The translations under genes and the position numbers were made by a program. A stretch of 64,000 nt of DNA. Source: a virus. Below are positions 1 through 64,000 of the stretch, piece by piece. Under the pieces are notes generated by a model, which was given only the letters and a program-made list of their open reading frames with translations, was not told where the DNA came from and did no database searches. The stretch's first letter is position 1. The number at the start of each line of letters is the position of its first letter. Location: IMG/VR virus record IMGVR_UViG_3300014158_000003, positions 53,320 to 117,319 of that record; one strand, written 5' to 3'.

Positions 1-198
1 CTCGGCGGCGACTGGCGCGCGCTGCCGCTGGCCGTCGGGCACACGGCCCTGCGCGCGACGCTCGTCGGCGCGGGTCTCTACCTCGCCGGCGAGCGCGATC
101 CCAAGCGCCTGGTCAAGAACGCGGCGGCCGGCTCGCTCGCGATTGAGGCGTTCGTGCTCGGGTGGGCGGCTTGGAAGCTGAGGCATAGCGCGCCCTAG
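1..198 (+). CDS. 3' end of small hydrophobic hypothetical protein (partial)
   Basis: Frame 1 is open from the window edge to TAG at 196-198, with GC-rich codon usage and two hydrophobic stretches. Confidence 0.55.
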   Translation, partial: LGGDWRALPLAVGHTALRATLVGAGLYLAGERDPKRLVKNAAAGSLAIEAFVLGWAAWKLRHSAP

Positions 199-222
199 CG
201 ACTTGTACGGTAAGCTGCGCCG

Positions 223-3192
<2,970 letters not shown>

Positions 3193-3196
3193 AGCG

Positions 3197-4522
3197 GTGA
3201 CCTCTCCCGCAGTCGTCCAGTCGGCCGTCATCAACGCGGCTGGGCCGCCGATGACGGCGAACTTCTCGCTCGCGCAGACCGCCGGCAACTGGAACATCGT
3301 CGTCAGCGGCCCCCCGGGAGGGCAGAGTACCGGCATCCCGACGGACACCAGCGGCAACACCTACGAGCTGGCGGTCGTGAACCTCGCTACCGCGGGGCAG
3401 TGCCAGGACGCGTACGTCTACGTCTGCAAGGGCATCAAGGCCGCCGGCGCCGGCGCCAACACCGTCTCGATCCCGTACGCCCCCGGCGGCGGGGGGGCCC
3501 CGCCCGACTGTCTGATCCTGGAGGTCAGCGGGGCCGCCGGCATCGGTGCTATCGCGGGCGCTGGTCAGAACAACAGCGGCGGCGGCTCCGTCTCGGTCTC
3601 GCTGACGACGCTGGCCTCTAGCTCGCTGGTGCTCGCCTGCGGGATGAGTGACAACGGGTGGGTCAGCGTCTCGGGATCATTTACCGAGGTGGCGCTCACG
3701 CCGGACACGTACGGTGGTGTCTGGCAGGACTCGGTCTCGACGCCGTCGACGGTCACGTGCAGCCTCACGCAGTCGGCCGGGTCGTGGTGCATCGCGGCGA
3801 TCGAGCTGACGTCGGTCGCGCAGCCGGCGAGACCGTCGCCCGTACAGCAGATCAACGGGACCGGGCTATCGCAGACATTTTACTCCGCGCAGAACGCCGG
3901 CGACTCGAACCTCTTCGTCGTGCAGCTCGGGGCGACGAGCACGCCCACGATCACGGTCGCGGACGACGCGAACGGCGCGTACGACACCGCTTCGGCGCTC
4001 GAGTACAACCCGGCGAGCGGCCTGTACTTCCAGTTTTTCTGGTACCCGAACACCGCCGCCGCCGCCGCGGGAACGAACACCGTCACGGCCACCGTCACGG
4101 GCGGCGGCACGCTGTCCAACGAGTACACGTACGCGATCGAGGTCGCGGGCCTCGCGACGACGGGGACCTTCTACACCTCGGGGCAGACGTCGCAGAAGAC
4201 GACGGCGTCCGGTTACACGCCGCCGGCCACCTCGGGCTCGTACGCGACCGCGAGCGCGTACCAATTCGCGCTCGCTTGGTTCTACAGCACGGGCGACGAC
4301 ATGCAGCAGGGCGCCGAGAGCAACTTGATCGGGTACCTGCCGAACGGCGGAGTAGCGGCCAATGGGCTCGAGTACCAGATCACGGGGGCGAGCGGGTCGA
4401 CTGTCCAAGCGACCGCCACCTTCCAGAGTTCGGCCGACGCGGTCTACGCGCAGATCGCCGGTTTCAACGCGGCGCCCGCGACGACGACCTTCGACGCCGT
4501 CGGCTTTGGCGCCGAGGTCTGA
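3197..4522 (+). CDS. Beta-rich S/T/G/A-rich putative virion protein with two similar domains
   Basis: Starts 4 nt after the fibre gene. Internal duplication: AQTAGNWNIVV..AAGAGANTVS..LEVSG versus AQNAGDSNLFVV..AAAAGTNTVT..IEVAG. Confidence 0.75.
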   Translation: MTSPAVVQSAVINAAGPPMTANFSLAQTAGNWNIVVSGPPGGQSTGIPTDTSGNTYELAVVNLATAGQCQDAYVYVCKGIKAAGAGANTVSIPYAPGGGGAPPDCLILEVSGAAGIGAIAGAGQNNSGGGSVSVSLTTLASSSLVLACGMSDNGWVSVSGSFTEVALTPDTYGGVWQDSVSTPSTVTCSLTQSAGSWCIAAIELTSVAQPARPSPVQQINGTGLSQTFYSAQNAGDSNLFVVQLGATSTPTITVADDANGAYDTASALEYNPASGLYFQFFWYPNTAAAAAGTNTVTATVTGGGTLSNEYTYAIEVAGLATTGTFYTSGQTSQKTTASGYTPPATSGSYATASAYQFALAWFYSTGDDMQQGAESNLIGYLPNGGVAANGLEYQITGASGSTVQATATFQSSADAVYAQIAGFNAAPATTTFDAVGFGAEV

Positions 4523-4597
4523 AATTTTGGCCGCGGGAGACTCGATGTTCGGCTCTCCTGATAGCGCCGAGCACCGCTTGACGTAGGCTCGTACCCT

Positions 4598-5563
4598 GTG
4601 GCGCGCCCCGGCCTGTTCGACACCGACGGCGTCCCGTGGGGCTGGTTCGACACCTGCGGCCAGGACCAGGGCTGGTTCGACCGCGACCTGCTCACGTACC
4701 CGGCCGCCGTACCGCCGCCACCACCCCCGCCGAAACCGCGTCCGCGTCCGCGCCCAGTCGCCGGGGGCGGCGGCGGCGGGGGCGTCATCGTCCCATACTG
4801 CCCGCCCGACTGGCTGAAGCTCTTCTACACGGACCCGGACGCCCTGCCGGTCGAGTGCGACGACGAGCCGACCGAGATCGGGGCGGAAGCGGAGACCGAC
4901 TACGCCCTGCTGTACCTGCCGGGCGGCGCCCGAGGGTCCCCCGTCCGCGCGCTCGCCTCCGGCGTCGTCGAGCGGGTCGTGGACAGCCGGGGGCGCACGG
5001 CGGTCGTGCTGACGGCCGCCGACGGCACGCGGTACTGGTACGCGGACCTCGGCCGCGTCGACGTCGCGCACGGCGCCCGCGTCGAGGTCGACCAGGTCAT
5101 CGCGCGGACCAAGCCGGGCGCGCGGCCCATCCCGACGGTGGTCCCCGCGCCGGCGGCGCCCGCGGATCCGGCGAGCGCGCCCGCGCAGTCGCCGGTCGGC
5201 GCCCTGCCGGCCGGCCCCCCGAGTCCGGCGCCGAGACTGAAGCCGGCGCAGGTGGTGTTCGTCGAGGCCCCGCCGCCGGCCGAGGAGCCGAGCCGCCCAC
5301 GCGTCGAGCCGCCTGCAGGACCGACCCGGCCCCCGGTCCAGCCCGGGGCCGTGGTGTGGATGCTCCTGCCGAAGCCCGGGACCCAGCCGGAGCCTCCCCC
5401 GGCGCCGGCGGTCCGCGCGACCCCGATCCGCGACGCGATCCTGAGTCTGAGCCTCGTCGCCGCGCTGCTCTCCGCGGCCTACTTGCTGGACCGCAGGGCG
5501 AAGGCGTCGCGGCAGAAGAGGGGGCGGAGGCGCAAGGGGCGCCCGGGTCGCCGGCGGTCGTGA
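4598..5563 (+). CDS. Pro-rich membrane-anchored protein with degenerate M23/LytM-like domain
   Basis: GSPVRALASGVV..G.TAVVL..DGTRYWYADL..V..GARVEVDQVIA follows the M23 pattern but lacks the HxH ligands. C-terminal TM helix and basic tail. Confidence 0.6.
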   Translation: MARPGLFDTDGVPWGWFDTCGQDQGWFDRDLLTYPAAVPPPPPPPKPRPRPRPVAGGGGGGGVIVPYCPPDWLKLFYTDPDALPVECDDEPTEIGAEAETDYALLYLPGGARGSPVRALASGVVERVVDSRGRTAVVLTAADGTRYWYADLGRVDVAHGARVEVDQVIARTKPGARPIPTVVPAPAAPADPASAPAQSPVGALPAGPPSPAPRLKPAQVVFVEAPPPAEEPSRPRVEPPAGPTRPPVQPGAVVWMLLPKPGTQPEPPPAPAVRATPIRDAILSLSLVAALLSAAYLLDRRAKASRQKRGRRRKGRPGRRRS

Positions 5564-5630
5564 GGCGCGGGGAAAAGCAGCGGTCACCGGAGCCGGAAGC
5601 TGGTAGGATCCCCGAAAAGGAGCGGCGCCC

Positions 5631-5948
5631 ATGGAGCACATCGTCAGAAACGGTCGCCCGGTCAGGTTCGGCCTGGGCGGCGTCAGTGACGCGGCGGCGC
5701 TCGCGCCCGTCTCCCAGAGAGTCGCCGCGAAGATCGCGTCCGTGGCGGTCGGCGCGCTGACGGTCGGCGTGCTCGGGACCATGGTCGGGGCGGGCATCTC
5801 GCTCCTGGACACCAAGAAGCTGCGCCCCGCCACGGTGGGGCAGGGCGCGGCGGTGGGCGCCGCGCTCGGCGGCGCGATGGGCCTGTTCACGGAGGTGAGC
5901 GTCCGCACCGTCCCCGCTGCGGACGCGAAGGGCGGAGTGTCGACATGA
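5631..5948 (+). CDS. Small two-TM membrane protein
   Basis: AAGGAG RBS, two Gly-rich hydrophobic helices, ATGA overlap with the next gene. Confidence 0.7.
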   Translation: MEHIVRNGRPVRFGLGGVSDAAALAPVSQRVAAKIASVAVGALTVGVLGTMVGAGISLLDTKKLRPATVGQGAAVGAALGGAMGLFTEVSVRTVPAADAKGGVST

Positions 5949-8284
5949 GGAAGCACCTGATCGGGGCCGGTGAGAGCATCTCCAGGAACGGGCAGTCGGT
6001 CGGCCTGGGCCTCGCGTGCTGGCCGCGCGAGTGGGAGCCCGACCCCGGCGGCGGCCGGGTCGGCGACGTCGGCGTGGGCTTCCACTTCGACGTCGGCCAC
6101 CTGATCAAGGGCGCGCTCAAGGACGTGGGCAAGGTCGCCTCCGCCCCGGTGCACATCGCGGTCGAGGCGGTGAAGGACCCGAAGAAGCTGATCCACGACA
6201 TCGGCCACGTGGCCAAGGACGTGGTCAAGATCGAGAAGTTCGTGCTCGAACAGGCCGCGGGGATCTGCTCGCTCGTCCCCGGCCTCGGCACCGCGATCTC
6301 GACCGCCATCGCCGCCGGGCTCGCGGTGCTCGAGGGCGGCGGCGTGCTCGAGATCGCGATCAAGATCGCCTACGGCGCCATCCCGATCCCGCCCGGCATC
6401 AAGACCTTCACGGACCTGGTGCTCGGGGCCGTGCTCGACATCGTGAGCGCGATCCTCAAGGAGGGCACCAACCTCGGCAAGGTTTTGGAGCGCCTCATCG
6501 CCGAGGAGATGGCCAAGGCGCTGCCGGACAACGTCCGGGCCGCGGGCACCACCATGCTCACCGCCCTCACGCCGACGGTGCTGCAGGCGCTGACCGGCAA
6601 GCTGCCCGGCCTGCCGTCGGCCTCGTCGGTCGCGTCGGCGGCGGGGCTACCGGCCGTCCCGTCGGTCTCCTCGATCGCGGCGGCGCTGCCGACGCCGTCG
6701 GTCCCGGGCGTCACCGGGGTCGGCGACAAGGTCGACGACTTCGTGGCCCAGCTGAAAGCGCAGTACGCGGCGATGAACTTGCCGGCGAGCGTCAAGTCGC
6801 AGACCGACCCGGTCTTCAACGCGCTCGTCTCGATGGTCCACTCGATGAACGTGGGCCCCGCGATCCTCCTGACCGTGCGCACCGGGATCACCTCGAAGCT
6901 GCCCGCCGGCGTCGCGCGCGACGTGGGCCTGCACGTCTTCGACACGCTCGCGCACCTCATCCTGGGCAAGCTGTTCAAGGGCAAGCCGACGCAGGCCACC
7001 GTGACCACCGCGCTCACCCCGGCGCAGCTCACCGCCGTGCACCTCGCGGCCGCTCGCGGCGCGCCGCTGCCGGCGAGTGTCACGCCGATCCCGCCGACGG
7101 TGGCCGCGTACAAGCCGATCGCCAAGGCCGAGGTGGCGCAGAGCACCGTCGTCTCGGTCCCGGTCATCGCGGTCGACAGCAGCCCCTACGGGCCCTACCC
7201 GCAGCCGAGCGCCGGCGCGACCCCGTCGACCGCGGCGCCCGCGATGGCGCCGCCGCCCGTGCCTGCTGTGAGTGCGTCGACGCCGGCGACCGCCGCTGCC
7301 GCGCCCATGTCGACGCCGGCGGCCACGTCCCCAGCCGGCACGACCGCGGGCGTCGGCGAGAGCAGCTGCCCGCAGGAGCCGGTCCCGAGCGGCTGGCGCG
7401 TGTGGCAGGGTCCCGTGCCGCCCGAGCTCGTGCAGTTGGCCGTCGAGGTGCGCGACCACGTCCGGCAGTACCCGCGCGGCACGATCGCCAAGACGGTCGA
7501 CTACCGGGGATCCGCGGTCGCCGCCTTCGTGAGCAGCCACACGTGGACGTACCGCAACGGCCAGCTCGTCACCGGGATCTGCATCCCCGGCGTGTCGCTG
7601 CTGGTCCGGCCGACCGCGGACGTCGGCACCAGTCGCGGCGGCGGCGGTGGTGGTGGACGCGGCGGGGGTGGTGGTCGTGGCGGTGGCGGCGGTGGGGGGC
7701 ACCCCGGGCGCCCGGGAGGGCGCGGTGGTTTCGACGGGTGGGCAGGCGGCCGGGGGCGCCCGTGGGGTCGGGGCGGCTACGGCTGGGGGTGGGGCGGCGC
7801 GTGGTGGCCGTACGTCGTCGTCACCAGCGACGCCGCGTGCGCGAGCTGGGGTGACCCGATCAGCTTCCCGGCGAAGCTGCTGTCGGCCGCGCGCGCGACG
7901 CTCACCGACTCGGGCTGGGCCCCGGTCGTCGTCCGCGGCTCGGACGGTGGGCTCTACCTGCTCAGCCTCGAGCCCGGCGTGCCGACGGGGGGGCCGGTCG
8001 CGCAGCTCGTCACGATCCGCCCGTGCGTCTCGGTGGGGGTCGGCGACGCGAACGACGACGTCCTCAAGGCGATGGCACTCGATCTGCTCGGCCAACTGCA
8101 GCGCAGCGTACCGCAGGGCGCGACGCGCGCGGTGAAGAACTTCGCGCAGGCGTGGAACGCCGCGAGCGCCGACTCACAGATCGACACCAGCGGCAAGTAC
8201 ACGCAGGAGACCGCGGCGGCGCTCAACGCGGCTTTGAGCGCGCTCGCGCCTGGATCAGGGTCGGCGCCGGCGGCCGTGCTCTAG
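5945..8284 (+). CDS. Large multidomain hypothetical protein, probably structural
   Basis: 779 aa ORF coupled to the upstream gene, with amphipathic, Pro/Ala-rich and Gly/Arg-rich segments. Confidence 0.7.
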   Translation: MRKHLIGAGESISRNGQSVGLGLACWPREWEPDPGGGRVGDVGVGFHFDVGHLIKGALKDVGKVASAPVHIAVEAVKDPKKLIHDIGHVAKDVVKIEKFVLEQAAGICSLVPGLGTAISTAIAAGLAVLEGGGVLEIAIKIAYGAIPIPPGIKTFTDLVLGAVLDIVSAILKEGTNLGKVLERLIAEEMAKALPDNVRAAGTTMLTALTPTVLQALTGKLPGLPSASSVASAAGLPAVPSVSSIAAALPTPSVPGVTGVGDKVDDFVAQLKAQYAAMNLPASVKSQTDPVFNALVSMVHSMNVGPAILLTVRTGITSKLPAGVARDVGLHVFDTLAHLILGKLFKGKPTQATVTTALTPAQLTAVHLAAARGAPLPASVTPIPPTVAAYKPIAKAEVAQSTVVSVPVIAVDSSPYGPYPQPSAGATPSTAAPAMAPPPVPAVSASTPATAAAAPMSTPAATSPAGTTAGVGESSCPQEPVPSGWRVWQGPVPPELVQLAVEVRDHVRQYPRGTIAKTVDYRGSAVAAFVSSHTWTYRNGQLVTGICIPGVSLLVRPTADVGTSRGGGGGGGRGGGGGRGGGGGGGHPGRPGGRGGFDGWAGGRGRPWGRGGYGWGWGGAWWPYVVVTSDAACASWGDPISFPAKLLSAARATLTDSGWAPVVVRGSDGGLYLLSLEPGVPTGGPVAQLVTIRPCVSVGVGDANDDVLKAMALDLLGQLQRSVPQGATRAVKNFAQAWNAASADSQIDTSGKYTQETAAALNAALSALAPGSGSAPAAVL

Positions 8285-8305
8285 CCCAGGGATCAGAACC
8301 CCAAA

Positions 8306-9358
8306 ATGTCCAATCCGCGCGAGACGTGCCCGACCGGATCCGCCGGCCAAACCGGCCCGACCGGCCCGACCGGCGCGACCGGTCCGACCGGCGCGCCCGG
8401 TCCGACCGGCGCGCCCGGCTCGGCCAGCAACACCGGCGCGACCGGACCGACCGGGTTCACGGGGCCGACGGGCGTCCCGGGCTCCGCGACGAACACGGGT
8501 GCGACTGGGGCGACCGGCTTCACGGGGCCGACGGGTGCGACCGGAGCTCCGGGCTCGGCGACCAACACGGGCGCGACGGGGCCGACCGGCTCCACGGGGC
8601 CGACGGGTGCTCCGGGCACCGCCTCGAACACGGGAGCGACGGGGCCGACCGGGGTCGCCGGACCGACGGGGGCGACCGGCGCGACGGGGGCGACCGGCGC
8701 GCCTTCGAACGTCACCGGGCCCACCGGTTCGGGGAACACCGGACCGACGGGGCCCGCCGGTCCTCAGGGGACCGGAATGACCGGGCCGACCGGGCCGACC
8801 GGGCCGGTCGGGGGGCCGACGGGACCGACCGGGGCGGCCGCGACCGGGTCTACGGGACCGACCGGCGCGACAGGGCCGAGCGTAGCGACGTCCATCTCGG
8901 GGACGGGGACCAACGAGTTCACCGGCGTCGGCACGCTCGTCGACATCACGTCCACCGAGACCGTGCTGGCGTCTGGAGACACGTACGCGGTCAAGGGGTT
9001 CACCGGCGAGATCCAGACGCCCAGCGACGCGTTCGTGACCATCGCGTCGTTCACCCCTCCCACCAACTCCGCGGGCGACTGGTCTGTCACGCTCCTCGGC
9101 CTCGACGTCACGGGAGCGCCGCCGGTGCCCGGCAACTTCTACCGAGCCGACGTCACGTTCTCCCACGTGCGCGCCGCTGGCGCGCCGACGCTCTACCCGG
9201 CGACGCCCGCCGCGACCAACGTCGTGTCGAACGGGACGGGCTCGACGTACGCGGTCCAGGTCGTCCTGTCGGGCAACATCATCGAGATCCAGGTCGCCGG
9301 CAACGCCGCCACGGACGTGGACTGGAGCGTCATCGGTCAGCTCCAAGCGGTGACCTGA
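8306..9358 (+). CDS. Second collagen-like (GPT repeat) fibre protein
   Basis: About 180 aa of GPT/GAT repeats followed by a beta-rich C-terminal domain. Confidence 0.85.
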
Positions 9359-9359
9359 C

Positions 9360-10187
9360 GTGCAGGTCGTCCATCCGGACCGGAGAATATGGACGCCGAG
9401 GCGAGCTAGCCCGTCGGCGGATGGGTTGTTGGCGGCTCCGCCGCCGCTCGGTCTGGGACTCAAGCAGCGGGTGAGCAAGGGGGCTTGGTACGACGCCCTG
9501 CTCAGCATCCCCGACTGCGTGCTCCTCATCGATGCCAGCACGAGCAGCAGCGTCACGCTCAGCGGTTCGCACGTGTCTGCGCTGGCCGATCTTTCGGGTC
9601 AAGGAAACAACTTCACCCAGGCTACTGGGGCAATGCAGCCACCGTACAACTTGACCGGCATCAACGGTCTGCCGTCCGTGGACACGCGCGCAGCCGTGAG
9701 CCAGAAAATCATGGACTGCGTCAACCCAGGCACGTCGATATTGACTGGATCTGGGGCCACGTCCGTGATCGTCTTTGACCCGGTCGCCGCCGCATCCCAA
9801 GCGGGGATCGGGGCATTCTCAGAGCACTGGGGTAATACCGGTGTAGCTCAGGACCTATTTCCTTATACGGACGGAAATTTCTACGACACATGGTTCACGA
9901 CCGTGCGAAAGGCGATCTCTGGGATCGTGCTGGGCAGCGCGTTCGCGTACGCCACCACCTCAGAGACTGGAAACTTCACGGCCTACCAAAACAACGTCCA
10001 AGTTTTCACTACGTCAAGCAACAGCACGGGATCGGACGGCAGCAACCCGAGCATGTTCGGCGATTCACTCGCGCAGGACGACTGGTGGATGGGTCTATTC
10101 AGTCTCCGGGCTGCGTGGAATCGCGTCTTGACGTCGATTGAGTTGGGTCAAGTGCAGGCGGCCCTGTCCTCAAGGTTCGGTGTGTGA
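9360..10187 (+). CDS. Putative LamG/concanavalin-like tail or receptor-binding protein
   Basis: LIDAS..V..LADLSGQGNNFTQAT..QP..GINGLPSV and C-terminal WNRVLT..EL motifs typical of LamG-like tail proteins. Visibly lower GC than its neighbours. Confidence 0.6.
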   Translation: MQVVHPDRRIWTPRRASPSADGLLAAPPPLGLGLKQRVSKGAWYDALLSIPDCVLLIDASTSSSVTLSGSHVSALADLSGQGNNFTQATGAMQPPYNLTGINGLPSVDTRAAVSQKIMDCVNPGTSILTGSGATSVIVFDPVAAASQAGIGAFSEHWGNTGVAQDLFPYTDGNFYDTWFTTVRKAISGIVLGSAFAYATTSETGNFTAYQNNVQVFTTSSNSTGSDGSNPSMFGDSLAQDDWWMGLFSLRAAWNRVLTSIELGQVQAALSSRFGV

Positions 10188-10280
10188 CGATGGATCAGAA
10201 CTCTTACCAGTGCCGCGAGCCGATCGCCGCCCGCGCGAAGGCGCCCGGGCTGGCGGCGGCCGTGCTCTGAGGGGCGGGCC

Positions 10281-12179
10281 GTGCCCGTCCACTCCCGCGG
10301 CCGCGGGTGCTACCAGTGGGGCCAGCACGGCAAGGTCTACTGCGGCCCCGGCGCCCGCCAGAAAGCCGAGCGGCAGGGGCGGGCGGCGCACGCGCGCGGG
10401 TACGGCCTGCGCGAACCGTCGAGCGACTGGGAGGACGCGCTCGTCCGCGGCGACGCGCGCTACGTCCCCGCTGGTGTCGCACCGCAGATGCCGGGCGTCG
10501 TCGCGCGAGCGCGCGCGGCCGGCGCGCGCCCACCGCTCGAGTACGTGGGCGCCGGGATGACCGGCGTCGTCCTCTGCGCCGGCGACGTCGCGTACAAGGT
10601 CGCCCGGGACACGCGCCCGATCGACCACCAGTTCTTCGAGGAGGAGGCCGATTGGCTCGCGGCGGCCTCGCAGGTCCCCGCGGTCGCGCCGCACGTCGCG
10701 CACCTGCACGACTTCGACCCCGAGAGCCTCGTCATCGTCCGCGACTGCGTACGCGCCGACCCGGAGCAATCCGCGTGGCGGTACGGCGAGGGCAAGCTCC
10801 ACGACCTGCACCGACAGATCGAACGGGACATGATCCCGTACGGCTGGACCGCGCCAGAGTTCAAGCCGGACAGCTATGTGCTGACGACCCGCGGGCCCGT
10901 GCTCGTCGATGCGTCGATGCCGTCCCGGGTCGGCAATGAGCTCGCGCAATACGTCGAGGCGGTCGTCGCCGACGAGCGGCCGCTCTGGACGACTCGGCCC
11001 GAGGACCTGGCGTTCGCGGTCCGGATGGAGGCTGGACGAACGCTCACGCAGGAGGAGTCGGACCGGCTCGAGGCGATGATCGCGCGTCGGTGGTCTGCGC
11101 GTGCCGGTGAGGTGAGGGAGCGGCGCTTGCGTGAAGTGCGTGAGCCGAATCTGTCGTACTTGCTCGGGCCCATGGGAACGATCCGGGCCATCGGTCACGA
11201 GGACGGTCCCGAACCGCCGACGAACGGGATCGCACGATACCGATCCGAGCACGGTAGCTACCGGTACGTCTACTACGTCCGCGGCGAACCGGTGAGCGCC
11301 ATCCAGGTGATGGCGCGCGACAAGAAACACGGTCGCGTCGCGAACGTGTGGACGGCTCCGCACGCGCGTCGAAACGGATACGCGACCAAGCTTATCCAGC
11401 AAGCCAGGAAAGATTTCAAGACTGTCGAGCACTCCGACGCCCTGTCAGCGGACGCAGTTGCGTGGATTGATCGAGTCGGAGAGGCGCGAACCGTTCTCGC
11501 CGAGAACAGCGACTGGATACTCGTGGCGCCGCTCGCGCAAGCGCAGATCTTGGGCGGTGCCTACCTTGCGAGTTCCGACGGCCGATTTGTCATCTTCGCT
11601 CGCCGGTATCGCGTCGGCGACAAGGGTCGCCGCGAGTACCGAATCGAATTTCAGACCGTCGAGTATCTGGGCGGTGACTCTAGGAGAGGTGGCGAAAACC
11701 GAACCCTCTATGAGGGGCAGAATCTAGCCGTTCTCCAGGGTCGGGCCCGAAGATCGCCTCGTACGCGGCACGCGGCAGCAAGATGCGCATTTCAACGACC
11801 GGATCGTTGGCGCTTATCGTCTCGTCTCTCGGACCCTCGCGCTCTGCGAGACGCTGGACCCGATCGGGGATCTTGGCCGAAGCGAGCATCTCGGGCGCGC
11901 CCCGCATCAGCGCGCGCACTTCGGACGGGGTCCTGGGCGAGCGAGTCACAGCAGCCCTTCCGAGGCATTGTCCTGCCAGATTGTTGCCGCACGGATGTAC
12001 CCGAGAGCCACGCGCTCCGACTTGTGCCTGGTCTGCTTCATGATACTCGCCAGGGACTTCCCCTTGATCGCTGCGGTCGTCGCGAAACCAGATCGGAGCG
12101 AGTGACCCGACACGAGATCGGCGTCGAGGCCGGCACTCTTCGCCAAGCGCTTGACGATCTCCGAGGCGGTCCGATCTGA
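10281..12179 (+). CDS. Multidomain protein: kinase-like domain plus GNAT acetyltransferase (C-terminal ~150 aa doubtful)
   Basis: YVGAGMTGVV..YKVA..EA..EFKPDSY..LVD is kinase-like. VANVWTAPHARRNGYATKL is GNAT motif A. The tail overlaps the recombinase gene on the opposite strand. Confidence 0.65.
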   Translation: MPVHSRGRGCYQWGQHGKVYCGPGARQKAERQGRAAHARGYGLREPSSDWEDALVRGDARYVPAGVAPQMPGVVARARAAGARPPLEYVGAGMTGVVLCAGDVAYKVARDTRPIDHQFFEEEADWLAAASQVPAVAPHVAHLHDFDPESLVIVRDCVRADPEQSAWRYGEGKLHDLHRQIERDMIPYGWTAPEFKPDSYVLTTRGPVLVDASMPSRVGNELAQYVEAVVADERPLWTTRPEDLAFAVRMEAGRTLTQEESDRLEAMIARRWSARAGEVRERRLREVREPNLSYLLGPMGTIRAIGHEDGPEPPTNGIARYRSEHGSYRYVYYVRGEPVSAIQVMARDKKHGRVANVWTAPHARRNGYATKLIQQARKDFKTVEHSDALSADAVAWIDRVGEARTVLAENSDWILVAPLAQAQILGGAYLASSDGRFVIFARRYRVGDKGRREYRIEFQTVEYLGGDSRRGGENRTLYEGQNLAVLQGRARRSPRTRHAAARCAFQRPDRWRLSSRLSDPRALRDAGPDRGSWPKRASRARPASARALRTGSWASESQQPFRGIVLPDCCRTDVPESHALRLVPGLLHDTRQGLPLDRCGRRETRSERVTRHEIGVEAGTLRQALDDLRGGPI

Positions 12180-12845
12180 AATCGGGAAGATCCTCCCCTC
12201 GGCGATCCCAGCCTCGGCGAGGTATTTCCAAAGCGCTCGGACCGGGCAGAGCGGTCCGCGCCCCATTGAAACACCGCAAACCTGCCCTTCGCCTTCTTGG
12301 TCCGTCTTCGAGCTCCGTAACGTGACCATCAAGCCGTCCGGGCTGAACACGACGTCGTCAACGACCAGGGCGACGAGCTCCGACCGACGCAGGGCGGCAG
12401 CCCAGCCGAGGAGCACGAGCGCGCGATCCCTGGCGCTGGCGTTCAAGAGCATCGCAGCGAGGTCGGTGTCCTGTAGGGGGGTAGCCTTGCGCTGCGCGGT
12501 ACGCAGCTTTCGACGCAGACCTTTGAGCGTCTCGCGGATCGCGGGGTGGTCCGGCCACTCCACGGCCGCGTCCTTGTGCGCCCGACGGAGGGCGGAGACC
12601 GCCCGGTCGATGGTCGCGATCTTGTGATCCAGGCTCAGGTGGGCCAGATACGCCACGATCGTCTCTGGACGGGCCGGGAGCGTCGCGAGGCCGTGAGGAG
12701 CTGCCCATGCTTGAAAAGCCCGCCAGTCCGCCGCGTAGCCTCGGCGCGTGGCGCTGGTGCGCTTGGCCTCCGCCGCTTCGGCGGCGATGGCGAGGAGAGA
12801 CGGGAGAGAGTGTGTGGAAACGAGCGCATTCGCCTTGTCCGCCAT
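11946..12845 (-). CDS. Tyrosine recombinase (Cre-like integrase/resolvase)
   Basis: TRRGYAADWRAF SAM-like N-terminus and catalytic motifs LRRSEL, SKTDQ, HSLRSG, RHKS..GY. Confidence 0.93.
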   Translation of the reverse strand: MADKANALVSTHSLPSLLAIAAEAAEAKRTSATRRGYAADWRAFQAWAAPHGLATLPARPETIVAYLAHLSLDHKIATIDRAVSALRRAHKDAAVEWPDHPAIRETLKGLRRKLRTAQRKATPLQDTDLAAMLLNASARDRALVLLGWAAALRRSELVALVVDDVVFSPDGLMVTLRSSKTDQEGEGQVCGVSMGRGPLCPVRALWKYLAEAGIAEGRIFPISDRTASEIVKRLAKSAGLDADLVSGHSLRSGFATTAAIKGKSLASIMKQTRHKSERVALGYIRAATIWQDNASEGLL

Positions 12846-12847
12846 GC

Positions 12848-12872
12848 TTCCGATAATGGTCTGTTATCGGAA
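12848..12872. promoter_or_regulatory. Palindromic recombinase binding/crossover site candidate
   Basis: TTCCGATAA-TGGTCTG-TTATCGGAA (9-bp perfect arms, 7-bp asymmetric spacer), 2 nt upstream of the recombinase ATG. Confidence 0.7.
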
Positions 12873-13181
12873 AAAACGCCAGCCCATCCTTGACCGATAA
12901 AGGTTTGGCGTCAAATGGGCGACTTGGACTCGTCTTCGACCGCGTGCGGGGTGAAGTCGCCCCATGGCGTCGCGGGTCGGCCGCTGGCGACGTCGGCGCG
13001 CACGCTCGCGAGCCCGGCGTCCAAGATCGCCTCCGTCGTCCCGGGTGACATAAAACCACAGGCCCCAACCAGCCGCCGAACCGTCGGTAGCGTGGCGGAG
13101 CGGCCGGATCGTGCACTCGCCGAGCAGGAGTTCGTCGGCCAGAACACCCGAACGGTACCGGAGCGTGCAGTCCGCCATGAC

Positions 13182-14120
13182 CTATGCGAGCCCCGCACTG
13201 ACCCGCTGCCGCTGGATCCGCGTCCGGACGTCCTCCGGGTCGACCCAGCTCGCCGGCGCGCCTGCGGGGCGCCAGTAGACCGAACAGGCCACTAAACCGT
13301 CGGCGATGACGATCCACGCGCCCGCGCGCGGCAGCTCAGGTGGTTGGCCGGACTGCTGCCAGCGCAGAAAGAGGGCGCGTGCAGCCTCCGCCGGAGTGAG
13401 TCCGACCAGCATGGGGGCACCGCACGGCAGGTAGATGTTCGCGGTCCTGCCAGAAAGGACAATGAGTCCGCTTGCTTCGGCGAGCGCGCCGTCGAGGGGG
13501 AACGTGCGGATCCGGATGTCACCGAGCGCGATGTCATGCGACACCGACTCCAGCGGCTCGATCGCCTGCTGGACGAGTCGCGCGAGTCGCAACCGTTCCG
13601 CCGACGTGTCCGGCGACCCGACCGACGGGTGCGCTGGCGAGGATCCCGGCGAGCCACCCGCTGGGTGCCACGGGGGCGCTGCTGCGGGGTGGCCCGGAGG
13701 TTGACCTGGGGACCAGCCTACGGGGTCACCCTGCGGGTAACCTGGGAACTGTCCCGCAGGTTGACCCGCGGTCGGCTCGGGAGAACCTGGCGAGATCCTG
13801 CGGACCATCCAGAGATGGCCCACTCGCTCGACATAGCCGAGCGCCCCAAGCCTGTGCAGCAGCGCGTTGCCCGCGAGCGAGTGGCTCCCGCGCGATCTCG
13901 GGCTCCCGCTGCGGTCCAGTCGGTCCGGCCACATCTTCATCGAGAAGTCGGCCGCCGATAGAGCCCCGCTGCGGAGCACGTCGATCGCTCGACTGACTTC
14001 GGCCGGTTTCAGGTCGTACACGCCATCGCCAGGATAACGCGTGAGAACCTCAGCGCAATACTGGCGTGCTAGGTTGCTGGTCTCTCGGGGGCGCGGGAGG
14101 TTCTCGGAGAACATGGACAT
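13182..14120 (-). CDS. Hypothetical protein with Pro/Gly tetrapeptide-repeat linker
   Basis: Open frame from MSMFSEN. Possible winged-helix N-terminus (LLHRLGALGYVERVGHLW) and AGQP/PGQP/PGHP repeats. Confidence 0.5.
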   Translation of the reverse strand: MSMFSENLPRPRETSNLARQYCAEVLTRYPGDGVYDLKPAEVSRAIDVLRSGALSAADFSMKMWPDRLDRSGSPRSRGSHSLAGNALLHRLGALGYVERVGHLWMVRRISPGSPEPTAGQPAGQFPGYPQGDPVGWSPGQPPGHPAAAPPWHPAGGSPGSSPAHPSVGSPDTSAERLRLARLVQQAIEPLESVSHDIALGDIRIRTFPLDGALAEASGLIVLSGRTANIYLPCGAPMLVGLTPAEAARALFLRWQQSGQPPELPRAGAWIVIADGLVACSVYWRPAGAPASWVDPEDVRTRIQRQRVSAGLA

Positions 14121-14499
14121 CACTGCGCCGCCGAAAGAGCTGCAGATCGCCTTCTGCACCACCTGCAAGGGCCGAACTCCCCACATCCGGGAGACGCTGC
14201 CAGTCAACCTGCATGGCAACGCGCGGGCCCGGTTCGTCCTCGTCAACTACAACAGCCCCGACCAGCTCGACGATCTGCTCCGCGAGCGGCACATGGGCGA
14301 CATCGATAGCGGCCGACTGAGCGTCTACCGGTTCACCGAGCCAGGACCGTTCCGGATGGCGCACGCCAAGAACCTAGCCCATCGATTGGCGATCTCAGAG
14401 GGAGCGGACATCCTCGTGAACCTAGACGCGGACAACTTCGCTGGGCAGGCTTTCGACGCGTACGTGGCCGAGCGGCTCAGCGCACACGTTGACGATTGA
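14113..14499 (+). pseudogene. Truncated GT-A (GT2-like) glycosyltransferase, N-terminal half only
   Basis: IAFCTTCKGR..FVLVNYNSPD..AHAKNLA..ILVNLDADNF (DxD motif). The ORF stops about 20 aa after DxD. Confidence 0.6.
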
Positions 14500-14547
14500 C
14501 GATTCTATTTGCGCGACTCCATAACGTGAGCTAAGGGTTCCTCTGCG

Positions 14548-14664
14548 ATGAAACGCGCCGGCTCAACAGCCACGTATACCGAGCGGTCCGAAAGGGCTGC
14601 CTGGGACACGTGCGCCGTCGTGATCGGGCGCCCTTTCCAGAGCAATCCGGGTCACACCATGTAG
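14548..14664 (+). CDS. Putative attenuator leader peptide MKRAGSTATYTERSERAAWDTCAVVIGRPFQSNPGHTM (38 aa)
   Basis: ATG 14548 to TAG 14662-14664. It uses 19 amino acids and 31 distinct codons, and the stop abuts alternative hairpins. Confidence 0.65.
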   Translation: MKRAGSTATYTERSERAAWDTCAVVIGRPFQSNPGHTM

Positions 14665-14694
14665 GGCAGCTTCGCGAATACGCAACGTAGCGCG

Positions 14695-14728
14695 AGGCCG
14701 CCCGGAGAAGACCCGAGGCGGCTTTTTT
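14695..14728 (+). terminator. Intrinsic terminator upstream of the tRNA operon, overlapped by an alternative hairpin at 14664-14703
   Basis: AGGCCGCCCGG-AGAAGAC-CCGAGGCGGC followed by TTTTTT, 6 nt before the first tRNA. Confidence 0.8.
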
Positions 14729-14734
14729 CATTTC

Positions 14735-14812
14735 GGGTCGAGCGCTGGGACGCGACGGTGTCTGTAAAACACTGGCTTTCATGCTCGCTGGGTTCGATTC
14801 CCAGGCGACCCA
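14735..14812 (+). tRNA. tRNA-Tyr(GTA)
   Basis: GGGTCG/CGACCC acceptor, loop CTGTAAA, TTCGATT T-loop. Confidence 0.75.
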
Positions 14813-14859
14813 CGAGGAGAGGAGGACACGATGAAACGCACCGGTCCAAAAGAAAGCGA

Positions 14860-14931
14860 GGGACGTTAGCTCCAGGGCGGAGCGGCAGCCTTTTAAGCTG
14901 CGCGGGCCGGGTTCGATCCCCGGGCGTCCCA
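14860..14931 (+). tRNA. tRNA-Lys(TTT)
   Basis: GCAGC-CTTTTAA-GCTGC anticodon arm, GTTCGATCC. Confidence 0.85.
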
Positions 14932-14941
14932 CGACCCACGC

Positions 14942-15012
14942 GCGCCGGTAGCTCGAAGGTCGAGCAGGTGGCTCTTAACCACTCGGCGAGAGTTCGATTC
15001 TCTCTCGGCGCA
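14942..15012 (+). tRNA. tRNA-Lys(CTT)
   Basis: GGTGG-CTCTTAA-CCACT, GTTCGATTC. Confidence 0.85.
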
Positions 15013-15013
15013 C

Positions 15014-15080
15014 TGGGGATTCGATGGTCGACAGGTGGTCTCTGAAGCCGCCGACGGTGGTTCGATTCCACCATCCCCAA
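15014..15080 (+). tRNA. tRNA-Gln(CTG), short D-arm
   Basis: TGGGGAT/ATCCCCA acceptor, loop CTCTGAA. Confidence 0.7.
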
Positions 15081-15084
15081 CCGA

Positions 15085-15121
15085 TGGCCCGACGCACACG
15101 GGCTATTCGCTCCTTGACAAC
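15085..15121 (+). promoter_or_regulatory. boxB-like hairpin plus boxA-like antitermination element
   Basis: TGGCCCG-ACGCACA-CGGGCTA hairpin followed by CGCTCCTTGACAAC (rrn boxA consensus TGCTCTTTAACA). Confidence 0.55.
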
Positions 15122-15203
15122 CTGGACGCACGTGACGCGCGGGCGCGAGCTCGCGGGCGGTCTCTGCGAAGTCACGACGCGCGGGCACGTAGCCGCGCAA
15201 CAT

Positions 15204-15275
15204 TGCGATGCAGCATGAAGGTCATGCGCCCGGCTGTTAACCGGAGAGAAGCGGGTTCGACTCCTGCCTTCGCAG
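15204..15275 (+). tRNA. tRNA-Asn(GTT)
   Basis: CCGG-CTGTTAA-CCGG, GTTCGACTC. Confidence 0.8.
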
Positions 15276-15281
15276 CTCGAC

Positions 15282-15350
15282 GCCGTCTTGTACCTGGGGT
15301 CAACGCGCTCTCGTAAGGCGCGTGGCGGGGTTCGAATCCCCGAGGCGGCT
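15282..15350 (+). tRNA. tRNA-Thr(CGT), degenerate D-arm
   Basis: GCGCT-CTCGTAA-GGCGC, GTTCGAATC. Confidence 0.7.
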
Positions 15351-15355
15351 CTCAC

Positions 15356-15428
15356 GTCCCGTTCGACTTCTTGGGCAGGTCGCCGGATTCTCGATCCGGA
15401 CAGAGGGGTTCGAATCCCCTACGGGACG
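15356..15428 (+). tRNA. tRNA-Glu(CTC)
   Basis: GTCCCGT/ACGGGAC acceptor, CCGGA-TTCTCGA-TCCGG. Confidence 0.85.
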
Positions 15429-15433
15429 CTCTT

Positions 15434-15505
15434 GGTCCGCTTTCTCCTGGTGGGGTGGTCGGATTTTCAACTCGACTTCGACGGGTTCGATCCCCGTGCG
15501 GATCA
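15434..15505 (+). tRNA. tRNA-Glu(TTC), degenerate
   Basis: GGTCCGC/GCGGATC acceptor, loop TTTTCAA, GTTCGATCC. Confidence 0.65.
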
Positions 15506-15516
15506 CGAAGTAGTAC

Positions 15517-15589
15517 GCCGCGAGAGCTGGTGAGGTCATAGCGCCCGGTTGAAGCCCGGGAGAACTCCGCTCGATACGGAGTCGCGGCA
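15517..15589 (+). tRNA. tRNA-Phe(GAA)
   Basis: GCCGCGA/TCGCGGC acceptor, CCCGG-TTGAAGC-CCGGG, variant T-loop CTCGATA. Confidence 0.75.
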
Positions 15590-15600
15590 CGAAGTGGTAT

Positions 15601-15672
15601 CAGGGTGAGGTGTTTGTGGTAGCACGCTCCGTTCGGGCCGGAGTGGTGCGGGTTCGACTCCCGCCGCCCTGA
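15601..15672 (+). tRNA. tRNA-Pro(CGG)
   Basis: CTCCG-TTCGGGC-CGGAG, GTTCGACTC. Confidence 0.8.
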
Positions 15673-15674
15673 CT

Positions 15675-15748
15675 GTGACCGTGGTGTAGTGGTTTCTGCA
15701 CGGCTGGTTGTGGCCCAGCAGGTACGAGTTCAATCCTCGTCGGTCACC
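15675..15748 (+). tRNA. tRNA-His(GTG)
   Basis: GTGACCG/CGGTCAC acceptor, C discriminator, GCTGG-TTGTGGC-CCAGC. Confidence 0.85.
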
Positions 15749-15752
15749 CCAC

Positions 15753-15824
15753 CTCCTCGTCCCGCCGGATGCGGGCGGCGCACTCCTAAGGCGCACGTGC
15801 CGGGTCCGACTCCCGGCGAGGAGA
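15753..15824 (+). tRNA. tRNA-Arg(CCT)
   Basis: CTCCTCG/CGAGGAG acceptor, loop CTCCTAA, T-loop TCCGACT. Confidence 0.65.
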
Positions 15825-15830
15825 CGAAAT

Positions 15831-15903
15831 GCCCCGTGACGCGCCTGGTGGCGCGGTCAGCTTGTCACGCTGCGCGAGACGGATTCGATTTCCGTACGGG
15901 GCG
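15831..15903 (+). tRNA. tRNA-Asp(GTC)
   Basis: GCCCCGT/ACGGGGC acceptor, CAGC-TTGTCAC-GCTG, G discriminator. Confidence 0.75.
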
Positions 15904-15911
15904 CTGCGCCT

Positions 15912-15979
15912 GGGTCCATGCATCGGATGCAGCTCGGTCTCCAAAACCGAGGATGAGGGTTCGACTCCTTCTGGGCCCG
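15912..15979 (+). tRNA. tRNA-Trp(CCA), short D-arm
   Basis: TCGGT-CTCCAAA-ACCGA, GTTCGACTC. Confidence 0.75.
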
Positions 15980-15989
15980 CGAAGTAAAC

Positions 15990-16060
15990 GGGCTGCTCGT
16001 CCAACGCGAGGACACCGCTTTCGCACTGCGGAGATGGGGGTTGGATTCCCCCGCGGTCCA
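15990..16060 (+). tRNA. tRNA-Ala(CGC)
   Basis: GGGCTGC/GCGGTCC acceptor with G3:U70, loop TTCGCAC. Confidence 0.7.
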
Positions 16061-16068
16061 CTGGCTTT

Positions 16069-16139
16069 GCCCATGTCCGACGGTCGGGCTCCTCCTCGGT
16101 AAGGAGGCGCTGCGGGTTCAACTCCCGACGTGGGCTCCA
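16069..16139 (+). tRNA. tRNA-Thr(GGT), encoded CCA
   Basis: CCTCC-TCGGTAA-GGAGG, GTTCAACTC. Confidence 0.65.
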
Positions 16140-16141
16140 AC

Positions 16142-16209
16142 GCCGATCGGTCCAGGGACCACGGCCCCTTTGTATGGGCCACAGACGCGTTCGATTCGCG
16201 TGATCGGCT
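16142..16209 (+). tRNA. tRNA-Thr(TGT), irregular anticodon arm
   Basis: GCCGATC/GATCGGC acceptor, GGCCC-CTTTGTAT-GGGCC. Confidence 0.6.
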
Positions 16210-16213
16210 CCGT

Positions 16214-16284
16214 GCGGGTGTAGGTGACGGTCACCGGCGCGCCTTCCAAGCGTTGCTACCCGGGTTCGATTCCCGGCATCCGCT
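16214..16284 (+). tRNA. tRNA-Gly(TCC)
   Basis: GCGGGTG/CATCCGC acceptor, loop CTTCCAA, U discriminator. Confidence 0.8.
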
Positions 16285-16298
16285 CTGACGCTATTTGC

Positions 16299-16370
16299 GC
16301 GGGCGAGTCGGCAAGGTGCCGAGCGTGGTTGCCATCCACGTCCAGGCGAGTTCGATTCTCGTCGCCCGCT
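16299..16370 (+). tRNA. tRNA-Gly(GCC)
   Basis: GCGGGCG/CGCCCGC acceptor, CGTGG-TTGCCAT-CCACG. Confidence 0.8.
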
Positions 16371-16375
16371 CTAGT

Positions 16376-16444
16376 GAGCCGATCTTCCGGCGAAGGACGC
16401 TGATTGCAACCTAGCGAAGCCCGGTTCAACTCCGGGTCGGCTCT
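16376..16444 (+). tRNA. tRNA-Cys(GCA)
   Basis: GAGCCGA/TCGGCTC acceptor, loop TTGCAAC, U discriminator. Confidence 0.7.
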
Positions 16445-16476
16445 CCGGGCGAGGCGCAGCGATGCGCCGAGCCTGC

Positions 16477-16547
16477 GCGCTCGTCCCGGCGGATCCGGGC
16501 ATGGCACTTCTAAGGCCGTTGACTCGTTTCGACTACGAGCGAGCGTT
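16477..16547 (+). tRNA. tRNA-Arg(TCT), degenerate
   Basis: GCGCTCG/CGAGCGT acceptor, loop CTTCTAA, TTCGACT. Confidence 0.6.
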
Positions 16548-16549
16548 CC

Positions 16550-16622
16550 CTCGTCGTTCCGGCGGATTTCCGGACCGGAGTTTCCGAAACTTCGTGCCCG
16601 GGTCCGACTCCCGGCGACGAGA
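16550..16622 (+). tRNA. tRNA-Arg(CCG)
   Basis: CTCGTCG/CGACGAG acceptor, GGAGT-TTCCGAA-ACTTC. Confidence 0.65.
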
Positions 16623-16623
16623 C

Positions 16624-16693
16624 CTCCCTGCCAGCGGACCTGGCGTCGACGCTACGAACGTTGATTGCGGCCGTTCAACTCGGTCCAGGGAGA
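16624..16693 (+). tRNA. tRNA-Arg(ACG)
   Basis: CTCCCTG/CAGGGAG acceptor, CGACG-CTACGAA-CGTTG. Confidence 0.7.
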
Positions 16694-16694
16694 C

Positions 16695-16770
16695 CGCGGG
16701 GTGGCGTAGATTTAGTCGCCAGGTGGGCCCATAACCCTCCCGATGCCGGATGCAACACCGGTCTCCGCAA
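16695..16770 (+). tRNA. Initiator-type tRNA-fMet(CAT), degenerate T-loop
   Basis: CGCGGGG start with C1:A72 mismatch, GGG-CCCATAA-CCC anticodon stem. Confidence 0.65.
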
Positions 16771-16772
16771 CC

Positions 16773-16842
16773 GCCGACGACGACCGGGATCGAGCGCGCT
16801 CTCATAAGGCGCTGCAGTGGGGTTCGACTCCCCACGTCGGCA
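16773..16842 (+). tRNA. tRNA-Met or Ile2 (CAT)
   Basis: GCCGACG/CGTCGGC acceptor, GCGCT-CTCATAA-GGCGC. Confidence 0.75.
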
Positions 16843-16843
16843 C

Positions 16844-16911
16844 CGGAGGATACCTGGCGGGAGCATGCGCCCTACAAGCGCGAGCGCGGGGTCCGATTCC
16901 CCGGCCTCCGA
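16844..16911 (+). tRNA. tRNA-Val(TAC), degenerate
   Basis: CGGAGG/CCTCCG acceptor, GCGC-CCTACAA-GCGC. Confidence 0.55.
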
Positions 16912-16912
16912 C

Positions 16913-16991
16913 CGGACGCGTGCCTAAGCCGGCGGTCCCGGCGCACGTCTTATGAGCGTGTGGCTCGAGGGTTCAACTCCTGCGCGTCCGA
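16913..16991 (+). tRNA. tRNA-Ile(TAT)-like
   Basis: CGGACGC/GCGTCCG acceptor, CACGT-CTTATGA-GCGTG, GTTCAACTC. Confidence 0.55.
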
Positions 16992-16997
16992 CTCAAT

Positions 16998-17069
16998 GCG
17001 AGGCATGGCTGCTGGTGCAGCCACCGGCTCGACACGCCGGCTAGGAGGGTTCGATCCCCTCGCCTCGCA
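16998..17069 (+). tRNA. tRNA-Val(GAC)
   Basis: GCGAGGC/GCCTCGC acceptor, CCGGC-TCGACAC-GCCGG. Confidence 0.7.
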
Positions 17070-17070
17070 C

Positions 17071-17143
17071 CCCGCCCAGAGGCCCGGTTGGCCTGCGATT
17101 GCTGATAACGATCGCGCGCTGCGTTCAACTCGCAGTGGGCGGA
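17071..17143 (+). tRNA. tRNA-Ile(GAT)
   Basis: CCGCCCA/TGGGCGG acceptor, GATTG-CTGATAA-CGATC. Confidence 0.7.
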
Positions 17144-17167
17144 CAACGTGCTAGATCGAACCGCGCG

Positions 17168-17689
17168 ATGGAACCGCAGACGCTCGTGCTCACCCCGCAC
17201 ATGACTCCCCACCGGATCGCCGGTTGGCAGGAAGCGATCGTGCTCGTCTACACGGACAAGGTCGACGTGCTCGAGGAGTACGAGGCGACGATCTCGAGCC
17301 CGTCGGTGACGTTGCAGGTGCCCGCGGTGCTGCGCCTGCGCAAGGAGATGTCGCTCTTCAAGAAGGGCACGAAGTACAGCCCAGCGAACGTCATGCTCCG
17401 TGACAAGCACACGTGCTGCTACTGCGGCCAGAAGAAGCGGCCGCGCGATCTCAACATCGACCACGTCGTCCCGCGCGCGCAGGGCGGCAAGACGACGTGG
17501 CTGAACTGCGTCTCCTCGTGCCCGAGCTGCAACCGCCGCAAGGGGGCGCGCACGCCGGCGCAGGCAGGACTGAAGATGCACTTCCAGCCGCACGTGCCCA
17601 GGCAGTTGCCGTTCGCGCCGCTGCTGCTCATCGCGAAGGTGCCCGACCTATGGGTCCCCTACCTGTCGGCGAGCGCGCAGACGGCGTAG
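17168..17689 (+). CDS. HNH endonuclease (McrA-like) within the tRNA array
   Basis: TLVL..P..I.GWQEAI..PAVLRL..NVMLRDKHTCCYCG..NIDHVVPRAQGG..WLNCVSSCPSCNRRKG. Confidence 0.92.
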   Translation: MEPQTLVLTPHMTPHRIAGWQEAIVLVYTDKVDVLEEYEATISSPSVTLQVPAVLRLRKEMSLFKKGTKYSPANVMLRDKHTCCYCGQKKRPRDLNIDHVVPRAQGGKTTWLNCVSSCPSCNRRKGARTPAQAGLKMHFQPHVPRQLPFAPLLLIAKVPDLWVPYLSASAQTA

Positions 17690-17700
17690 CAAAAAAGTTT

Positions 17701-17791
17701 GGAAGGTACCGCTGAATGGTCGGCAATCCGGTTCGAACCCGGAGGCGTGGTGTAACCCATCACGGGCGTTCGATTCGTCTACTTTCCGCCA
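17701..17791 (+). tRNA. tRNA-Ser(CGA), encoded CCA
   Basis: TCCGG-TTCGAAC-CCGGA, long variable arm, GCCA end. Confidence 0.85.
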
Positions 17792-17804
17792 ACGTGAAAG
17801 CACT

Positions 17805-17889
17805 GGAAGAGGAACCGCGCGGGGCGCGGGCCGGTTTGCTAAACCGCGCGGCGGCATGAGCCGCTCTGGGTCGGGACCAGTCTCTTCCT
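17805..17889 (+). tRNA. tRNA-Ser(GCT), degenerate T-arm
   Basis: GGAAGAG/CTCTTCC acceptor, loop TTGCTAA, long variable arm. Confidence 0.6.
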
Positions 17890-17900
17890 CCGTTGCGTCG

Positions 17901-17983
17901 TGCCTCGAGCGGGACTCGAACCCGCAAGCTCCGAAGAGCGGCGATTTTTAGGACCGCCTGGTCTACCGTTCCTCCACCGAGGC
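17901..17983 (-). tRNA. tRNA-Leu(TAA)
   Basis: Reverse complement GCCTCGG..GCGGT-CCTAAAA-ATCGC, long variable arm, GTTCGAGTC. Confidence 0.8.
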
Positions 17984-17988
17984 CCTCG

Positions 17989-18069
17989 TACTCCGGGCGC
18001 GAGTCGAACGCGCATGCCTTGCGGCACCCGATCTTGAATCGGGCGTGGATACCGTTTCACCACCGGAGC
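17989..18069 (-). tRNA. tRNA-Leu(CAA)
   Basis: Reverse complement CCCGA-TTCAAGA-TCGGG, long variable arm. Confidence 0.85.
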
Positions 18070-18079
18070 ATTCACTTCG

Positions 18080-18162
18080 TACGCGGGGAGGGAGTTGAAC
18101 CCTCACGCCCTCTCGGGCACGACCACCTCAAGGTCGCGTGACTGCCATTCCACCACCCGCGT
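18080..18162 (-). tRNA. tRNA-Leu(GAG)
   Basis: Reverse complement CGACC-TTGAGGT-GGTCG. Its 5' end coincides with the IS target duplication. Confidence 0.85.
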
Positions 18163-18235
18163 GGGTAGTGGGTCAGTTTGAGTTTCGCGTCATGACGCGC
18201 TTGCGTGACCGGTCAAGCATGGTCAAGCTCGCGGC

Positions 18236-18553
18236 ATGGCGATTCTACGTGAGCGTGTGGCGTGGTCGAAGCCGAGGGCTAGGCGTGGTCCGGACCTGAG
18301 CCCAGACGAACAGAAGGCGGTCAAGAAGGCTCTTGCGTTCCTCGCCAAGCGCCACGGCTCCCTCGTGAAGCTGTCCGCCGCGATGGGCCTGAAGCCAGAC
18401 GCGGTCGTCCATGCGGCCAGAGAGCGCGGGAGCGTTACGGCGGGCGTCGCGCTCCGGGCTGCTCGCGCTGCCGGAGTGCCTCTGGAAGACCTCCTAGCCG
18501 GCCGGTGGCCCGAGGCTGGCACTTGCCCTCTCTGCGGCCGGAAGGCAGGATGA
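18236..18553 (+). CDS. Xre-like HTH protein (IS passenger)
   Basis: SLVKLSAAMGLKPDAVVH helix-turn-helix and C-terminal CPLCG. Confidence 0.65.
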   Translation: MAILRERVAWSKPRARRGPDLSPDEQKAVKKALAFLAKRHGSLVKLSAAMGLKPDAVVHAARERGSVTAGVALRAARAAGVPLEDLLAGRWPEAGTCPLCGRKAG

Positions 18554-18557
18554 AGGC

Positions 18558-18824
18558 GTGCCTAAGCGGTCAAGCAAGAGCCCGAAACGCCCGACGGACG
18601 TGAACTCGCTGGCGGCGTCGATCGTCGCGGCGGCAACCGACGAGACGCCCCCGGAAGAGAAGGCCGAGCCGACACCCGAGGAACTGGCGCACGCGGCGGC
18701 CGTGGCCCTCGGAAGGCTCGGTGGATTGAAGGGCGGAAGAGCGCGAGCGGAGAGTCTGTCGAAGAAGAAACGTAGTGACATCGCCAAGAAAGCGGCGAAG
18801 GCGAGGTGGAGCGCAAAGCCGTGA
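18558..18824 (+). CDS. Small basic protein (GRLGGLKGG..RS.IAKKAAKARW type, IS-associated)
   Basis: KRPTDVNSLA..IV..AT and AAVALGRLGGLKGGRARAESLS motifs. Confidence 0.8.
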   Translation: MPKRSSKSPKRPTDVNSLAASIVAAATDETPPEEKAEPTPEELAHAAAVALGRLGGLKGGRARAESLSKKKRSDIAKKAAKARWSAKP

Positions 18825-18875
18825 CGCGTTCGCGATTGACGAGCCGGACCGTTGCGTGATCGCATGCATCGTCAA

Positions 18876-19853
18876 ATGCCTGAGGACGAAAAAAAGCCGC
18901 CGTACATCAAGCAGCCGGCCAAGGACGATCAGCGTCCATTTCAGCGCGTGCTGAGCGAGCACGATCTATTTGCTTCGCAGCGATTGACCCGGCGTGGCCT
19001 GCTTCAAAAAATCGAGGCCGAGACGACCGGTGAGAGGTCCGCCACCATCGGCTTCATTGGCCGCGGCGCGATCGATCCCAGAGACATCACGGCCTTTGGC
19101 GATGTCCTGATGTCGGTCGGTGATGTCGATGTCCTCAACCTGATCATCGATAGTCCTGGCGGCGACGGTTCTACGGCGGAGAAACTGATCGAACTGTGCC
19201 GCGCCTACTGCAAGACTTTCCGGGTAATGATCCCTAACCGCGCAAAGAGTGCGGGCACGATCATCGCGCTCGGCGCCGATGAGATCGTGATGGGGCACTG
19301 CTCCGAATTGGGTCCAATCGACGCGCAGGTGCCTGTGATCGTGGGCGAGATCCCTCGATACATCTCGGCACAGTCGTTTATCGACGCTCAGTTGGATCTA
19401 CAGGCTGAATTTGCAAAGCGCATCGCCGCGAATGGAAAGGCGGACGTGCGCGACATCCTGCAACAACTTGCCGCGCTCAACCTGCCGTTTATTGACCACT
19501 GCAAGAAACTCATGGGCTTCTCGCGTGACGTTGCAGAGAAGAATCTGGCCGCGCACATGTTTCGGGATGTTCAGCCCGATGCCGAGCGCAACCAAAAGGT
19601 TGCAAAGGTCATCAAGGGGCTCTCGCATCCAGAGAACTTTCAGGTGCACTCGCGAATGATCGACGGCAACACGGCCAAAACCAAGCTGGGGCTAAATGTG
19701 CGGCTTCTCGGCAAAGACGACGAACTGTGGGCCGCGATCTGGCAGTACTACATTCGCGCGGACGTTTTTCTCTCGGGCGCCCACGGCCCCGGGGCGTCTA
19801 AGCTGGTCGAATCACGGGTGGAGAGCCTACATCTAACGGCGGAACTGGAATGA
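18876..19853 (+). CDS. SDH_sah / ClpP-crotonase-fold serine protease (IS passenger)
   Basis: LIIDSPGG, AKSAGTIIALGADEIVMG..SELGPIDAQ, HSRMI. Lower GC. Start codon uncertain (18852-18876). Confidence 0.85.
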   Translation: MPEDEKKPPYIKQPAKDDQRPFQRVLSEHDLFASQRLTRRGLLQKIEAETTGERSATIGFIGRGAIDPRDITAFGDVLMSVGDVDVLNLIIDSPGGDGSTAEKLIELCRAYCKTFRVMIPNRAKSAGTIIALGADEIVMGHCSELGPIDAQVPVIVGEIPRYISAQSFIDAQLDLQAEFAKRIAANGKADVRDILQQLAALNLPFIDHCKKLMGFSRDVAEKNLAAHMFRDVQPDAERNQKVAKVIKGLSHPENFQVHSRMIDGNTAKTKLGLNVRLLGKDDELWAAIWQYYIRADVFLSGAHGPGASKLVESRVESLHLTAELE

Positions 19854-20092
19854 CTATTGCTACGCGAGAGGGGACCATGAACCGACCGACCGATAACCAG
19901 AATCCGGATGGCCACAGCTCCGAGGTCAGTCAGGCGCTGGAACTGTTCAACAGTACAGATGCAGCGCGGGACGCCGCTACAGCTCTGGAGGTGATGCGCT
20001 TGGCTGGTGCTAGCCGACGTGCGCGCACAGAACGCCGGTTCAGTCTGTCCATCAGTGGCGGGTATGTTCGATGCGAGGACGACGGCGCTTAA
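19850..20092 (+). CDS. Small hypothetical protein coupled to the protease gene
   Basis: ATGA overlap with the protease stop. Confidence 0.45.
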   Translation: MTIATREGTMNRPTDNQNPDGHSSEVSQALELFNSTDAARDAATALEVMRLAGASRRARTERRFSLSISGGYVRCEDDGA

Positions 20093-20169
20093 AGTCGCTG
20101 TTGACAATTTGTCGCTGTCGATGACCCTACAGGGGCAATGCAGTCACGATGACAGTCAAAGTGAACCGG

Positions 20170-20202
20170 ATGCTTGACTGAGCCTCAACGGTCAAGCATA
20201 CT
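20170..20202 (+). promoter_or_regulatory. Transposase promoter overlapped by a palindromic operator
   Basis: TTGACT-17 nt-CATACT inside ATGCTTGAC-N12-GTCAAGCAT. The ATG lies 7 nt after the -10 element. Confidence 0.65.
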
Positions 20203-20209
20203 GTCCAGT

Positions 20210-21082
20210 ATGAACACGCTGGACGCCGCCACCCGCACCCGCATCGTCTCGGCCCTGGTCGAGGGGAACTCGATCCGCGCGACGTGCCGCATGACCGGCG
20301 CGGCGAAGGGCACCGTCTTGAAGCTCCTGGCGGACCTCGGCGCCGCCTGCCGCGCGTACCACGACGCGAACGTGCGCGGCCTGCACTGCAAGCGGCTCCA
20401 GTGCGACGAGATCTGGTCCTTCTGCGGCGCCAAGGACAAGAATGTCCTGCCCGACGAGGAAGGCTTCGGGCGCGGCTCGATCTGGACGTGGACCGCGCTC
20501 GACGCGGACACGAAGCTGATCGCCGGCTACCACATCGGCACGCGCGACGCTGGCTGCGCCTACGAGTTCATGACCGACCTCGCGTCACGCATCGAGACGC
20601 GCGTGCAGCTCACGACCGACGGACACAAGGCGTACATCAACGCGGTCGCCGACGCGTTCGGGCCGTCGAATATCGACTACGCGATGCTCGTGAAGCTGTT
20701 TGGCGAGACGCCGGCCGGCGCAGGTCGCTACAGCCCGCCCGCGTGCATCGGGATCGAGATGCGCCCGATCATGGGCGAGCCGGACATGGAGCACGTGTCG
20801 ACCTCGTACGTCGAACGCCAGAACCTCACGATGCGGATGTCGATGCGCCGGTTCACGCGGCTCACGAACGCGTTCTCGAAGAAGTGCGAGAACCTCGCGC
20901 ACGCGGTCGCGCTCCACTTCATGCATTACAACTTCTGCCGCGTGCACCAGACGCTCCGCGTGACGCCGGCCATGGCCGCGGGGCTCACGGATCATGTGTG
21001 GGAGATCGGCGAATTGATCGCGCTCATGCCGAAGCCGGTCGCGAAGCCGTGGGGGAGCGTGAAGCGCGCGGCGGTCGCCTGA
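20210..21082 (+). CDS. IS1-family DDE transposase
   Basis: HTH (LVEGNSIRATCRMTG), QCDEIWSF, LTTDG, TSYVERQNLTMR..RRFTRLTNAFSKK, YNFCRVH..TPAMAAG. Confidence 0.93.
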   Translation: MNTLDAATRTRIVSALVEGNSIRATCRMTGAAKGTVLKLLADLGAACRAYHDANVRGLHCKRLQCDEIWSFCGAKDKNVLPDEEGFGRGSIWTWTALDADTKLIAGYHIGTRDAGCAYEFMTDLASRIETRVQLTTDGHKAYINAVADAFGPSNIDYAMLVKLFGETPAGAGRYSPPACIGIEMRPIMGEPDMEHVSTSYVERQNLTMRMSMRRFTRLTNAFSKKCENLAHAVALHFMHYNFCRVHQTLRVTPAMAAGLTDHVWEIGELIALMPKPVAKPWGSVKRAAVA

Positions 21083-21086
21083 TCGG

Positions 21087-21479
21087 TCAACGCTGCGGCA
21101 CCTTTGCCTTGAAGCCTCGCGGGGTGAATTGCGAACGGTGGAGCCCGATCCGCATCCTAGATAGGAGCGCGTCTGCAATGCACGTCTGTTTGCGGCCTGG
21201 TTGCAACGTATCGGTGTCCCCGGCCTCTACCTCTCGAAGGCCTCGGTAGAACACGTAGCTTTCGTGGGTGATGAACGGGTGCGCGTCCGGATCGCCGGGG
21301 CGAAGGATGCACGAGCGGTCCACGAACCTATCCACCGTCGTGACGTTCACGATCGTGGCGCACACCGCGAGCGAATAGTCGGGCGTGTAGACAGCCAGGA
21401 CGACCCACAGGTGATCGACGACCGCCGTCTTCGACGGGTTGAGCAGAAACGCATCCCCCGCCTCGACGGTTCCCCTCAC
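21087..21479 (-). CDS. Putative PemK/MazF-like toxin partner of the Panacea antitoxin
   Basis: GDAFL..HLWVVL..VNVTT..CIL..HPFITHESYV. GTGA overlap with the antitoxin gene. Confidence 0.5.
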   Translation of the reverse strand: MRGTVEAGDAFLLNPSKTAVVDHLWVVLAVYTPDYSLAVCATIVNVTTVDRFVDRSCILRPGDPDAHPFITHESYVFYRGLREVEAGDTDTLQPGRKQTCIADALLSRMRIGLHRSQFTPRGFKAKVPQR

Positions 21480-22051
21480 GACGAATGGATCAACCTATCG
21501 ACTGCTGCGAGATACTTTGCGCGCTTGGCGCGATCGCTGATTGCTTCGTCGTTCTCGCCGACCGCGCGGAGAATGTCAGCGGCCGGCAATGGTGCAACCT
21601 TCGCGGGCTTGGGGTGCTTCCACTCCGGAAGCCCGTGGACCACGTCGATCAGATGCGTGTATGAAACACGCTTATACTTCTTCGCGAGATCTGTCAGAAC
21701 GCCGACGTCGTAATCCGAAAGCTGATCGTCGCCCGGGTCCTCTACAAGCTCGACGTTGTAGCCTTGGGTGCGGATGCAGTGGTCCCAAAGACTGTCGGCG
21801 ACCTCGACCTCCCCCTTGATGCAGTTGTAGACCTCACTCAGAACAGGCCCGTTCGCCATGGACACGAACGTAGAGCCGGTGATCGGCTGACCGGTCTCGA
21901 TCAGCGATTGCCTGTCGGCGAGGTACAGCTCCTTCAGGATGGACGTGTAGTTCTCGGTACCACCAGCCTCGCGCAGGAGAACGGCAGCAGCTTGCACGGC
22001 TCGACGTTCGTCAAACCGGAACCTGAGTTCGCCCCCCGCTTCCAATAGCAT
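21476..22051 (-). CDS. Panacea (DUF4065/SocA-like) antitoxin
   Basis: ILKELYLADRQSLIETGQPITG..FVSMANGPV..LS..D..L..H..PEW. Confidence 0.85.
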   Translation of the reverse strand: MLLEAGGELRFRFDERRAVQAAAVLLREAGGTENYTSILKELYLADRQSLIETGQPITGSTFVSMANGPVLSEVYNCIKGEVEVADSLWDHCIRTQGYNVELVEDPGDDQLSDYDVGVLTDLAKKYKRVSYTHLIDVVHGLPEWKHPKPAKVAPLPAADILRAVGENDEAISDRAKRAKYLAAVDRLIHSS

Positions 22052-22192
22052 CGTCAACCACCATCTACCGATCCGCGCCTGCCCACGCGTTCAGGCTAAC
22101 GCTAACGTATGACATCTGCAAGCCTCAATGCTTGAGCGGTCACGCAACGCGCCGCGTCAGCCCAACTCAAACTGACCCACTACCCCCGCGTG

Positions 22193-22260
22193 TCCGGGCC
22201 GAGGGGATCGAACCCTCTTCGCCGGATTCAAAATCCGGCTCCCCACCATGGGTGGCCCGA
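22193..22260 (-). tRNA. tRNA-Gln(TTG), short D-arm
   Basis: Reverse complement CCGGA-TTTTGAA-TCCGG, GTTCGATCC. Confidence 0.75.
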
Positions 22261-22261
22261 G

Positions 22262-22344
22262 TGCGTTGGGAGGGAGTTGAACCCTCACGACCTTGCGGTC
22301 ACTGCGGTCTGAACGCAGCGCGGATACCGTTTCGCCACCAACGC
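22262..22344 (-). tRNA. tRNA-Leu(CAG)
   Basis: Reverse complement GCGTTGG/CCAACGC acceptor, CTGCG-TTCAGAC-CGCAG, long variable arm. Confidence 0.85.
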
Positions 22345-22456
22345 GCGTGACTCTGTCACCAGCCCCTATAAGGGCAGGACAAGACGCAAGCGTTGCGATA
22401 GGCGGAACGTGTGCACGACGGGGATAACACTGACACGTCTCCGAGCAGCGCGCAAG

Positions 22457-22810
22457 CTACGCCCCCTCGATCGCGCCCCCGCGGACGTGGAAGTGCGCGC
22501 CGCACCCATCCCCGGTGAGCCGGACGCTCGACGAGCCGGCGACGAGCGTCAGGTCGTCGAGGCTCGTTCCCACAAATTCCCACCGGCCCGGCTTCGGGTC
22601 AACGTCGGGCGGCACGCGCGGGCGCCAGCAGATGACCGCGTGCGTGCCGACTCGGCCGCCGTTGGCCTCGAAACACTTGGGGCAGTAGAAACACACCCCG
22701 TCGGCGTCCTCGATGCGGTCGACGACGCGGTGGCCCTCGCCGCCGTCGACGACCTCGCGGCGGATGAACCCGAAGCAGTCGTCGGCGTCGACGAGGTCGC
22801 GGAGCCTCAC
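22457..22810 (-). CDS. Small Cys/His phage protein (DUF6527-like)
   Basis: FYCPKC..H..W.F.GT..DLTL..SV..C..HFHVRGG.I. Confidence 0.6.
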   Translation of the reverse strand: MRLRDLVDADDCFGFIRREVVDGGEGHRVVDRIEDADGVCFYCPKCFEANGGRVGTHAVICWRPRVPPDVDPKPGRWEFVGTSLDDLTLVAGSSSVRLTGDGCGAHFHVRGGAIEGA

Positions 22811-23055
22811 TCGTCGGCCTCCAGCTTGTCGAGTCGCGCGATCTGGTCGCACAGTCGCCTGCGCGCGCAGCGCCAGGAGCAGGCGTCGAAGTGCTCGCTC
22901 GCCGACGCGCGCTCTCCAGACCGACCGTCCGCAACCGACAGCATCACGATGAGGCCGTTCGTGTTGCGCGGGGAGGTCACCGCGATGGAGTTCCCGCAGA
23001 CCGCGCACGCAATCGGCTCGGCCTCGCGAGCGACGGGGGACCCCTTGCGCCTCAT
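22807..23055 (-). CDS. Small Zn-finger hypothetical protein
   Basis: CAVCG..ACSWRC, with 4-nt overlaps to both neighbours. Confidence 0.55.
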   Translation of the reverse strand: MRRKGSPVAREAEPIACAVCGNSIAVTSPRNTNGLIVMLSVADGRSGERASASEHFDACSWRCARRRLCDQIARLDKLEADE

Positions 23056-23462
23056 CGCGCCTTTGGGCGCCTCGCCAGCCCCTCGCGCACCCCCTGCGTC
23101 ACGAGCGTGAGCTCCTTCGGGCTCAGCGTGGCGCACGTCGCGATGAGCCTGGTGACCGTGCGCGCGCTCACGGCCGTCCCGGCGCGCTCCGGGTGGGGCG
23201 CCACCGGCGGCAGCTTGGGTAGCGGAGGCAGCTTGGTCTCGTCGATCTTGCCCGCGGCGTCGTGGGGCACGCTCACCTTGAGCGTGCCCTTCGCGATCCC
23301 GGCGCGCACGCCGGCCGTGACGGCCGCGAGCTCCGGGTCGTTGAGCGAGAGCGCCATCGCGACGCAGTGGGCGACGAGCGCGAGGTCGGGGTCCACGCGG
23401 GCGGTCTTCTTCTTCGCGCGGATCGCTTCCCGGAAGGCGGTGACGGCGGCGGATTCGGGCAT
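23052..23462 (-). CDS. Hypothetical protein downstream of the CRISPR array
   Basis: ATG 23462 (MPESAAVTAF), GC-rich codon usage. Confidence 0.6.
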   Translation of the reverse strand: MPESAAVTAFREAIRAKKKTARVDPDLALVAHCVAMALSLNDPELAAVTAGVRAGIAKGTLKVSVPHDAAGKIDETKLPPLPKLPPVAPHPERAGTAVSARTVTRLIATCATLSPKELTLVTQGVREGLARRPKAR

Positions 23463-23499
23463 GCCTGGGAGGGTAGCACCGTGCACAGCCGCCCGCAGT

Positions 23500-24993
23500 C
23501 GGCACTTGCCCGAGGCGCCGCGATGCCGTAGCCACACGGGAAAGGAAGAAATACTCCGACGCCTCTACCCTAGCCGCGATCTCCGAGGCGCCGCGGTGCC
23601 GCAACCATCTGCAGAGCATGAGTGCTGTTCCGGCACCGGAGATCGGGCCGCGATCTCCGAGGCGTCGCGGTGCCGTAGTCACACCAGCCTGTGACCATGG
23701 AGCAGTAGTCGGCGTAGTCGCGATCTTCGAGGCGCCGCGATGCCGCGATACCCGTCCGTCCTCGCGAGTTCAGTAGGTCGCGGTCTCACGAGGCTCCGCG
23801 ATGCCATCATCAACCATCCAGGCCGCCACGGTGCGAGCAGGTCGCGGTCTCAGAGGCGTCGCGATGCCATAGCCACGGCACGGGCGCATCGGTCGTCCGT
23901 GTGGTTGATCAGGTCGCGATCTCCGAGGCGCCGCGATGCCGTAGCCACGAGAGCGAGGTCGACCACTTCGACTCGTGGCTCCAAGTCGCGATCTCCGAGG
24001 CGCCGCGATGCCATAGCCACCCGATCGACGGGTACAAAACTCGCTCGTCCCACTTGGTCGCGATCTCCGAGGCGCCGCGATGCCGTAGCCACACGGGAAA
24101 GGAAGAAATCCTCCGACGCCTCTACCCTAGCCGCGATCTAAGAGGCGCCGCGGTGCGGCAGCCATCTGCAGATCACGAATCAACTCACTCCCGGTCGCGA
24201 TCTTATAGGCGCCGCGATGCCGTAACTACGGGCGCGCCTTGCAGGTCATGACCTGCATCATGCACCGAGCCGCGATCTCCGAGGCGCCGCGATGCCGTAG
24301 CCACTTCGCCGCGCTCGTCGAGACGACGCTCGGCCGGAGCGTGTCGCGATCTCCGAGGCGCCGCGATGCCGTAGCCACAGGATCTGCACGCGCGCGCCAC
24401 GACCCAGCGAAGTCGCGATCTCCGAGGCGCCCCCCGCGCACCCAAATAACCCGCACGCGCCCGTCATTCGTCGACTCTCCTCTTCGGTGGTGGTCTCTTC
24501 GGTAAGTTCTGCAGGACCGCCGGGTCGCGATCTCCGAGGCGCCGCGATGCCGTAGCCACTCGTCACCCATCGCATCAGCCACCTGATGCGCCGTGTCGCG
24601 ATCTCCGAGGCGCCGCGATGCCGTAGCCACCGGCATTGCGATTGAAGCACGCGACCGACTACACGGTGTCGCGATCTCCGAGGCGCCGCGATGCCGTAGC
24701 CACGAGAGCGAGGTCGACCACTTCGATTCGTGGCTCCAAGTCGCGATCTCCGAGGCGCCGCGATGCCGTAGCCACGTCGTCGGGGGCATCAGGATGGCCA
24801 GCGAGGACGCGTCGCGATCTCCGAGGCGCCGCGATGCCGTAGCCACCGGATCTGCGGCTGGCCCGGCGACTGTTCGCTCACCGGGTCGCGATCTCCGAGG
24901 CGCCGCGATGCCGTAGCCACGTCGGGATACGACGGTCGACGTTGTGGCGATCAGATTGTCGCGATCTCCGAGGCGCCGCGATGCCGTAGCCAC
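23500..24993 (-). CRISPR. CRISPR array, 21 repeats / 20 spacers. 36-nt repeat GTGGCTACGGCATCGCGGCGCCTCGGAGATCGCGAC (minus strand)
   Basis: Plus-strand repeats start at 23500, 23573, 23647, 23717, 23777, 23841, 23913, 23985, 24057, 24130, 24194, 24269, 24343, 24412 (only 20 nt), 24524, 24595, 24668, 24740, 24811, 24885, 24958. Spacers are mostly 33-39 nt. Repeats are perfect near the cas gene and degenerate distally. Confidence 0.97.
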
Positions 24994-25091
24994 AGGTGGC
25001 CGAAAAACGTTCCGATTTTCAAAGACCTGCGCGGCCGCCTGCGAGCGCCGCCCCGATCGGGTAGCCGACCCGGGCGCGACCTGCCAGTTGA

Positions 25092-27149
25092 CTACTCTGC
25101 CGCCCGGCCGAACCCCTCGACGCGCCTCGACTTCTTCGCCCCGCGAGCGCCCCCACCCACGTTCACGCCGCCCGAGGGCTCGCCCGAGTGCCGGTCGTAG
25201 AGATGCTTGGCCGCGTTGAGGTCCTGGTCGTAGACCTGCCCGCACGCGAAGCAGGTGACCGGGATCTGCGGCAGCGGGTCAGACGACTCGCCGCCGCAGC
25301 CGTGGTGCTCGACCGTGATCCGCTCGCTCGGCGCCCGGTGCACGTTCGCCTCGCCGAACGCCGCCTCGAGCGCGTCTACCAGCTCGCTCACGCACGCGAG
25401 CACGCGGTTGCTGTTGCCGCGCACCTCTTGCTCGGTGCGGGTGTCGGCCTCGGGGTCCGGCGTCTCGGCCGTCTCGGACTTGTTCCACTGCTCGATGACG
25501 ACGCGCTCGTAGCGGGCGGCCAAGTCGCGCGCGTAGCACCGGTAGCGGTCTCTCCTCGACCGGCGCAGGCGCAGGTCGTTGTTCCTGGCCCAGTTGACGA
25601 GGTGCCGGTCCTTGGCCCGCCACCAGTCGAGGTAGACCGCGAGCACCTGGTCCGCGCTCACGACCCCGCGCCCGGCGAGCCACGCCTTGATCTCGTCGAG
25701 CGGCCCGAACAGGTCCAGCTTCGGCGACCGCTCGAGTCGCCACGCCTTCCAGAGCGCGGGCACGTCGACCCCGCGCGCCTCGAGCCAATCTCTGCGCAGG
25801 TCCAGAGCCACCCGCGCGAGCCGACCGTGGCTGCGCCAGGCGTGCACCGTGTCGAGCGACCAGGCGGCGACCTGCTCGGGCGAGAACAGGCTGCGCTCGC
25901 CCCCCTTGAACCAGCCGGCCAGAGCGTCCCTGACCGCGAGGAAGTGCTCGTCCGCGTACGACAAGAGGCGATCGGCGAGGTCCGACCCCTCGCGGAAGGA
26001 TCGCGGCAGCACCAGCCGGTCCTCCGCGCGCGAGGCGCTGCCCGACCACGGCGTCGCGACCCGCAGGTCACCGTTCTTGAGCGCGCGCCAGCCGAGGTTC
26101 AGCGCGATGGTCCCGCGCGCCCCCGCGCTCTGCGCCCGCGCCCGGTCGACCGAGTCGCAGGTCAGCTGCAGCTCGTAGTGCCACACGAGGCCGACCCGCC
26201 GCGCGACGACGTACGCCCAGCGCACCCGCGCCTCCGGGGCCATGTCCCGGTGCCACACGACCGGCAGGTGCAGCCACGTCGCCTGGTCGCCGCGCCCGGA
26301 CAGGTGCAGGTGCACGACCGCGTACCGGGTGCCGTTCGCGCGCGCGGTCATGTCCGCGGGGAACTCGACGCGGACCTGACCGACCGCGGCGCCGACGACG
26401 TCGTCGGCCGAGAGCCCGCCGCCCCGGACCTGCAGCCCCACGCGCTCGCACTCGAGCCGCGAGAACGGCGGGTCCCCGGCGCACTCAGCGAACGACTTCT
26501 CCGCGGCGGCCTCCACGGCGAGGTACGTCCCGACGGCGCACCCGCACTCGGCGCGAGCGCGCTTGGCGAGCGCCTCGTGCTCCATCTGCGACCGGGTCTT
26601 TGCCTTCCACGGCTCGCCGACGGCCGGGTCGGCGAGCGCACGCTCGCGCACCGCTGCCGTGATCGCCGCGAGCACGTGCGGGCCGATTGGCCCCGGGTCG
26701 GCGCCGCGCGCGAACCGGGCGACCGCGCACGCGAAGCCCACGGCGGCCGTCACGGACTGCTTCGCCTCGCGGTACTTCTGATCGGCGGCGCCGAACACGT
26801 CGGCAGTCGTCCGGTCGCGCGCCTCGGCGTACGCCTTCCAGGCGCCCGACCGCGCTGCACTCAACCGGCGCACCTCGGCGGCGACCGGGTGCCGCGCGCG
26901 CTCCGCGCGCGGCACGCCCGACAAGAGCCGGCGCCCCTCGACGACCGCGCGGTCGGCCGCCGCGTAGGCGGCGTGGAGGTGCGCGAGCTCGGGCGACAGG
27001 GAGTTTCGGAGGTCGCGGTACGCCGCCCGGCGCGAGCGCTCGATCTCCACGAGGCGGTTTCGGTAGCGGTGCGCGGCGCGCACCTCGCGGTCGATGATCT
27101 GGCGCGCCTCGAGCGGCAGCGGACCGATCCCCCACTTGTAGACCAGCAT
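25092..27149 (-). CDS. cas12m: Cas12m-like (type V-M / V-U1) CRISPR effector, RuvC-I Asp replaced by Asn
   Basis: 685 aa, ending about 100 bp from the array. Motifs LVYKWG..AHRYRNRLVEIE, WLHLPVVWHR..P, TIALNLGWR, WRSHGR, W..KDRHL, VVIEQ, HHGCG..CFACGQVYDQDLNAA match the Cas12m pattern as I recall it. Confidence 0.85.
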   Translation of the reverse strand: MLVYKWGIGPLPLEARQIIDREVRAAHRYRNRLVEIERSRRAAYRDLRNSLSPELAHLHAAYAAADRAVVEGRRLLSGVPRAERARHPVAAEVRRLSAARSGAWKAYAEARDRTTADVFGAADQKYREAKQSVTAAVGFACAVARFARGADPGPIGPHVLAAITAAVRERALADPAVGEPWKAKTRSQMEHEALAKRARAECGCAVGTYLAVEAAAEKSFAECAGDPPFSRLECERVGLQVRGGGLSADDVVGAAVGQVRVEFPADMTARANGTRYAVVHLHLSGRGDQATWLHLPVVWHRDMAPEARVRWAYVVARRVGLVWHYELQLTCDSVDRARAQSAGARGTIALNLGWRALKNGDLRVATPWSGSASRAEDRLVLPRSFREGSDLADRLLSYADEHFLAVRDALAGWFKGGERSLFSPEQVAAWSLDTVHAWRSHGRLARVALDLRRDWLEARGVDVPALWKAWRLERSPKLDLFGPLDEIKAWLAGRGVVSADQVLAVYLDWWRAKDRHLVNWARNNDLRLRRSRRDRYRCYARDLAARYERVVIEQWNKSETAETPDPEADTRTEQEVRGNSNRVLACVSELVDALEAAFGEANVHRAPSERITVEHHGCGGESSDPLPQIPVTCFACGQVYDQDLNAAKHLYDRHSGEPSGGVNVGGGARGAKKSRRVEGFGRAAE

Positions 27150-27170
27150 TCTAGCGTTCTCCTCTCGAGG

Positions 27171-27341
27171 TCACTTGATGAGGTCCTCTCGCTTCAACTT
27201 CCTGAGCGCGCTGCGCAGGCGTTCCTTGGAGTGGTCGCTCAAGAGCACGGAGATCCCGTGCTCGAGAGCGCGCTTGACGGTGCGCGGGTCGAGCTGGGCC
27301 TCCAGCGCGATCCGCATGAGTGTGGGTCGGTCGACTTCCAT
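27171..27341 (-). CDS. 56-aa HTH protein immediately upstream of the Cas12m-like gene (not in ORF track)
   Basis: MEVDRPTLMRIALEAQLDPRTVKRALEHGISVLLSDHSKERLRSALRKLKREDLIK, preceded by GGAAGG RBS. Confidence 0.7.
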   Translation of the reverse strand: MEVDRPTLMRIALEAQLDPRTVKRALEHGISVLLSDHSKERLRSALRKLKREDLIK

Positions 27342-27377
27342 CTTTGCGCCTTCCTGGTCGGGGTCCCGCCCCGCAGT

Positions 27378-27785
27378 CTACTCGTCGAGCTCGTCGATCT
27401 GGCGCCGCAGCTCCTTCTCCGAGAGGTTGGAGAGTTTCCCGTCCTGCTTCTCGGCGAGGATCGCGAGCAGCTTCTCCTTCCTGACCTTCCTGTCCGCCCG
27501 CCTCTTCGCGTCCTCCTCCTCGGCGAGCCTCGCGTCGATGACGCACTTGACGATCTCCAGCGCGGTCTTGCGCCGGTCGTGCTCCGGCGTCCGAGCGGTC
27601 TCTACGAAGCTCTCCTCGGCGAGGTCCTTCCACGCCTTGTTGGCGGCCTTCGCGACGGCGTTGAGGTTGAAGTCGTCTTTCGACCGCAGGGGGACGTCCC
27701 AGAGCTGCTCGGTGGAGAGTTCCCCCCTGACGGACTGGAACCGGAGCTTGTTGCGGGTGGCGTACGCGAAGATGTCGGTGACCAT
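27378..27785 (-). CDS. Conserved phage coiled-coil hypothetical protein
   Basis: IFAYATRNKLRF.S.RGELSTEQLWDVPL..SFV..LL.ILAEKQD, AGGAG RBS. Confidence 0.8.
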   Translation of the reverse strand: MVTDIFAYATRNKLRFQSVRGELSTEQLWDVPLRSKDDFNLNAVAKAANKAWKDLAEESFVETARTPEHDRRKTALEIVKCVIDARLAEEEDAKRRADRKVRKEKLLAILAEKQDGKLSNLSEKELRRQIDELDE

Positions 27786-27805
27786 GGTCTCACTCCTCTG
27801 CCGGC

Positions 27806-29875
27806 TCACGCGCCGACCTTGATGTTGAACACTCGCTGCTTTCGGCCCTGGTGGACCCGGACGATGAACGACTCGCGCTTGGTCGACGAGAAGCCGAGCC
27901 CCGAGAGCTGCCCCTCGGTGGGGGCGCACTTGGTCTTGTCGCCGATGACCTCGAAGACTTTGCGGTGCGGCTCGAGGCGCGGGTGCAAGAACTCGTTATA
28001 GAAGCCGCGCGTCGGCTCGTCGTTCTTGCACCCGTCGATGAGGAAGAACGTGTGCTTGTTGCCGACCGCGCTATCGCCCCAGTAGTTCGGACTCAACATG
28101 ACCGCGCTGACCTTCACGTACTGCTCGGTCGTGAGACCCCACTTCTCCTGCGAGATGTTGGCGGCGGTGATGCCCGGGTCGCCGACCTCGACCTTCTCGA
28201 CGACGCCACCGCGCACGTGGAGGGTCACGACGGCGACGTCCTGTTGACCGCGAACGCCCTTGTTGTACGAGAAGTGCGAGAGCTTGCCGCCACTTTCTAC
28301 TTCGACGACGAACCCCGGGTTGCTCGTCTCGCGCTGCGTGAAGTTGTTGACGACGACGCGGTACGCGCCGTCCGGAGGCGGCGCCGACCACACGACGTTC
28401 TCGACGGCCTCGCGGGTCGTGCCGTGGCCCGCGTTCATGTCGACGTCGAGCGTGCCGCCCGTCCACCCGCGCTTGTTGCGGAAGTAGATGTGGTCCTCGA
28501 ACGCGTGGCGCCCGCGCCCCGGCGGCTCGTGCACGTGCAGGTCGAGGTCGTCGAAGTTGAACCAGGAGAGCGACACGCGCAGCGCCGCGCCCTCCACCTT
28601 GCCGCCGGCCTTCTTCACGCGCTCCTTGATGCTGTCCGCGACGTTGCCGCCGTAGGACCACGCGAAGTCGTTGTCCCACCGGAAGAGCTGCTTCGGCTCC
28701 GGGTGCACGGGAGCCGTCAGTGACACCAGGTTGCCGACGTGCTCGCTCTTGAAAAACAGCTCAAGGCTCGTCGTCTCGGGCAGCACCCTCGCCACGAAAT
28801 CGTCGATCCCGATCGGCTCCGCGCGCTCCGCGTCGTGCTCTGCGCTCCGGCTCACCGCGGTCGCGTGCTGCATGAGCACATCCCCGATGCCGCCCTTCAT
28901 CAGCGGCTTGACGGTCCCGTCGACCCACTTCACGTCGTTGACGGACACGTCGCTGATGACGGCGAACCGCCGCTCGAGGGCGGACTCGAGGCCGAGCACC
29001 TCGATCGTCTCCATCGCCTTCTTCACCATGCCGGGCGTGATGATGGCGGTCGTGCGCTTGTAGTTCTGCGGCGCGACCTTCGTCTCGAAGGCGCGCACCG
29101 CTTGCTCGACGTCCTGGCCACCGGACAGGTCCTGCACGAGCGTGCCGATCACGGTGTTGCGGAAGCGCGCAGCGGGGTGACCCGCGTTCGCCCACGCGAA
29201 GAGGGAGCGCCCGCGACCCTCGCTCCTCGAGAGGTACGCGCGCTGCGCGGCCATGAAATTCACGATCGCGAACTTGTGCTCCTCGCCGCGATAGAGCGCG
29301 CCAGCCTCCACGAGCGAGAGCGCGGTCTCCACCGCGCTCGGGGTCAGCTCGACCAGCCCGCGCTCGAAGACCTGCACCGTCGTGCGGTAGTCGCCGCGCA
29401 CCTGGTCGGGCGTCTCCGACCGCAATTTTCTCGGGATCTCCCCCGTGTAGAGGTGCTGCCACGTGAGAGCGCGGCCGGTCTCCCTGTCGAGCGACCGCGA
29501 CAGGGCCGCGCCGAAGCTCACCTCCCTCTCGCCCACGCGAAAGAGGTCGCAGACGCTCGCGGCGCGCACGACGTCCTGCAGATACGTCGCCACCACCTGG
29601 TAGACGCCCATCCCCTCCACGGCGGCCCGGTCCCAGACCGTGTTCAGCACGCCGTCGTCGCCGATGGTCACGACAGCGCCGGCCCGGCGAATGAAGTGCC
29701 GGCAGCAGCGGCAGTCGTGCTCGGTCGACTTCTTGAAGATCGAGTCGGCGCCGGCGGGAAACGCCGCGATGTACTCCTCGTACAGCGAGCCGACGTCCGC
29801 GACGAAGACGTCCTGGGACTTCGTCAGCTGCTGGAATGACTCCGCGACCGTCCTAGCGAACACTGAGAAATCCAT
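27806..29875 (-). CDS. Conserved large phage protein with YfaP/DUF2135-like domain
   Basis: HDCRCCRHFI, KVAPQNYKR, LRVSLSWFNFDDLDLHVHEP..GGTLDVDMNAG..AVEN, SPNYW..GNKH.FF. Confidence 0.8.
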   Translation of the reverse strand: MDFSVFARTVAESFQQLTKSQDVFVADVGSLYEEYIAAFPAGADSIFKKSTEHDCRCCRHFIRRAGAVVTIGDDGVLNTVWDRAAVEGMGVYQVVATYLQDVVRAASVCDLFRVGEREVSFGAALSRSLDRETGRALTWQHLYTGEIPRKLRSETPDQVRGDYRTTVQVFERGLVELTPSAVETALSLVEAGALYRGEEHKFAIVNFMAAQRAYLSRSEGRGRSLFAWANAGHPAARFRNTVIGTLVQDLSGGQDVEQAVRAFETKVAPQNYKRTTAIITPGMVKKAMETIEVLGLESALERRFAVISDVSVNDVKWVDGTVKPLMKGGIGDVLMQHATAVSRSAEHDAERAEPIGIDDFVARVLPETTSLELFFKSEHVGNLVSLTAPVHPEPKQLFRWDNDFAWSYGGNVADSIKERVKKAGGKVEGAALRVSLSWFNFDDLDLHVHEPPGRGRHAFEDHIYFRNKRGWTGGTLDVDMNAGHGTTREAVENVVWSAPPPDGAYRVVVNNFTQRETSNPGFVVEVESGGKLSHFSYNKGVRGQQDVAVVTLHVRGGVVEKVEVGDPGITAANISQEKWGLTTEQYVKVSAVMLSPNYWGDSAVGNKHTFFLIDGCKNDEPTRGFYNEFLHPRLEPHRKVFEVIGDKTKCAPTEGQLSGLGFSSTKRESFIVRVHQGRKQRVFNIKVGA

Positions 29876-29954
29876 CGCCGCCCTCACTCAGGTCAAAATG
29901 ACGCCCCGCACTCGGCGGACCCGCCGAGTGCCACGACTCTGTCGCTCCCAAGAA

Positions 29955-30030
29955 GGACCCTGCGGCACGACTCGAACGTGCGGCCCCCGGTTCCGTAGAC
30001 CGGTGCTCTTCCAACTGAGCTACGAGGGTC
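29955..30030 (-). tRNA. Isolated tRNA-Arg(ACG)
   Basis: Reverse complement TAGCTCAGTTGGAAGAGC D-arm, CCGGT-CTACGGA-ACCGG, GTTCGAGTC. One bulge in the acceptor stem. Confidence 0.85.
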
Positions 30031-30152
30031 GAGCGGATGATGCACTCTGCTGCAGGCTGAGTCAAGCGCTCGCGTACGATTTTTCTCCGCGCGAACCTCC
30101 CACGGCTCTTACCGCGCCCACTAGGCCGCCGAAACCGGCTACGCTGCCGACC

Positions 30153-31865
30153 ATGGCGAACCAGATCACCCTGGCCTTTTCCGTCGCGACCGCGAGCACC
30201 ATCTACACGCCCGCGCAGGCCGCCGCCAAGCTGAGCGCGGTCCCGCTCTTCGCGTCGGTCGGCAACGACCCGGTGCTCGGGCAAGCGCTCGGGCTCACCG
30301 TCGTCGACGACATCGTCTCCGACGGCGGCGTGACGTACACGGGCGAGGCGGGCGGGCCGTTTCTGCCGGGCGAGACGGTCACCGACTCGCCGAGCGGCGG
30401 GACAGCCACGGTCGCCCTCGACTTGGACGGGGTGCTCTACTTCGAGCTCGGCACGGCCGTCGGCACCTTCGCGCACGGCGACACGATCACGGGCAGCACG
30501 TCCGGCGCGACGGCGACCGTGAACAACGCGGCCGCCCTCGGCGGGCCGACGCCAACGACGCCGGGAGCGACGCGCGTGCTCGTGCTCAACATGACGGCCC
30601 TGACCTCCCCGTACGCCCCGCCGCCGTCGCCGTGCCGGCCGACCGGCCCGGTCGACCCGCCGCCGGACGCCCCGCCGCAGCTGCCGTACACGCTCACGCA
30701 GACGACGATCAACCGCTACACGCAGCTGCCGGTGACGACCCCGGCGCCCGCGCAGTACGTCGCCTTCTACTCGTCCTCCGAGCTCGACACCGACGGCGTC
30801 TCGACGACCCCGGCGATCCCGGCCGGCGCGGGCGCGCAGATCATGGCGCTCGAGTATTACGACTCGACCGGCGCCGGCCCCTTCGCGGTCTTCGCGAAGC
30901 TGATGGGCAAGTTCCCGGCGCCGGTCACGCTCGCCGGCGGCAGCGTCGACGTCGCGCAGGTGACCCAGTGCTTCATCGAGCAGGTCGGCGCGTTCGGCAA
31001 CTCCGTCGGCCAGATCACCCTCTGCGCGCTCGAGGCCCCCCTGCCGGCCATCCCCGCCACCGCCACGCCCGAGGACTTCCCGGCGCTCACCGACGCCGCA
31101 CAACTGACGATCGCCCGGCCGCTCGTCTACATGCCCCCCAGCTACTTCGCGCTCGCGCAGCAGCAGAACAGCGCGCCGCAGCTCGCCGGCGACTTCGTCG
31201 TCGAGCGGGGGTCGCCGACCGTGCTGACGCCGGTCAGTCAGCTCAGTGTCCTGGCGGCGACCAACGTCCTGGAGTTCGCCTCCCAGCCCGGGGTGCAGTA
31301 CGAGATCGCGTCGGTCAGCGCGACGTTCGTGAAGCTCACGACGCCGTACACGGGCCTGTCGCACGCAGAACTCGCGCCGGCCGCGGAGGACCCGAGCCCG
31401 GCGCAGTCCGTGAGCGACCGGACCGACGGGGTCGTGACCTCGGCGGTCCTCGTGTCCCCCTCGCAGGCGGCGCCGCCGGACGACGCGCACCTCTTGACCC
31501 CCCTCAGCGAGTTCACGCTGCCGCAGTCGACGGTGCCGGCGCTGACGTACTCTGCCGAGAGCGGCCCGTTCACGCCGACCGAGACCGCGGTGGGGCAGAA
31601 GAGCGGCGGCACGGCCACCGTGCTCTACGACGACCAGGGCGCCGACGCGTCCGGGACGCTCGCCTTCGCCTCGGGCTCGCTCAAGAGCGGGTTCATGCGG
31701 GGCGAGACGGTCGTCGGCAAGACGTCCGGCGCGACCGCGACTGTGGTCAACCCGAGGACGCTGGCGAGCAACCCGCAGCCGGCGAACCTGAGCGGTCTCT
31801 ACGCCCGCACGCTGTCGCTCGTGCTCGGCGCCCCGGTCGTCGCGCAACCGATCACGCTGATCTGA
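30153..31865 (+). CDS. Putative structural protein (T/P/A-rich, repeated GET(V/I)xGxxSGxTATV motif)
   Basis: ATG 30153 (MANQITLAF). The motif occurs four times. Confidence 0.7.
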   Translation: MANQITLAFSVATASTIYTPAQAAAKLSAVPLFASVGNDPVLGQALGLTVVDDIVSDGGVTYTGEAGGPFLPGETVTDSPSGGTATVALDLDGVLYFELGTAVGTFAHGDTITGSTSGATATVNNAAALGGPTPTTPGATRVLVLNMTALTSPYAPPPSPCRPTGPVDPPPDAPPQLPYTLTQTTINRYTQLPVTTPAPAQYVAFYSSSELDTDGVSTTPAIPAGAGAQIMALEYYDSTGAGPFAVFAKLMGKFPAPVTLAGGSVDVAQVTQCFIEQVGAFGNSVGQITLCALEAPLPAIPATATPEDFPALTDAAQLTIARPLVYMPPSYFALAQQQNSAPQLAGDFVVERGSPTVLTPVSQLSVLAATNVLEFASQPGVQYEIASVSATFVKLTTPYTGLSHAELAPAAEDPSPAQSVSDRTDGVVTSAVLVSPSQAAPPDDAHLLTPLSEFTLPQSTVPALTYSAESGPFTPTETAVGQKSGGTATVLYDDQGADASGTLAFASGSLKSGFMRGETVVGKTSGATATVVNPRTLASNPQPANLSGLYARTLSLVLGAPVVAQPITLI

Positions 31866-32104
31866 CCGGGGTCACCCGCCGCCGTACGGCTTGCCGTTCG
31901 GCAGGATCTGCCGGACCTCGAACGTGAGGCCCCTGCTAAGGGCCCGCTGCTCGGCCAGGTCGGGGTCGATCTCGGGCCCGTAGACGACCCTGTACCGCCG
32001 GATCTGCCCGGCGAGGTTGGTCAGCCACTGGGAGGTCTCCCGGCACCAGATCCCGTACGGGCCGCGGTTCGTCGGTGCGTCGTCGCTCACTTCAGGCGCG
32101 CGCC

Positions 32105-32593
32105 TCAGTGCAGGGTGGGCGGGTGCAGCGAGAGCCACATCCACGTGGCTGTGAACGCCCCCGCGAAGGCCCCGAGCGTCGCGCCCACGAGCAGCGTGAC
32201 CAGGCGCGACGCGGAGGGCACGACGGCCAGGATGGCGCGCGCCGTCAGCATCTTCACGGCCGACTCGCTCAGGCGCGTCGCGATCTCCATGAGCCTCTTT
32301 CTCTCCTCGCCGATCTCGGCGAGCTTCGCGGCCCACTCCCTGTCGTTGTTCTCGACGCGAGCGGCCAGGGTCTCGATGACGGCGATCTCGTGCGTCTGCC
32401 GCGCGTGGATCATCTCGAGCGTGACCGGCAGCTCCGGGAGCGTCTCGGCGTCGTGCAGGTCGTCGTGCGGGAGCCGGCGCGGCGTCGCGGCTGGGTCCGG
32501 GATGACGGGCCTCGGCGGGGCCGCCGGGACCGACAGCGGGAGCGGTGGCGGCAGTCCGGCGACCTTGTCGTCTCTGTCGCTACCTCCGGTCAT
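32105..32593 (-). CDS. Coiled-coil protein with C-terminal TM segment
   Basis: ORF composition. Confidence 0.5.
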   Translation of the reverse strand: MTGGSDRDDKVAGLPPPLPLSVPAAPPRPVIPDPAATPRRLPHDDLHDAETLPELPVTLEMIHARQTHEIAVIETLAARVENNDREWAAKLAEIGEERKRLMEIATRLSESAVKMLTARAILAVVPSASRLVTLLVGATLGAFAGAFTATWMWLSLHPPTLH

Positions 32594-32808
32594 CGCTCGA
32601 CGACCCACCCTAGCCGAGACGGCCCGCGTCGCGCCGGCGAATTTTGTCCCAGATGGGCGAAAATTCGCCCGGTCGGGCGGCCGGCGCGCGGGAAGTCACG
32701 CGATCGGCCCTGGAGAAGTGGCGACTGGGTCACCGTCGACTCGACCGCTGCGGACACGTCCCAAGACTATGCTGAGCCCCGACCGACCGGCAAGGACTCT
32801 TCGCGCGC

Positions 32809-33276
32809 TCACTTGAGATAGTGCCCGGCCGCCGCTGCGGCGAGGGCCGCCACGACCGCTAGCAGGATGTCCCACCGCCGGTCGGCCGCCTTCTCGACGC
32901 GCTTGTCCACGCTCGCCTCGAGCGCGGCCCTCTCCGCCTCCGCCTTGATCGCGCGCTCGCGCGCCTCGGCGATCTTGTCGGCCGCCGCGCGCTCGGTCGC
33001 CTCGCGCAGCTGCCGCTGCAGCTCCTCGATGTCGAACCGGTCGGTGTCGGTCCGCTCGCGCGTTCGCACCCGCTCCTGCACGACGACGAGCGCCGGCGGC
33101 GGCGGGCGCGACGCCGAGTAGACCCGCACCTCGTGCGCGATGGCGATGGGGTCCGTGCTGTCGCGGTCGCGCAGTCGGGCCATGGCGGCGCCCGGGTCGT
33201 CCGCGCCCACGTACTCGCGGGTGAGCTGGGCGATCTCTTCGCGGTCCTTGTCCGTCAGTTTGCGGGGAGGGGTCAC
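32809..33276 (-). CDS. Coiled-coil protein with C-terminal TM helix
   Basis: Charged heptads followed by WDILLAVVAALAAAAAG. Confidence 0.6.
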   Translation of the reverse strand: MTPPRKLTDKDREEIAQLTREYVGADDPGAAMARLRDRDSTDPIAIAHEVRVYSASRPPPPALVVVQERVRTRERTDTDRFDIEELQRQLREATERAAADKIAEARERAIKAEAERAALEASVDKRVEKAADRRWDILLAVVAALAAAAAGHYLK

Positions 33277-33329
33277 GACGCCGCGATCCTACAACGACAC
33301 CGCGACCCCCCGCGACCGCGAACCTGCGC

Positions 33330-34730
33330 CTACCAGAGCGGGTCGATCGCCTCGGCGGCGGCGTCGATCGCCTCCTGGCGAAAATTGACGGCCGTGAACG
33401 CCTTCGCGAGCGTCGCGTCCACCGCCTCGAGCGTCGGCGACGTCGTCGCCGACAGGAGCGTGGAGGCGGCTGCCGAGGCCAGCTTGACGGCCTCCGGCTC
33501 GAAGAGCAGCCAGTGGGGCGCGAACGCCTTCGCGATGGCCTGCACGACGTCGGCGCAGGTCGGGCTCGGCGCCGGCGGCGCGGGACTCGGCGGCGCCGGG
33601 GTCGGTGCGGGCGGGGCCGGTGAGGTCGTGACCGGCGCACCGAGCAGCGCCGAGAAGTTCGCCCCGTTGGGGGTACCGAGCCCACAGCACACGGCGGCCG
33701 GGTAAATTCCGTTCGTCCCGCTCCCGCCGACCGGCGTGCAGGCGCTCGGGTTGCCCCAGAGCTTCTGGTCGATGGAGCCGGGACCGTTGACCCCGAGCGA
33801 CGCGATGAGCCCCGCCCAGAGCGGCGCCACCGCGGACGTGCCGCCGACGACCTGCGACTGGCCCCCCTGGACGATGTCGAACCCCGTGTTGGGGTCCGCG
33901 TTGCCGGCGACGTCGCTCACGGAGCGACCGCCGCCCTTCGGGCCGGTGCACCACGCGGCGAACGGGAAGACGGTCGAGAAGCCACCCCCGGTCCCCTCAC
34001 CGCTGGCCTGCCCCGGAGTGTCGTTCCAGATGCTCGACGTCCCGTCCTGCGACGTCGCAGTGCCGCCGCACGCGAGGGAGTTCGAGCACGACGCCGGCGC
34101 GTCGACCGCGGGCTTGCCCGTACCGTCCCCGTCGTCCGCGTCGTTGTCGCCCGCGGCCGCCGTGAACGTCGTCCCCCTCGCGTTGGCCGCCGCGATCGAC
34201 GCCTGGCAGGCGGCGAGGTCCGCGGGTGCCCACTGCGACTCGGCCGCGCCCCACGAGCACGAGCACGCCGCGTGACCGAGGCTCGCGCTCTTGTCGACGG
34301 CCGTGTTGATGTCCTGCGACCACAGGACCACGATCGTGGCCTGTTTCCCCGTCAGGTACTGGATGACGGCGCCCACGATCTGGATGTCGAGCGCAACCTC
34401 GACGCTGGCGTCGCCGCCGTTCGCGCCGGCGTTGGTCGTGCCGTCCACCGACACGTCCGTGATGGTCGGGACGGGCTGCCCGATGCTCGCGAAGTATTGC
34501 GTCATGTCGGACAGGACCCAGCCGCCGCCGAGCTCCACGATCCCCACCGTGCCGGGGTCGTTCAAGAACGACCCCGCCTCGAACCCGTACGCCTTCAGGA
34601 TCCCCGGGACCGTCCACGGCCCCTCGCCCGAGACGTGCGCCCGGAGGTGCTCGCGCAGCGATCGTTTGGACTTCTTGTAGAAGGGTCGGAGTGCCTTTCG
34701 GAGCGTCTCGGTCGTCAGGGTGTCGGTCAC
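33330..34730 (-). CDS. S53 (sedolisin/kumamolisin-like) peptidase lacking most of the prodomain
   Basis: VGIVELGGG, EVALDIQ (E,D), SCSWGAAE, AAAGD (oxyanion), DVAGNADP.TG, GGTSAVAPLWAG (S), GLGTPNG. Confidence 0.9.
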   Translation of the reverse strand: MTDTLTTETLRKALRPFYKKSKRSLREHLRAHVSGEGPWTVPGILKAYGFEAGSFLNDPGTVGIVELGGGWVLSDMTQYFASIGQPVPTITDVSVDGTTNAGANGGDASVEVALDIQIVGAVIQYLTGKQATIVVLWSQDINTAVDKSASLGHAACSCSWGAAESQWAPADLAACQASIAAANARGTTFTAAAGDNDADDGDGTGKPAVDAPASCSNSLACGGTATSQDGTSSIWNDTPGQASGEGTGGGFSTVFPFAAWCTGPKGGGRSVSDVAGNADPNTGFDIVQGGQSQVVGGTSAVAPLWAGLIASLGVNGPGSIDQKLWGNPSACTPVGGSGTNGIYPAAVCCGLGTPNGANFSALLGAPVTTSPAPPAPTPAPPSPAPPAPSPTCADVVQAIAKAFAPHWLLFEPEAVKLASAAASTLLSATTSPTLEAVDATLAKAFTAVNFRQEAIDAAAEAIDPLW

Positions 34731-34756
34731 GGGTCACCTCGTGGTGCGTTTGGGTT

Positions 34757-35197
34757 CTAGTCCGCCATCTTCAGGACTGCGTCGAACTTGGGGGGATGGT
34801 ACTGCGGCGCCGCCTCGTGCACGGGAGGGGGCGCCGCGGAGGGCGCCGGCGGCGCCAGCGCGGCGGCCCCGGCGGGGGCGGGCCGTTTCGGCCACGGGTA
34901 AGCACCGCCCGCGCCCGCGCCGAGCGACCGCACGACGGTCCCCGCGTCGGCGACCGGCAGGACCGGCGCCAGCAGCCGCTCGCCGTCTTTCGCGGCGACG
35001 TACCCCCGGAGCGTCACGACGTCGTCGTGGTTCTGCGCGACGGCCACGTTGAGCTTCTCGATCCCCGCCGCGAGCTGCTCGTAGGAGACCTTCGTCACCT
35101 CGTGACTCTGGGGCTTGAAGAGCGCCGTGAGCAGCCCCGCCAGCGCCGTCAGGAATATGAACAGCTGGCGGGCGAGCCGGAGCTGGTCGGAGGTCAT
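34757..35197 (-). CDS. Membrane protein (N-terminal TM, coiled coil)
   Basis: LFIFLTALAGLLTALF. Confidence 0.6.
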   Translation of the reverse strand: MTSDQLRLARQLFIFLTALAGLLTALFKPQSHEVTKVSYEQLAAGIEKLNVAVAQNHDDVVTLRGYVAAKDGERLLAPVLPVADAGTVVRSLGAGAGGAYPWPKRPAPAGAAALAPPAPSAAPPPVHEAAPQYHPPKFDAVLKMAD

Positions 35198-35439
35198 CCG
35201 GCCGCCTGGCGGCTTCGGTTCCTCCCGCGCGCCTGCCCGCCGCGCCGACCGATCTCCGCCATGTGGGCGCGGTCGGAGGCGACCTTCTTGCCCCCCTCGC
35301 GGCCGGCGACCCGCGCCTCGTCGGGCGTGAACTCGTGGGCGCGCCCCTGCGCGTGCGCCGCCTTGCCGCCCTTGCTCGCGATGGCGCGCTGCTTGGCTTC
35401 GTCCATGGAGGCGAAGCCGCGGTTCGACCGGTCCGCCAC
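35194..35439 (-). CDS. KGG-repeat general stress protein (YciG-like)
   Basis: RGFASMDEAKQRAIASKGGKAAH..HEFTPDEARVAGREGG..HMAEIGRRGG. Confidence 0.88.
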   Translation of the reverse strand: MADRSNRGFASMDEAKQRAIASKGGKAAHAQGRAHEFTPDEARVAGREGGKKVASDRAHMAEIGRRGGQARGRNRSRQAAG

Positions 35440-35441
35440 CT

Positions 35442-35675
35442 TCAGGCCGCCTTCTGGGCGGCTAGCGCTCGGCGCGCGCGGGACCGCGCTCGGGCCTGCG
35501 TCACCTGCTGGCTCACGCCGAGGGCCGTGCCGACCGCGCCGACGGCGTAGGCGACGATCGTCGGCCACGGTTGCCACGCCGAGAACGCTTGCCCGACCGC
35601 GACACAGGCCGCAACCACGCCCACGTCGACGGCGGTCACGACCTGGAGCGCGGTCCCGTTGAGTTGCAGGCTCAC
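35442..35675 (-). CDS. Small two-TM protein (holin-like)
   Basis: Two hydrophobic helices and a basic C-terminal tail. Confidence 0.5.
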   Translation of the reverse strand: MSLQLNGTALQVVTAVDVGVVAACVAVGQAFSAWQPWPTIVAYAVGAVGTALGVSQQVTQARARSRARRALAAQKAA

Positions 35676-35965
35676 GGAGTCGCCTTCTTCTTGGCGTGCG
35701 CCGCCGCGAAGGCCGCGCTCTCGGTCGGGGGGACCCGCACCGTGTACTGCGTCGCGACGCCGGGCGGCGCGCCCGCGACCGTGCACAGGTAGTACACCCA
35801 GGTCGGGTCGGGCTGCTGCTCGGCGAGGCTGCACGCGGCGTCCGCGACGTCGATGATCTCGGTGACGATGCTGGAGACCTGAGCCGGGGTCGACCCGCAG
35901 TGGACCGAGGAGGCGTAGACCGAACCGACCAGCGCGACTGCACCCAGCCAATGAACTCGCTTCAT
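35672..35965 (-). CDS. Small secreted or lipoprotein-like protein
   Basis: MKRVHWLGAVALVGSVYASSVHC signal-like N-terminus. Confidence 0.55.
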   Translation of the reverse strand: MKRVHWLGAVALVGSVYASSVHCGSTPAQVSSIVTEIIDVADAACSLAEQQPDPTWVYYLCTVAGAPPGVATQYTVRVPPTESAAFAAAHAKKKATP

Positions 35966-36528
35966 GGGGCCAAAGATAAACTCCCCCGCCGAGCCCGTCA
36001 AACCAGCAACCAGCCGTTGAGCAGGAGAGCCTCGTCGGCCTCCTCCCGCGAGGCGAAGTAGCCGATGCAGACCGGGTCTGGGTCGTCGTCGTCGTAGTTG
36101 CGGTCGTCCGGACCGACCCATGCGGCCACCCCGACCGGGGACGCGTCGCGCCACTCGTAGGTGACGCCGCTCAACGCGGGCCTGGGCGATCGGCACCACG
36201 GCCCGGCCACCTTGGGAGCCGCTCTTAGCGCGTCCCACACTTCCTGCGGCGTCAGCGTCTTCCAGTCTACCGGCACGTCTTTTCTCCAGTTCTACGCGCG
36301 CGCGCGCACTAGTACGCACGTGAGTCGGTCAACGGCACCCACGTCAATCCACCTTTGCGTCCGCCACCGAAATCGACGAGGGCGCGCGCGCCAGACGGGC
36401 CCGTCCAGTCGATGAAATCGATGCGACCCTGAGCGCCGCAATGCGGACCGCCCACCACGTGGGCCCAGTCGCCAACCTTCCAGACGTACTCGCTCGACTC
36501 CGTCACATCGTCCTCCTTCGCGCGCATG

Positions 36529-37014
36529 TCATCGTGTGCCGGCGGTCACGACGTCGGGCAGCTCGAAGAGGCCAAACGAACCGGCGCACGGCGCGAACGG
36601 GAGCGGCTCGACGTCGGCGAGCACAAATCCGTATTGCTCCGTCATGTGCCATCGGTGGTCGATGCCCGCGGGGTAGAACCTGTCCAGGGTCGACCGGAAC
36701 GGCGGCGCTCCGGGCGGCTCGCCTCCCACGCGCAAGCTCGGAACCCATGGCCGGATCACGTCGACGATGCGCGCGCGGCCGACGACGCCTCCGCGCTGCA
36801 TCGCTTGAAGACGGGGGACGTCAGCAAGGCTCGCGATCACGCCGGCGTTCTCCATCCACACGATCGCGTCTTCGTACTCATCCCTGGTGCAGCCCTTCGC
36901 CGCGTGCAGCAAGATCGGACCGCGATAGCTCGTGTTCCACACGCGGTTTTCTATCCGCTTGCCAGCGTGGAGAATCGCCCACCACCACGGTTGACGCCCG
37001 CTGAGGGCTTTCAT
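36529..37014 (-). CDS. ASCH domain protein
   Basis: MKALS.RQPW.WAI..GKRIENR.WNTSYRGPILLHA..G.FGLF. Confidence 0.9.
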   Translation of the reverse strand: MKALSGRQPWWWAILHAGKRIENRVWNTSYRGPILLHAAKGCTRDEYEDAIVWMENAGVIASLADVPRLQAMQRGGVVGRARIVDVIRPWVPSLRVGGEPPGAPPFRSTLDRFYPAGIDHRWHMTEQYGFVLADVEPLPFAPCAGSFGLFELPDVVTAGTR

Positions 37015-37226
37015 CGCAAGGCCGGCGCTTTCTCACGGAGTAAGGCGAGCGTGCCCGGACGGACACCAAGCCCCGCGATCACACGGGCCACAACTTCTCG
37101 GCTCAGCCCGAGTTCCCTCGCTACGGTCGCAGTCCCCCGCGCTTCGACAAGCTGCGCCAGCCACACGCGGACGTCGGCGGGCGGCCCCACACCAAGCGCG
37201 CGTTTGGAACGATCGATCCTCTTCAT
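37011..37226 (-). CDS. Small HTH protein
   Basis: GTATVARELGLSREVVARVIAG. Confidence 0.7.
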   Translation of the reverse strand: MKRIDRSKRALGVGPPADVRVWLAQLVEARGTATVARELGLSREVVARVIAGLGVRPGTLALLREKAPALR

Positions 37227-37441
37227 GTCTTCGCCCACTCGATCGGGACGAGGAGCGCCAGGGGCTTGCCCGACTTGAGGAGCAGGAAGGAACGCCCCTC
37301 GCGCGAGACTGCCCGCACGTACTCGCCCACCTCCTTGCGAAACTCGCTCATGGTGACATGTTTCGGCAGCTCGAGATCTTCGGGGGCCGGCTCGGCGGCG
37401 GGCTTCGCCTTCGTACGAGCTCGCGCGGGTTTCTTGGCCAT
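37223..37441 (-). CDS. Phd/YefM-like antitoxin-fold protein
   Basis: VTMSEFRKEVGEYVRAV..G.SFLLLKSGKPLALLVPIE. Confidence 0.75.
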   Translation of the reverse strand: MAKKPARARTKAKPAAEPAPEDLELPKHVTMSEFRKEVGEYVRAVSREGRSFLLLKSGKPLALLVPIEWAKT

Positions 37442-37707
37442 GCGGACGACTCTAGCACGCGATCGTGCGATCGACCGATTGCGGTACGCGCGGCGTGCGG
37501 TACAGTTCACGAGCGCGTGAGATTCCTTCGGGGGTTGCAAGTGCCCGGCAGGGCAGACGACAGCAAAGCCCGTAGCCCTTGAGTCGTCGGGAGAGATCGC
37601 AAAAAACGAGTGCCGTCCTGGGAAGCGGCCACGCGCGTTTTACGAAAGGCCGGTCTTGTCCTCTCCGGTGCACCGTTTGCAGTAACCTCGTCCCTGAGTT
37701 GGGTCGT

Positions 37708-38190
37708 TCATCCCGACCTCCTGCGCGTCCCGGCCACGATCCGAGCGACCGACGTCCGGTGCAAGCCGAGCCGCCGCCCGATCGCCGTGAACGACTCGCC
37801 CGCCTGCGCGGACTCGCGGATGGCAGCCACCACCGAGTCGCCCGTCGCCTTCCGCGGTCCACCGCGTGGGTGCGTGCCATGCACGCGCTTGTCGGCCTCG
37901 TTCTCCTCGGGCAGCGCCCAGCGCAGGTTGCCCGCGCGATTGTTGCCGCGGTCCCTGTCCGGGAAGTGCGCGCCGTGGTGGCGCGTCGAGGGTCGCGGGG
38001 CCACGAACGCCTCGAGCACGAGCGCGTGGACTGGCCGCCAGACCCGCCGGCCGTCGGGCGACACCAGCCGGACCCTCAGGTAGCCGCCGCGCCACTGCGG
38101 CAGGAGCGCGAGGCGCCCGCGCCGGACGTGGCCGCCGCGGGAGACGCGGTAGCCTGGGAAACCCGCGATCGGGCGCCAGATGGGTCTCAC
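37708..38190 (-). CDS. NUMOD4-HNH homing endonuclease with C-terminal HTH
   Basis: WRPIAGFPGYRVSRGGHV..GYLRVRL..VHALVLEAF..H..NN.AGNLRW. Confidence 0.85.
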   Translation of the reverse strand: MRPIWRPIAGFPGYRVSRGGHVRRGRLALLPQWRGGYLRVRLVSPDGRRVWRPVHALVLEAFVAPRPSTRHHGAHFPDRDRGNNRAGNLRWALPEENEADKRVHGTHPRGGPRKATGDSVVAAIRESAQAGESFTAIGRRLGLHRTSVARIVAGTRRRSG

Positions 38191-38384
38191 CTGTCGCCCC
38201 GACGTCGCACCCTCATCGCGTCCCCGAAGGTGGTCCGCAGCGTCGGTTTGCCCGCCGCGCGCAGCGCATCCTCCTCGCGCTTGCGTCGCTGCATGCGCTG
38301 GAGATCGGTCTCCTCCACGGGTGACCTGTCTGGATCGCAGCCGGAACACCCCGCGCACCCAAATAACCCGCACGCGCCCGTCAT
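38187..38384 (-). CDS. Small Cys-rich hypothetical protein
   Basis: CGLFGCAGCSGC, with 4-nt overlaps on both sides. Confidence 0.5.
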   Translation of the reverse strand: MTGACGLFGCAGCSGCDPDRSPVEETDLQRMQRRKREEDALRAAGKPTLRTTFGDAMRVRRRGDR

Positions 38385-38725
38385 TCGTCGACTCTCCTCT
38401 TCGGTGGTGGTCTCTTCGGTAAGTTCTGCAGGACCGCCGGCGTCGGCACCTCACGACCGCGCGGCGCGAGTCCGCGGCTGACGAGGTTCGCGTAGGCGGG
38501 GACGACGCGCCCGTGGACGCTGGTGACCCACCCGCGCTGCTTGTCCGAGAGCTGGTGGAACGGCCTACCGGCGTCCGTCCCGTCCAGGATCCCGCCGTAC
38601 GCCTGCAGGTCGAAGCGCATGCTGGCAAACGCCTCCGTCTCGCGGTCAGTGAGCTCGTCGGCGTGCTTGCCTAGCAGTTCGCCGAGGAGGTTGAGGTCGG
38701 AGGTGCGCTTCGAGTCACTGATCAT
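38381..38725 (-). CDS. Hypothetical protein (paralog of 61192-61473). Its 3' end is copied in the CRISPR array
   Basis: E..AF..M..LSDKQR.W motif, ATGA overlaps. Confidence 0.7.
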   Translation of the reverse strand: MISDSKRTSDLNLLGELLGKHADELTDRETEAFASMRFDLQAYGGILDGTDAGRPFHQLSDKQRGWVTSVHGRVVPAYANLVSRGLAPRGREVPTPAVLQNLPKRPPPKRRVDE

Positions 38726-39196
38726 CGCAGATCAAGAGTCTGCACGAGCCACGCGATGAGTGTATCCGTTCGCTCGCCATTCTCGGATCGGGTCTGCATT
38801 TCCGTCATCGCACTCCATCGCCGCTCCACAGAGACGCCGCAACTCCCACCGTTTGCCTCCAGAAACGTCGAGAGCGCGGCCCACCCGCTCCGTTTGTTGC
38901 TGTCCATGAAGACGTGCCCCTGGACGATATAGACGGCGTAGGCTGCCGCGATCTCGGGCACCGACTCGTAGTACGAGTTGTTGACGGCACGGCTGGAAGA
39001 GGACGGCGCCGAGGCGGTCCGCGACCCTCCGCAACTTGCGGAGGTTGACGGGCGACTCGCGGATCATGAAGTCGAAGTCCTCCGTCGTGACGCGGGCCCC
39101 GAGGAGCGCAGCCCCGGCGTTGCCAATCATGATCGCCTCGAGCCCAGCCACGTCGACCGCGTCGGCGACCTCGCGGAGTGTCGGGGCGGCGCTTAC
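38722..39196 (-). pseudogene. Chimeric remnant: nucleotidyltransferase N-terminus joined out of frame to a Doc/Fic C-terminus
   Basis: IGNAGAALLGARVTTEDFDF (NTase), then in another frame AAAYAVYIVQGHVFMDSNKR (Doc motif HxFxDGNKR). Confidence 0.6.
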
Positions 39197-39377
39197 CACC
39201 GGACACCCCTCGGGGCCACGTGGAAGGTCACGGAGACCCCCGCGTCCAAGTGACGCTTCATGACCAGCCGGCCGAGCACGTAGACGTATACCTCCGGACC
39301 GCGCTGCACGGCGAACGTCGTCGGGTTCACCAGTGCATCCGAACTGCACGACGCTCCGGCTGGGGTGAACTCTCGCT

Positions 39378-39692
39378 TCACCGCTGCACCGTGACCACGC
39401 GACGGACGTGACGGAGATCAGTCGCGCTCGCGGCTAACTCCGCCACGCGTAGGTCGTAGCTCTGCTGCATGTTGAGCCAGAACTCCGGCGTCGTGCCGAA
39501 CGCGCGCCCGAGACGCAGCGCCGTGTCGGCAGTGACCGAGCGGTCACCCGCCACGATCGAACTGACGCGATTCGCCGGCACATCGAGGGCGTGTGCGAGC
39601 GCGTTCGCGCTCATTCCGAGCGGGACTAGGTACTCCTCGCGGAGGACCTCGCCGGGATGGATGGGACGCATGTTGTTTCGAGGGGTGGACAT
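39378..39692 (-). CDS. higA: HigA antitoxin
   Basis: PIHPGEVLREEYL.PLGMS..LA..I..G.R.VTADTALRL..FGTTPEFWLNMQ. Confidence 0.93.
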   Translation of the reverse strand: MSTPRNNMRPIHPGEVLREEYLVPLGMSANALAHALDVPANRVSSIVAGDRSVTADTALRLGRAFGTTPEFWLNMQQSYDLRVAELAASATDLRHVRRVVTVQR

Positions 39693-39703
39693 GATGAACC
39701 TTT

Positions 39704-39982
39704 TCAGTGGTAATCGACGACCTCAACCTCTGTTGGACCGGTGGGCGTCCACCGGAAGCACAGGCGGAACTGCTTGTTGACTCGAATCGAGTGCTGCCCC
39801 ACTCGATCCTCGTCGAGTGCTTCCAGTTGATTGTTTGGTGGCGACTTCAGGTCGGTAAGAGTCGTGGCGGCGCTAAGCATGGCGAGTTTCCGCTCAATGA
39901 CGTTCTGGATGTTGCCAAAACGCCTGGACCGCCTTCCTTCGAAGATTGCCTGGGTCTCCGCGCACCGGAATGATCGAATCAC
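39704..39982 (-). CDS. higB: HigB (RelE-family) toxin
   Basis: MIRSF..RKLAML..DL.SPP.N.LEAL..DR.GQHSIRVNKQFRLCFRW..VEVVDYH, upstream of higA. Confidence 0.93.
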   Translation of the reverse strand: MIRSFRCAETQAIFEGRRSRRFGNIQNVIERKLAMLSAATTLTDLKSPPNNQLEALDEDRVGQHSIRVNKQFRLCFRWTPTGPTEVEVVDYH

Positions 39983-40173
39983 TCGTGAACCATAGCGCCT
40001 GTACGTTGTACGTCAAGCGACCTATGCCCGGGTGAGCAGGTGCAGCGCCGTCAATAGACCCGCCGTCTGGACCGGGGTCAGGCGCCCGGCGTCGATCTCC
40101 ACGAGCAGGAACAACAACTCGTCGTCCCGCATCGGTTCGCGACGCATCAGGCGGTTGAGGATAGCGGCGACCG

Positions 40174-40712
40174 TCACAGCGTCACCTTGAAGGGCACCGA
40201 CCCGAAGTACGGGTATGAGAATCGGTGATCGAGTCCAGCTCGCTCCTCCCACTCACCGACCCGAGGCGCGGCGACAGGAGTCCCGTAGATGAGGAGCGTG
40301 TTCGCTGGGTGCGGCACGTGGGCCACGAGTTCCAGACCGAGGAAGTACCGGAATAGGCCCGGCCAGCCACAGAGAGTCCCGTCCGTACACTTCCCGAGGT
40401 ACGCGATCGTTTTGGCTCGATACAGCAAGTCAAGTAGTGGCGGCTCGTTGTGGTTCACCGGCCAGGAGACGAACGCGACGTCGATGATCGGTTGGCGGGT
40501 CTCGTATTCTGCGAACGTGGTCCGTACGGTATTCACCCACGACCCTGGGCATCCGACCGGGTGCTCGTCGACCGCGATGACCGCGGCGGCCCCGAGCTGG
40601 ACGAGCGCATCCGACAGCACCTGGTCGCCACACCCGAGGTCGTGGATCGTCCGGCCGCGGACGACCGCCGCGAGCGCCTCGGCCTGCGCCGTGTCGAGTC
40701 GACCCCACGTCA
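40174..40712 (-). CDS. SAM-dependent methyltransferase-like protein
   Basis: IHDLGCG motif I, VIAVD, FVSWP. Confidence 0.6.
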
Positions 40713-40888
40713 TGGCGGCGCCTCCGTTTCCTTCTCGACCGGTACCGAGATACTTGACCCGCACCTACAGTTTCTGAGTTCCAGCTCGCCTCCGTCGCCG
40801 TCGTCCATCTTGCCGACCAGCGGCAACTGCTGCCACCCGTCGGCGTCGAAGTAGCGTCCGCACGCGCAGTGCTTCACCGCACCGACCA

Positions 40889-42681
40889 TCATGAAGGCAC
40901 CCTCGCCCGCGTCTGGATGAGCGCGGCCTCAGACCCTTTCCAAAACGGTTTCCGCCATATCTTTTTCCGCAACGTACTGCGCGGGCCGTGCGGCTGCATC
41001 GCGTAGTGCCCGCGGACCATCCACTGCACCGTCGGCATGCCCCTGTTGTGCCTGCCCGTCTTCTCGGAGCTGCGCGTCCCCCTCTCGACGTACTCCCTGA
41101 CGGCGTCCCGGCAGTCGATCTCGAGCGGCTGGCCGATGGTCACGATGCGGTGCTCGGGTTCCGCCTCTCGCCCTCGGCTCTTCGGGCGCGCCTCGACCTT
41201 GCGGACCTTATGGGTACCCGCGTCCTGCAAGTTCAGGAGCAGGCCGGCGACCAGGCGTTTGGCCAAGATGAGGCAGCGCTGCGACGGGGAGTCCTGCGCG
41301 AGGTCCGTCTCGTCGCTCGCGAGCAGCGACGGCAAGTCCTTCGCCTCGTCGTCCAAGAGCCGGAACCCGACGCCGTCCGGCGCGAGCAGTCCGAGCCACG
41401 CCCCGTACGAGTACGTAGCGACGAGCACGCGCGAGAACTCGAAGCCGCCGGCCACGAGCATCCCGTTCGGGACGAGCACGAGAAAGCCGTCCCACTGCCT
41501 CTCGATCCCCTCGAGCACCTCCTTCTGAACGTCCGAGCACATGAGCGCCGCCGCGAAGGTGTGGCTCGTCATCAGGCGCTGGAACGCGTGCACCGCCCAC
41601 TTCGCAGCGAACATCGACACGGCGTCCGACCACTGCTCGCTGCTGACCGCCCGGAGCGCGCCGCGGACCTCCTCGTCGGAGTTCCCATCCTTGTACGTGT
41701 CCTCCCAGAGATCGCGACCGTGGCGCATGAGCGCGTGGTCGGAGTAAACCGATCGCACTGCAGTCTTGGTGATGGTGGCCGCCACCCTGTCGAGTACGAT
41801 CTTACGATCGTCCTGCGTCAGCGGGTCGAGGATACGCTCGACGGTGGCCAACGCCTCGGTCGCCGCCACGTTATTCGTGTCCGCCAGGAACTGGGTCACC
41901 ACCCCGAGTGCCCTCTCGTGCGACATCTTCGGCGGCCGCCTCGACTGGATCTGATCGAACTCGCGATCCAACCGCTCCTTGAACGCCCGCTCCATCAGCG
42001 CACGCGCCTCGGGCCTCGCCTTGTTGAGTTGCTCGTCGATGACCGTGTCGTGCAGGAGACTCAGGCCGCCGCGCACGATGTCGTCGCCCTGCGCGTCCTG
42101 GATGAGCGCGACGCGCTCGACGACCGCCCGGACGAACGCGCGCGAGAACTCCCACTCCGTCGCGGCTCCGCGCCAACCCATCCGGATCCACCGCATGCGC
42201 ATCTCGGTCCACCGAGCGTCCCGAACGAGCTCTTGCTCGAAGTCCTCGAGCGTGAGCCTCTCCACGCCAGCCTCGACGAGCGCCTCCCCGTGCAGCCCGC
42301 GCAGACTTTCCGGCAGGTTCGCCCACAGCAGGATCGCCGTGTGGTCGATCGACGACAGGAGGAGCGCGAGGTCGGTCTTATTGACGCTCCGGATCGCGAC
42401 CTCCTGCAGGAGTTCTTCGCTAGCCTGCTCCCTGGTCTCGACTCCGTGCCAACGCCAGTACACGAGCTTGTCGAACACCGCGGCGCCGGGCTCGACGCGC
42501 GAGTCGTCGAGGTTCGCGATCTGCGCCAGCGAGTCGACGTACCGCTCGATCGTCTGGTGGGCGCCCGATGTGACCTCGACCATCTCCCGGTCAACCGACT
42601 CGATCTGCCGGTTGCTGTCGAGCAGTTCGCGCTGCAGCACCGCCATCCGGTCCTGCAACTTCGCGAGCTGCCGGCGCTTCA
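40889..42681 (-). CDS. Large phage hypothetical protein
   Basis: MKRRQLAKL coiled coil and C-terminal WMVRGH..QPHGP..RKKIW..PFWKG motif common in phage proteins. Confidence 0.7.
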
Positions 42682-42702
42682 TGCGGTTTGTCTGGCGGCT
42701 AC

Positions 42703-43248
42703 TCACGGGAGTCGCCCGACTTCCTCGAAGATCGCCTCGAGCGCCACCGGCGCGTAGCCGCGCACGTCGACGCCGACATTGACCATCCGCCCGCGCGCCT
42801 TCCAGAGATCGTGCACGTGCCCGTGCAGGAGCACGAGCCCCTCGTCCTTCGGCCGGTACTGGTGGTACTTCTCCCGGTCGTCGCCCTCGTAGGGCATGTG
42901 GTGGACGAGCATCCCATTGAGCGTGAGCCGCTCGCAGACGTTCGCGAATCCGGCACTGAGGTAGCGCTCGCGCGAGCGCCGCCAGTCTTTGTGGCACGGA
43001 TGGCAGCGGTCGTGGTTACCGACGACGAGCACATGCCGACCGTGGAGGCGCGGCAGGATGACCGGCACCCGCTTCTCGTCGAGGGAGAAGTCCCCGACGT
43101 GGATGACCTCGTCCTCGGGGCCGACGACGGCGTTGTGACGGGCGATGAGCTCGTGGGCCATGTGGTCGACGTCCCGGAACGGGCGGTCGCACAGGCGGAT
43201 TACGTTCGCGTGGCCGTAGTGCTGGTCGGCGGTGAGGAATGTGGTCAC
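42703..43248 (-). CDS. Calcineurin-like metallophosphoesterase
   Basis: ADQHYGH, HVGD, GNHD, HHMP, LHGHVH, NVGVD. Confidence 0.92.
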   Translation of the reverse strand: MTTFLTADQHYGHANVIRLCDRPFRDVDHMAHELIARHNAVVGPEDEVIHVGDFSLDEKRVPVILPRLHGRHVLVVGNHDRCHPCHKDWRRSRERYLSAGFANVCERLTLNGMLVHHMPYEGDDREKYHQYRPKDEGLVLLHGHVHDLWKARGRMVNVGVDVRGYAPVALEAIFEEVGRLP

Positions 43249-43973
43249 GACTTCTTCTCCATGGCGGCAACCGCAAGCAGTAGCGGACCAGCACCGCCCG
43301 TAGCGAGCGCCAGCAACTTATCCGGCGTCGCCGTCCGAGCGAACGCGTCGAGCCTGTCCTGCGTCTCGTGGATGGTCTGCGCGATGCGTCGGACGCCAGC
43401 CCACGCCTCGGGCGTGTACGGCAGCTCGTACTCGGTCGTGCCCTTGTTGAAGTGGTCCCAGACCGCCCCCACATGAGATAGTGCGTCGCGCTCTTGGCGC
43501 ATGCGCGCCTCCACAGCGTCCGATCGTTTCTTTTTCTCGGAGGGTGTGCGCTCGAAGTACGCCTCGCGCTCGCGCGCAGCCTTCACCTTCACCTCGAAGT
43601 CTTCTTGGTGGTCGCGCTCGATCGTCTCCTTCGGCTTGAGCGGGTTCGCGGCGCGCTCGCGCCGCAGGTACACGAAGTCACACGAGGCCGAGAAGACGGC
43701 TCTGTCGTTCTCGGACCCCCCGTCGTCGCGGTCCTCTCGATTACGTTCCCGCACTCGGATCAGGAGCACCTGGCGCCAAGCCACCTGCGTCACCGCCGCC
43801 AACGCTTCTTGGACGAGCTTGACCGCCTCGTCCTTGCTCTTCGCCTCGACGCGCTTGCCGTTGACCTGGGCGAAGAAGACGCCGGTGCGCTTGTCGAGCA
43901 AGAGATCGACCCATAGTCGATTGCCCCTCTGTGGCGCGTCGATGCGGTCGATCTTCGCGATGTATCCGCTCAT
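43245..43973 (-). CDS. Hypothetical protein (paralog of 45577-46290)
   Basis: Shared ER.H..DFE and ELPY..(A/T)W.G motifs. Confidence 0.7.
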   Translation of the reverse strand: MSGYIAKIDRIDAPQRGNRLWVDLLLDKRTGVFFAQVNGKRVEAKSKDEAVKLVQEALAAVTQVAWRQVLLIRVRERNREDRDDGGSENDRAVFSASCDFVYLRRERAANPLKPKETIERDHQEDFEVKVKAAREREAYFERTPSEKKKRSDAVEARMRQERDALSHVGAVWDHFNKGTTEYELPYTPEAWAGVRRIAQTIHETQDRLDAFARTATPDKLLALATGGAGPLLLAVAAMEKKS

Positions 43974-44464
43974 CGCTCCCCCCAACGATCAGAGCTGGGA
44001 CCGCGCGGGCCGTCCGGCGGGCAGTCGACGATAACCTGCTCGTCCGGCTCGCGCCGCTCGCCGGCCCGCTCGCCGCCCAGCACGTCCACCGTGACCCACT
44101 GCCCGGCCTCGTCCCGGTAGGCGAGCCAGCACGTCCAGCAGTGCCCGTACCGGGCGCCGACGACGCGGACGGGGATGCCCGCGGCCGAACACGCCGTCGC
44201 GGCGGCGAGCACCGCGTCGTCGGCGTCCATCGGAGCCAACACCACCCCACTGGCCAGCATCTCCGGTAACCCAGCCAACGTCTCCGCCGTCGTCGGGTCG
44301 ACGTTCGAGCAGAGCGACCGGACCCAGTCGACGACGCGCGCGACCTTGGCGCTGGCACCCACGTCCGATCCGACCAGTTCGCGCACCCGGTACTCGACGT
44401 CCGGATTAGTGCGGTCGTGCCAGGCGCGCGCGGCGATCCACTTCAGGCTCGACTCGGCCATCAC
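43970..44464 (-). CDS. Transglutaminase-like fold protein, probably inactive
   Basis: DADD in place of DCDD..AAGIPVRVV..H.W..W..VD. Confidence 0.5.
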   Translation of the reverse strand: MMAESSLKWIAARAWHDRTNPDVEYRVRELVGSDVGASAKVARVVDWVRSLCSNVDPTTAETLAGLPEMLASGVVLAPMDADDAVLAAATACSAAGIPVRVVGARYGHCWTCWLAYRDEAGQWVTVDVLGGERAGERREPDEQVIVDCPPDGPRGPSSDRWGER

Positions 44465-44699
44465 CGCCCCCTGAACGCGACCGACCGGCCTTCGTTCCCC
44501 GAATGGTTCTCGACGATGAGCCGCAATAGCTCCACGATGATCGCATCCTCGCGCGCGCCGCCGTCACCGCTCGTGCCGTGCTCGCCGACGTGGTCGGCGA
44601 TGCGGCCGACCGACTCGGCGTCCATGTCGAGCAGGAGCGCCTCGACGGCGCGGACGAAGCGTTTCTTGGCCGCGATCTCAGTGCGAGACAGGTGGACGC

Positions 44700-45113
44700 T
44701 CATCTCTTCTTCCCCTTCGCCTCGAGCACCTCGATTCCACGGTATATCGCCATTCGAATTGCCCTACTTCTGTTGAAGCGAATGGCTGGTGTACGCATGT
44801 GATCCGCTATTTTATCGAGCCTCACAAGCCACGATTTTGGTACACGGATCGCTGTCTGCACGTCCGTCAAGTCAGGCTCGTGTTTTTGTGCCTTGACGGA
44901 GATGTACTCCAAGAGATCATTTTCGGGCCGAAACCACTCGCCGCGCACGCGAAGATGCGCGAACCGTTTGTGCAGCTTCTTCTCGACTTCCCGCTCGCCA
45001 GGAACGGCGCCGATCACTTTCGCTCGAATCGTTTGCATACGAGGCTTGACGTTGCGGCTGTAGCCAATCTTGATGAGACCGCTCTTGCGTCGTTGGGCGA
45101 AGTAGACACTCAC
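44700..45113 (-). CDS. GIY-YIG (T5orf172-like) domain plus RHH domain
   Basis: VYFAQ..LIKIGYS..R..EKKLHKRFAHLRVRGEWF, then TAIRVP..LD..RSRAIRMAI. Confidence 0.8.
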   Translation of the reverse strand: MSVYFAQRRKSGLIKIGYSRNVKPRMQTIRAKVIGAVPGEREVEKKLHKRFAHLRVRGEWFRPENDLLEYISVKAQKHEPDLTDVQTAIRVPKSWLVRLDKIADHMRTPAIRFNRSRAIRMAIYRGIEVLEAKGKKR

Positions 45114-45322
45114 GGTCCACCTCCGCCAGATCTGTCCTGCGCAACGCGCAGCCCCACATGCAGCAGCCAAGTGCTCACCCCGAGCCCCTCACGAGAAGCG
45201 ATGTTCTCGAGGAGCCTCTTCTGCTGCGCCGTGCAGCGCACGTTGATGGCCTCTTCCTTGGCTTCCTTAGCGGATACGTTCTTCTTGTCAGTCATCGAGC
45301 GCTTCTCCTTCATCTTCTTCAT
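45110..45322 (-). CDS. Ribbon-helix-helix protein
   Basis: INVRCTAQQKRLLENIASREGLGVSTWL. Confidence 0.7.
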   Translation of the reverse strand: MKKMKEKRSMTDKKNVSAKEAKEEAINVRCTAQQKRLLENIASREGLGVSTWLLHVGLRVAQDRSGGGGP

Positions 45323-45576
45323 CAGCGTCTACCCCGGTCTCCACCCACCTGATCCCGTTGAGTGTGTCGTCGATGAGGCCGCGCGTCTCCAGGACGCAGG
45401 TCGAGCACTTCGGTTGGGTCGCCAGCGCGCGGCGGTCCGCGCGACTCCAGATCCGGAAACTCGGGGGCCGCTCGCAGAACGCCTCCTGCTCGGTCGCGAT
45501 CTGCGGCTCGACGACGGCGTGGAGCGTACCGCCGATGGCCCCGTCGGCCCAGATGAACCGGTCCGGTGGTCTGACG

Positions 45577-46290
45577 TCAGCCACGGGCCACCTCCTGCAG
45601 GAGCGGGATCGGCGTGCCCCGCGCGAACCGCTTCAACCGGTCCCTGAAGTCAGCGAGCCCGATCAGCATCTTGACCTTCGCGTGCAGCTCGTCGATCGCG
45701 ACCTTCAGCGCGCAGAGGCCACGCCAGGTGTCCTCGTCATAAGGGAGCTCCACATCATCCTCGTCATTGTCGTAGGTCGATGGCCTATCGAGAGCCTTCG
45801 CGCGCACCTCACGGTCGTAGTCACTCGGATCACGCGCCTCGAAGTCGATGGCGTGCTCGCGCTCGAGATACCCCTCGCGCTCAATCGGCCCACGGTCGGA
45901 CCGGTGACGCCCGAGCCGATCGTCTCGCTCACGCTCGCTGGCGATCCGCTCCACGACCTCGGTGTGATCAGGCCGAGGCGACAGCTCGCAGCGACGGAAT
46001 CTGAGGCTGACGGACGCGCCCTCCACGGGCTTGCTGCGAACTGGGTGGTCCTCCTCGTCGTAAGCCTTGTGCAGCGTGACCAAGATCACGGGTGTCCAGC
46101 AGAGCGGCTCGGCCTTCTCGTAGACCTCGTAGAGTCGACGGCAGACCTCGACGAAAGTCTCGGCGCTCTCTCGGTCACGGGTACCTGGACACTCGAAGAA
46201 GAAATTATGGTTGCGGAAGTCGTAGAAGACCTCGACGTCCACGCCGCCGGAACGGATCTTGTCGACCGCGATGGGTTTCTTGTCCCTCAC
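45577..46290 (-). CDS. Hypothetical protein (paralog of 43245-43973)
   Basis: ORF in a coupled operon, shared motifs. Confidence 0.7.
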   Translation of the reverse strand: MRDKKPIAVDKIRSGGVDVEVFYDFRNHNFFFECPGTRDRESAETFVEVCRRLYEVYEKAEPLCWTPVILVTLHKAYDEEDHPVRSKPVEGASVSLRFRRCELSPRPDHTEVVERIASERERDDRLGRHRSDRGPIEREGYLEREHAIDFEARDPSDYDREVRAKALDRPSTYDNDEDDVELPYDEDTWRGLCALKVAIDELHAKVKMLIGLADFRDRLKRFARGTPIPLLQEVARG

Positions 46291-46567
46291 GGCGACACCT
46301 TCGCGTCGTCGAGCGACGCCGGCAGGTCATCGTCCGCCAACAAGAGATCGATCGCATCCCGGAGCGCCCGCATCTCTTCGCGATCGAGAAACGCGGTCGC
46401 CACGATGAAGTCCTTGCCCTCGCGGCCATTGCGAAGGCGCATGGGCCCACGAACCTGCAGCGCCCAGCTACTCTTCCACTGCTCGCAGTAGGCCCGGATC
46501 CCCGACTCGCGCTCGACCTTGTCGACCGATTTGATGTCGGCGCGCACGCGCTTGTACAGTTGGCCGC

Positions 46568-47332
46568 TCATGGCGCCACCCCCGGCAACTCCGGCTGCGA
46601 GTCCTTATCGTCCTTGTCCCAGACACTCCCCTGGTGGTCGCGGTCGTCGTCGGGCACCTCGACGACAGTGACGCCGCGCTTGGCCTCCATGGCGATCCGC
46701 TCAGGCGTCGCGTCCGACTCCTTCAGGATCAGCTCGACGGCGCGCGGGACGAACGAGCAGAAGATCCCCGGAGTCGGTTTCGGGGCCTGGAACTCGTCGC
46801 AGACCCGATGTTTGCTACCGTCTACGTTTTCCACCTCCTGACCCGCGTATGTGTGAGCCGCTCGATCACTGTTGCAACGAGCACAGATCCGATCCTCCTT
46901 CGCCGGAACCGCGTCCAGGTGCGCGAGCAGCACCCACGTCTCGCCCGGCACGAACCCCTTCGGGAGCGCCGCGATCCGCCGGCTGACACCGAGCTCGCGC
47001 GACTCCTTCAGGAACGCGTCCGGCGAGTAGTGTCCGCGGCCGACCCAGAGGAGCAGATGCGGGCCGAAGTCGTCAGGTACCCACCCGTCCTTGTCCGCAC
47101 CGACGTACCCGCAGACCGGGCACGGGCCCGGATCGTGGCAGTGCTCGTGCATCGGGAAGAAGTCCGGCTGCAGCCACGTGTGCCCGCGCGTGAACTTGAC
47201 CCCGCCACCGCACGTCCGGCAGCGGTCGAGGCGGTACGGCATCCGGTCACACGGCGCGGACAGGGCGCCGCCGACGAGGTAGAGGCCACCCACCTTGCGA
47301 TAGCCGCAGCCACGCTTTGCTTCGATAGCCAT
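46568..47332 (-). CDS. Cys-rich phage hypothetical protein
   Basis: EAKRGCGYRKVGGLYLV..LLWVGR.HY..F..E...GVSRRI. Confidence 0.7.
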   Translation of the reverse strand: MAIEAKRGCGYRKVGGLYLVGGALSAPCDRMPYRLDRCRTCGGGVKFTRGHTWLQPDFFPMHEHCHDPGPCPVCGYVGADKDGWVPDDFGPHLLLWVGRGHYSPDAFLKESRELGVSRRIAALPKGFVPGETWVLLAHLDAVPAKEDRICARCNSDRAAHTYAGQEVENVDGSKHRVCDEFQAPKPTPGIFCSFVPRAVELILKESDATPERIAMEAKRGVTVVEVPDDDRDHQGSVWDKDDKDSQPELPGVAP

Positions 47333-48743
47333 CAGCCGTACCTGACCTCTCCGAGCAGCGCGAGCTGCAGCACCAGATCCTCGCGCGGCGCGTCGACCTG
47401 CGCGTACCAGCCGACCCCCCAACGCTTGACGCCCTCCTCCCAAGCGCGCACGGCGGCCGCTCGGTCGAGCCGGTACCAGCCATCGGGGAGCGCGGCGCCC
47501 GCGTGCCACGCGTTACGAGCCACCATTCGATTGGGCTCGAATCCCCACTCGTGCCTCTCGTCGTCCTCCCACACAAGCCACCCGAGCTCCGGGTCGCGCT
47601 CGACGCCGCGCAGCCAGTAGCCGGCGTACTGCTGGCCGAAGATGTCTACGTTCTGCGTCAGGTACTCGACCCAGAACGGGTCGATCTCGACGGTGATCGA
47701 GAACGTGTGAACGGTCGGCTCCGGCCGGCTCTTCTTCGCGGTGTTCATCGTCTCCCCTCAATTCCTGCCTTCTCGACAAGCCACTTCGCGTGCACGCGCG
47801 GGAAGTCCCTCGCGATGCGCGCCACGAACTCCCTCGTGCGCGATCGTCTTCTCCTCGTCGTCGTACCGGACCACAAGCTTGCAGTACGGGCACAGTCCAT
47901 CTCTGATGGTCATTCTTCTATCGCTTTCACGGAGTACCGCTTGCCGCGCAGCGCGGCTCGCTCCACGCGCTGCAGGAGGCGGGTGAGGTCGACGCAGAAT
48001 CGGGTGTCCGCGAACACGCCCATGCCGCCCTGATGTTCGGGGTTCGCCCGGTCCTTGAGCCACTCAACCGCGACGGTGTGGAGTCGGCCGGCGTGGGTCT
48101 TGGACTTCTTCGCGGTGCTCATTGCCAGCCCCTCTTCGACCGATGGTGCTTCTCAGACCACGCCGCCATGGCCGCGCGATGTTCCGCCTCCCAGATCTCG
48201 ATCCGATTCGCTTGCGCCTGTAGCTCCGAAGCTTCCTCTCGGAGTTGCTCTGGGTTCCCTTCTGGGCGCCCGCCGAACTCGAACATGAACCACTCCTCGA
48301 AGTGGTCTCGCTCATTCTTCTCTGCGGTGTTCATTCCTCTACCCCCTGCGCTTCGATCGCTCGCTGCGTCTCCGCCCCGTCGCTACGGTGCCTGTTGCAG
48401 GCCGCGTACGCCTCCCGGGCTCGGTCGACCATCCGATCGAGTACCGCCTCGACGGACCCGGTCCGGTGCACCCGCGTCGCCTTGAAGATCGGGATCACCC
48501 TGGCCGGCCACTGGTGGCACGCGTCGGCGAACAGCGCGACCACCCGGATCGCGTCCTCGCCGCACCCGCGTGCCTCGCCAGCACCCCGCTGGATCGACGA
48601 GTACACCTTGACGGTGTACCGGGCATCCCGGTCGTGCGCGCGCTCGTAGACCTCCTCGCCTCGCGCCTCGGCCGCGAGGTGGAAGCCCGCCGCCGTCAAC
48701 CGTTGTCGGAGGACGTCGGCGGGCACCTCGACGAACCCGCGGC

Positions 48744-50306
48744 TCACGACTCCCCCGAATCTTCTCGGCGCTTCTTCTCGAAGCCTTCAACCAGGAAGAG
48801 CGTGTGCTTCGCGCGCGTCTGGGCGACGTAGAGGAGCGCCGACTCCTCCGCGGAGGTACCTGGCCGGTAGGTCCCGGTGAGCAGCCACACCCGCTCGCGC
48901 TCGAGACCCTTGGCCTTGTGCGTCGTCGAGAGCGTGACGCACGCGCCCTCGCTCTTGTCGGCGAACAGTTCGTTGATGTGGTCGATCACGCCCGCGACAC
49001 TGTCCGCTCCGTCGGAGAGCGCCATCAGGCAGGCCGCGCGGTCCTCGACCTCCTGCGCGTCGCGCTTCTTCGCGGCGAGCCGCGCGCACTCCCTCTTCGA
49101 CCAGTCCTCGACGTAGGTGCGCAGCGCCTCGACGGTCTTCGCCCGGCTCTTCTTGACGAACGCGGCGAGGTTCGCGCCCACGTCGCGCCCCTGGATGTTG
49201 GCGCGCCGGCCGTCCCGCAGGAACTTCATGCAGAGGCCGATGAGCGGGGCGTTCGTGCGGCTCAGGACGAAGTCGCCGGATCGCACCCCGCTCTCCATCT
49301 GCTCGCGCGAGACACCGAGCACCTCGCCCTCGACGGCGTCCGGCGCCGCCTCGATGGTGGGTACGATCACCTGCGCGCGCTTGACGACCGCCTTCGAGCA
49401 CCGGTAGCAGATGGACAGCGGCAGCTCGACGGCGTCGAGTCGCTCGCGGACGTTGTCAAACGCGCGCGCGTCAGCTCCTCGAAATTCGTAGATATTTTGT
49501 TTCGTGTCACCCACGGCGAGGATGCGCCCACCCTCGCGGCACGCGCGCAGCGTCATCTCGATCTGCGCGGCATTCAGATCTTGGGTCTCGTCGACGAACA
49601 CCCGGTCGAACTTGCGCTGCGGGAGCTTCCTCACGACCGGCAGCCAGATCATGTCGTCGAAATCGATCCGACCGTCTTCGGTGCTCCAGCACCGGCGCAA
49701 GAGCCCAAGCACCTCCTCCACGAACTTCGCGCGATCCGCGTCGGCCGCCTCCTCGTCGTACTCCTCGTCGTCGTCGTCGCCTAGCGTCGGCAACTCGATG
49801 TTGAACCGGTACATGACGTCGTCGATCGCTTTCGGGGTCAGCGCGAGAGCGCTCTTCGCGAGCGAGACCGTCTTGACGAGCAGGCCGCATCGGTCGTCGA
49901 TGGCGTCCAGGCGCTCGTGCGCGCGCTGCACGTCGTCCGCGCTCTCTTCGCTCGCGATGGTGAACCTCAGCGCCTCGACCTCCGAGCGGTACGACTGCTC
50001 GGCGCAGTCGGCGACCCGGTACTTGTCGATCGTGAGCCGACCGAGCGTCCGCGTGATGCACTTGAGGCCGTAGGAGTGCAGCGTCGAGACCTCCACCGGC
50101 TTGCCCGCCATGCGCTTCGCGAGCGCGTCGGCGATCGGCTTGTTGAAGGCGACGAAGATGGTCGAGCAGCCGGCGGGGATGTAGTCGACGGCGTTCTCGA
50201 TCGTCGTACTTTTTCCCGATCCGGCGACCGCGTTGACGATCGTGTGGCCGGTCCCGTTGGCGACGTTGTCGAAGACGGCGAGTTGGTACTTGCTCCAGGT
50301 GCGCAT
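48744..50306 (-). CDS. UvrD/Rep-like SF1 helicase
   Basis: AVAGSGKS, VAFN, STLHS, VDETQD, VGDTKQNIYEFRGA, YRC, STTHKAKGLE, LYVAQTRAK. Confidence 0.93.
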   Translation of the reverse strand: MRTWSKYQLAVFDNVANGTGHTIVNAVAGSGKSTTIENAVDYIPAGCSTIFVAFNKPIADALAKRMAGKPVEVSTLHSYGLKCITRTLGRLTIDKYRVADCAEQSYRSEVEALRFTIASEESADDVQRAHERLDAIDDRCGLLVKTVSLAKSALALTPKAIDDVMYRFNIELPTLGDDDDEEYDEEAADADRAKFVEEVLGLLRRCWSTEDGRIDFDDMIWLPVVRKLPQRKFDRVFVDETQDLNAAQIEMTLRACREGGRILAVGDTKQNIYEFRGADARAFDNVRERLDAVELPLSICYRCSKAVVKRAQVIVPTIEAAPDAVEGEVLGVSREQMESGVRSGDFVLSRTNAPLIGLCMKFLRDGRRANIQGRDVGANLAAFVKKSRAKTVEALRTYVEDWSKRECARLAAKKRDAQEVEDRAACLMALSDGADSVAGVIDHINELFADKSEGACVTLSTTHKAKGLERERVWLLTGTYRPGTSAEESALLYVAQTRAKHTLFLVEGFEKKRREDSGES

Positions 50307-50348
50307 GGTGGTGGGGATCTCCTTTTCCCGAGTGATAGATGTAGCCTA

Positions 50349-50418
50349 ACTCATATGAGTCATACGTGCCACTAAAAAACACACGTTAGATTGACATTCG
50401 CCATCGGCTTGCTAGGTT
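50349..50418. promoter_or_regulatory. Divergent promoter region with palindrome
   Basis: AT-rich strand-switch gap with perfect palindrome ACTCATATGAGT (50349-50360) and TTGACA (50391)..TAGGTT. Confidence 0.5.
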
Positions 50419-50448
50419 GTGTCTTGCCCGGACCGGAAAGACCCTCAA

Positions 50449-50802
50449 ATGACCCCGAAAACCGCTACCGCCAAGCTGTACGTCGCCGCCCTCTCCCTCC
50501 TCACCGCCGCCCTCGAGCTCGGCGCGGCTCTCGTGCGGCTCGCCTCCGCCATGGCCCTGCGGGCCGCCGCCGCTGCACGGCCGCGCGCGACCCCCGCCGC
50601 CAGACTCCCGGCCCGCCCGAACCTGCGGGTCGTCCCGCCACCCAGCGACGACCTGGAACGCGGGCGCCTGGTCACCGCGCTCGCGGGCATGGGCTGGCCA
50701 CTGCCGAGAGTCCGCGCGTTCGTCGACGGCCTCGGGGACCGCGTCGGCCGCGAGCCGCTCGCGGCGCTCATCAAGGAGGGGCTCTCCGAGCTGGCAGCCT
50801 AA
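50449..50802 (+). CDS. Small protein with RuvA C-terminal-like helical domain
   Basis: LVTALAGMGW..V..LAALIKEGLSEL. Confidence 0.5.
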   Translation: MTPKTATAKLYVAALSLLTAALELGAALVRLASAMALRAAAAARPRATPAARLPARPNLRVVPPPSDDLERGRLVTALAGMGWPLPRVRAFVDGLGDRVGREPLAALIKEGLSELAA

Positions 50803-51141
50803 GAATTTTATGACCTTCCCGACCCGCACGGACCTCGAGTTTTTCCAGTCGAAGCAGACCACCCCGCGGTGGGTCGCCCGGATCGCGACCAAGTCACCGC
50901 TGCTCAACCCGGTCCAGCACGCACTCATCGACGACGTCATCAACGCGCACGCCGGCATTCGCTCAACGTCCGGCGAGTGCGCCGCACACAATTTGCTCGT
51001 ACTCGTCCGGTCGCACCTGCGCCGTAAGGTGAATCTCGTCGAGGAACTCCAGAAGCTCGCTGTACAGCCTGGATGCGCCATCAACCCCGAGAAACGCGCC
51101 GCGTTTGCCCGCAAGTGGGCGCAACGTCTGGAGCAGACGCC

Positions 51142-51513
51142 GTGACCCGTCCAGTCGCCAAGAAGTCGACTGGTCGCGTGTGCGTCTCCGGTTCTCGCAG
51201 CTACGAGCACCTCGACAACGTCGACCGCCTGATCGCATCACTGCCGCGCGACCTCACGATCGTGCACGGCGGCGCCGCGGGGGTCGACGCGCGCGCGGAC
51301 GCGGTCGCGCGCGATCTGGGTTTCAAGGTCGAGGTCTGCCCGGCCGACTGGCCGCGCTACGGCCGACGCGCTGGACCCTTGCGCAACCGCGAGATGGTCG
51401 CCTCGTCGGACTTCCTCTACGCGTTCTGGGACGGCCGGTCGCGGGGCACAGCGAGCGCGATCCAGGCGGCCGTCGACGAGGACGTGCCGTTCGAGGTCGT
51501 CGAGGACCGGTGA
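51142..51513 (+). CDS. SLOG family (YspA/DUF2493-like) protein
   Basis: VCVSGSR..IVHGGAAGVD..ADW..YGRRAGPLRNREMV..AFWDGRSRGT. Confidence 0.9.
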   Translation: MTRPVAKKSTGRVCVSGSRSYEHLDNVDRLIASLPRDLTIVHGGAAGVDARADAVARDLGFKVEVCPADWPRYGRRAGPLRNREMVASSDFLYAFWDGRSRGTASAIQAAVDEDVPFEVVEDR

Positions 51514-53777
51514 CGTCCAACGCGAGCGAGATCGCGCGGAGGTGTCGGTAAATCATGACCGTCCACCGCGTTCATCCCGATGAGGAATGTGTCGAATGCG
51601 AAGGATCCGGTCACCTCGACGGGTGCGATGCCCTAGAGCCAGCCTGGGACCTCGGAGACCTCATCTGCCGCAGCCCCTGCACTGGCTGCTGCCCCAACAA
51701 GTGCCGACCGAGCGGACTGCAAGCGGAGAAAGACGCTGCTGCGGTCAAGGTACGGCGCGTTCTCAGAGACCCGCGATGACCCGCCGCGCCATCTCCCCGC
51801 CGCCCGGCTCGGTCCAGGTCCCGCGCGTCGCGTCGCTCAAGGCGCCCGCCGACTTGACGCCGACGGTGGCGCCGGCCGGCAAGCGCCACCCGGTCGCCGA
51901 CGCGGGCGCCAGGCGCCAGGAACTCGAGGTGGCCCGGCGCGCGCTCGTCGACCACGCCGCCGCCCTGCGGGGCGCACTCGCGGCCATGGACTGCGACCCA
52001 CTCGAGCTGACCAGCGTGCTGGCCGCGATCGACCACATCCTTGACGAGGAGGTACAGCGATGAGCGAGTACGGTCGTCTCTGGCAGCAGGTGAGCGATAT
52101 CCGAGACAAGCTTCACAGGCTCGTGCCTGGCACGAGCAAGTCCGAGGAGTGGAACAGGCTGCCCAACGCCGTCGCGGCGGTCGCCGAGCACACCCGCGCG
52201 CTGCACGAGCTGCTCCGGCAGTGGGCGGAGCTGGAAGCGAAGATGAACCTGATCAAGGAGTAAGACCCATGGAAACGCAAACCAACGCTGTCGGCGACAT
52301 CGCCTTCACTGTCCCCGTCCCGATCGAGGAGAGCGACGCGGCACGCGCGGATCCGGCTGCTGACGGGTCCATCTGGATCGGCAGCGTCACCCACCGCGAG
52401 GTCCTGCGACTCTGCCCGAATGGCGACATCTTCGTGCGCGGCGCGCTCGTCGAGAACGACCGGCAGGTGGTCGACGGACTGCGGGAGTTCCTGCGCTGCG
52501 CGCACGGCACGCCGCGTACCGCCGTGAACCTCTACCGGGTCGTCACCCGGTTCCCCTGGGGCCGCAGCGACGGCATCGTCGAGGCCGAGTCGATCGAACG
52601 AGCGTCGCGGCTCGTCGACCCCGACGGCCGCGCGCGCAGCGTCGACGTCGTGCTCGTCGAGATCAAAGGCGAGTCCGGCATCCGATGGATCGAAGAAGAC
52701 TCCCCAGACTCCAACGAGGAACGATGACCATCGAGCAGAAACTCCCGCAGTCACTAGCGAGCGACGAGGCGTGGCTCCGGAGCCGCGGGTGGGGTTGCTT
52801 CATGGGTACCTGGGTTCCGCCAGGCGCTTCCACCAGTGGAATGGGACAGGTGACGCACTCGCTCGAGGAGGCCCTCGCTCGCGCGCGGGCCGAGGCGGAG
52901 CAGGATCGCGAGCGCGCCAGCGTCAACACTCACGAGGAAGCCGCCCGCCGCGTCGTCCGGGAGGCCCTCTGGAGTTGCGACGAGACCCGGCCGCGCCGGT
53001 GCGCGGACCTGGCGGTCGACGCGCTCATCATGGCAGGACTCCTGGTGCCCCAGCAACCGGAGACGATCAAGTGAGAGGTGTGGACGCGACAGAGAGGAGA
53101 CTTATCCTCGACCGGACGCCGCGGGCCGCGACGCCCGAGGAGTGGGCGAAGGCGCAGGGGCTCGTCGCGCGCGGGCTCGGCGCCATCGTGTCCGAGCCGG
53201 GAGAGAGCTGGGGGACGTTCGTGCCCACACCGATCGGGCTGGTCGTGGCCTCGGTCTCGGGGGAACCTCGATGACTGCTCCGGTCCCCCACTGCCAGAGC
53301 GCCCTCGGCTGGCTCGAGGCCCGCGGCTGGGACCTCGGGCCGCTCACCCACCGGGACGTCGACGCGCTCGCCGCCATCGCGCACTGCTGGCAGCTGCTCT
53401 GGCCGTTCGGCGTCGCAGACCCGCGCCCCGCCGTCGACGCCGTGGATCCCGATCGAGATTCTGTCGCCGCGACCGCGCAAGTTGCCCGACCCGCCGCCGA
53501 AGATCGGCCCCACCAACCGCCACGAGCGGCGGGCGGCCAAGGCGCGGGACCGATGAACCACAAGCGCGGACGACCCAAGAACGCACGTGCCGGTTGCCTG
53601 TTCTGCAAGCCGCACAAGGCGAACGGCGCGAAGGGTCGAGACCCGTCGTCCGCCGTCCGCCGCACGCAGCGCGGTCGCGACGAGCGCGTGGTGCTCGAGG
53701 AGAGCATGGCGGACATCCGGCGCGAGGTGGACGCACTCTTCGGGACTTGAGCCGGGCGCTGGCAGTAGTAGCAGCCG

Positions 53778-53945
53778 TCATGCGCCAGCCGCCTGGGCGC
53801 CGAGCGCCTTCAGCCTCGCGAACGTCGCCACGGGGAGACCCGCCTGGCGGGCCAGCGACTCGAGCTGCCTCTTCTCGGCTGGCGTCAGGTAGAGGACGAC
53901 CGCCGCGGACCGCTTGCTCGCGGCGGCCTTGCGCGGGCGCGCCAT
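53778..53945 (-). CDS. Small RHH protein
   Basis: VVLYLTPAEKRQLESLARQAGLPVATFAR. Confidence 0.65.
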   Translation of the reverse strand: MARPRKAAASKRSAAVVLYLTPAEKRQLESLARQAGLPVATFARLKALGAQAAGA

Positions 53946-54439
53946 CAGCCTGGCCCCGCAGGTCGACGGGTGCGCCTGCTCTTCCAGTCCTCGAACGTCC
54001 TGGCGCCACGCGGCGTCGCCCATGCCGATATCCGGATGCCCGTCTCCCGGAGCGACGCCGCGTACGGGTTTGGACCCCACTGGTAGCCGTCGAGCGCCGT
54101 CAACGTCGATTCGAGGACCCTACCGCCCTTGCGGGCGTGCTCCTCGTACGCTCGGCGCTCGGCGCGAGTCGCCTTGCGGGCGCTGATGATGCGGATGACG
54201 TCGCCGTCGACCTCCAGGTAAACGGTCAGTAGGAGCCGCTGCTGGTCCGAGTGAGCGATGAGCTTCTCGCGCGACGGGTCCTCCGAGTCGACGCCGTCGA
54301 GACCGTGCGGGTCGAGGAACGACGTCGCGCCTTCCGTGAAGGTGACGCCGTGCTTCTTGAAGTTCTCGTCCGCCTTGTCGGGGTCCCACGCGAAGGACCA
54401 CCCAGAGCGCTGGAACCTGGGTCGGTTGCGATCGGGCAC
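53945..54439 (-). CDS. BrnT-family RNase toxin with C-terminal extension
   Basis: FAWDPDKA..N.KKHGVTF..LLLTVY..IRIISARKATRAERRAYE. Confidence 0.85.
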   Translation of the reverse strand: MPDRNRPRFQRSGWSFAWDPDKADENFKKHGVTFTEGATSFLDPHGLDGVDSEDPSREKLIAHSDQQRLLLTVYLEVDGDVIRIISARKATRAERRAYEEHARKGGRVLESTLTALDGYQWGPNPYAASLRETGIRISAWATPRGARTFEDWKSRRTRRPAGPG

Positions 54440-56715
54440 ACACAGAGGGTAGCCCGCGACGACGGTGTACGCAAACGTTTATTATGTGTTAGAAACGCAT
54501 TCCACCCCGAGCGCCTCGCGCAACGCCGCCCACGCGGCCTCGCAGCGCCGGTCGACCGCCGACGCGGTGGCGCCGTCGCCGTCAGCCACCTCCGCCACCG
54601 CGTCCTCCGCCGCCACGACGTCGCGCGCCAGGCGCTCGACGACGACCTGCCGCGCGCCCGCCCGAGCTCCCGCCGCGAGCCGCCGGGTCAGCGCCGCCGA
54701 GGCGCCGTCGTAGTCGCGCGCTTTCAGGTACCCGACCATCTCCCGGAGCACGACCACGATCCCCTCGGCGCCGGTGTCCGAGCCGCAGATCCCCGCGAAC
54801 CCGTCGAGGCGGTTGACGATCTCGGTCAGGAAGACGACCCCGTGGTCGATCGCCTCGAGCCGCCGGTCGCGCTTGGAGAGACCGATGAGCCGCGCGGTCG
54901 CCGAGGTCAGCCCCGCGGCGACGTCGCTCTCGTCGAGGCTCGCCCTCCGGCCGAGAGCGTAGCCGGCGGCGAACTCGTCGCGCAGGGCGTCGGCGACCAG
55001 GCGCAGCTGCGACGGGGACCCGTCTCGGTAGTCTGAGATCGCGCCCACTAGCTCGGCGACGCGGGAGTCTCGATCCACGGCCGTCACCGTTTGCTCCCGT
55101 ACTTGCGCTTGCGCCCGCCGGAGCGCTCGGCCGGGGCGCGCGGCGCGAACTTGTCGGCCAGCCGGCCGAAGGCTCCGGCGACCCGGTCGAAGCTGTCCAC
55201 GATCTTCTCGGCCCGGCTCGCGACCTCCTCGGCGAAGATGGGGTTGGTCATGGCGATGATCTTGTCGACGACGTCGGCTGCGACGTCGACGCGCTTCTTG
55301 GTCGCCAGGAGCTTGAACTCCTCGATGAGTCGGAGCGCCCCGAACGCGGCGTTCTCGGCCTCTTTCGGCGGAGTGCGCGCGTCGAGCGCGAGCTTCATGA
55401 GATCCAGCACCTTCTTGGTCACGTCCACGGTCTCACCTCTTCTCTGGTTGTACGACCCAGCACCCGCCCGTGCACGGCTCGCCGCACCGGGCGCAGGTCG
55501 GCACCGGCGCGAGCTCGGAGCGCGTCTCGCCGATCATTGACGACTGGCACGCGAAACAGACGTGAGCCGGCGGCGCGTATCCGGCCGCACGCAGCGCCGT
55601 CTCGAGGTCGCCCGAGAACTCCGGGTCGACCGCGCGGCGCGTCTGCGCGTACTGCCATAGCAGCGGTTGCGCCATGGGGTCGGTCAGCTTGAGCGGGACG
55701 AAGCCTGGCTCGCACCACTCGTACTTGTCGCTCTTGAATTGTCCGTCGACGATGTGACTCATCTTCATCCTCTTCGTGACTCGACCGATCGCCAACCGCA
55801 CCCGCTCCAGCCACTCGATGACCGAGGCCACCGCCACGGTGGCCCGCTCGAACCGTGCCTCAGTCCTCGGACTCACGCTCGCGCCCGCGCTTCGGCCGCT
55901 TGGACCGCCGGCCGCCGCGCTGCCCACTCTCTGGGAACTTCTGCTCGACCGTCTCGAGCATGACGTCGGCCACGGCCTCCGCGACGTCCGCGACGTCGTT
56001 GGCGAGCTCCTCCTCGTCGCCGTCGAAGTCGGCCGGCACCTCGTAGCCGGCGATGGCCGCGCACGCGAACTTGACCCAGAGATCCTTCGCCTCTTTCTCG
56101 TTCATGTCGTCTCGTCTCCTTTTTTGAACCTCGCACTCGCGTACCTCGCCCGGTGCTCCGGCGTCAGCGCGTAGTCGGTCGCGGCGTCTCCGCCTGCGCT
56201 GAACACGACGGCCCACTGCTCGCCGCACGGCAGAAGCATGTCGGGCGCGAGCACGACGCCCTCGAGCATGGGCACCTTCTTGGCCGGCGTGTCGAGCGTC
56301 GCCGGATGACTCCCATAGCCGACGTCGTCGCGCAGCTCGCACTTCGCGAGCTCGGGCCGCAGGCGCACCCACGCCTCGTAGCCGAGCTCGACGTGGTGGA
56401 CGCGCGCACCCATCGCCTTCAGGGCGACGAGCACGGTCCGGATCGTCTCGAGGGTTACCGGCTTGAGGAGGCGCCCCGGCATGCATCCAACCGTGTCGCT
56501 GTCCATCACCGCGCCTTGATCGTCCCGTCACTCTTCAAGCGCCCGTTCTCGTGGCTGCGCTTGTTGTGCCCGCGCCGACCGCACCCGGGGAAGCTGCACT
56601 TGCGCGGCTTACCGACGACCGAGTCACCGCGCTTGCCCGTGTGGGCTGCCGTCTTGACCGCCTTCGTCTTCGCCTTGGACTTCGTCTTCTTTACCATGGA
56701 TCGTCTCCTTGTCTT

Positions 56716-57214
56716 TCAATCGAACAACTTCTCGCTGGCTACCACGAACCCCCTGCGCGGGGACGTCACGAGCTGGGCGGCCTGCAGCTCCTTCAGGAGC
56801 CTGTCTCGCGTCGACCGGGCGTAGTCGGTCGTGCCGCCCGCCTCCTCGCGCGCGATGGCGCCTGGGTACGCGGCGGCGACCGCCCGGAGCATCGCGGCCT
56901 GCCCCTCGGGCAGCCGCTCCAGCCACCACTGCCCCGCTGGTCTCCTCGAGCGGCACGTCGGCGTGCTCGCCGCCCAGGATAGTAACCGGCAGGCCCGGCC
57001 CCTTGCCGCTCCGCGAATGACGCAGTCCCCATGTGACGCCCACGGGGTCCACGTACACAACTGGCAGCCCGCGCTCGATGAGCTGCTCGGCGAGCACGCT
57101 GGCGGTGTTGGTCTTTCCGCTCCCGCGCTTGCCGAGCACCGCGAACGTCTGCGTGACCGCGTCGGGCAGGAGTTCGACGTCTTTCGATAGGCGGATGGGC
57201 TGAATTTTACTCAT
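56716..57214 (-). pseudogene. HerA/DUF87-like ATPase with large internal deletion
   Basis: Walker A GKRGSGKT, VDPVG..WGLR, GGEHADVPL. It then jumps, with a frameshift, to a winged-helix-like C-terminus. No Walker B. Confidence 0.65.
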
Positions 57215-57401
57215 TTGGCCGACGTGCCCTCGGCGAGTTTCGCCATCACGTCTTCGTAGGCTTCGTCAAACGCGTAGCCGAGGTGGAAACCGTCGCCGTG
57301 ACCATCGAAACCATTGAGTTCCACCTCGACGTTCCAATACGCGGAACCGCCGCTGCGGCCCTTCTCGACTCGCGTAACGAGTGTGAATTTCGTCGTGTCG
57401 C

Positions 57402-57896
57402 TCATCGCGCCGCCTCCGCTCTCCACATCGGGCACTCGTACGCGTGGCGGTCGCCTCCGACTATCGAATGCTTGCATCGACAGGTAGCCCACTCACCGCC
57501 GAGTTGCCGCTCCTCGACGACGTGCCCCCTCGGGTGGATCAGGCCCTCCCGCGCCGCCAGCCGCGTCGCCTCCTCGACGCTCTCCACGAGGGACTCCGCG
57601 TCCGCCTGCCCCGCCAGCATCCCGCTGCTCCAGCCGAGGTCCGTGTAGATGGCCGTCGCATCCATCACCCGGCGCATCACGAACCCGGCCTCGATCCCCG
57701 TCGCCCGCTCCTCGGGGACGTCGTCGCGCAGGACGCCGGGCTGCGTCAAGAGGCCGTGACTCGCGTAGGGCGTCTCGCCGCGCAGGATGCAGTCGCGCAG
57801 GCACGCCCGCAGGTAGCGGACGTTGCGCTCGATCACATCGCGGATCGGTCGGACCGTGCCGCTCGAGTACGGGCTCTCGATCAGGACTCGCCTCAC
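57402..57896 (-). CDS. Nucleoside deoxyribosyltransferase-like (DUF4406-related) phage protein
   Basis: VLIESPY..RNVRY..C..RGETPYASH..L.D..PEER..G..YTDLGWSSGM. Confidence 0.75.
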   Translation of the reverse strand: MRRVLIESPYSSGTVRPIRDVIERNVRYLRACLRDCILRGETPYASHGLLTQPGVLRDDVPEERATGIEAGFVMRRVMDATAIYTDLGWSSGMLAGQADAESLVESVEEATRLAAREGLIHPRGHVVEERQLGGEWATCRCKHSIVGGDRHAYECPMWRAEAAR

Positions 57897-58195
57897 GCCC
57901 CACCTCCTTCTCCGGCTCGACTGGGGAAGCATCGAGGACAGCGATCCTGACCCACGTAGTGCTCTTCCGACGCGACCCACCCGACGCCCCTCGGCCAATC
58001 TCGCGGAGGCCAAGTCAGGCCGCAGCGCGTGAAGCGGACGCCGTGAGCGAGGATGCCAGCACGCGCCGCTTCGACGACCTGGGTACTGTCGGCCACGTGG
58101 CACACCTCGGGGCCCCTCTTGAGCGGGCAGCCCGCAACGACGCAGTGATCGGGTGAGCACCGCTCGTTCCGGTCGTCGATGCAGGCGTGTCTCAT

Positions 58196-58690
58196 TCAGC
58201 AGTCCCCGACTTCTTCACCCGCCACTCGCCCGCCCGGATCCTCACCGGCACCGCCGTCGCCGACCCGTCCCAGTCCGCGTCGTTCCAGGTCCGCTCGATC
58301 CAGTCCGCGATGGCGGCCGCCACCTGGTCCTCGACGCGCCTGTGGCCTGCCGTCGACTCGACCGCCGCCGCCGGCTTGCCCTCCTTGCCGCCGACGATCG
58401 CGCGCGCCCTCGCGGCGTTCTTCGATCGCTTGCCGGGCGTGCGCGGGGCATGTTCGAGCAGCTCCGCGAGCTTCTGCCTCGCGACGGCCGGCTCCTCGCG
58501 GGCGAGCTTGTAGCCGGCCGTCGGGCGCGTACATCATGTTGAGCACGAGCGACTCCCTGTAGGTGTTGTGCACCCGCTCGTCGTAGAGCGCGGAGCCCTC
58601 GTCGGTGACCAGGACGACGTCGTCCGGGTCGAAGAGGTAGACGTCGACCTTGCCCTTCGCTTTGAGCGCGTCTCGTGAGGCTTTCGGCAT
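58196..58690 (-). pseudogene. ParB-like protein with internal deletion and frameshift
   Basis: FDPDDVVLVTD..LYDERV..LVLNMM N-terminus, then PTAGYKLAREE.. in another frame. The core domain is missing. Confidence 0.5.
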
Positions 58691-60068
58691 TTTACTTCCT
58701 CCCGCGCCCGAGCGGCGACTTCTTGAACTCCGCGATCATGTCGGCCGCCACCCGCTCGGCCATCGCCTGCGCCTCATGGAGCCCCATCGTCCTCGGGCAC
58801 GGGTACTCGCGAGCGTCGTGGTAGTGGAGCCCGAACACCTCGCCCACCACCCAGTGCCGGTCGACGTCGGCGATACCTACCTTGCGCACCTCGACGCGCC
58901 CCGGGCCGCACGCGGCGCTGTAGCGCTGGTGACTCTGCTTCTTCCAGGCGAGCTTCACGCGCCACCTGCCGACGCCGCGAGCTCGAGGACCGATACGGTC
59001 CGGCCGATCGCGAGCTCCAGCGACGTGCGGCTCGTGACGACCGCCGTCTGGCCGCCCTTCCGGCGCGCGACGACGGTGTGCTCGCCCGCGCGCGTGGAGA
59101 GCCTCAGGCTCACGATCCCCAGGCGCCGCAACCTCTCCTCGAGCTGCCTCACGTCGACCCCCTGTCCTCACCCATCTCGCTGATCACCCTGAGCAGGTTC
59201 CGGTTGGCCCGGAGCAGTTGGCGGATCGCCCCTGCCAGGTTTTCGGCCGCCACCCTCTTGTCGACTTCCTCGAGTATCGCCATCGTCTCGTCGATCACGC
59301 GCCGGCGCTCGACGTCGGACGGGCGCAAGTTCGGGCCACTCATCGCGCATACCTCCCCTCGACCCGCGCCTCCGCGCGGTCGATCCACCGGATGAGCCGC
59401 ATGCCCACCGGGTGGATCGCCCGCACGAACTCCGACCAGAGCAGGCCGTGGCAGCAGAACCACACGTCACCGACGGACGCGCGCCTGTCCCTGAGCAGGT
59501 CCCGCAGGTCCTGCTCGAACGCGTCGCACCGGGCCGGCATGGAAGCCCAGACGGCCTTCGCCTTGGCCCACTCTTCACTAGTCACACGACCCATCACGGT
59601 GCTCCCTCCTTCGCGGACGCGGCCGAACTCGACGCCGCGGAGCCTCACGACGCCCCCGACTCTCGCGCGGCCACGAGGTTCAGCTCCGGGTGCTCCTGGA
59701 CCGCGAGCCGCTTGGCGCACGCCGGGCCGCAGGCGCGCGCCGACGGGTCCTGGTGCGGCCGGTCGTAGACCGGGTCGCCGCAGACCGCGCAGTCGCGCAA
59801 GACGACGACCTTCGCGGCGCTCACGACGGCCTCTCCGCCGGCGCCTTCGCCTTCGCCGCCTCGACCTCGCCGAGTAGGCCGTCCATGTCCTCGAGCAGCC
59901 AGTCGGTCGCCATGTGCACGACCGTCGTCAGGTCGTACGGCGACGCGTTCACCATCGCCAGGCTCTCGTCGTCGCCGTCGGGCGCCGTCGTCGCGAAGAC
60001 GATCACCGTCGCCTCGGGCGCGACCTCCTTCGCGTACTTGAGGATCGCCTCTGCCAACTGCTCACCCG

Positions 60069-60917
60069 TCATGACGCCCCTCCCCAGATGAGCAGCTCGC
60101 CGACGTCGCCGCGCTTGCCGCCCCTGCTGTTGATGTTCCGCCTCGCCTTCACGACTCGCATCTCGAAGCCCTCGTAGAGTTGTCGGACCACCGGCAGGTC
60201 CGCGTTGGACAGCAGCACGTGCACGCCAGACTCCACGAGCCGGCGCGCGCAGCCGGCCAACCGCTCGTGGTCGGCGAGCGAGAAGCCGGCCGCCGTGTAG
60301 CTCGTGAAGTCCCCCGTCGCGCTCACGGGCAGGTACGGCGGGTCGCAGTAGACCCAGTCCCCCCGCTTCGCGACGGCCATCACCGAGGCGAAGTCGGCGC
60401 ACGCGATCTCCGCGCCCGCGAGCGCCAGCGAGCACGCGCGCAGGTTGTCCGCGTCGCAGATGGTGGGGTTCGCGTAGCGCCCGATCGGCACGTTGAACCC
60501 GCCGGATTTGTTGACCCTATAGACGCCATTGAAACACGTGCGATTGAGGTAGATCATCCGAGCCGCGACTGCGGCCTCCGACCGCGGGCGCTGCGCGCGC
60601 ACGGCGTAGTAGCGCTCCGCGCAGTGCTGCCGCTCGTGCGGCCGCAGCGCCGCGATGACGCCATCGACGTCGCCCTGGACGGCCCTGTAGGTCGCGACCA
60701 GCTCGGCGTTGGCGTCGGCGATGTAGGCGGGCGACTTCAGGCCGGAAGCGAACAGGTCGAAGAAGACAGCGCCGCCGCCGACGAACGGCTCCAGGTATCG
60801 GCCGAACGACGCGGGCGCGCGCGCGCGGATCTCGGGCAGCAGCTGGCGCTTGCCTCCGGGCATCTTGAGGAACGGCGCGGCGGCCGCCTCGGCGAGGCTG
60901 GTGGCGGGCTGGTTCAT
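60069..60917 (-). CDS. dam: DNA adenine methyltransferase (Dam family)
   Basis: PFLKMPGGKRQL, YLEPFVGGGAVFF, LNRTCFNGVYRVN..FNVP.G, YCDPPY, LLSN. Confidence 0.92.
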   Translation of the reverse strand: MNQPATSLAEAAAAPFLKMPGGKRQLLPEIRARAPASFGRYLEPFVGGGAVFFDLFASGLKSPAYIADANAELVATYRAVQGDVDGVIAALRPHERQHCAERYYAVRAQRPRSEAAVAARMIYLNRTCFNGVYRVNKSGGFNVPIGRYANPTICDADNLRACSLALAGAEIACADFASVMAVAKRGDWVYCDPPYLPVSATGDFTSYTAAGFSLADHERLAGCARRLVESGVHVLLSNADLPVVRQLYEGFEMRVVKARRNINSRGGKRGDVGELLIWGGAS

Positions 60918-61191
60918 TCGCCTGCCTGGACTGGCACGACGCGCGCCGCCGGGATGGCCGCTGCGATGAACGCGGCCGGAGCCTCGCTGTCCCAGGTATA
61001 CATCAGGCTGGACGGCGCCCCGAGGACGGCCACGCAGTGGCTCGCGACGCGCACCTCACCGTCCCGGACGACGTTGTCACCCTCGCCCGGATCGCTCTTG
61101 CTCTCCGGGTAGCGGAACCCGACGACGGCCTCGCGCTCGCCCACGCGCACCGCATGTCGCACCGCTGCAACCCTGGACTTCCTCGATCGCG

Positions 61192-61473
61192 TCACAGTCT
61201 CAAGTCCCTTCCGATGGTCTCCCGCACCACTACTGCGAACTCCTCTCCGGTCATCCGAGTCTTCACGCGCGCGGCCACCCGCTCGGCCCACTCCCGCTGC
61301 AGGTCGGAGAGGCCGTAGGCCCTCTCCCCGTACTCCTCCTCGCGCTGGCGCAGCGTCTCGAGCATGTGCTCGAACGCGCCGGACTCGTACGCGTCGAGGT
61401 CGCCCCGGTCGAGGACGCGCTCGAGGAGGTCGACGTCTCTAGTGACGTCGACCTCCTTCTTGCGCCGACCCAT
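61192..61473 (-). CDS. Hypothetical protein (paralog of 38381-38725)
   Basis: DLLE..L..E..AF..M..LSDLQREW...V..RV. Confidence 0.65.
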   Translation of the reverse strand: MGRRKKEVDVTRDVDLLERVLDRGDLDAYESGAFEHMLETLRQREEEYGERAYGLSDLQREWAERVAARVKTRMTGEEFAVVVRETIGRDLRL

Positions 61474-62018
61474 CAGAACGGGGGCTTGGGTGCGGCTGCG
61501 CCGCCAGTGCCGTTCGCGCCGGACGCGTCGCCTCCCGCGAGGTTGGGCGGGCGCCCGAGCGTAGCCGCCACGATCGCGGCGAACTCCTTGCCGCCACCCG
61601 CCACCGGGTTGGACGTGTGGAACACGCCGCCGCCCGAGATGATCTGGACCTTCATCCTCCACGACCCGTCGTACCAGTCGTACTTCACCTCGACGTCGAC
61701 CTCGTTCGAGTCGATGCCGGCGAGCGTCGTCAGGTCCGTGCACCCGAGCGCGCGCAGACGCTCCTCGGAGTACGGGGCGGCCTCCTTCGAGAAGTACAGC
61801 GGGCTGACGAACGTGCGCTGCAGATCCGGCACGTACAGGTGCACGAGCAGCTCCGGGGTGTTCTGCTTGCTCAGGCCGAACTCGTGCGGCAGGTGCGGCT
61901 TGTCGCCGCCCTCCGGCGGCGCAGCCTTGGCCTTGTACCGACCCTCCTTCGGGTCGATCGGTTTCGCGGTCGGGGACGGCGCCTGCGGCGCCTGGGGGAT
62001 GGGGGGCACGTTGCTCAT
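61473..62018 (-). CDS. Putative ssDNA-binding protein (DUF669-like) of the recombination module
   Basis: Follows the Sak4-like ATPase. G.Y.A N-terminus, Gly-rich tail ending PPF. Confidence 0.55.
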   Translation of the reverse strand: MSNVPPIPQAPQAPSPTAKPIDPKEGRYKAKAAPPEGGDKPHLPHEFGLSKQNTPELLVHLYVPDLQRTFVSPLYFSKEAAPYSEERLRALGCTDLTTLAGIDSNEVDVEVKYDWYDGSWRMKVQIISGGGVFHTSNPVAGGGKEFAAIVAATLGRPPNLAGGDASGANGTGGAAAPKPPF

Positions 62019-62059
62019 GGTCTCTTTCTCCTTCTTTCACAAAACAGACACTCTTCTCG

Positions 62060-63013
62060 CTACGCCGCCGCGGGCGCTGGCGACTTCTTCTCCGCGTCGG
62101 CGGAGGGGGACTTCTTCTCGTTGAGGCGGATCTGGACCCTGTTGAACGAGTCGACCAGGCTGCTCGGGAACTTGTCGGGCGGGTAGGTGGCGAGGAAGTC
62201 GCGGACCTGCTTCTCGTACGCCTTGTCCCCGATCTCGGCGAGCATCGCCTCAAGATCGCGCTTCATCTCTTCGCCGCGTGTGTCGTCCTCTCGGACGACG
62301 CGCGCGAACTCGTCCCACGAGAGTGGGATCTTGTCCGGGAATAGTGCTGTACCGCGCGCCTTGGCGTCGTAGGCGGGCATGCGCTTGGTATAGATCCACC
62401 GTTCGCCGGTGGTCGTCGCCTTAACTGGTTTCCCTTTCTCCCCGCTCGCGAGCGTCACGTTCTCGCGAGCGAAGAACACGTAGTCGCTCCAGCCCTTGAG
62501 CATGGCAGCGATTGGCTTCCTGCACGCGAGCTCGAACCGCTCGTAGCCGGGACCCGTCGGGTCCTCGAACTTCTTCACCGCGGCGTGGGCCACGAAGATG
62601 ATCCCCTTGCCGCGCAGCCACACGCGCTCGACCTGGGCGAGGAGGCGCCGCCACTCCATCACAGCGACGTCGTCGCCCTTGCCGTACCCGCCCTCGTACT
62701 TGGAGATCGTGGTCCCCGGGAATAGGTGCGCGTGGCTCATGTTCTCGAAGTCGGAGAGCACGTCGAGCGCGATGTTGTCGCACTTGACATGACCCGCCTC
62801 GATGGCCTGCAGCCACTCGAACGTCTCGGTCCACGACTCTGGGACGACGCGCTCGACGTTGTACTTGAAGCTCCCCTGATTGGCGTCGAGGAAGAAGACA
62901 TTCGGCGCGCCGGCCGCGAATCCGCTCTTGCCGACTCCCTCGAAGCCGTAGATGACCACGCGCGGCGGTCTCTCTGCTTTGCCCTTCACGATTCGTTTCA
63001 GATCAATGGCCAT
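62060..63013 (-). CDS. AAA_24 / Sak4-like phage ATPase
   Basis: RVVIYGFEGVGKSGFA, IALD, GGYGKG, IFVAH, W.D.V.FA, AYDAKAR. Confidence 0.88.
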   Translation of the reverse strand: MAIDLKRIVKGKAERPPRVVIYGFEGVGKSGFAAGAPNVFFLDANQGSFKYNVERVVPESWTETFEWLQAIEAGHVKCDNIALDVLSDFENMSHAHLFPGTTISKYEGGYGKGDDVAVMEWRRLLAQVERVWLRGKGIIFVAHAAVKKFEDPTGPGYERFELACRKPIAAMLKGWSDYVFFARENVTLASGEKGKPVKATTTGERWIYTKRMPAYDAKARGTALFPDKIPLSWDEFARVVREDDTRGEEMKRDLEAMLAEIGDKAYEKQVRDFLATYPPDKFPSSLVDSFNRVQIRLNEKKSPSADAEKKSPAPAAA

Positions 63014-64000
63014 CACTCACTACCTCCGTCCCGGCGACGGGAGTCGAACCCGTCGGTCGCTGCCCGACAGCGCCGATAAAATCGCGCTCATCACCCTCGA
63101 AGATCGCGTCCATCTTGCCGGCCAGCGCGAACGTGCGCGACGCCTTACCCGTGTCCGGGTTGATGAGGTCGACCTCGAACTGCCGCTCGACCGCCACGAT
63201 GCCCTTGGTCGGATCCCCCCAGCGCGCGACGTACCCCACGATCATCGCTCGCTCGCGCTGGTAGTCGTACGGGTCCTCGTGGTCGAGCGCCACGAGCGCG
63301 TCCTCGAGCGAACCGCCCTTCCTCAGCACCTCGACGCCGCGGTGCACGCTCGACCCCATGCGCAGCGCGTCGGACTTGATGACGGCGCGGATCCGAAGGA
63401 TGTAGCGGATCTGGTAGCGGCGCGGGCACGCCCGGAACGTCCGCATGCTCGACTGCGTGAGGATCGTGCGGTCGGTCTCGAACTTGTCCTCCAGCTCCTC
63501 GTGCTCGATCTCCTGCTTTCTGAACAGCATCGGGTCGTCGATCGGGACGTCCCCGCAGCACGCCGCGAGGAAGTCGCACGCGCGACCCCACGAGAAGCAC
63601 GCGTCGGGGTTGCGGGGGAAGACGTTGAGCCGGTGAGCGTCTCGCATCGTCTGCGCCGTCTGCCAGACGTCGACCGCGCCGTCTCGCTGCTCCTCGAACA
63701 GCCGGACGGGCAGCGCGCGCTGGTAGTACGCGTCCGGCTCCGCGACGATGGCCGCCAGGCACCGCTCGCCGTACTCCTCGGGGGTCTCGTCGCGGTCACG
63801 CTGGTTGGCGTAGAGCCTCGGGACCGGCTCCTTCTTCGTCGGCTGCGTGTACTTGCGCGACTCAAGAGGGGTCGCCTTGTACGGGCGGAGAGCGATTTTC
63901 CCGAGGACGTCGTACCCGATCTGGGCGTCGATACCCATCTGCTCGGCCGCGCGCAGGTAGACGCCGATCTGCGGATCCATCCTGATTCTGCGCCAGTAAT
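63003..64000 (-). CDS. PD-(D/E)XK (Cas4/RecB-like) nuclease, partial, with motifs in permuted order
   Basis: QxxxY (QIGVY) and C..C.F...C come before LTQSS..F.ACPR..GS.VH..E..GKMD. The frame is open to the window edge. Confidence 0.75.
   Translation of the reverse strand, partial: YWRRIRMDPQIGVYLRAAEQMGIDAQIGYDVLGKIALRPYKATPLESRKYTQPTKKEPVPRLYANQRDRDETPEEYGERCLAAIVAEPDAYYQRALPVRLFEEQRDGAVDVWQTAQTMRDAHRLNVFPRNPDACFSWGRACDFLAACCGDVPIDDPMLFRKQEIEHEELEDKFETDRTILTQSSMRTFRACPRRYQIRYILRIRAVIKSDALRMGSSVHRGVEVLRKGGSLEDALVALDHEDPYDYQRERAMIVGYVARWGDPTKGIVAVERQFEVDLINPDTGKASRTFALAGKMDAIFEGDERDFIGAVGQRPTGSTPVAGTEVVSDGH

Follow-up and report, generated by a model that had tools for sequence, protein, structure and literature searches.

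Transcription attenuators that work through a leader peptide, including trpL, hisL, leuL, pheL, thrL and the multivalent ilvL, control amino-acid operons. T-box riboswitches, which regulate synthetase and amino-acid genes, have no open reading frame (ORF), tRNA being bound by the leader RNA itself. Other leader-ORF attenuators, such as those of mef(E)/mel, vmlR and msrD, sense stalled ribosomes, and in the available portions of the reports the stall is produced by a drug together with a particular nascent peptide (PMC4335068, PMC9226507, PMC10314930). Little is known about how large phage tRNA arrays are regulated. In print we found a single long tRNA array that has been studied, the trn operon (or 'L-array') of Anabaena, and it is controlled by a repressor: as far as the accessible text of its two sources tells, the operon is normally silent and is induced when translation is impaired, and the repressor TrcR acts at direct repeats over the -10 box (PMC8421152, PMC10272220). 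Attenuation, a leader or a terminator is not mentioned in the main text of PMC8421152, whose promoter mapping stands partly in the supplements.

Here we describe a short leader in front of a tRNA array in a 64-kb stretch of a viral record (the whole stretch is referred to as the window). We consider it probable, though well short of certain, that this leader is a ribosome-mediated attenuator of a mobile tRNA-gene cassette, opening the array when decoding stalls. With the amino-acid attenuators it shares a short promoter-proximal ORF and mutually exclusive antiterminator and terminator hairpins, between which the position of the leading ribosome would decide, a ribosome on the stop codon masking the 5' arm of the antiterminator. 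Unlike them, it would control tRNA genes and not biosynthetic enzymes, its ORF samples 19-20 amino acids without a run of any single codon, and it rides on a mobile phage or array cassette; moreover, a distinct anti-antiterminator is unsupported in the window, and read-through is the predicted outcome for 8 of 13 leaders when they are not translated. As is described in the accessible parts of the reports on mef(E)/mel, vmlR and msrD, a stalled leader ribosome would let transcription pass the terminator and the output would aid the recovery of translation, but the phage leaders cover all amino acids and carry no conserved peptide motif that would suggest a stall of that kind. A readout of tRNA state and a choice between antiterminator and terminator would be common to this element and the T-box riboswitches, whereas the phage leader has an ORF, and a T-box search at E up to 10 of the window (14480-14740) and of a distant array (L034, 3400-3720) gave no match. 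In the available text on the Anabaena trn operon, as here, an HNH homing endonuclease is linked to the long array. The first-pass annotation of this DNA had supposed such a system to be undescribed, and the literature searched shows no such control of tRNA genes.

Leader, hairpins and cassette border in the window

The ORF, the terminator and the antiterminator were all found where the first-pass annotation had placed them. The leader ORF (14548..14664, plus strand) consists of 38 sense codons and a TAG stop, and its 31 distinct codons specify 19 kinds of amino acids, as had been claimed, with Leu lacking. Taken singly, 19 kinds in 38 residues has a probability of 0.024 under the proteome composition, and an ORF of 38 codons is unremarkable at 63% GC by our own, uncomputed estimate; the window's ORF and hairpins by themselves are thus weak evidence, and the excess over chance comes from the relatives described below. 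An enrichment in rare codons, also claimed, did not survive comparison, GC3 being 0.76-0.77 in the window ORF vs 0.84 in the genome's long ORFs. The leader peptide has no match in a Pfam search, and the sole Shine-Dalgarno-like word near the leader is AAGGG, 10 nt 5' of the ATG.

The intrinsic terminator (14694..14728, plus strand; -20.1 kcal/mol) is composed of a GC stem within 14694-14725 and six T at 14723-14728, and only 6 nt separate it from tRNA-Tyr. The antiterminator hairpin (14664..14703, plus strand; -24.8 kcal/mol) begins its 5' arm at the final base of the leader stop codon, and its 3' arm overlaps the 5' arm of the terminator. The RNA folding that the annotation had proposed, carried out on 14520-14734, gives a minimum free energy (MFE) of -94.5 kcal/mol (z -3.34; 0/200 shuffles equally stable), and in this fold the antiterminator is present and, in competition with the terminator, takes the terminator's 5' arm. 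Blocking the antiterminator 5' arm leads to the terminator fold (-84.3 kcal/mol); a ribosome modelled at 14560, 14590 or 14620 lets the antiterminator form, and one at the stop codon does not. The annotation had further postulated an anti-antiterminator, 14594-14602 paired with 14664-14672. These segments are complementary (duplex -14.1), but the pairing is not favoured: the forced fold reaches -74.7, 19.8 kcal/mol above the MFE, and a classical 1:2 hairpin, which would bring about termination on an untranslated leader, is not supported by this comparison in the window. In the MFE fold, 14594-14602 pairs instead within a long imperfect hairpin (14526..14655, plus strand) that holds most of the ORF, has a GAAA loop at 14590-14593, and is a possible pause or folding element in the model. 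No Rfam family scored above threshold, the best match having 22.3 bits vs a cut-off of 60; a match to RcsR1 was set aside, as it extends little beyond the terminator.

Upstream of the leader lies a truncated gene (14041..14499, plus strand) encoding the first ~150 residues of a glycosyltransferase-like protein with only a weak Pfam match. Its full-length relatives have ~424-568 aa: in 30 of 32 related viral loci the frame continues for 289-425 residues beyond the matched part (the remaining two frames reach the locus end), and the lost part is absent from the entire 117-kb record. We regard the gene as a remnant because its 32 relatives carry no tRNA arrays, only 0 to 3 scattered tRNA genes per locus. 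The remnant is outside the switch and marks the left border of the inserted cassette. Contigs from four public runs match the record up to 14488 and then diverge, and other contigs match from 14489 onward; since the junction lies at 14488/14489, the leader is part of the cassette and not of the upstream gene. The left end of the cassette (14489..14502, plus strand) is a tandem 7-base repeat containing a -35-like hexamer (14496-14501), which belongs to a promoter-like site found by script scan (14496..14525, plus strand; TTGACG, an 18-nt spacer and CATAAC) ending 22 nt before the ATG. The promoter match is weak and absent from the consensus-scan list.

The co-oriented array behind the terminator (14735..17891, plus strand) comprises 29 tRNA genes for 19 amino acids, with no Leu, as predicted by ARAGORN at a relaxed threshold; the count of 31 genes given earlier was not reproduced on the plus strand behind the terminator at either setting (23 genes by default). 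Inside the array is an HNH endonuclease gene (17099..17689, plus strand; Pfam PF01844, E 1.3e-14), whose longest frame overlaps tRNA-Ile at its start. Together with this endonuclease gene, which it encloses, the tRNA block makes up a mobile cassette.

The layout in related arrays

The HNH gene served as the marker for finding related arrays, and at least five co-oriented tRNA genes are present in 54 of 80 HNH-related viral loci. Close relatives with an HNH protein 72-91% identical to that of the window are P0001-P0006, of which P0001 (91%) lies on a 9.6-kb contig, and a metagenome scan with the HNH protein returned seven loci, of which the two closest (L035, L036) end short of the array start. 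A search for DNA relatives of window positions 14000-15100 in the phage collection gave a tRNA-Asn match only, and a 701-aa protein of the virus has no relative among the viral contigs.

The layout consists of a TTGAC-type promoter, an ORF of 23-63 codons, an antiterminator at the stop codon, an overlapping terminator, and then the first tRNA. Of 15 related viral contigs that include the array start, 11 have it (L042, L043, L055, L059, L065, L068, L070, L071, L073, L074 and L096), as do 4 of 19 Polyangiales genome contigs that include the array start (L133, L137, L155 and L161), detailed study of the latter being limited to the four with an evident ORF and hairpin. A diverse ORF followed by a terminator, for which the first-pass annotation had suggested looking in front of other tRNA arrays, therefore occurs in 15 further arrays; the cultured phage Tunturi_5 (L124) has the layout less clearly and is a weaker case. 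In these 15 arrays the layout recurs behind unrelated upstream genes, and the leader ORFs have little sequence in common, their peptides varying widely in sequence and length. The hexamer TTGAC(A/C/G) stands at the equivalent position in 10 of 14 leaders examined, and the start codon is ATG in 12 of 14. In L065, L070, L071, L073, L096 and, with a weak promoter match, L043, a -10-like box ends 6-9 nt before the start codon, a spacing that fits a leaderless mRNA, to judge from the sequence; L090 has AGGAGG 6 nt 5' of the start. In the window, L042, L055, L059 and L065 the T-rich tract ends 0-6 nt from tRNA-Tyr, which on sequence grounds leaves no space for a second promoter between the terminator and this gene.

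Other arrays depart from the layout. L045 and L077 have ORFs of 133 and 132 aa, respectively, where the leader would be, and L088 has none; L142 and L150 contain a similar hairpin with no qualifying ORF in the scan. L034, a distant low-GC array, possesses a promoter, a structured leader (z -3.87) and overlapping hairpins with no convincing ORF, and its leader has no DNA match in the phage collection. L034 and L090 were excluded from the statistics: the listed ORF of L034 overlaps the -10 box, and L090 is without a clear terminator.

Amino-acid diversity is extreme in the related leaders. Among 16 leaders (Tunturi_5 apart), all 20 kinds of amino acids occur in eight, 19 in six and 18 in one, and the last has 17 kinds within only 23 residues, the frame at each locus being the richest of up to three overlapping frames (for L055, L059 and L073 the first ATG was used rather than the longest frame). 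Summed over 13 leaders, log10 P of this diversity is -24.6 if residues are drawn from the proteome composition and -13.6 if all 20 amino acids are drawn equally often, values that overstate independence because the leaders are relatives. For comparison, this DNA contains 1746 ORFs with a length of 35-44 aa, among them 31 with at least 19 kinds and 8 with 20 kinds, and leaders account for 9 of the 31 and 5 of the 8. GC3 is the highest of the three codon positions in 15 of 18 leader ORFs (mean GC1/2/3 0.57/0.56/0.73), which is a signal of the coding type as far as base composition can tell. Codon runs are absent from the leaders; instead each has 17-20 kinds of amino acids, and many of these, for example Cys and Trp, occur just once per leader. 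Given single codons in place of the classical runs, sensitivity to a mild shortage may be low.

Two stricter relationships between leader and array were rejected. Leader codons are not matched to the tRNAs of the array (326 observed vs 334 expected of 444), and an exact mirror between the amino acids of leader and array holds for Leu in the window and L043 only. Trp is missing from the leaders of L059 and L161, Ser from that of L070 and Tyr from that of L137, though the corresponding tRNA is in the array; conversely, L065, L070 and L073 keep one Leu codon with no Leu tRNA downstream. In the leaders one Cys and one Asn return at comparable positions with synonymous changes (TGC/TGT, AAT/AAC). 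The word GTGCGYC is common to the leaders, and as it is kept in another frame in L059, its conservation is partly at the RNA or DNA level.

The helices are conserved despite the divergence of the leaders. Across 12 relatives, 90.2% of the cells of the terminator helix are paired and 6 of 7 pairs have changed on both sides, a level of covariation reached by 0-1 of 500 shuffles; most relatives have an interrupted T tract. When whole leaders were scanned without bias, the best partner of the terminator 5' arm was at most 15 nt away from the stop-codon end in 10 of 13 leaders (chance ~0.17 each; 0/200,000 simulations reach 10/13), and cognate arm pairs average -24.8 kcal/mol vs -16.6 for non-cognate pairs, with 0/20,000 permutations as low. 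When transcripts are cut before the terminator 3' arm, the terminator 5' arm pairs with the stop-codon region in all 13 leaders; when the 12 nt past the stop are masked, the terminator forms in all 13. The full-length MFE with no ribosome contains the antiterminator in 8 of 13 leaders, and the other 5 of 13 ribosome-free MFEs hold the terminator, so that folding predicts no single default state. In one fold that was read for L055 (full length), the post-stop arm pairs with upstream bases of the ORF.

A candidate attenuator and the competing explanations

Based on the layout, we propose the following course of events. Transcription would start from the cassette's own promoter (about 14496-14525), and a ribosome would translate the leader, whose codons represent every amino acid except Leu (and the full 20 in many relatives). 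If the ribosome arrived promptly at the stop codon, it would cover the 5' arm of the antiterminator (14664-14676); the terminator (14694-14728) would then form, polymerase would halt 6 nt before tRNA-Tyr, and the array would be off. If the ribosome were delayed anywhere in the ORF, or were absent, the antiterminator would form first and transcription would continue into the 29 tRNA genes. Possible causes of delay include a shortage of any one charged tRNA, tRNA cleavage, starvation and a general slowing of translation. Any hold-up would open the array, and the leader would therefore measure how well the codons of all amino acids can be decoded, with the array expressed on demand. Such a switch presupposes that the ORF is translated, that transcription terminates at the hairpin, and that ribosome and polymerase are coupled in the host, and the physiological signal would be a stalled or slowed ribosome, all of which we infer from the DNA. 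The core of the earlier proposal (a leader covering nearly all amino acids, a stop codon at the antiterminator and a terminator before the tRNAs) gains support from the 15 further arrays, in which sequences differ while the layout, the extreme diversity, the coding-type GC3 and the covarying helices are retained.

The same switch might report the overall speed of translation or the availability of ribosomes (under inhibitors, ribosome inactivation or host shut-off) and not particular charged tRNAs, a reading that we hold to be rather unlikely. It draws on the antiterminator held by the ribosome-free fold in 8 of 13 leaders and by all 13 truncated transcripts, so that any failure to reach the stop would open the array; on the many amino acids that occur once, with no runs; and on the cyanobacterial long tRNA array, which the accessible text describes as induced by translation inhibitors, though via a repressor (PMC8421152, PMC10272220). 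A gauge of speed, however, needs no 20 amino acids, and the coverage observed beats a uniform draw (the summed log10 P of -13.6), while the Leu-rich mini-ORF of a separate Leu/Gln unit, described below, suggests codon-specific sensing. It is also unlikely that the element functions as RNA only (as a riboswitch, a protein-binding leader or a small RNA with its own terminator) and that the open frame is incidental: this would agree with the strong structure of the window and L034 leaders (z -3.34 and -3.87), with the out-of-frame GTGCGYC of L059 and with the promoter, structured leader and overlapping hairpins that L034 has in the absence of a convincing ORF, but no Rfam family reached threshold, no T-box match appeared at E up to 10, the frame remains open at lengths from 23 to 63 codons with its end invariably at the antiterminator, the third codon position is the GC-richest one in 15 of 18 ORFs, and the amino-acid diversity has no explanation at the RNA level.

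The conserved ORF with its coding-type GC3, and the Cys and Asn that recur with synonymous codon changes, would fit a small protein gene with its own function and terminator, the tRNAs being transcribed by leakage or from other promoters. We find this quite improbable, as the peptides differ greatly in sequence and length and have no Pfam match, a peptide that folds or binds would not be expected to need all amino acids within ~40 residues, the position of the stop codon goes with that of the antiterminator arm in 10 of 13 leaders, and the terminator abuts the first tRNA. That a chance ORF lies in an ordinary intergenic region, in front of a hairpin that is the terminator of the upstream gene, is hardly credible: the window alone would allow it (38 codons are expected at its GC content by the estimate given above, and 19 kinds have P = 0.024), but what lies upstream is the remnant of a truncated gene, 14489 is the first position of the cassette, and the layout behind unrelated upstream genes in 15 further arrays contradicts it.

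Implications and the Leu/Gln unit

If the attenuator reading is true, tRNA genes would for the first time be seen to be controlled by ribosome-mediated attenuation, a mechanism known in its classical form from amino-acid genes, and the leader would be a natural sensor that covers all amino acids simultaneously. Such a sensor would be a simple, host-independent means of detecting the loss of any charged tRNA, whether from starvation, anticodon nucleases or other translation-directed defences, and would supply tRNAs only when needed. It would also explain how cassettes move between genomes with their regulation intact, and would offer synthetic biology a compact all-amino-acid translation sensor. 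Cultured material is at hand in the Tunturiibacter phage Tunturi_5 (host Tunturiibacter psychrotolerans) and in an array in the chromosome of Sorangium sp. So ce1014. The Tunturi_5 leader is at about 239,171-239,335 of PP885688.1, with the end of its hairpin some 45 nt beyond, and the Sorangium leader is on the reverse strand at about 7,855,412-7,855,567 of NZ_CP150356.1, as calculated from the coordinates of L133.

On balance we lean slightly towards a broader reading, in which gauges of decoding, block-specific leaders among them, are built into the mobile tRNA arrays that large phages and myxobacterial genomes carry. In its terms, the translation time of a leader would decide on the transcription of some 30 tRNA genes, a Leu/Gln-rich mini-ORF would serve a Leu/Gln unit, and tRNAs would be supplied on demand, in response to starvation or to host defences that cleave tRNA. 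In the window and in L043 the main leader is without Leu, and the co-oriented arrays lack exactly Leu. The window has a Leu-specific mini-ORF on the minus strand (22366..22416; 16 codons, 5 of them Leu and 1 Gln), 21 nt before minus-strand genes for tRNA-Leu(cag) and tRNA-Gln(ttg), and counterparts of it are present in L035, L043 and L042. In all four arrays examined, the Leu/Gln(ttg) unit has a mini-ORF with 5-8 Leu codons among 16-18 codons, and the mini-ORFs contain cognate codons for 5/5, 5/5, 3/4 and 5/5 of the tRNAs of their units.

The leader and its predicted RNA switch

The window is the final 64 kb of a virus record of 117,319 bp in IMG/VR. The tRNA array is preceded on the plus strand by a short open reading frame (14548-14664) with an ATG start, 38 codons and a TAG stop, in which 31 distinct codons encode 19 kinds of amino acid (all except Leu). 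The numbers of codons, distinct codons and amino acids agree with the first-pass annotation. The accompanying claim that many of these codons are rare in the genome was not borne out, as G+C at third codon positions (GC3) is 0.76 in the frame vs 0.84 in the long ORFs of the genome. The count of 31 tRNA genes given there could not be reproduced either: ARAGORN reports 23 on the plus strand with default settings and 29 when the threshold is relaxed, serving 19 amino acids with none for Leu, and five further genes (four Leu and one Gln-UUG) on the minus strand. The first tRNA of the array, a plus-strand tRNA-Tyr identified by ARAGORN, starts at 14735, 6 nt past the T run of a predicted terminator.

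The minimum-energy fold (MFE) of 14520-14734 has an energy of -94.5 kcal/mol (z -3.34; none of 200 shuffles is as stable) and comprises a long plus-strand hairpin (14526-14655) containing most of the ORF, a plus-strand antiterminator hairpin (14664-14703; -24.8 kcal/mol) whose first base is the last of the stop codon, and a weak AG/U helix. The antiterminator takes up the 5' arm of a GC stem (14694-14725, plus strand) that is followed by six T and forms the predicted terminator (-20.1 kcal/mol); blocking the 5' arm of the antiterminator yields the terminator fold, at -84.3 kcal/mol. Both hairpins, with their shared bases, had been proposed from inspection of the sequence and are recovered by folding, whereas a third proposed pairing, of 14594-14602 with 14664-14672, is complementary yet 19.8 kcal/mol worse than the MFE. 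The suggested ribosome dependence also reappears in folding of the window leader: the antiterminator is kept when the ribosome occupies position 14560, 14590 or 14620 within the ORF, and the terminator is predicted when it occupies the stop codon.

Conservation among related tRNA arrays

Direct DNA searches of a phage collection with the leader region of the window and with the leader of L034, a related viral contig, found no related leader, and a large protein of the virus has no relative in the viral contigs. Related arrays were found by way of the HNH endonuclease gene that lies inside the tRNA array of the window. The HNH protein has 424 homologues at E <= 1e-20, 37 of which were aligned for scanning two collections; the scan of viral contigs gave 80 loci among at least 574 confirmed stretches, and that of genome contigs another 80. 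By manual count, at least five tRNA genes are co-oriented with the HNH gene in 54 of the 80 viral loci (the best 80 of the at least 574 stretches), and the family in these loci (L042-L121) looks like a homing endonuclease travelling with tRNA arrays. The best genome-contig matches with tRNA arrays (L125-L170) are nearly all from Polyangiales/Myxococcales, including complete Sorangium chromosomes, which, together with the G+C content of the virus sequence (68.7%), suggests a myxobacterial host. The arrays are syntenic with that of the window and run Tyr, Lys, Lys, Gln, Asn, Thr, Glu, Phe, Pro, His, Arg, Asp, Trp, Ala, Gly, Gly, Cys, Arg, Met, Val, Ile, [HNH], Ser and a Leu/Gln(UUG) group.

The architecture is conserved upstream of other tRNA arrays, where the first-pass annotation had recommended looking for it. 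Eleven of the 15 viral loci with a captured array start (L042, L043, L055, L059, L065, L068, L070, L071, L073, L074 and L096) have a short ORF that stops 58-84 nt ahead of the first tRNA or hairpin, with a GC-rich hairpin and then a T-rich tract behind it. The layout is also present in four of the 19 genome contigs examined (L133, the chromosome of Sorangium sp. So ce1014, L137, L155 and L161) and, less clearly, in the cultured Tunturiibacter phage Tunturi_5. Four viral loci are exceptions: L088 has nothing in the place of the leader; L090 has an ORF with 19 kinds of amino acid and AGGAGG ahead of its start, without a clear terminator; L045 has a 133-aa ORF in that place; and L034 has a promoter, a structured leader and overlapping hairpins, without a convincing ORF. 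The ORF of L045 (3202-3603) ends 17 nt before tRNA-Tyr, and a 132-aa ORF of another related locus, L077 (299-697), ends 13 nt before it; where other arrays have the leader, both carry a Cys-x2-Cys ... DH-x-H ... Cys-x2-Cys pattern, HNH-like by eye, and look like another endonuclease gene inserted in the leader. The L034 leader (3437-3690) belongs to a distant low-GC phage array of 29 tRNAs and may be an RNA-only variant, with a strong TTGACA-16-TATACT promoter, about 200 nt of structured leader (z -3.87) and a hairpin overlapping a terminator immediately 5' of the first tRNA.

The predicted switch covaries. In an alignment of 12 terminator sequences 90.2% of cells are paired and six of seven pairs show changes on both sides, which 0-1 of 500 shuffles match. 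For the antiterminator, covariation is based on energy permutations rather than a structural alignment: pairing of the stop region with the terminator arm averages -24.8 kcal/mol for cognate vs -16.6 kcal/mol for non-cognate combinations, and none of 20,000 permutations is as low. Each whole leader (123-216 nt) was scanned for partners of the terminator 5' arm, and in 10 of 13 leaders the best partner had its midpoint no more than 15 nt from where the stop codon ends (chance about 0.17 each; none of 200,000 simulations reaches 10). With a strict 12-nt arm three leaders miss this range, the window among them; the post-stop partner of the window becomes best (-24.8) when the arm is extended by 10 nt. 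Transcripts ending just before the terminator 3' arm have the 5' arm paired with the stop-codon region in all 13 leaders, full-length RNA has the antiterminator as MFE in eight and the terminator in five, and masking 12 nt past the stop, which mimics a terminating ribosome, gives the terminator in 13 of 13.

The promoter match of the window is weak: TTGACG and CATAAC are 18 nt apart, and CATAAC ends 22 nt before the ATG. Of 14 leaders, 10 have a TTGAC(A/C/G) hexamer 16-19 nt upstream of a -10-like box. Only 6-9 nt separate this box from the start codon in L065, L070, L071, L073, L096 and, with a promoter that matches weakly, L043, a distance that fits a leaderless mRNA. The gap between the T-rich tract and tRNA-Tyr is just 0-6 nt in the window, L042, L055, L059 and L065, so that there is no space for a further promoter before that gene.

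Amino-acid coverage of the leader peptides

The leader peptides have little sequence in common and range from 23 to 63 residues, and their amino-acid diversity is high: all 20 kinds occur in L042, L055, L065, L068, L073, L074, L096 and L155, 19 in the window, L043, L059, L070, L137 and L161, 18 in L133, and 17 among just 23 residues in L071. (In L055, L059 and L073 the count starts from the first ATG; taken at its full length, the frame has 20 kinds in each of the three.) Against the composition of 179,569 residues of long ORFs from the same DNA, P for single leaders is 0.003-0.03 (0.19 for Tunturi_5), and the summed log10 P of 13 leaders, which are relatives of one another, is -24.6; since it is still -13.6 with equal use of all 20 amino acids, coverage exceeds a uniform random draw. 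Where up to three frames overlapped at a site, the one with the most kinds was taken, and a factor of 3 per locus leaves a summed log10 P of about -18. Among 1746 ORFs of 35-44 aa from these loci and the virus, nine of the 31 with at least 19 kinds, and five of the eight with all 20, are leaders.

The frames also carry a coding signal. GC3 is the highest of the three codon positions in 15 of 18 leader ORFs (one in three by chance; mean GC1/2/3 0.57/0.56/0.73), the gene pattern of these G+C-rich genomes, and the frame stays open despite changes in length, always ending at the switch. Read by eye, synonymous codons are used for one recurring Cys (TGC/TGT) and one recurring Asn (AAT/AAC), and the word GTGCGYC is found in eight of 12 leaders; in L059 it is read in a different frame, which counts against a purely peptide-level reading.

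The amino-acid content of the leader fits the array in part. Selection of leader codons to match array anticodons was rejected, as 326 of 444 are readable vs 334 expected. In the two arrays where the Leu/Gln(UUG) group is inverted (the window and L043), the co-oriented array and the leader both lack exactly Leu. L065, L070 and L073 keep one Leu codon, by eye within the antiterminator arm, though no Leu tRNA lies downstream; Trp (L059, L161), Ser (L070) and Tyr (L137) are missing from leaders whose arrays have the tRNA. The Leu/Gln unit has a mini-ORF of its own immediately 5' of it in all four arrays examined: on the minus strand in the window (22366-22416), L035 (2860-2916) and L043 (8356-8406), and inside the array in L042 (8270-8323). 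Of the 16-18 codons of each mini-ORF, 5-8 encode Leu, by several different codons, and 1-2 encode Gln; the mini-ORFs offer cognate codons for 5/5, 5/5, 3/4 and 5/5 of the tRNAs of the unit; P for Leu-richness, 7.5e-3 to 2.4e-5, is optimistic because the Leu-richest frame was taken. They are probably leaderless, that of L043 having a TTGACC-17-TAGATT box ending 7 nt ahead of its GTG. No hairpin with a T tract follows the mini-ORF in the four arrays, the gap to the tRNA being 12-21 nt.

Attenuation model and a mobile cassette

The leader is best read as a case of classical ribosome-mediated attenuation in which the genes controlled are tRNA genes. A ribosome reaching the stop codon in time would mask the antiterminator arm, and polymerase would halt before tRNA-Tyr; a ribosome delayed at any class of codon, or absent, would let the antiterminator form and the array be transcribed. 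The sequence comparisons demonstrate the layout and its conservation, the amino-acid diversity, the coding signal and the covariation; for the model we infer translation of the leader, the efficiency of termination, coupling in the host and the natural trigger. The leader family is a limiting case, with a block covering nearly all amino acids. In full-text literature searches no description turned up of tRNA genes controlled by a leader peptide. Closest are studies of long tRNA arrays in bacteria that are associated with an HNH endonuclease (PMC8421152; PMC10272220): in Anabaena, translational stress induces an otherwise silent array via direct repeats at its promoter (PMC8421152) and the repressor TrcR (PMC10272220), and the main text of PMC8421152 makes no mention of attenuation, leaders or terminators. 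The Anabaena array and that of the window are both long and HNH-linked, but control is by TrcR in the former and by a predicted attenuator in the latter.

Upstream of the leader lies the remnant of a glycosyltransferase-like gene (14041-14499, plus strand), with the first ~150 residues only of a protein whose relatives are ~424-568 aa long. Of 32 related viral loci, 30 have a frame extending 289-425 residues past the match (the other two run off the end of the locus), and the rest of the gene is absent from the entire 117-kb record. Contigs of four public DNA runs match until 14488 and then diverge, and other contigs match from 14489, which places the left end of a cassette at 14489, where there is a tandem 7-base repeat containing the TTGACG hexamer. 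The leader is part of a mobile cassette that cut the glycosyltransferase-like gene. Near the array are genes for a tyrosine recombinase and an IS1-like transposase. In the tRNA region of T4, according to PMC2330249, a homing endonuclease promotes inheritance of the region, which is consistent with mobility of the cassette in the window.

Contigs of four public runs carry an uninterrupted continuation of the glycosyltransferase-like gene. A 102-base piece (14489-14590), comprising the promoter and the first 43 bases of the ORF, recurs at 100% identity with both flanks differing in contigs of four runs; from this recurrence the leader may be mosaic, or its start may be common to a second element. 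Finally, the minus-strand Leu/Gln unit, contiguous in L035, is split in two in the window by about 4 kb (18163-22191), with ORFs for a ClpP-like SDH-type protease-like protein (18852-19853) and an IS1-like transposase (20174-21082) between the halves, and a minus-strand promoter-like site (18269-18242) precedes the three remaining Leu tRNAs.

Follow-up and report, generated by a model that had tools for sequence, protein, structure and literature searches.

A candidate transcription attenuator ahead of a phage tRNA operon, with a leader peptide of 19 amino acids that, like the operon, leaves out leucine

Arrays of tRNA genes in phages are usually explained by codon usage or by the replacement of host tRNAs destroyed by defence nucleases, and their regulation is, to our knowledge, almost unknown. 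The window analyzed here, the whole 64,000-nucleotide stretch of viral DNA under study, holds such an array on its plus strand, and the short ORF that precedes the array (14548–14664) lacks a single amino acid, Leu, for which the array has no tRNA gene either. Why should a short ORF and the tRNA genes behind it leave out the same amino acid? A sequence-only reading of the window had proposed that the ORF is a leader that co-evolved to sense just the tRNAs its operon can replace. From the analysis described below, we consider it moderately probable that the ORF encodes the leader peptide of an attenuator, one in which ribosomes control transcription and thereby gate the plus-strand tRNA operon, and a literature search found no published account of such leader-peptide control of phage tRNA operons.

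The plus-strand array (14735–17891) comprises 29 tool-supported tRNA genes and two candidates, and is interrupted by an HNH endonuclease gene (17168–17689, plus strand; Pfam HNH, E 1.3e-14). At its default threshold ARAGORN called 23 tRNAs on the plus strand of the window and 5 on the minus strand, and at -ps90 the plus-strand calls rose to 29. The two genes that would complete the 31 counted in the sequence-only reading rest on eye and synteny: a Thr-TGT-like candidate (16140–16211) has an 8-base anticodon loop, was called by ARAGORN only at -ps60 and gave a weak tRNA-clan match (15.8 bits, E 0.79), while an Arg-ACG-like candidate (16624–16695) was recognized by eye only and gave no hit with the tools used. 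Relatives carry Arg-ACG (L039 and L041) and Thr-TGT (L041) at the same places of their arrays, which makes the count of 31 plausible. At every ARAGORN threshold the plus-strand tRNAs serve 19 amino acids without Leu, and all four Leu tRNAs lie on the minus strand together with Gln-TTG, both as had been read: tRNA-Leu TAA, CAA and GAG (17900–18162) are convergent with the plus-strand array, and tRNA-Gln TTG and tRNA-Leu CAG (22192–22344) form the head of the minus-strand unit. This unit is split by an IS1-family cargo transposon (18156–22184, not assigned to a strand), in which Pfam recognizes an IS1 transposase, an SDH-type protease and a SocA/Panacea domain. The transposon is missing in some strains, as seen in runs X8 and X14, where the joint skips 4029 bases and 8 bases are common to both sides. 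A further minus-strand tRNA, Arg-ACG-like and absent from the earlier reading, was found at 29957–30029 (47.4 bits, Rfam tRNA model).

The ORF at 14548–14664 (plus strand; stop codon TAG at 14662–14664) has 38 codons, 31 of them distinct, which specify 19 amino acids one to five times each with Leu as the sole absentee. The detailed codon content also agrees with the earlier description, in that ACA, ACG, ACC, GAA, GAG, CGC, CGG and AGG are present and AAG and AGA are absent. No run or enrichment of codons for one or a few amino acids was found in this ORF. In high-GC DNA, an open frame of approximately 40 codons is not rare in itself. The chance of such a composition was estimated from all stop-free 38-residue windows in the six frames of the genome (n = 147,143), among which 364 (0.25%) contain at least 19 different residues and 3 have Leu as the only missing residue; of the 325 windows that have exactly 19 amino acids, 3 are those without Leu. 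When only windows with 58–68% GC are considered, at least 19 residues occur in 251 of 47,836, and again 3 lack only Leu. Stop-free shuffles of the leader reach at least 19 residues in 0.57% (mononucleotide) or 1.4% (codon-position) of cases, and combine this with the absence of Leu in 0.013% or 0.065%, respectively. A Leu-free ORF of 38 codons with 19 amino acids is thus rare by genome windows and shuffles alike.

The surroundings of the ORF have the anatomy of an attenuator. A promoter-like region (14496–14537, plus strand) contains two candidate -35/-10 pairs read by eye (14496–14525 and 14509–14537), neither of which was listed by a consensus promoter scan, and the leader ATG lies 23 nt or 10 nt past the end of the -10-like hexamer, depending on the candidate. 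Ribosomes may be recruited 10 nt upstream of the ORF, where there is a weak site resembling a Shine-Dalgarno sequence, or translation may start on a leaderless transcript. Between the ORF and the first array gene lies an intrinsic terminator (14694–14728, plus strand) that was missed by a consensus terminator scan; its G+C-rich stem (14694–14722/25) has one bulge and a folding energy of -20.6 kcal/mol and is followed by six T, and it ends 6 nt before tRNA-Tyr. An antiterminator hairpin (14664–14703, plus strand; -26.2 kcal/mol) has the final base of the stop codon as its first paired base, and its 3' arm doubles as the terminator 5' arm, the two hairpins having 10 bases in common (14694–14703). 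The antiterminator is the minimum-free-energy choice over the terminator in the predicted fold, and segment 14530–14740 as a whole folds with z = -3.6, none of 200 shuffles folding as well. The greater part of the ORF is itself spanned by a very stable hairpin (-55.6 kcal/mol), in which the sequence immediately before the start codon is paired as well, and no 1:2 pause hairpin competing with the antiterminator appeared in the folds. Rfam searches gave no T-box match (RF00230) at E up to 1 in 13500–23500, and no match to any family, T-box included, at E up to 5 in 14480–14740.

These elements suggest the following mechanism. Transcription would begin at the promoter just upstream of the leader, and a ribosome that is not delayed would reach the leader stop. 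A ribosome footprint extends approximately 12–15 nt 3' of the A site, and a ribosome finishing at a stop codon placed at the antiterminator 5' arm should therefore mask that arm; the terminator would then form and RNA polymerase would halt before tRNA-Tyr. If instead a lack of any one charged tRNA held the ribosome up before it reached the stop, the antiterminator would form and the operon would be transcribed. We infer that the ORF is translated and that a stalled ribosome throws the switch, in which case a leader with 19 amino acids would report a shortage of almost any tRNA, and the spare tRNAs would probably be made only upon ribosome slowing. The absence of Leu could be explained in the same terms, that is, Leu would be left out because the operon has no Leu tRNA and a stall at a Leu codon would induce an operon of no help against that stall. 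The Leu tRNAs and Gln-TTG stand apart in a convergent unit that has a short, Leu-rich ORF to itself.

Related arrays were located via homologues of the HNH gene of the array. Nine homologous leaders, that of the window and those of eight other phage contigs (L039, L041, L053, L058, L060, L068, L071 and L073), consist of a promoter-like site, a short ORF and then tRNA-Tyr, and head tRNA-Tyr-first arrays with a common HNH gene and tRNA order. A -35-like hexamer, searched by regular expression with a fixed 17-nt spacer, occurs 35–59 nt before the ATG in all eight leaders scanned, and L041, read by eye, has one as well. In sequence the peptides have for the most part drifted apart, also within clades, with short C-terminal motifs common within clades; all nine leaders nevertheless contain 19 or 20 amino acids in 35–54 codons. 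In length-matched windows of the same locus, such compositions have frequencies of 0.05% to 7.6% per leader (2.0% for L041), and Fisher combination over eight leaders, which are not independent of one another, gives p = 5e-11. Eight of the nine leaders were folded, and each has a hairpin of different stem sequence at the place of the terminator, followed by a T-rich tail in seven (the hairpin of L073 has no T-run), and a competing antiterminator with the stop codon at it. Despite the differing stems, the antiterminator 5' arm pairs with the terminator 5' arm in all eight and either covers the last sense codons or starts within 1 base of the stop; in the seven other than the window, the stop lies inside the arm or at most 1 nt from it. 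A scan blind to composition, which sought an ATG ORF of 28–62 codons with its stop at most 50 nt from a hairpin and T-run and a tRNA cluster within 130 nt, covered all 32 remaining loci in which the plus strand has at least 10 tRNAs, and returned nine ORFs. Seven of the nine have at least 19 amino acids and eight at least 18, compared with 111 of 4,121 background ORFs of 25–60 codons (2.7%) for at least 19.

The relatives also allow leader codons to be compared with array content, and Leu codons proved to track Leu tRNAs. The operons of the window, L039, L053, L058 and L060 carry no Leu tRNA. Two of their leaders, that of the window included, have no Leu codon, and the other three have one each, a CTC that lies two or three codons ahead of the stop, inside the antiterminator arm, which leaves no Leu codon in the five at which a stalled ribosome could promote read-through. 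The operons of L041, L068, L071 and L073 include Leu tRNAs and have leaders with 3–4 Leu codons (4 in two of them and 3 in the other two, L041 among the latter). The association is significant at the level of leaders (5/5 versus 4/4; Fisher's p = 0.008) and of codons (3/193 versus 14/201, p = 0.011), and more so when the last five codons are excluded (0/168 versus 14/181, p = 1e-4). In the HNH tree, the state with Leu tRNAs outside the operon is found in two well-separated, well-supported (starred) clades, one containing the window, L039 and L041 and the other L053, L058 and L060, which forces at least two changes, but the tree is that of a possibly mobile gene and the lineages that show the contrast independently number only two or three. 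Within the clade of the window, L041 has Leu tRNAs inside its operon and 3 Leu codons in its leader. This pattern suggests that selection may have removed Leu codons from the leaders whose operons lack Leu tRNAs.

At the level of isoacceptors, the proposal that the leader senses just the replaceable tRNAs fails. Eight of the 38 leader codons (GCC four times, GCT, TCA, TCC and CCT), which include all five Ala codons, have no cognate tRNA in the array, and 11 of 38 are unmatched if only tool-called tRNAs are counted; for a stall at such codons, too, the operon would offer no relief. The array can read 79% of the leader codons versus 89% of the non-Leu codons in the phage's own genes, and tool-called array tRNAs can read 299 of 344 codons over eight leaders. 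The operons of L058, L071 and L041, moreover, carry tRNAs for Ser, Cys and Trp, respectively, that their leaders do not use. The match between leader and operon is one-directional, and what stands of the proposed co-evolution is the Leu pattern across the nine homologous leaders.

The minus-strand unit has a short ORF of its own (22366–22416, minus strand), which ends 21 nt before tRNA-Leu CAG and has 16 codons from a GTG; five of these are Leu codons, all different, and there is also a CAA. Counterparts precede the separate Leu clusters of L039, L053, L058 and L060, so that all five separate Leu clusters have a Leu-rich ORF upstream, ending 5–21 nt before the first Leu tRNA. The share of Leu in the five ORFs is 15–33%, and 20% is reached by 16 of 706 background ORFs. 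No terminator follows the ORF at 22366–22416 or the other Leu-rich ORFs, so that a complementary Leu sensor has no mechanism yet. With confidence about evenly divided, we extend the proposal to the whole tRNA supply: phages of this lineage would have divided their private supply between two regulons, each sensed by itself, with 19 amino acids in the first and Leu (with Gln-TTG) in the second, and each would be headed by a short translated ORF that serves as a roster of exactly the amino acids that the unit can supply. Roster and cargo would be kept in step, in the sense that when Leu tRNA genes leave, the leader Leu codons leave as well and a Leu-rich ORF travels along, and the system would act as a tRNA-depletion sensor, turning on the phage tRNAs whenever anticodon nucleases cleave those of the host or the host supply becomes scarce, and so would be a regulated counter-defence.

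The absence of Leu might instead be an accident in the history of two lineages, or a by-product of constraints on the sequence, and not selected for want of Leu tRNAs in the operon, in an attenuator whose all-amino-acid leader is otherwise real. The leaders often miss one amino acid unrelated to the operon, as do L058, L071 and L041 mentioned above and L103, which lacks Trp; the contrast in Leu involves only two or three independent lineages, and at the level of codons the match does not exceed that of ordinary phage genes. An accident is nonetheless unlikely, given how seldom Leu is the residue missing from 19-amino-acid windows, the persistence of the 5/5 versus 4/4 association despite large divergence of the peptides within clades, the opposite state of L041 on both counts within the clade of the window, and the Leu-rich ORFs at all five separate Leu clusters.

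Two other explanations deny the ORF a role as leader. It might be incidental to a structured RNA that is not translated. The upstream gene might have its 3' end and terminator here, or the RNA might be a small RNA or a 5' leader whose switching depends on a protein, tRNA or small molecule. The strong hairpin across most of the ORF, which pairs the region before the start codon, would suit such an RNA, as would the lack of a clear Shine-Dalgarno site and the commonness of open frames in high-GC DNA. Module A (14489–14590, 102 bases), which holds the promoter-like region and the first 14 leader codons, is moreover common to a different, unrelated cassette without tRNA genes in near-identical strains, where the ATG of the leader opens a different 52-codon frame. 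An incidental ORF is, however, quite improbable, because the ATG keeps a similar distance from the -35-like hexamer in the eight scanned leaders and in L041, which was read by eye, each of the eight folded leaders has a frame that runs open right up to the antiterminator, all nine keep 19–20 amino acids while the sequence changes, and Rfam gave no match at E up to 5 in 14480–14740. The remaining alternative, that the ORF encodes a small functional phage protein whose transcript is merely ended by the terminator, would account for the conserved position of the ORF and the C-terminal motifs common within clades. Both the sequence and the length of the peptide (35–54 residues) diverge strongly between relatives, however, those C-terminal codons that are conserved lie in the antiterminator stem, which indicates a constraint on the RNA, and the alternative hairpins invariably accompany the stop codon, all of which make a small protein very improbable indeed.

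If the attenuator reading is true, a leader that names nearly every amino acid but the one missing from its operon would gauge the speed of translation in general and couple it to the production of tRNAs. Relatives with Leu outside or inside the operon would make the idea directly testable because the Leu codons of the leader should set the response to Leu-tRNA shortage, and a short ORF with 19–20 amino acids and its stop codon at an antiterminator would be a signature by which regulated tRNA operons could be recognized in metagenomes.

Several known systems resemble the one proposed here in part. T-boxes, which precede synthetase or biosynthesis genes, bind uncharged tRNA directly, with no need for translation, through a Stem I specifier loop and a conserved T-box antiterminator sequence. 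They likewise report the state of tRNA through a terminator/antiterminator switch, whereas translation of the leader is proposed here and no T-box match was obtained from Rfam in the region searched. The erm and cat leaders and Term-seq “ribo-regulators” are ribosome-stalling attenuators ahead of antibiotic-resistance genes. In these systems a leader ORF, as is proposed here, reports general slowing of ribosomes and opens a downstream terminator or ribosome-binding site, but they respond to drug-bound ribosomes at particular peptide motifs, while the signal here would be that any one of 19 kinds of aminoacyl-tRNA runs short.

With respect to cargo, the closest comparison is the trn operon of Anabaena sp. 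PCC 7120, a long silent tRNA array that, according to two papers, is induced by translational stress and controlled at its promoter, where tandem 9-nt direct repeats over the -10 box and the transcription start are bound by the RHH repressor TrcR (PMC8421152, PMC10272220). The words “attenuat-,” “leader,” and “terminator” do not occur in PMC8421152. Both arrays are accessory sets of many tRNAs, and the Anabaena array is kept off and switched on when translation is impaired, as is proposed here, but it is repressed at the promoter by TrcR, in contrast to the leader ORF with terminator and antiterminator of the phage array.

With respect to mechanism, the nearest relatives are the attenuators of amino acid operons. 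Multivalent examples are the thr leader, which senses Thr and Ile, and the ilvGMEDA leader, which senses Ile, Leu and Val; trpL, hisL, leuL and pheL belong to the same group. Leader-peptide attenuators of amino acid operons are treated in the literature, including PMC1183508 and PMC3082878. The likeness lies in the short 5' ORF, the choice between terminator and antiterminator, the decision by ribosome position, which is predicted here, and leader codons that name what is sensed. The default fold of the untranslated RNA is the antiterminator in the phage leader, with no 1:2 pause hairpin found in the folds, and amino acid operon attenuators regulate biosynthetic enzymes instead of phage tRNA genes. 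If the proposal is true, the principle of the trp operon extends from enzymes to the tRNAs themselves, and the respect in which the phage leader is novel is that the run of regulatory codons is replaced by 19 amino acids used one to five times each.

At 14548-14664 on the plus strand, a 38-codon ORF most likely serves as the leader of an attenuator that senses translation and controls the phage tRNA operon. A -35-like and a -10-like hexamer lie ahead of the ORF. Right at its stop codon starts a predicted antiterminator hairpin (14664-14703, plus strand, -26.2 kcal/mol), which overlaps a predicted terminator hairpin (14694-14725, plus strand, -20.6 kcal/mol) followed by a six-T run, 6 nt before tRNA-Tyr, the first gene of the operon. 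The 5' arm of the terminator is the 3' arm of the antiterminator, which makes the two hairpins mutually exclusive; the fold of the whole leader favours the antiterminator over the terminator, and the stability of the segment exceeds that of all 200 dinucleotide shuffles (z = -3.6). No Rfam family fits the leader region, and an RcsR1-like assignment was discarded as sub-threshold (22 bits against a cut-off of 60).

The tRNA genes themselves are non-canonical in many cases. At its default threshold ARAGORN called 23 plus-strand and 5 minus-strand tRNAs in the window, and with -ps90 it called 29 on the plus strand at 14735-17891. Two candidates raise the plus-strand count to the 31 of the sequence-only reading, of which 29 are thus tool-called: a Thr-TGT-like one (16140-16211, plus strand), with an anticodon loop of 8 bases, and an Arg-ACG-like one (16624-16695, plus strand), seen by eye alone and called by no tool. 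In related arrays Arg-ACG stands in the same syntenic place in loci L039 and L041, and Thr-TGT in L041. At every ARAGORN threshold the plus-strand array serves 19 amino acids and holds no Leu tRNA, as had been claimed, and Leu-TAA, Leu-CAA, Leu-GAG, Gln-TTG and Leu-CAG were indeed called on the minus strand. This minus-strand unit is interrupted by an IS1-family cargo transposon of 4,029 bases (18156-22184) with genes for an SDH-type protease and a SocA/Panacea-domain protein; the transposon is missing from strains in two runs, X8 and X14, whose contigs join across its position with 8 bases common to both sides, so the Leu/Gln unit was formerly contiguous. Six of the array tRNAs needed a relaxed ARAGORN threshold to be called, and the Rfam tRNA-Sec model gives several of the array tRNAs a higher score than the tRNA model does. 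Elsewhere, a tRNA-like gene at 29957-30029 on the minus strand (Rfam tRNA, 47.4 bits; anticodon loop ACG, Arg) has acceptor-stem mismatches and was missed by ARAGORN even when relaxed, and relatives of the adjoining phrog_1735 have a tRNA-Arg(ACG) at the same place in L012, L013 and L023.

The leader lacks Leu alone, as the sequence-only reading had stated; its 38 codons comprise 31 different codons for 19 amino acids. Such a composition is rare. In six frames of the genome, 364 of 147,143 stop-free 38-residue windows contain 19 or more different residues, and Leu is the only missing residue in 3 of them; among windows of similar GC or shuffles of the leader, the diversity is reached in 0.5-1.4% and diversity without Leu in 0.006-0.065%, which answers the simulation that had been proposed. 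A rare composition can nevertheless turn up when many windows are scanned for oddities, and relatives were needed to decide. A further reason for suspicion came from strain variation, documented by contigs from four lake and freshwater runs and two JGI contigs (contigs L037, L038). In the window the entire tRNA region lies between two modules, A (14489-14590, with the promoter-like site and leader codons 1-14) and B (22383-22534). In near-identical strains the same modules enclose a cassette of 1,526 bases that has no tRNA genes and in which the same ATG starts a different 52-codon frame. Between two control modules that face inwards, the tRNA block thus acts like a cassette that can be swapped. 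A head-to-tail joint, in which B (to 22534) is followed by 54 bases and then A (from 14489), was found in three runs and in contig L037, and the cassettes may accordingly exist in tandem or as a circle. The 14 shared leader codons, together with this variation, had suggested that the ORF might be an accident, a reading that the relatives overturned.

Those relatives were not easily reached. The glycosyltransferase-like gene at 14110-14496 led to 8 related loci with at most one tRNA each, phrog_1735 to 15 with at most seven tRNAs each, and the gene at 22460-23008 to three with zero tRNA; a 20-base pattern derived from the terminator matched 6 contigs, all generic terminators on inspection. As sole query, the HNH protein encoded within the array at 17168-17689 retrieved only L009, whereas an alignment of 32 HNH homologues used as query reached 80 IMG/VR loci (L039-L118). 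At least 10 plus-strand tRNAs were present in 33 of the 82 sources made up of these loci, the window and L009, and the endonuclease belongs to a family located within the tRNA arrays of many uncultured phages. Eight loci (L039, L041, L053, L058, L060, L068, L071 and L073) have a leader laid out like that of the window: a -35-like hexamer 35-59 nt 5' of the ATG, an ORF of 35-54 codons, a hairpin shaped as the terminator of the window, and then an array of similar gene order that begins with tRNA-Tyr. In L041 an inserted endonuclease-VII-like gene (5757-6600) separates the terminator from tRNA-Tyr, with a repeat of the T-rich tail past the insert. Two further loci were left out of the family. 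L009, an unrelated AT-rich phage, has at 5438-5690, directly ahead of a 29-tRNA array, a near-consensus promoter, a highly structured leader of 190 nt (z = -4.3) and a terminator that competes with another hairpin; its leader gave no match as query. L054 has a leader-like ORF of 44 codons (2096-2230) without Glu and Pro, ahead of an array with no Glu, Leu, Met or Pro tRNA by ARAGORN, and was omitted from the leader comparison owing to its fragmented array and truncated locus.

Both the architecture and the composition of the leader recur in these relatives. Indels shift the stems out of register in an alignment of the eight attenuators, so column-wise pair counting was dropped and the sequences were folded singly; the attenuator of L041 was read by eye, outside the eight folded leaders. 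In all eight, including the window, the 5' arm of an alternative hairpin either spans the final two to four sense codons or starts at most one base from the stop codon, and this arm pairs with the 5' arm of the terminator, the stem sequences varying by phage; the hairpin of L073 has no T-run. Apart from short motifs at the C-terminus, where the antiterminator stem lies, the peptides have little in common, but 19 or 20 amino acids are used in all nine leaders. Among length-matched windows from the locus of each leader, the share that equals the leader in number of different residues is 0.16% for the window leader, 0.34% for L039, 0.21% for L053, 0.75% for L058, 0.05% for L060, 0.62% for L073, 4.8% for L068, 7.6% for L071 and 2.0% for L041. 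A scan blind to composition, which took any ATG ORF of 28-62 codons whose stop lies at most 50 nt from a hairpin with T-run and at most 130 nt from the start of a tRNA cluster, found nine ORFs in the 32 other array-bearing loci; seven of these use at least 19 amino acids and eight at least 18, against a background of 111 of 4,121 ORFs of 25-60 codons (2.7%) with at least 19. We conclude that a leader with nearly all amino acids is a conserved, selected property of this attenuator family. With a fixed 17-nt spacer, the -10-like hexamer ends 6-10 nt before the ATG in seven of the nine leaders, those of the window (14509-14548), L039, L053, L058, L060, L068 and L071, and given this short distance the leader mRNAs may be leaderless.

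The relatives also bear on the missing Leu. In five operons (window, L039, L053, L058 and L060) the Leu tRNAs are not downstream of the leader; they lie convergently on the opposite strand in the window and L039, and in a cluster upstream of the leader promoter in L053, L058 and L060. The leaders of these operons hold 0, 0, 1, 1 and 1 Leu codons, whereas those of the four operons with Leu tRNAs downstream hold 3 (L041), 4 (L068), 3 (L071) and 4 (L073), so that Leu codons track the position of the Leu tRNAs among the homologous leaders, as the earlier reading had predicted. With relatedness ignored, Fisher's exact test gives p = 0.008 at the leader level and, at the codon level, p = 0.011 (3 of 193 outside against 14 of 201 inside) or, minus the last five codons, p = 1e-4 (0 of 168 against 14 of 181). 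In a tree of 24 HNH proteins the leaders of the first group fall in two starred clades, at least two state changes being forced. L041 groups with L039 and the window at 100/99 support, yet its tRNAs and its leader are both in the opposite state. Each single Leu is a CTC two or three codons 5' of the stop, within the 5' arm of the antiterminator. The size of the ribosome footprint is known, and from it a ribosome stalled at such a near-stop CTC would still mask the antiterminator arm. Every other amino acid is missing from at most one of the five leaders. The observation is real and not due to chance, and the lack of Leu in the leader is most likely linked to the operon having no Leu tRNA genes.

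This correspondence does not extend to a mirror of isoacceptors. By standard wobble, and with the two candidate tRNAs counted, 30 of the 38 leader codons are readable by array tRNAs, those without a cognate being GCC (four times), GCT, TCA, TCC and CCT; the readable share is 79%, against 89% for non-Leu codons across 59 confident genes of the phage. With tool-called tRNAs, 299 of the 344 codons in eight leaders can be read, tRNA calling being incomplete in these non-canonical arrays. The Thr, Glu and Arg triplets that had been singled out are present in the leader, but with 45 of the 61 sense codons read by the array, such matches are unremarkable. In each of three leaders an amino acid supplied by the operon is absent. 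If there is a real rule, it is one of avoidance: the leader omits amino acids that its operon cannot provide, without having to match the operon in full.

The separate Leu clusters have short ORFs of their own. Leu-rich ORFs precede every separate cluster examined, in the window (22366-22416, minus strand), L039 (upstream of 11329, minus strand), L053 (before 1764), L058 (between 5921 and 5988) and L060 (before 2228); they end 5-21 nt 5' of the first Leu tRNA with a Leu share of 15-33%, where just 16 of the 706 background ORFs, 12-40 codons long, have a share of at least 20%. That of the window has five Leu as five different codons and, in addition, CAA, the codon of the Gln-TTG of the unit. 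No terminator follows the Leu-rich ORF in any of these five. In the window and L039 its stop codon lies in the loop of a small hairpin.

The window covers bases 53320-117319 of a 117,319-base IMG/VR record rated complete by CheckV, with a GC content of 62-76%. Plus-strand tail-fibre-like genes point at the array and minus-strand replication genes (helicase, exonuclease) approach from the opposite side, which places the tRNA region at the meeting point of two convergent arms. Near-identical DNA is present in wetland, lake and freshwater metagenome runs. Among GenBank phages the array had no high-identity match and no isolated phage was similar, a distant mode giving scattered single-tRNA matches only (14 records, each at most 3% of the query), and PHROGs left most large genes of the phage without functional assignment.

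Our literature search turned up no description of a leader-peptide attenuator ahead of tRNA genes. Among the published systems found, the nearest is the trn array of Anabaena, which is induced by translational stress via the promoter-bound repressor TrcR (PMC8421152; PMC10272220). In the phage, putative translation of the leader and ribosome stalling would instead lead to regulated read-through of the tRNA operon. Five structural features of known leader-peptide attenuation are found here, but where the known leaders carry a run of regulatory codons, this one names each of 19 amino acids between one and five times, and the genes placed behind it are tRNA genes.

Follow-up and report, generated by a model that had tools for sequence, protein, structure and literature searches.

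The CRISPR array of an environmental phage (virus record IMGVR_UViG_3300014158_000003, 117,319 bp, rated 100% complete) carries in spacer position an exact 92-bp copy of the phage's own DNA, and this self-copy is a genuine unit of the array, not an assembly chimera. We give about an even chance to the reading that the unit is an aberrant capture of self-DNA that was tolerated and whose guide is most likely inert or weak, that is, a fossil and not a designed switch. Self-matching spacers are normally lethal and are rare. All coordinates refer to the window, the 64,000-nt stretch analyzed here (record positions 53,320 to 117,319), and are collected in Table 1.

Table 1. Coordinates of the array, its self-copy, the matching operon region and the effector gene in the 64,000-nt window.
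Feature	Coordinates	Strand	Remarks
CRISPR array	23500..24993	-	19 repeat matches and a 20-nt stub
Next, older spacer, without a complete handle	24379..24411	-	downstream of the truncated repeat
Truncated repeat	24412..24431	-	crRNA-sense positions 17-36 only; 16 nt missing
92-bp self-DNA copy in spacer position	24432..24523	-	exact match to 38349-38440; junction contigs in X1, X2 and X5
Intact repeat, would give the handle to the self-matching guide	24524..24559	-	36 nt, 0 mismatches to consensus
Leader, effector stop codon to first repeat	24994..25091	-	position only
Cas12m-type effector gene	25092..27149	-	685 aa; GC3 0.95; RuvC-I residue is Asn351
HNH endonuclease gene, directly downstream of the target	37708..38181	-	phrog_59, E 4.5e-24; weak HNH_3 and HTH Pfam matches
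65-aa Cys-rich ORF	38187..38384	-	GC3 0.80; ATGA overlap with the 114-aa gene
Source and potential target	38349..38440	-	114-aa gene, codons 96-114 and stop; 65-aa gene, codons 1-12
114-aa gene, unassigned function	38381..38725	-	GC3 0.86; widespread phage family
PAM-position triplet ACG (Thr95 codon of the 114-aa gene)	38441..38443	-	Thr in 34/40 aligned homologs; Leu/Phe in 0
Promoter-like site, the region's only one, upstream of higB	39989..40016	-	consensus match only

Anatomy of the self-copy

The segments at 24432-24523 and 38349-38440 are identical at 92/92 bases, and the identity extends no further at either side. Across the full 117,319-bp record the 92-mer occurs twice on the plus strand and never on the minus strand, bearing out the exact copy described in an earlier reading of the sequence alone. 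No further self-match of the array was found at E ≤ 1e-3 (blastn-short against the whole record), and the first 36 nt of the other spacers have no match in the record at up to 8 mismatches, save for two spacer pairs duplicated within the array.

The array lies 98 bp downstream of the effector gene and is composite, with internal duplications; its repeats are perfect toward the leader and degenerate at the far end. We found no sigma-70-like site within the leader, and nothing resembling a promoter or terminator inside the array or next to it. In the minus sense the repeat folds into a 3′-proximal hairpin. Published mature Cas12m crRNAs retain a long handle from the repeat; in the 56-nt crRNA of PMC10442227 the handle has 36 nt and the guide 20 nt. 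In crRNA orientation the self-copy starts, as had been claimed, immediately after an intact repeat that is free of mismatches to the consensus, and the crRNA predicted from the minus strand of this segment opens with CCGGCGGUCCUGCAG.

The two ends of the unit differ. The junction is exact with respect to the repeat end on the leader side only; the other falls inside a repeat, between positions 16 and 17, and leaves what in plus-strand terms are the first 20 nt of the repeat. Microhomology is zero at both junctions. Repeat start-to-start spacing at the self-copy is 112, versus 64-75 for intact units, and the other spacers measure 28-39 nt (the sole 88-nt interval contains a degenerate repeat), so that the unit departs from a canonical spacer both in length, which is outside the range of the array, and in its partial downstream repeat (20/36 nt). 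Folding the insert end and the 20-nt repeat stub as a hybrid did not restore the handle hairpin. As the adjoining older spacer has no complete handle, it is probably disabled by the truncated repeat. The sequence-only reading had the insert take the place of one spacer and of 16 nt from the repeat that follows; the 16 nt are indeed absent, but replacement is an interpretation only, as the same structure is given by a pure 92-bp insertion that duplicates the final 20 nt of the repeat and loses nothing.

Both junctions recur in independent assemblies

Spanning of the junctions had been suggested as a check, and when it was run on separate per-run assemblies both junctions were recovered in three of the four (X1, X2 and X5), representing at least two studies; the fourth run, X8, has no cover over 23976-24999. 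In X1 and X2 the junctions are on separate contigs (24352-24461 and 24494-24549), and the loose ends at 24523 and 24432 continue into operon context. Depths of the junction contigs were 24.5 and 19.3 in X1 (flanking contigs 24 and 29.7; 92-nt unitig 41.8) and 36.8 and 47.2 in X2 (flanking contigs 41.6 and 48.9; 92-nt unitig 70.6), the unitig being at about twice the junction and flank depth in both runs. A single 296-nt contig of X5, a 2023 freshwater run from a different study, spans 24342-24559 uninterrupted and joins 23479 via 21 other letters, indicating a different array variant. Most or all genomes of two wetland runs carry the self-copy unit. The idea of an assembly chimera or sequencing artifact, offered earlier as an alternative and suggested by the record being a metagenome assembly in which the 92-mer is repeated, is refuted and has next to no probability left, as junction contigs with flank-like depths are present in three of four runs and one contig from another study spans the unit.

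A Cas12m-type effector without adaptation genes

The assignment of the effector to Cas12m was confirmed by matches to characterized family members. It matches PDB entry 23vw in phmmer at E 9e-33, and a profile built from 46 relatives matches 23vw (1.8e-124), 8hhl (Cas12m2, 2.4e-66), 8pm4 (2.4e-66) and 23vu (5e-63), each in three stretches corresponding to the N-terminal, middle and RuvC/zinc-finger parts. At RuvC-I the effector reads ALNLGWR and 23vw reads AIDLGWR, so that Asn351 faces an Asp; of the 46 aligned sequences, 26 have N in this column, 15 have D and 5 have H, and the alignments give the effector a triad of the N-E-D type. The Cas12m variants D-E-D, H-D-D and N-D-D do not cut (PMC11013384). 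Kinship to Cas12m and the Asn at RuvC-I make it plausible that the effector is non-cutting and hence self-tolerant, as the earlier reading held.

We found no Cas1 (PF01867) or Cas2 (PF09827) match across the 117,319-bp record with searches in which the positive controls matched; adaptation genes are typically absent from V-U1/V-M loci (PMC11013384). In collections that may lack records near-identical to the window, the exact repeat has no match among viral contigs and genome contigs, and the effector none in viral contigs. In metagenome contigs the effector finds one locus, at 24% identity, and in genome contigs its sole match covers 62 C-terminal residues, in a Plantactinospora genome.

The potential target site and its PAM position

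Inside the target, an ATGA stop/start overlap couples the 114-aa and 65-aa genes translationally, and the GC3 of both ORFs is of the coding type. The 114-aa protein has 82 homologs at E ≤ 0.001 and no Pfam, NCBIfam or PHROG match; the protospacer is the most conserved part of this family, with the motif ...TPAVLQNLPK.... The target region gave no megablast match in phages or plasmids. It lies about 1.55 kb downstream of the lone promoter-like site, which, judged by its sequence, would drive HigB, HigA, a Doc-like fragment, the 114-aa and 65-aa genes and HNH, and it is upstream of HNH. This HigBA/Doc/HNH operon looks accessory and non-essential. The crRNA and both genes have minus-strand sense, so pairing of the guide would be with the plus strand, which is the template strand; the coordinates thus agree with the pairing proposed earlier.

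On the non-target (minus) strand the 5′ flank of the target is CCGACG, and the observation that it ends in GACG and not in TTN holds. Published Cas12m PAMs are TTN (Cas12m2 and GoCas12m), YTN, YTTS and TTV (PMC10442227; PMC11013384; bioRxiv 10.64898/2026.09.14.751636), and binding by Cas12m depends on the PAM (PMC11013384). Among the motifs stated in the available text of these sources, every one compared needs a T at −2 and ACG fits none, so that by analogy the ACG flank is likely to be incompatible with the effector. The residues that read TT in Cas12m2/GoCas12m (Trp152, Asn156 and Gln197) align to Val206, Leu210 and Arg242 in a profile alignment that is moderately confident there; as the TT-reading residues are not conserved in the effector, a different PAM may be read.

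The array had no match in distant-mode searches of INPHARED phages and PLSDB plasmids. The first 30 nt of the spacers were not found at up to 6 mismatches in two related virus records, G001 and G002, and the array gave only chance-level matches in 10 further related virus records (best E 0.0255). A 22-nt pattern of the duplicated spacer has 0 matches in IMG/VR. A 25-nt match (96%) between the G002 array and G001 was not taken as a protospacer, as it includes 3 nt of repeat and is at the PAM-distal end.

Proposed origin by tolerated self-capture

The anatomy of the unit, with one junction at a repeat boundary, one within a repeat and no microhomology, fits the aberrant, over-long or recombinational capture named in the sequence-only reading. 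Under the self-capture that we weigh at about even, the two strand-transfer cuts of an integrase-type insertion would lie 20 bp and not 36 bp apart, so that the fragment would enter with a partial duplication of the repeat and no loss. Equally to be expected would be a normal self-derived spacer that anchors a template switch, which would copy 56 more operon bases and then rejoin in the next repeat. Since the phage has neither Cas1 nor Cas2, any integrase would act in trans, supplied by the host. In type I-E adaptation, rulers set the size of the repeat, and their misreading shortens or lengthens repeats (PMC5039180).

The crRNA expected from the unit carries a full handle and would match the template strand with its first ~18-20 nt, around 38421-38440; the spacer next to the unit should lose its handle. 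Given an ACG flank against the T at −2 of published PAMs, and a family that binds without cutting, this guide is by analogy likely to be inert or weak and tolerated. The self-match should also be cheap, as its target is in an accessory toxin-antitoxin/HNH region.

Several observations weigh on the other side. The 92-bp insert is far beyond the 28-39 nt of the spacers in this array, the trans-acting integrase is an assumption, and we found no published in vivo integration of a fragment as long as 92 bp, which counts against self-capture. Against an inert guide, the unit has been kept in two array architectures and in most or all genomes of two runs, as selection would likewise bring about.

Alternative explanations

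The sequence-only reading had suggested that the guide serves the phage as a regulatory roadblock, with Cas12m stopping transcription or replication at the 114-aa/65-aa junction and lowering the 65-aa gene, HNH and genes downstream. The handle is intact and the match perfect, the target is past the only promoter-like site and ahead of HNH, and the unit has persisted through two variants of the array and in most or all genomes of two runs, in keeping with a use. The Cas12m family stops transcription through binding (PMC11013384, PMC10442227), and by analogy the present effector may block transcription by binding DNA. The PAM-reading residues, unlike those of TTN-reading orthologs, make a non-T PAM conceivable. 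We nevertheless consider a self-directed guide unlikely, and the regulatory claim is not supported, as ACG matches no published Cas12m PAM compared. The unit also looks like an accident (oversized, with a broken repeat and the next spacer disabled), does not sit next to the leader and lacks a conserved special repeat, and two relatives offer no backing: G001 lacks Cas12m, and the G002 array showed no self-match. The most specific form of this idea, that a rebuilt PAM pocket (Arg242 for Gln197) takes ACG, so that the effector, seated on the template strand of the HigBA/Doc/HNH operon, throttles the phage's own homing endonuclease and neighboring genes and also hits co-infecting relatives, seems to us decidedly doubtful.

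Plain illegitimate recombination or end-joining in replicating phage DNA, with no adaptation machinery involved and a boundary junction that is coincidental, is given a similarly low probability. The zero microhomology and atypical length, the other rearrangements and internal duplications of the array, and the lack of Cas1 and Cas2 on the phage would all suit such an event. It leaves to chance, however, a base-exact boundary junction, which we estimate at about 1 in 36 to 1 in 72 in a unit of ~72 bp, as well as the orientation of the insert, which places the guide right behind a complete handle.

It is highly unlikely that the guide is aimed at close competitor phages that have a usable PAM, with the carrier shielded by its own. 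Virus-borne arrays directed against relatives are documented (PMC6858448), the protospacer falls in the most conserved stretch of a widespread phage protein, and a spacer of the G002 array matches an IS1-like transposase gene of the present phage beside TTC. One relative (L002, record G001) has TTG as its PAM triplet, but it is mismatched at guide positions 3, 4, 9 and 12, and both relatives with a homologous gene have seed mismatches. Because 34 of the 40 aligned homologs have a Thr codon (ACN) at the PAM position and none has Leu or Phe, most kin share the PAM status of the carrier. No viral contig of the IMG/VR collection searched, which may lack near-identical records, contains the opening 24 nt of the guide exactly, which speaks against such use, and identity to the carrier over 92 nt points to self as the source.

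Comparison with known systems

Natural self-regulatory guides (type IV-A self-targeting, scaRNA, CreA-like) combine complementarity to their own DNA with a usable PAM and measurable repression. Here the complementarity is exact (92/92) and the PAM is unlike the published Cas12m ones. Guo et al. are said to have described in 2022 self-targeting type IV-A CRISPR interference in Pseudomonas oleovorans, with a normal-sized spacer, a usable PAM and measured repression. That system is reportedly nuclease-free, borne on a mobile element and equipped with a spacer against the DNA of its own cell, which it represses and does not cleave, traits in which the present system would resemble it; the present one differs in that its unit is oversized, has a PAM outside known motifs and is known from sequence alone.

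The closest likeness is to type V-M Cas12m (MmCas12m2, 8hhl/8hio; GoCas12m, 8pm4; and 23vw), with which the locus shares a compact, homologous effector whose RuvC-I residue is degenerate, a 36-nt repeat that folds into a 3′ hairpin, an array directly downstream and the absence of adaptation genes (Cas1/Cas2). By analogy, DNA binding without cutting and tolerance of self-matches are expected as well. Unlike the solved Cas12m proteins (about 577-614 aa), the present effector has 685 aa, is encoded on a 117-kb phage, has an N-E-D-type triad and does not conserve the TT-reading residues. The available parts of PMC10442227 and PMC11013384 on type V-M systems mention no counterpart to the 92-bp self-copy and truncated repeat.

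Phage-borne Cas12m with an array is also found in myxophage MV-1, which lacks cas1, cas2 and cas4 (bioRxiv 10.64898/2026.09.14.751636). In the available text of that preprint, MV-1 Cas12m differs from the present one in its intact D-E-D triad and has no confident protospacer and no reported self-match. In another phage Cas12m array (L099, 30% identity) we found no self-match outside the array except a weak 32-nt match (E 0.0017). Virus-borne mini-CRISPR arrays carry spacers from, and against, very close relatives (Medvedeva et al. 2019, PMC6858448); they are described there as having no cas genes and as matching a rival and not the carrier, unlike the present match, which is exact to the carrier. 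The truncated repeat recalls the mis-sized repeats of type I-E (Goren et al. 2016, PMC5039180), where two molecular rulers within the repeat fix the second strand-transfer site and their misreading gives a duplicate repeat of the wrong length. The errors described in that source involve one or a few bases, engineered repeats and normal spacers, in contrast to 20/36 nt and a 92-bp insert in a natural phage array of another type.

Implications for Cas12m arrays on mobile elements

We found no published report of self-matching spacers in Cas12m arrays; the available texts of PMC11013384, PMC10442227 and the 2026 PmCas12m preprint do not use the phrase, nor do the first two use the term "self-target". 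A binding-only effector on a phage lifts the penalty on self-matches, and its array may therefore keep mis-captures that cutting systems purge. The 92-bp unit is an unusually clear record of such a mis-capture, with one exact and one internal junction and a 20-nt partial repeat, and bears on how spacers are gained and reshuffled in adaptation-less V-M arrays on mobile elements. If self-regulation were true, selection would account for the unit having been kept in two array architectures, in different habitats and years. If the guide is active, the unit would offer a natural example of viral genes regulated by the virus's own CRISPR protein.

Self-matching unit and array architecture

The virus record comprises 117,319 bp (69% G+C, completeness rating 100%), with the window as its final 64 kb. 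Positions 24432-24523, inside the CRISPR array, match 38349-38440 in the phage's own operon at 92 of 92 bases, in agreement with the sequence-only reading; the identity ends immediately on either side, and the 92-mer occurs exactly twice in the whole record. An exact 92-nt repeat within 117 kb is far beyond chance. When the entire array was compared with the record by blastn-short, no self-match appeared besides this copy, and the first 36 nt of the other spacers (≤8 mismatches) matched nothing in the record except two spacer pairs duplicated within the array.

The array (23500-24993) has a 36-nt repeat, GTCGCGATCTCCGAGGCGCCGCGATGCCGTAGCCAC on the plus strand, whose copies are perfect near 24993 and decay toward 23500. 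The gene for the 685-aa effector (25092-27149, minus strand) lies immediately upstream of the array in the minus sense. Folding in that sense places a hairpin next to the spacer, with the repeat ending in GAC. The arrangement recurs in L099, another phage-borne relative: its array, too, is downstream of the gene, and its repeat ends in a hairpin and GAC. The minus strand is therefore the crRNA strand, as had been assumed, and the copy begins, as claimed, directly after an intact repeat at a base-exact junction. The remaining spacers are 28-39 nt long, and a lone 88-nt interval holds a degenerate repeat.

The array is composite, with degenerate, terminal-looking repeats at 24130-24229 and internal duplications (23510-23621 and 24067-24178, 94% identity; 23913-24020 and 24668-24775, 98%), so that two spacers are present twice, with one base different within each pair.

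Features of the source operon and of the self-matching unit in the array
Feature	Position	Strand	Detail
Promoter-like site	40016-39989	-	upstream of HigB-like gene
HigB-like toxin	39704-39982	-	phrog_3066, 3.5e-29
HigA-like antitoxin	39378-39692	-	6.7e-28
Doc-like fragment (truncated toxin ORF)	38722-38961	-	79 aa; 1.9e-10
114-aa gene	38381-38725	-	function unknown
65-aa Cys-rich ORF	38187-38384	-	ATGA overlap with 114-aa gene
Free-standing HNH endonuclease	about 37708-38181	-	phrog_59, 4.5e-24
Intact repeat	24559-24524	-	0 mismatches to consensus
92-nt self-copy	24523-24432	-	directly after intact repeat in crRNA sense
Repeat stub	24431-24412	-	exactly repeat positions 17-36
33-nt spacer	24411-24379	-	after stub in crRNA sense

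The junctions in public sequencing runs

The listing of public runs that contain the region 23000-27500 has 20 entries, drawn from 17 studies and covering wetland (2017), lake water (2020) and freshwater (2023); separately assembled contigs from four runs (X1, X2, X5, X8) were placed on 23400-25300. In X1 and X2 (wetland, 2017), one of which is possibly the source sample of the record, a 110-nt contig (24352-24461) joins the older spacer and the stub to 30 nt of the copy, and a 56-nt contig (24494-24549) joins part of the copy to the intact repeat. As single, indicative figures per contig, the depths of these junction contigs (24.5 and 19.3 in X1; 36.8 and 47.2 in X2) are close to the values for the long contigs on either side (24 and 29.7; 41.6 and 48.9), and the 92-nt unitig has about twice the depth (41.8 and 70.6). 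Loose ends on both sides of this unitig continue into operon sequence, so the sample contains the array context and the operon context together.

In X5 (freshwater, 2023, a separate study), one 296-nt contig spans 24342-24559 unbroken with one letter different; on the left, 21 other letters link it to 23479, giving an array variant without 23480-24341. A second X5 contig is a further variant, in which 23537 is joined to 24809 through a different, unseen 34-nt spacer (region 23424-24838). With at least two other architectures in X5, the array is undergoing turnover in nature even though the phage has neither Cas1 nor Cas2. The X8 contigs give no cover over 23976-24999 and are uninformative for the junctions. 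The sequence-only reading had named reads across both junctions as a check and an assembly chimera as a real alternative. On the per-run contigs both junctions are present in three of the four runs (X1, X2 and X5) and at least two studies, and one X5 contig crosses the whole unit; an assembly artefact is rejected.

Identical copies of the 114-aa and Cas12m proteins (P0001 and P0083) are each found on 5 contigs, the longest of 148,905 bp, longer than this record, so fuller or differently joined assemblies of the phage may exist.

The effector

The effector had no match in Pfam or NCBIfam. Its phmmer match was PDB 23vw, "CRISPR-associated DNA-binding protein Cas12m" (E 9e-33), and an exhaustive search found 2,542 relatives at E ≤ 0.001. 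A profile from 46 full-length relatives matched 23vw (1.8e-124), Cas12m2 (8hhl, 2.4e-66), 8pm4 (2.4e-66) and 23vu (5e-63), with far weaker matches to TnpB and Cas12f. At the RuvC-I position, Asn351 stands where 23vw has Asp, and the column across the 46 sequences reads N 26, D 15, H 5; Cas12m variants with D-E-D, H-D-D and N-D-D are reported to bind dsDNA, and none cut it (Bigelyte et al., PMC11013384). The 117,319-bp record holds no Cas1 or Cas2, which likens this locus to V-U1-type loci, described as being without acquisition genes (PMC11013384).

GC3 is 0.95 in the Cas12m gene and 0.94 in the adjoining 693-aa ORF (25092-29887), while the targeted operon is at about 0.8; the two regions differ in codon-position composition and possibly in history. 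L099 is a low-GC 131-kb IMG/VR contig on which (2334-5615) a full-length relative of this effector (30% identity) is followed by an array of 16 repeats; no clear self-match was found in that array.

Target and flanking sequence

The 92 bp comprise codons 96-114 and the stop of the 114-aa gene, then codons 1-12 of the 65-aa ORF. Since the copy is a direct repeat of its source and array and operon are both transcribed leftward, the crRNA is mRNA-sense and would pair with the template strand, as previously proposed. Within the accessory island (37708-39982), the HNH reading frame extends far upstream across the two small genes. Of the 82 homologues of the 114-aa protein at E ≤ 0.001, 40 were aligned (the first 36 listed plus P0038, P0043, P0050 and P0058); 3 of the 40 continue into a Cys-rich tail (...CGR.DEGCYAFVNGDC.C.CC...), whereas in this phage a Cys-rich peptide is encoded by the separate, overlapping 65-aa ORF (38187-38725 for both genes). 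The two genes may have arisen from a single ancestral gene by splitting or frame-shifting. Elsewhere in the window, 28 tRNA genes form two convergent clusters (14735-22344); the minus strand carries all four Leu tRNAs and Gln(ttg).

The PAM-position triplet (38441-38443) is ACG, the Thr95 codon of the 114-aa gene, and the flank is GACG with the fourth base, unlike TTN, as had been noted. Reported PAMs are 5'-TTN for Cas12m2 and GoCas12m (PMC10442227, PMC11013384), 5'-YTN, YTTS and TTV for three further orthologues (2026 PmCas12m preprint), and "T- and C-rich" motifs for six variants (PMC11013384); ACG fits none of TTN, YTN, YTTS and TTV. Binding is described as PAM-dependent, with the heteroduplex read over ~17-18 bp (PMC11013384, PMC10442227), and PAM-proximal mismatches as abolishing activity (2026 PmCas12m preprint). 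The TT-reading residues Trp152, Asn156 and Gln197 (Cas12m2/GoCas12m) align, in a stretch of moderate confidence, to Val206, Leu210 and Arg242 here, so a different PAM is conceivable for this effector. No protospacers were found for the other spacers in INPHARED, PLSDB or related virus records including G001 and G002, or for the duplicated spacer in IMG/VR.

An indirect pointer to PAM use comes from the related record G002, which has a Cas12m-like gene of 695 aa and an array built on a different repeat. One of its spacers (46484-46519 of that record) matches window 20855-20884 with 3 mismatches in 30 and a 5' flank of TTC; the site (20855-20890, plus strand) lies within an IS1-like transposase ORF (20174-21082, plus strand; DDE_Tnp_IS1, E 1.6e-06). 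The match hints that a sister Cas12m-like array, using a T-rich PAM, targets other elements. The G002 array (45701-47898) contains two forms of the repeat and a number of long intervals, and a 25-nt stretch of it, which lies at the PAM-distal end of a unit and includes 3 nt of repeat, matches G001 17254-17278 (24/25, E 5.6e-05).

Origin and consequences

On the leader side the junction is base-exact; the other falls between repeat positions 16 and 17, and neither has microhomology. In one model, insertion with strand-transfer cuts 20 bp apart rather than 36 bp would duplicate repeat positions 17-36 and lose nothing; a parallel is type I-E, where the second integration site is described as ruler-guided and ruler failure as yielding mis-sized repeats (PMC5039180). 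In the other, an ordinary self-derived spacer would anchor a template switch or gene conversion that copies 56 extra operon bases, with homology-free rejoining in the next repeat. Both models fit the unit's structure equally well, and both need adaptation machinery at some stage, in trans. A crRNA from the unit would carry a complete handle and a guide that matches the phage itself, and the next spacer would lose its handle because the stub with the end of the insert does not refold the hairpin.

That the guide directs the effector to the phage's own operon as an active roadblock seems unlikely. An accident without adaptation machinery is improbable, as the exact junction would then be a chance event at odds between about 1 in 36 and 1 in 72. 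A guide aimed at related phages sharing the conserved gene end would exploit the best-conserved stretch of the 40 aligned homologues, which the protospacer covers, but 34 of these have Thr at the PAM codon (Glu 4, Pro 1, gap 1; Leu or Phe in none), so most kin share the carrier's PAM status, and G001, which has TTG at the triplet, is mismatched at guide positions 3, 4, 9 and 12; with no IMG/VR contig holding the first 24 nt of the guide, this reading is weak.

A literature search found no report of self-matching spacers in Cas12m arrays, and reports of phage-borne Cas12m as such are only just appearing. The 92-bp unit is a genuine and unusual feature, of sufficient age to be common to two array architectures. 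Its most likely reading, to which we give about an even chance, is that a binding-only system has tolerated the scar of a self-capture event.
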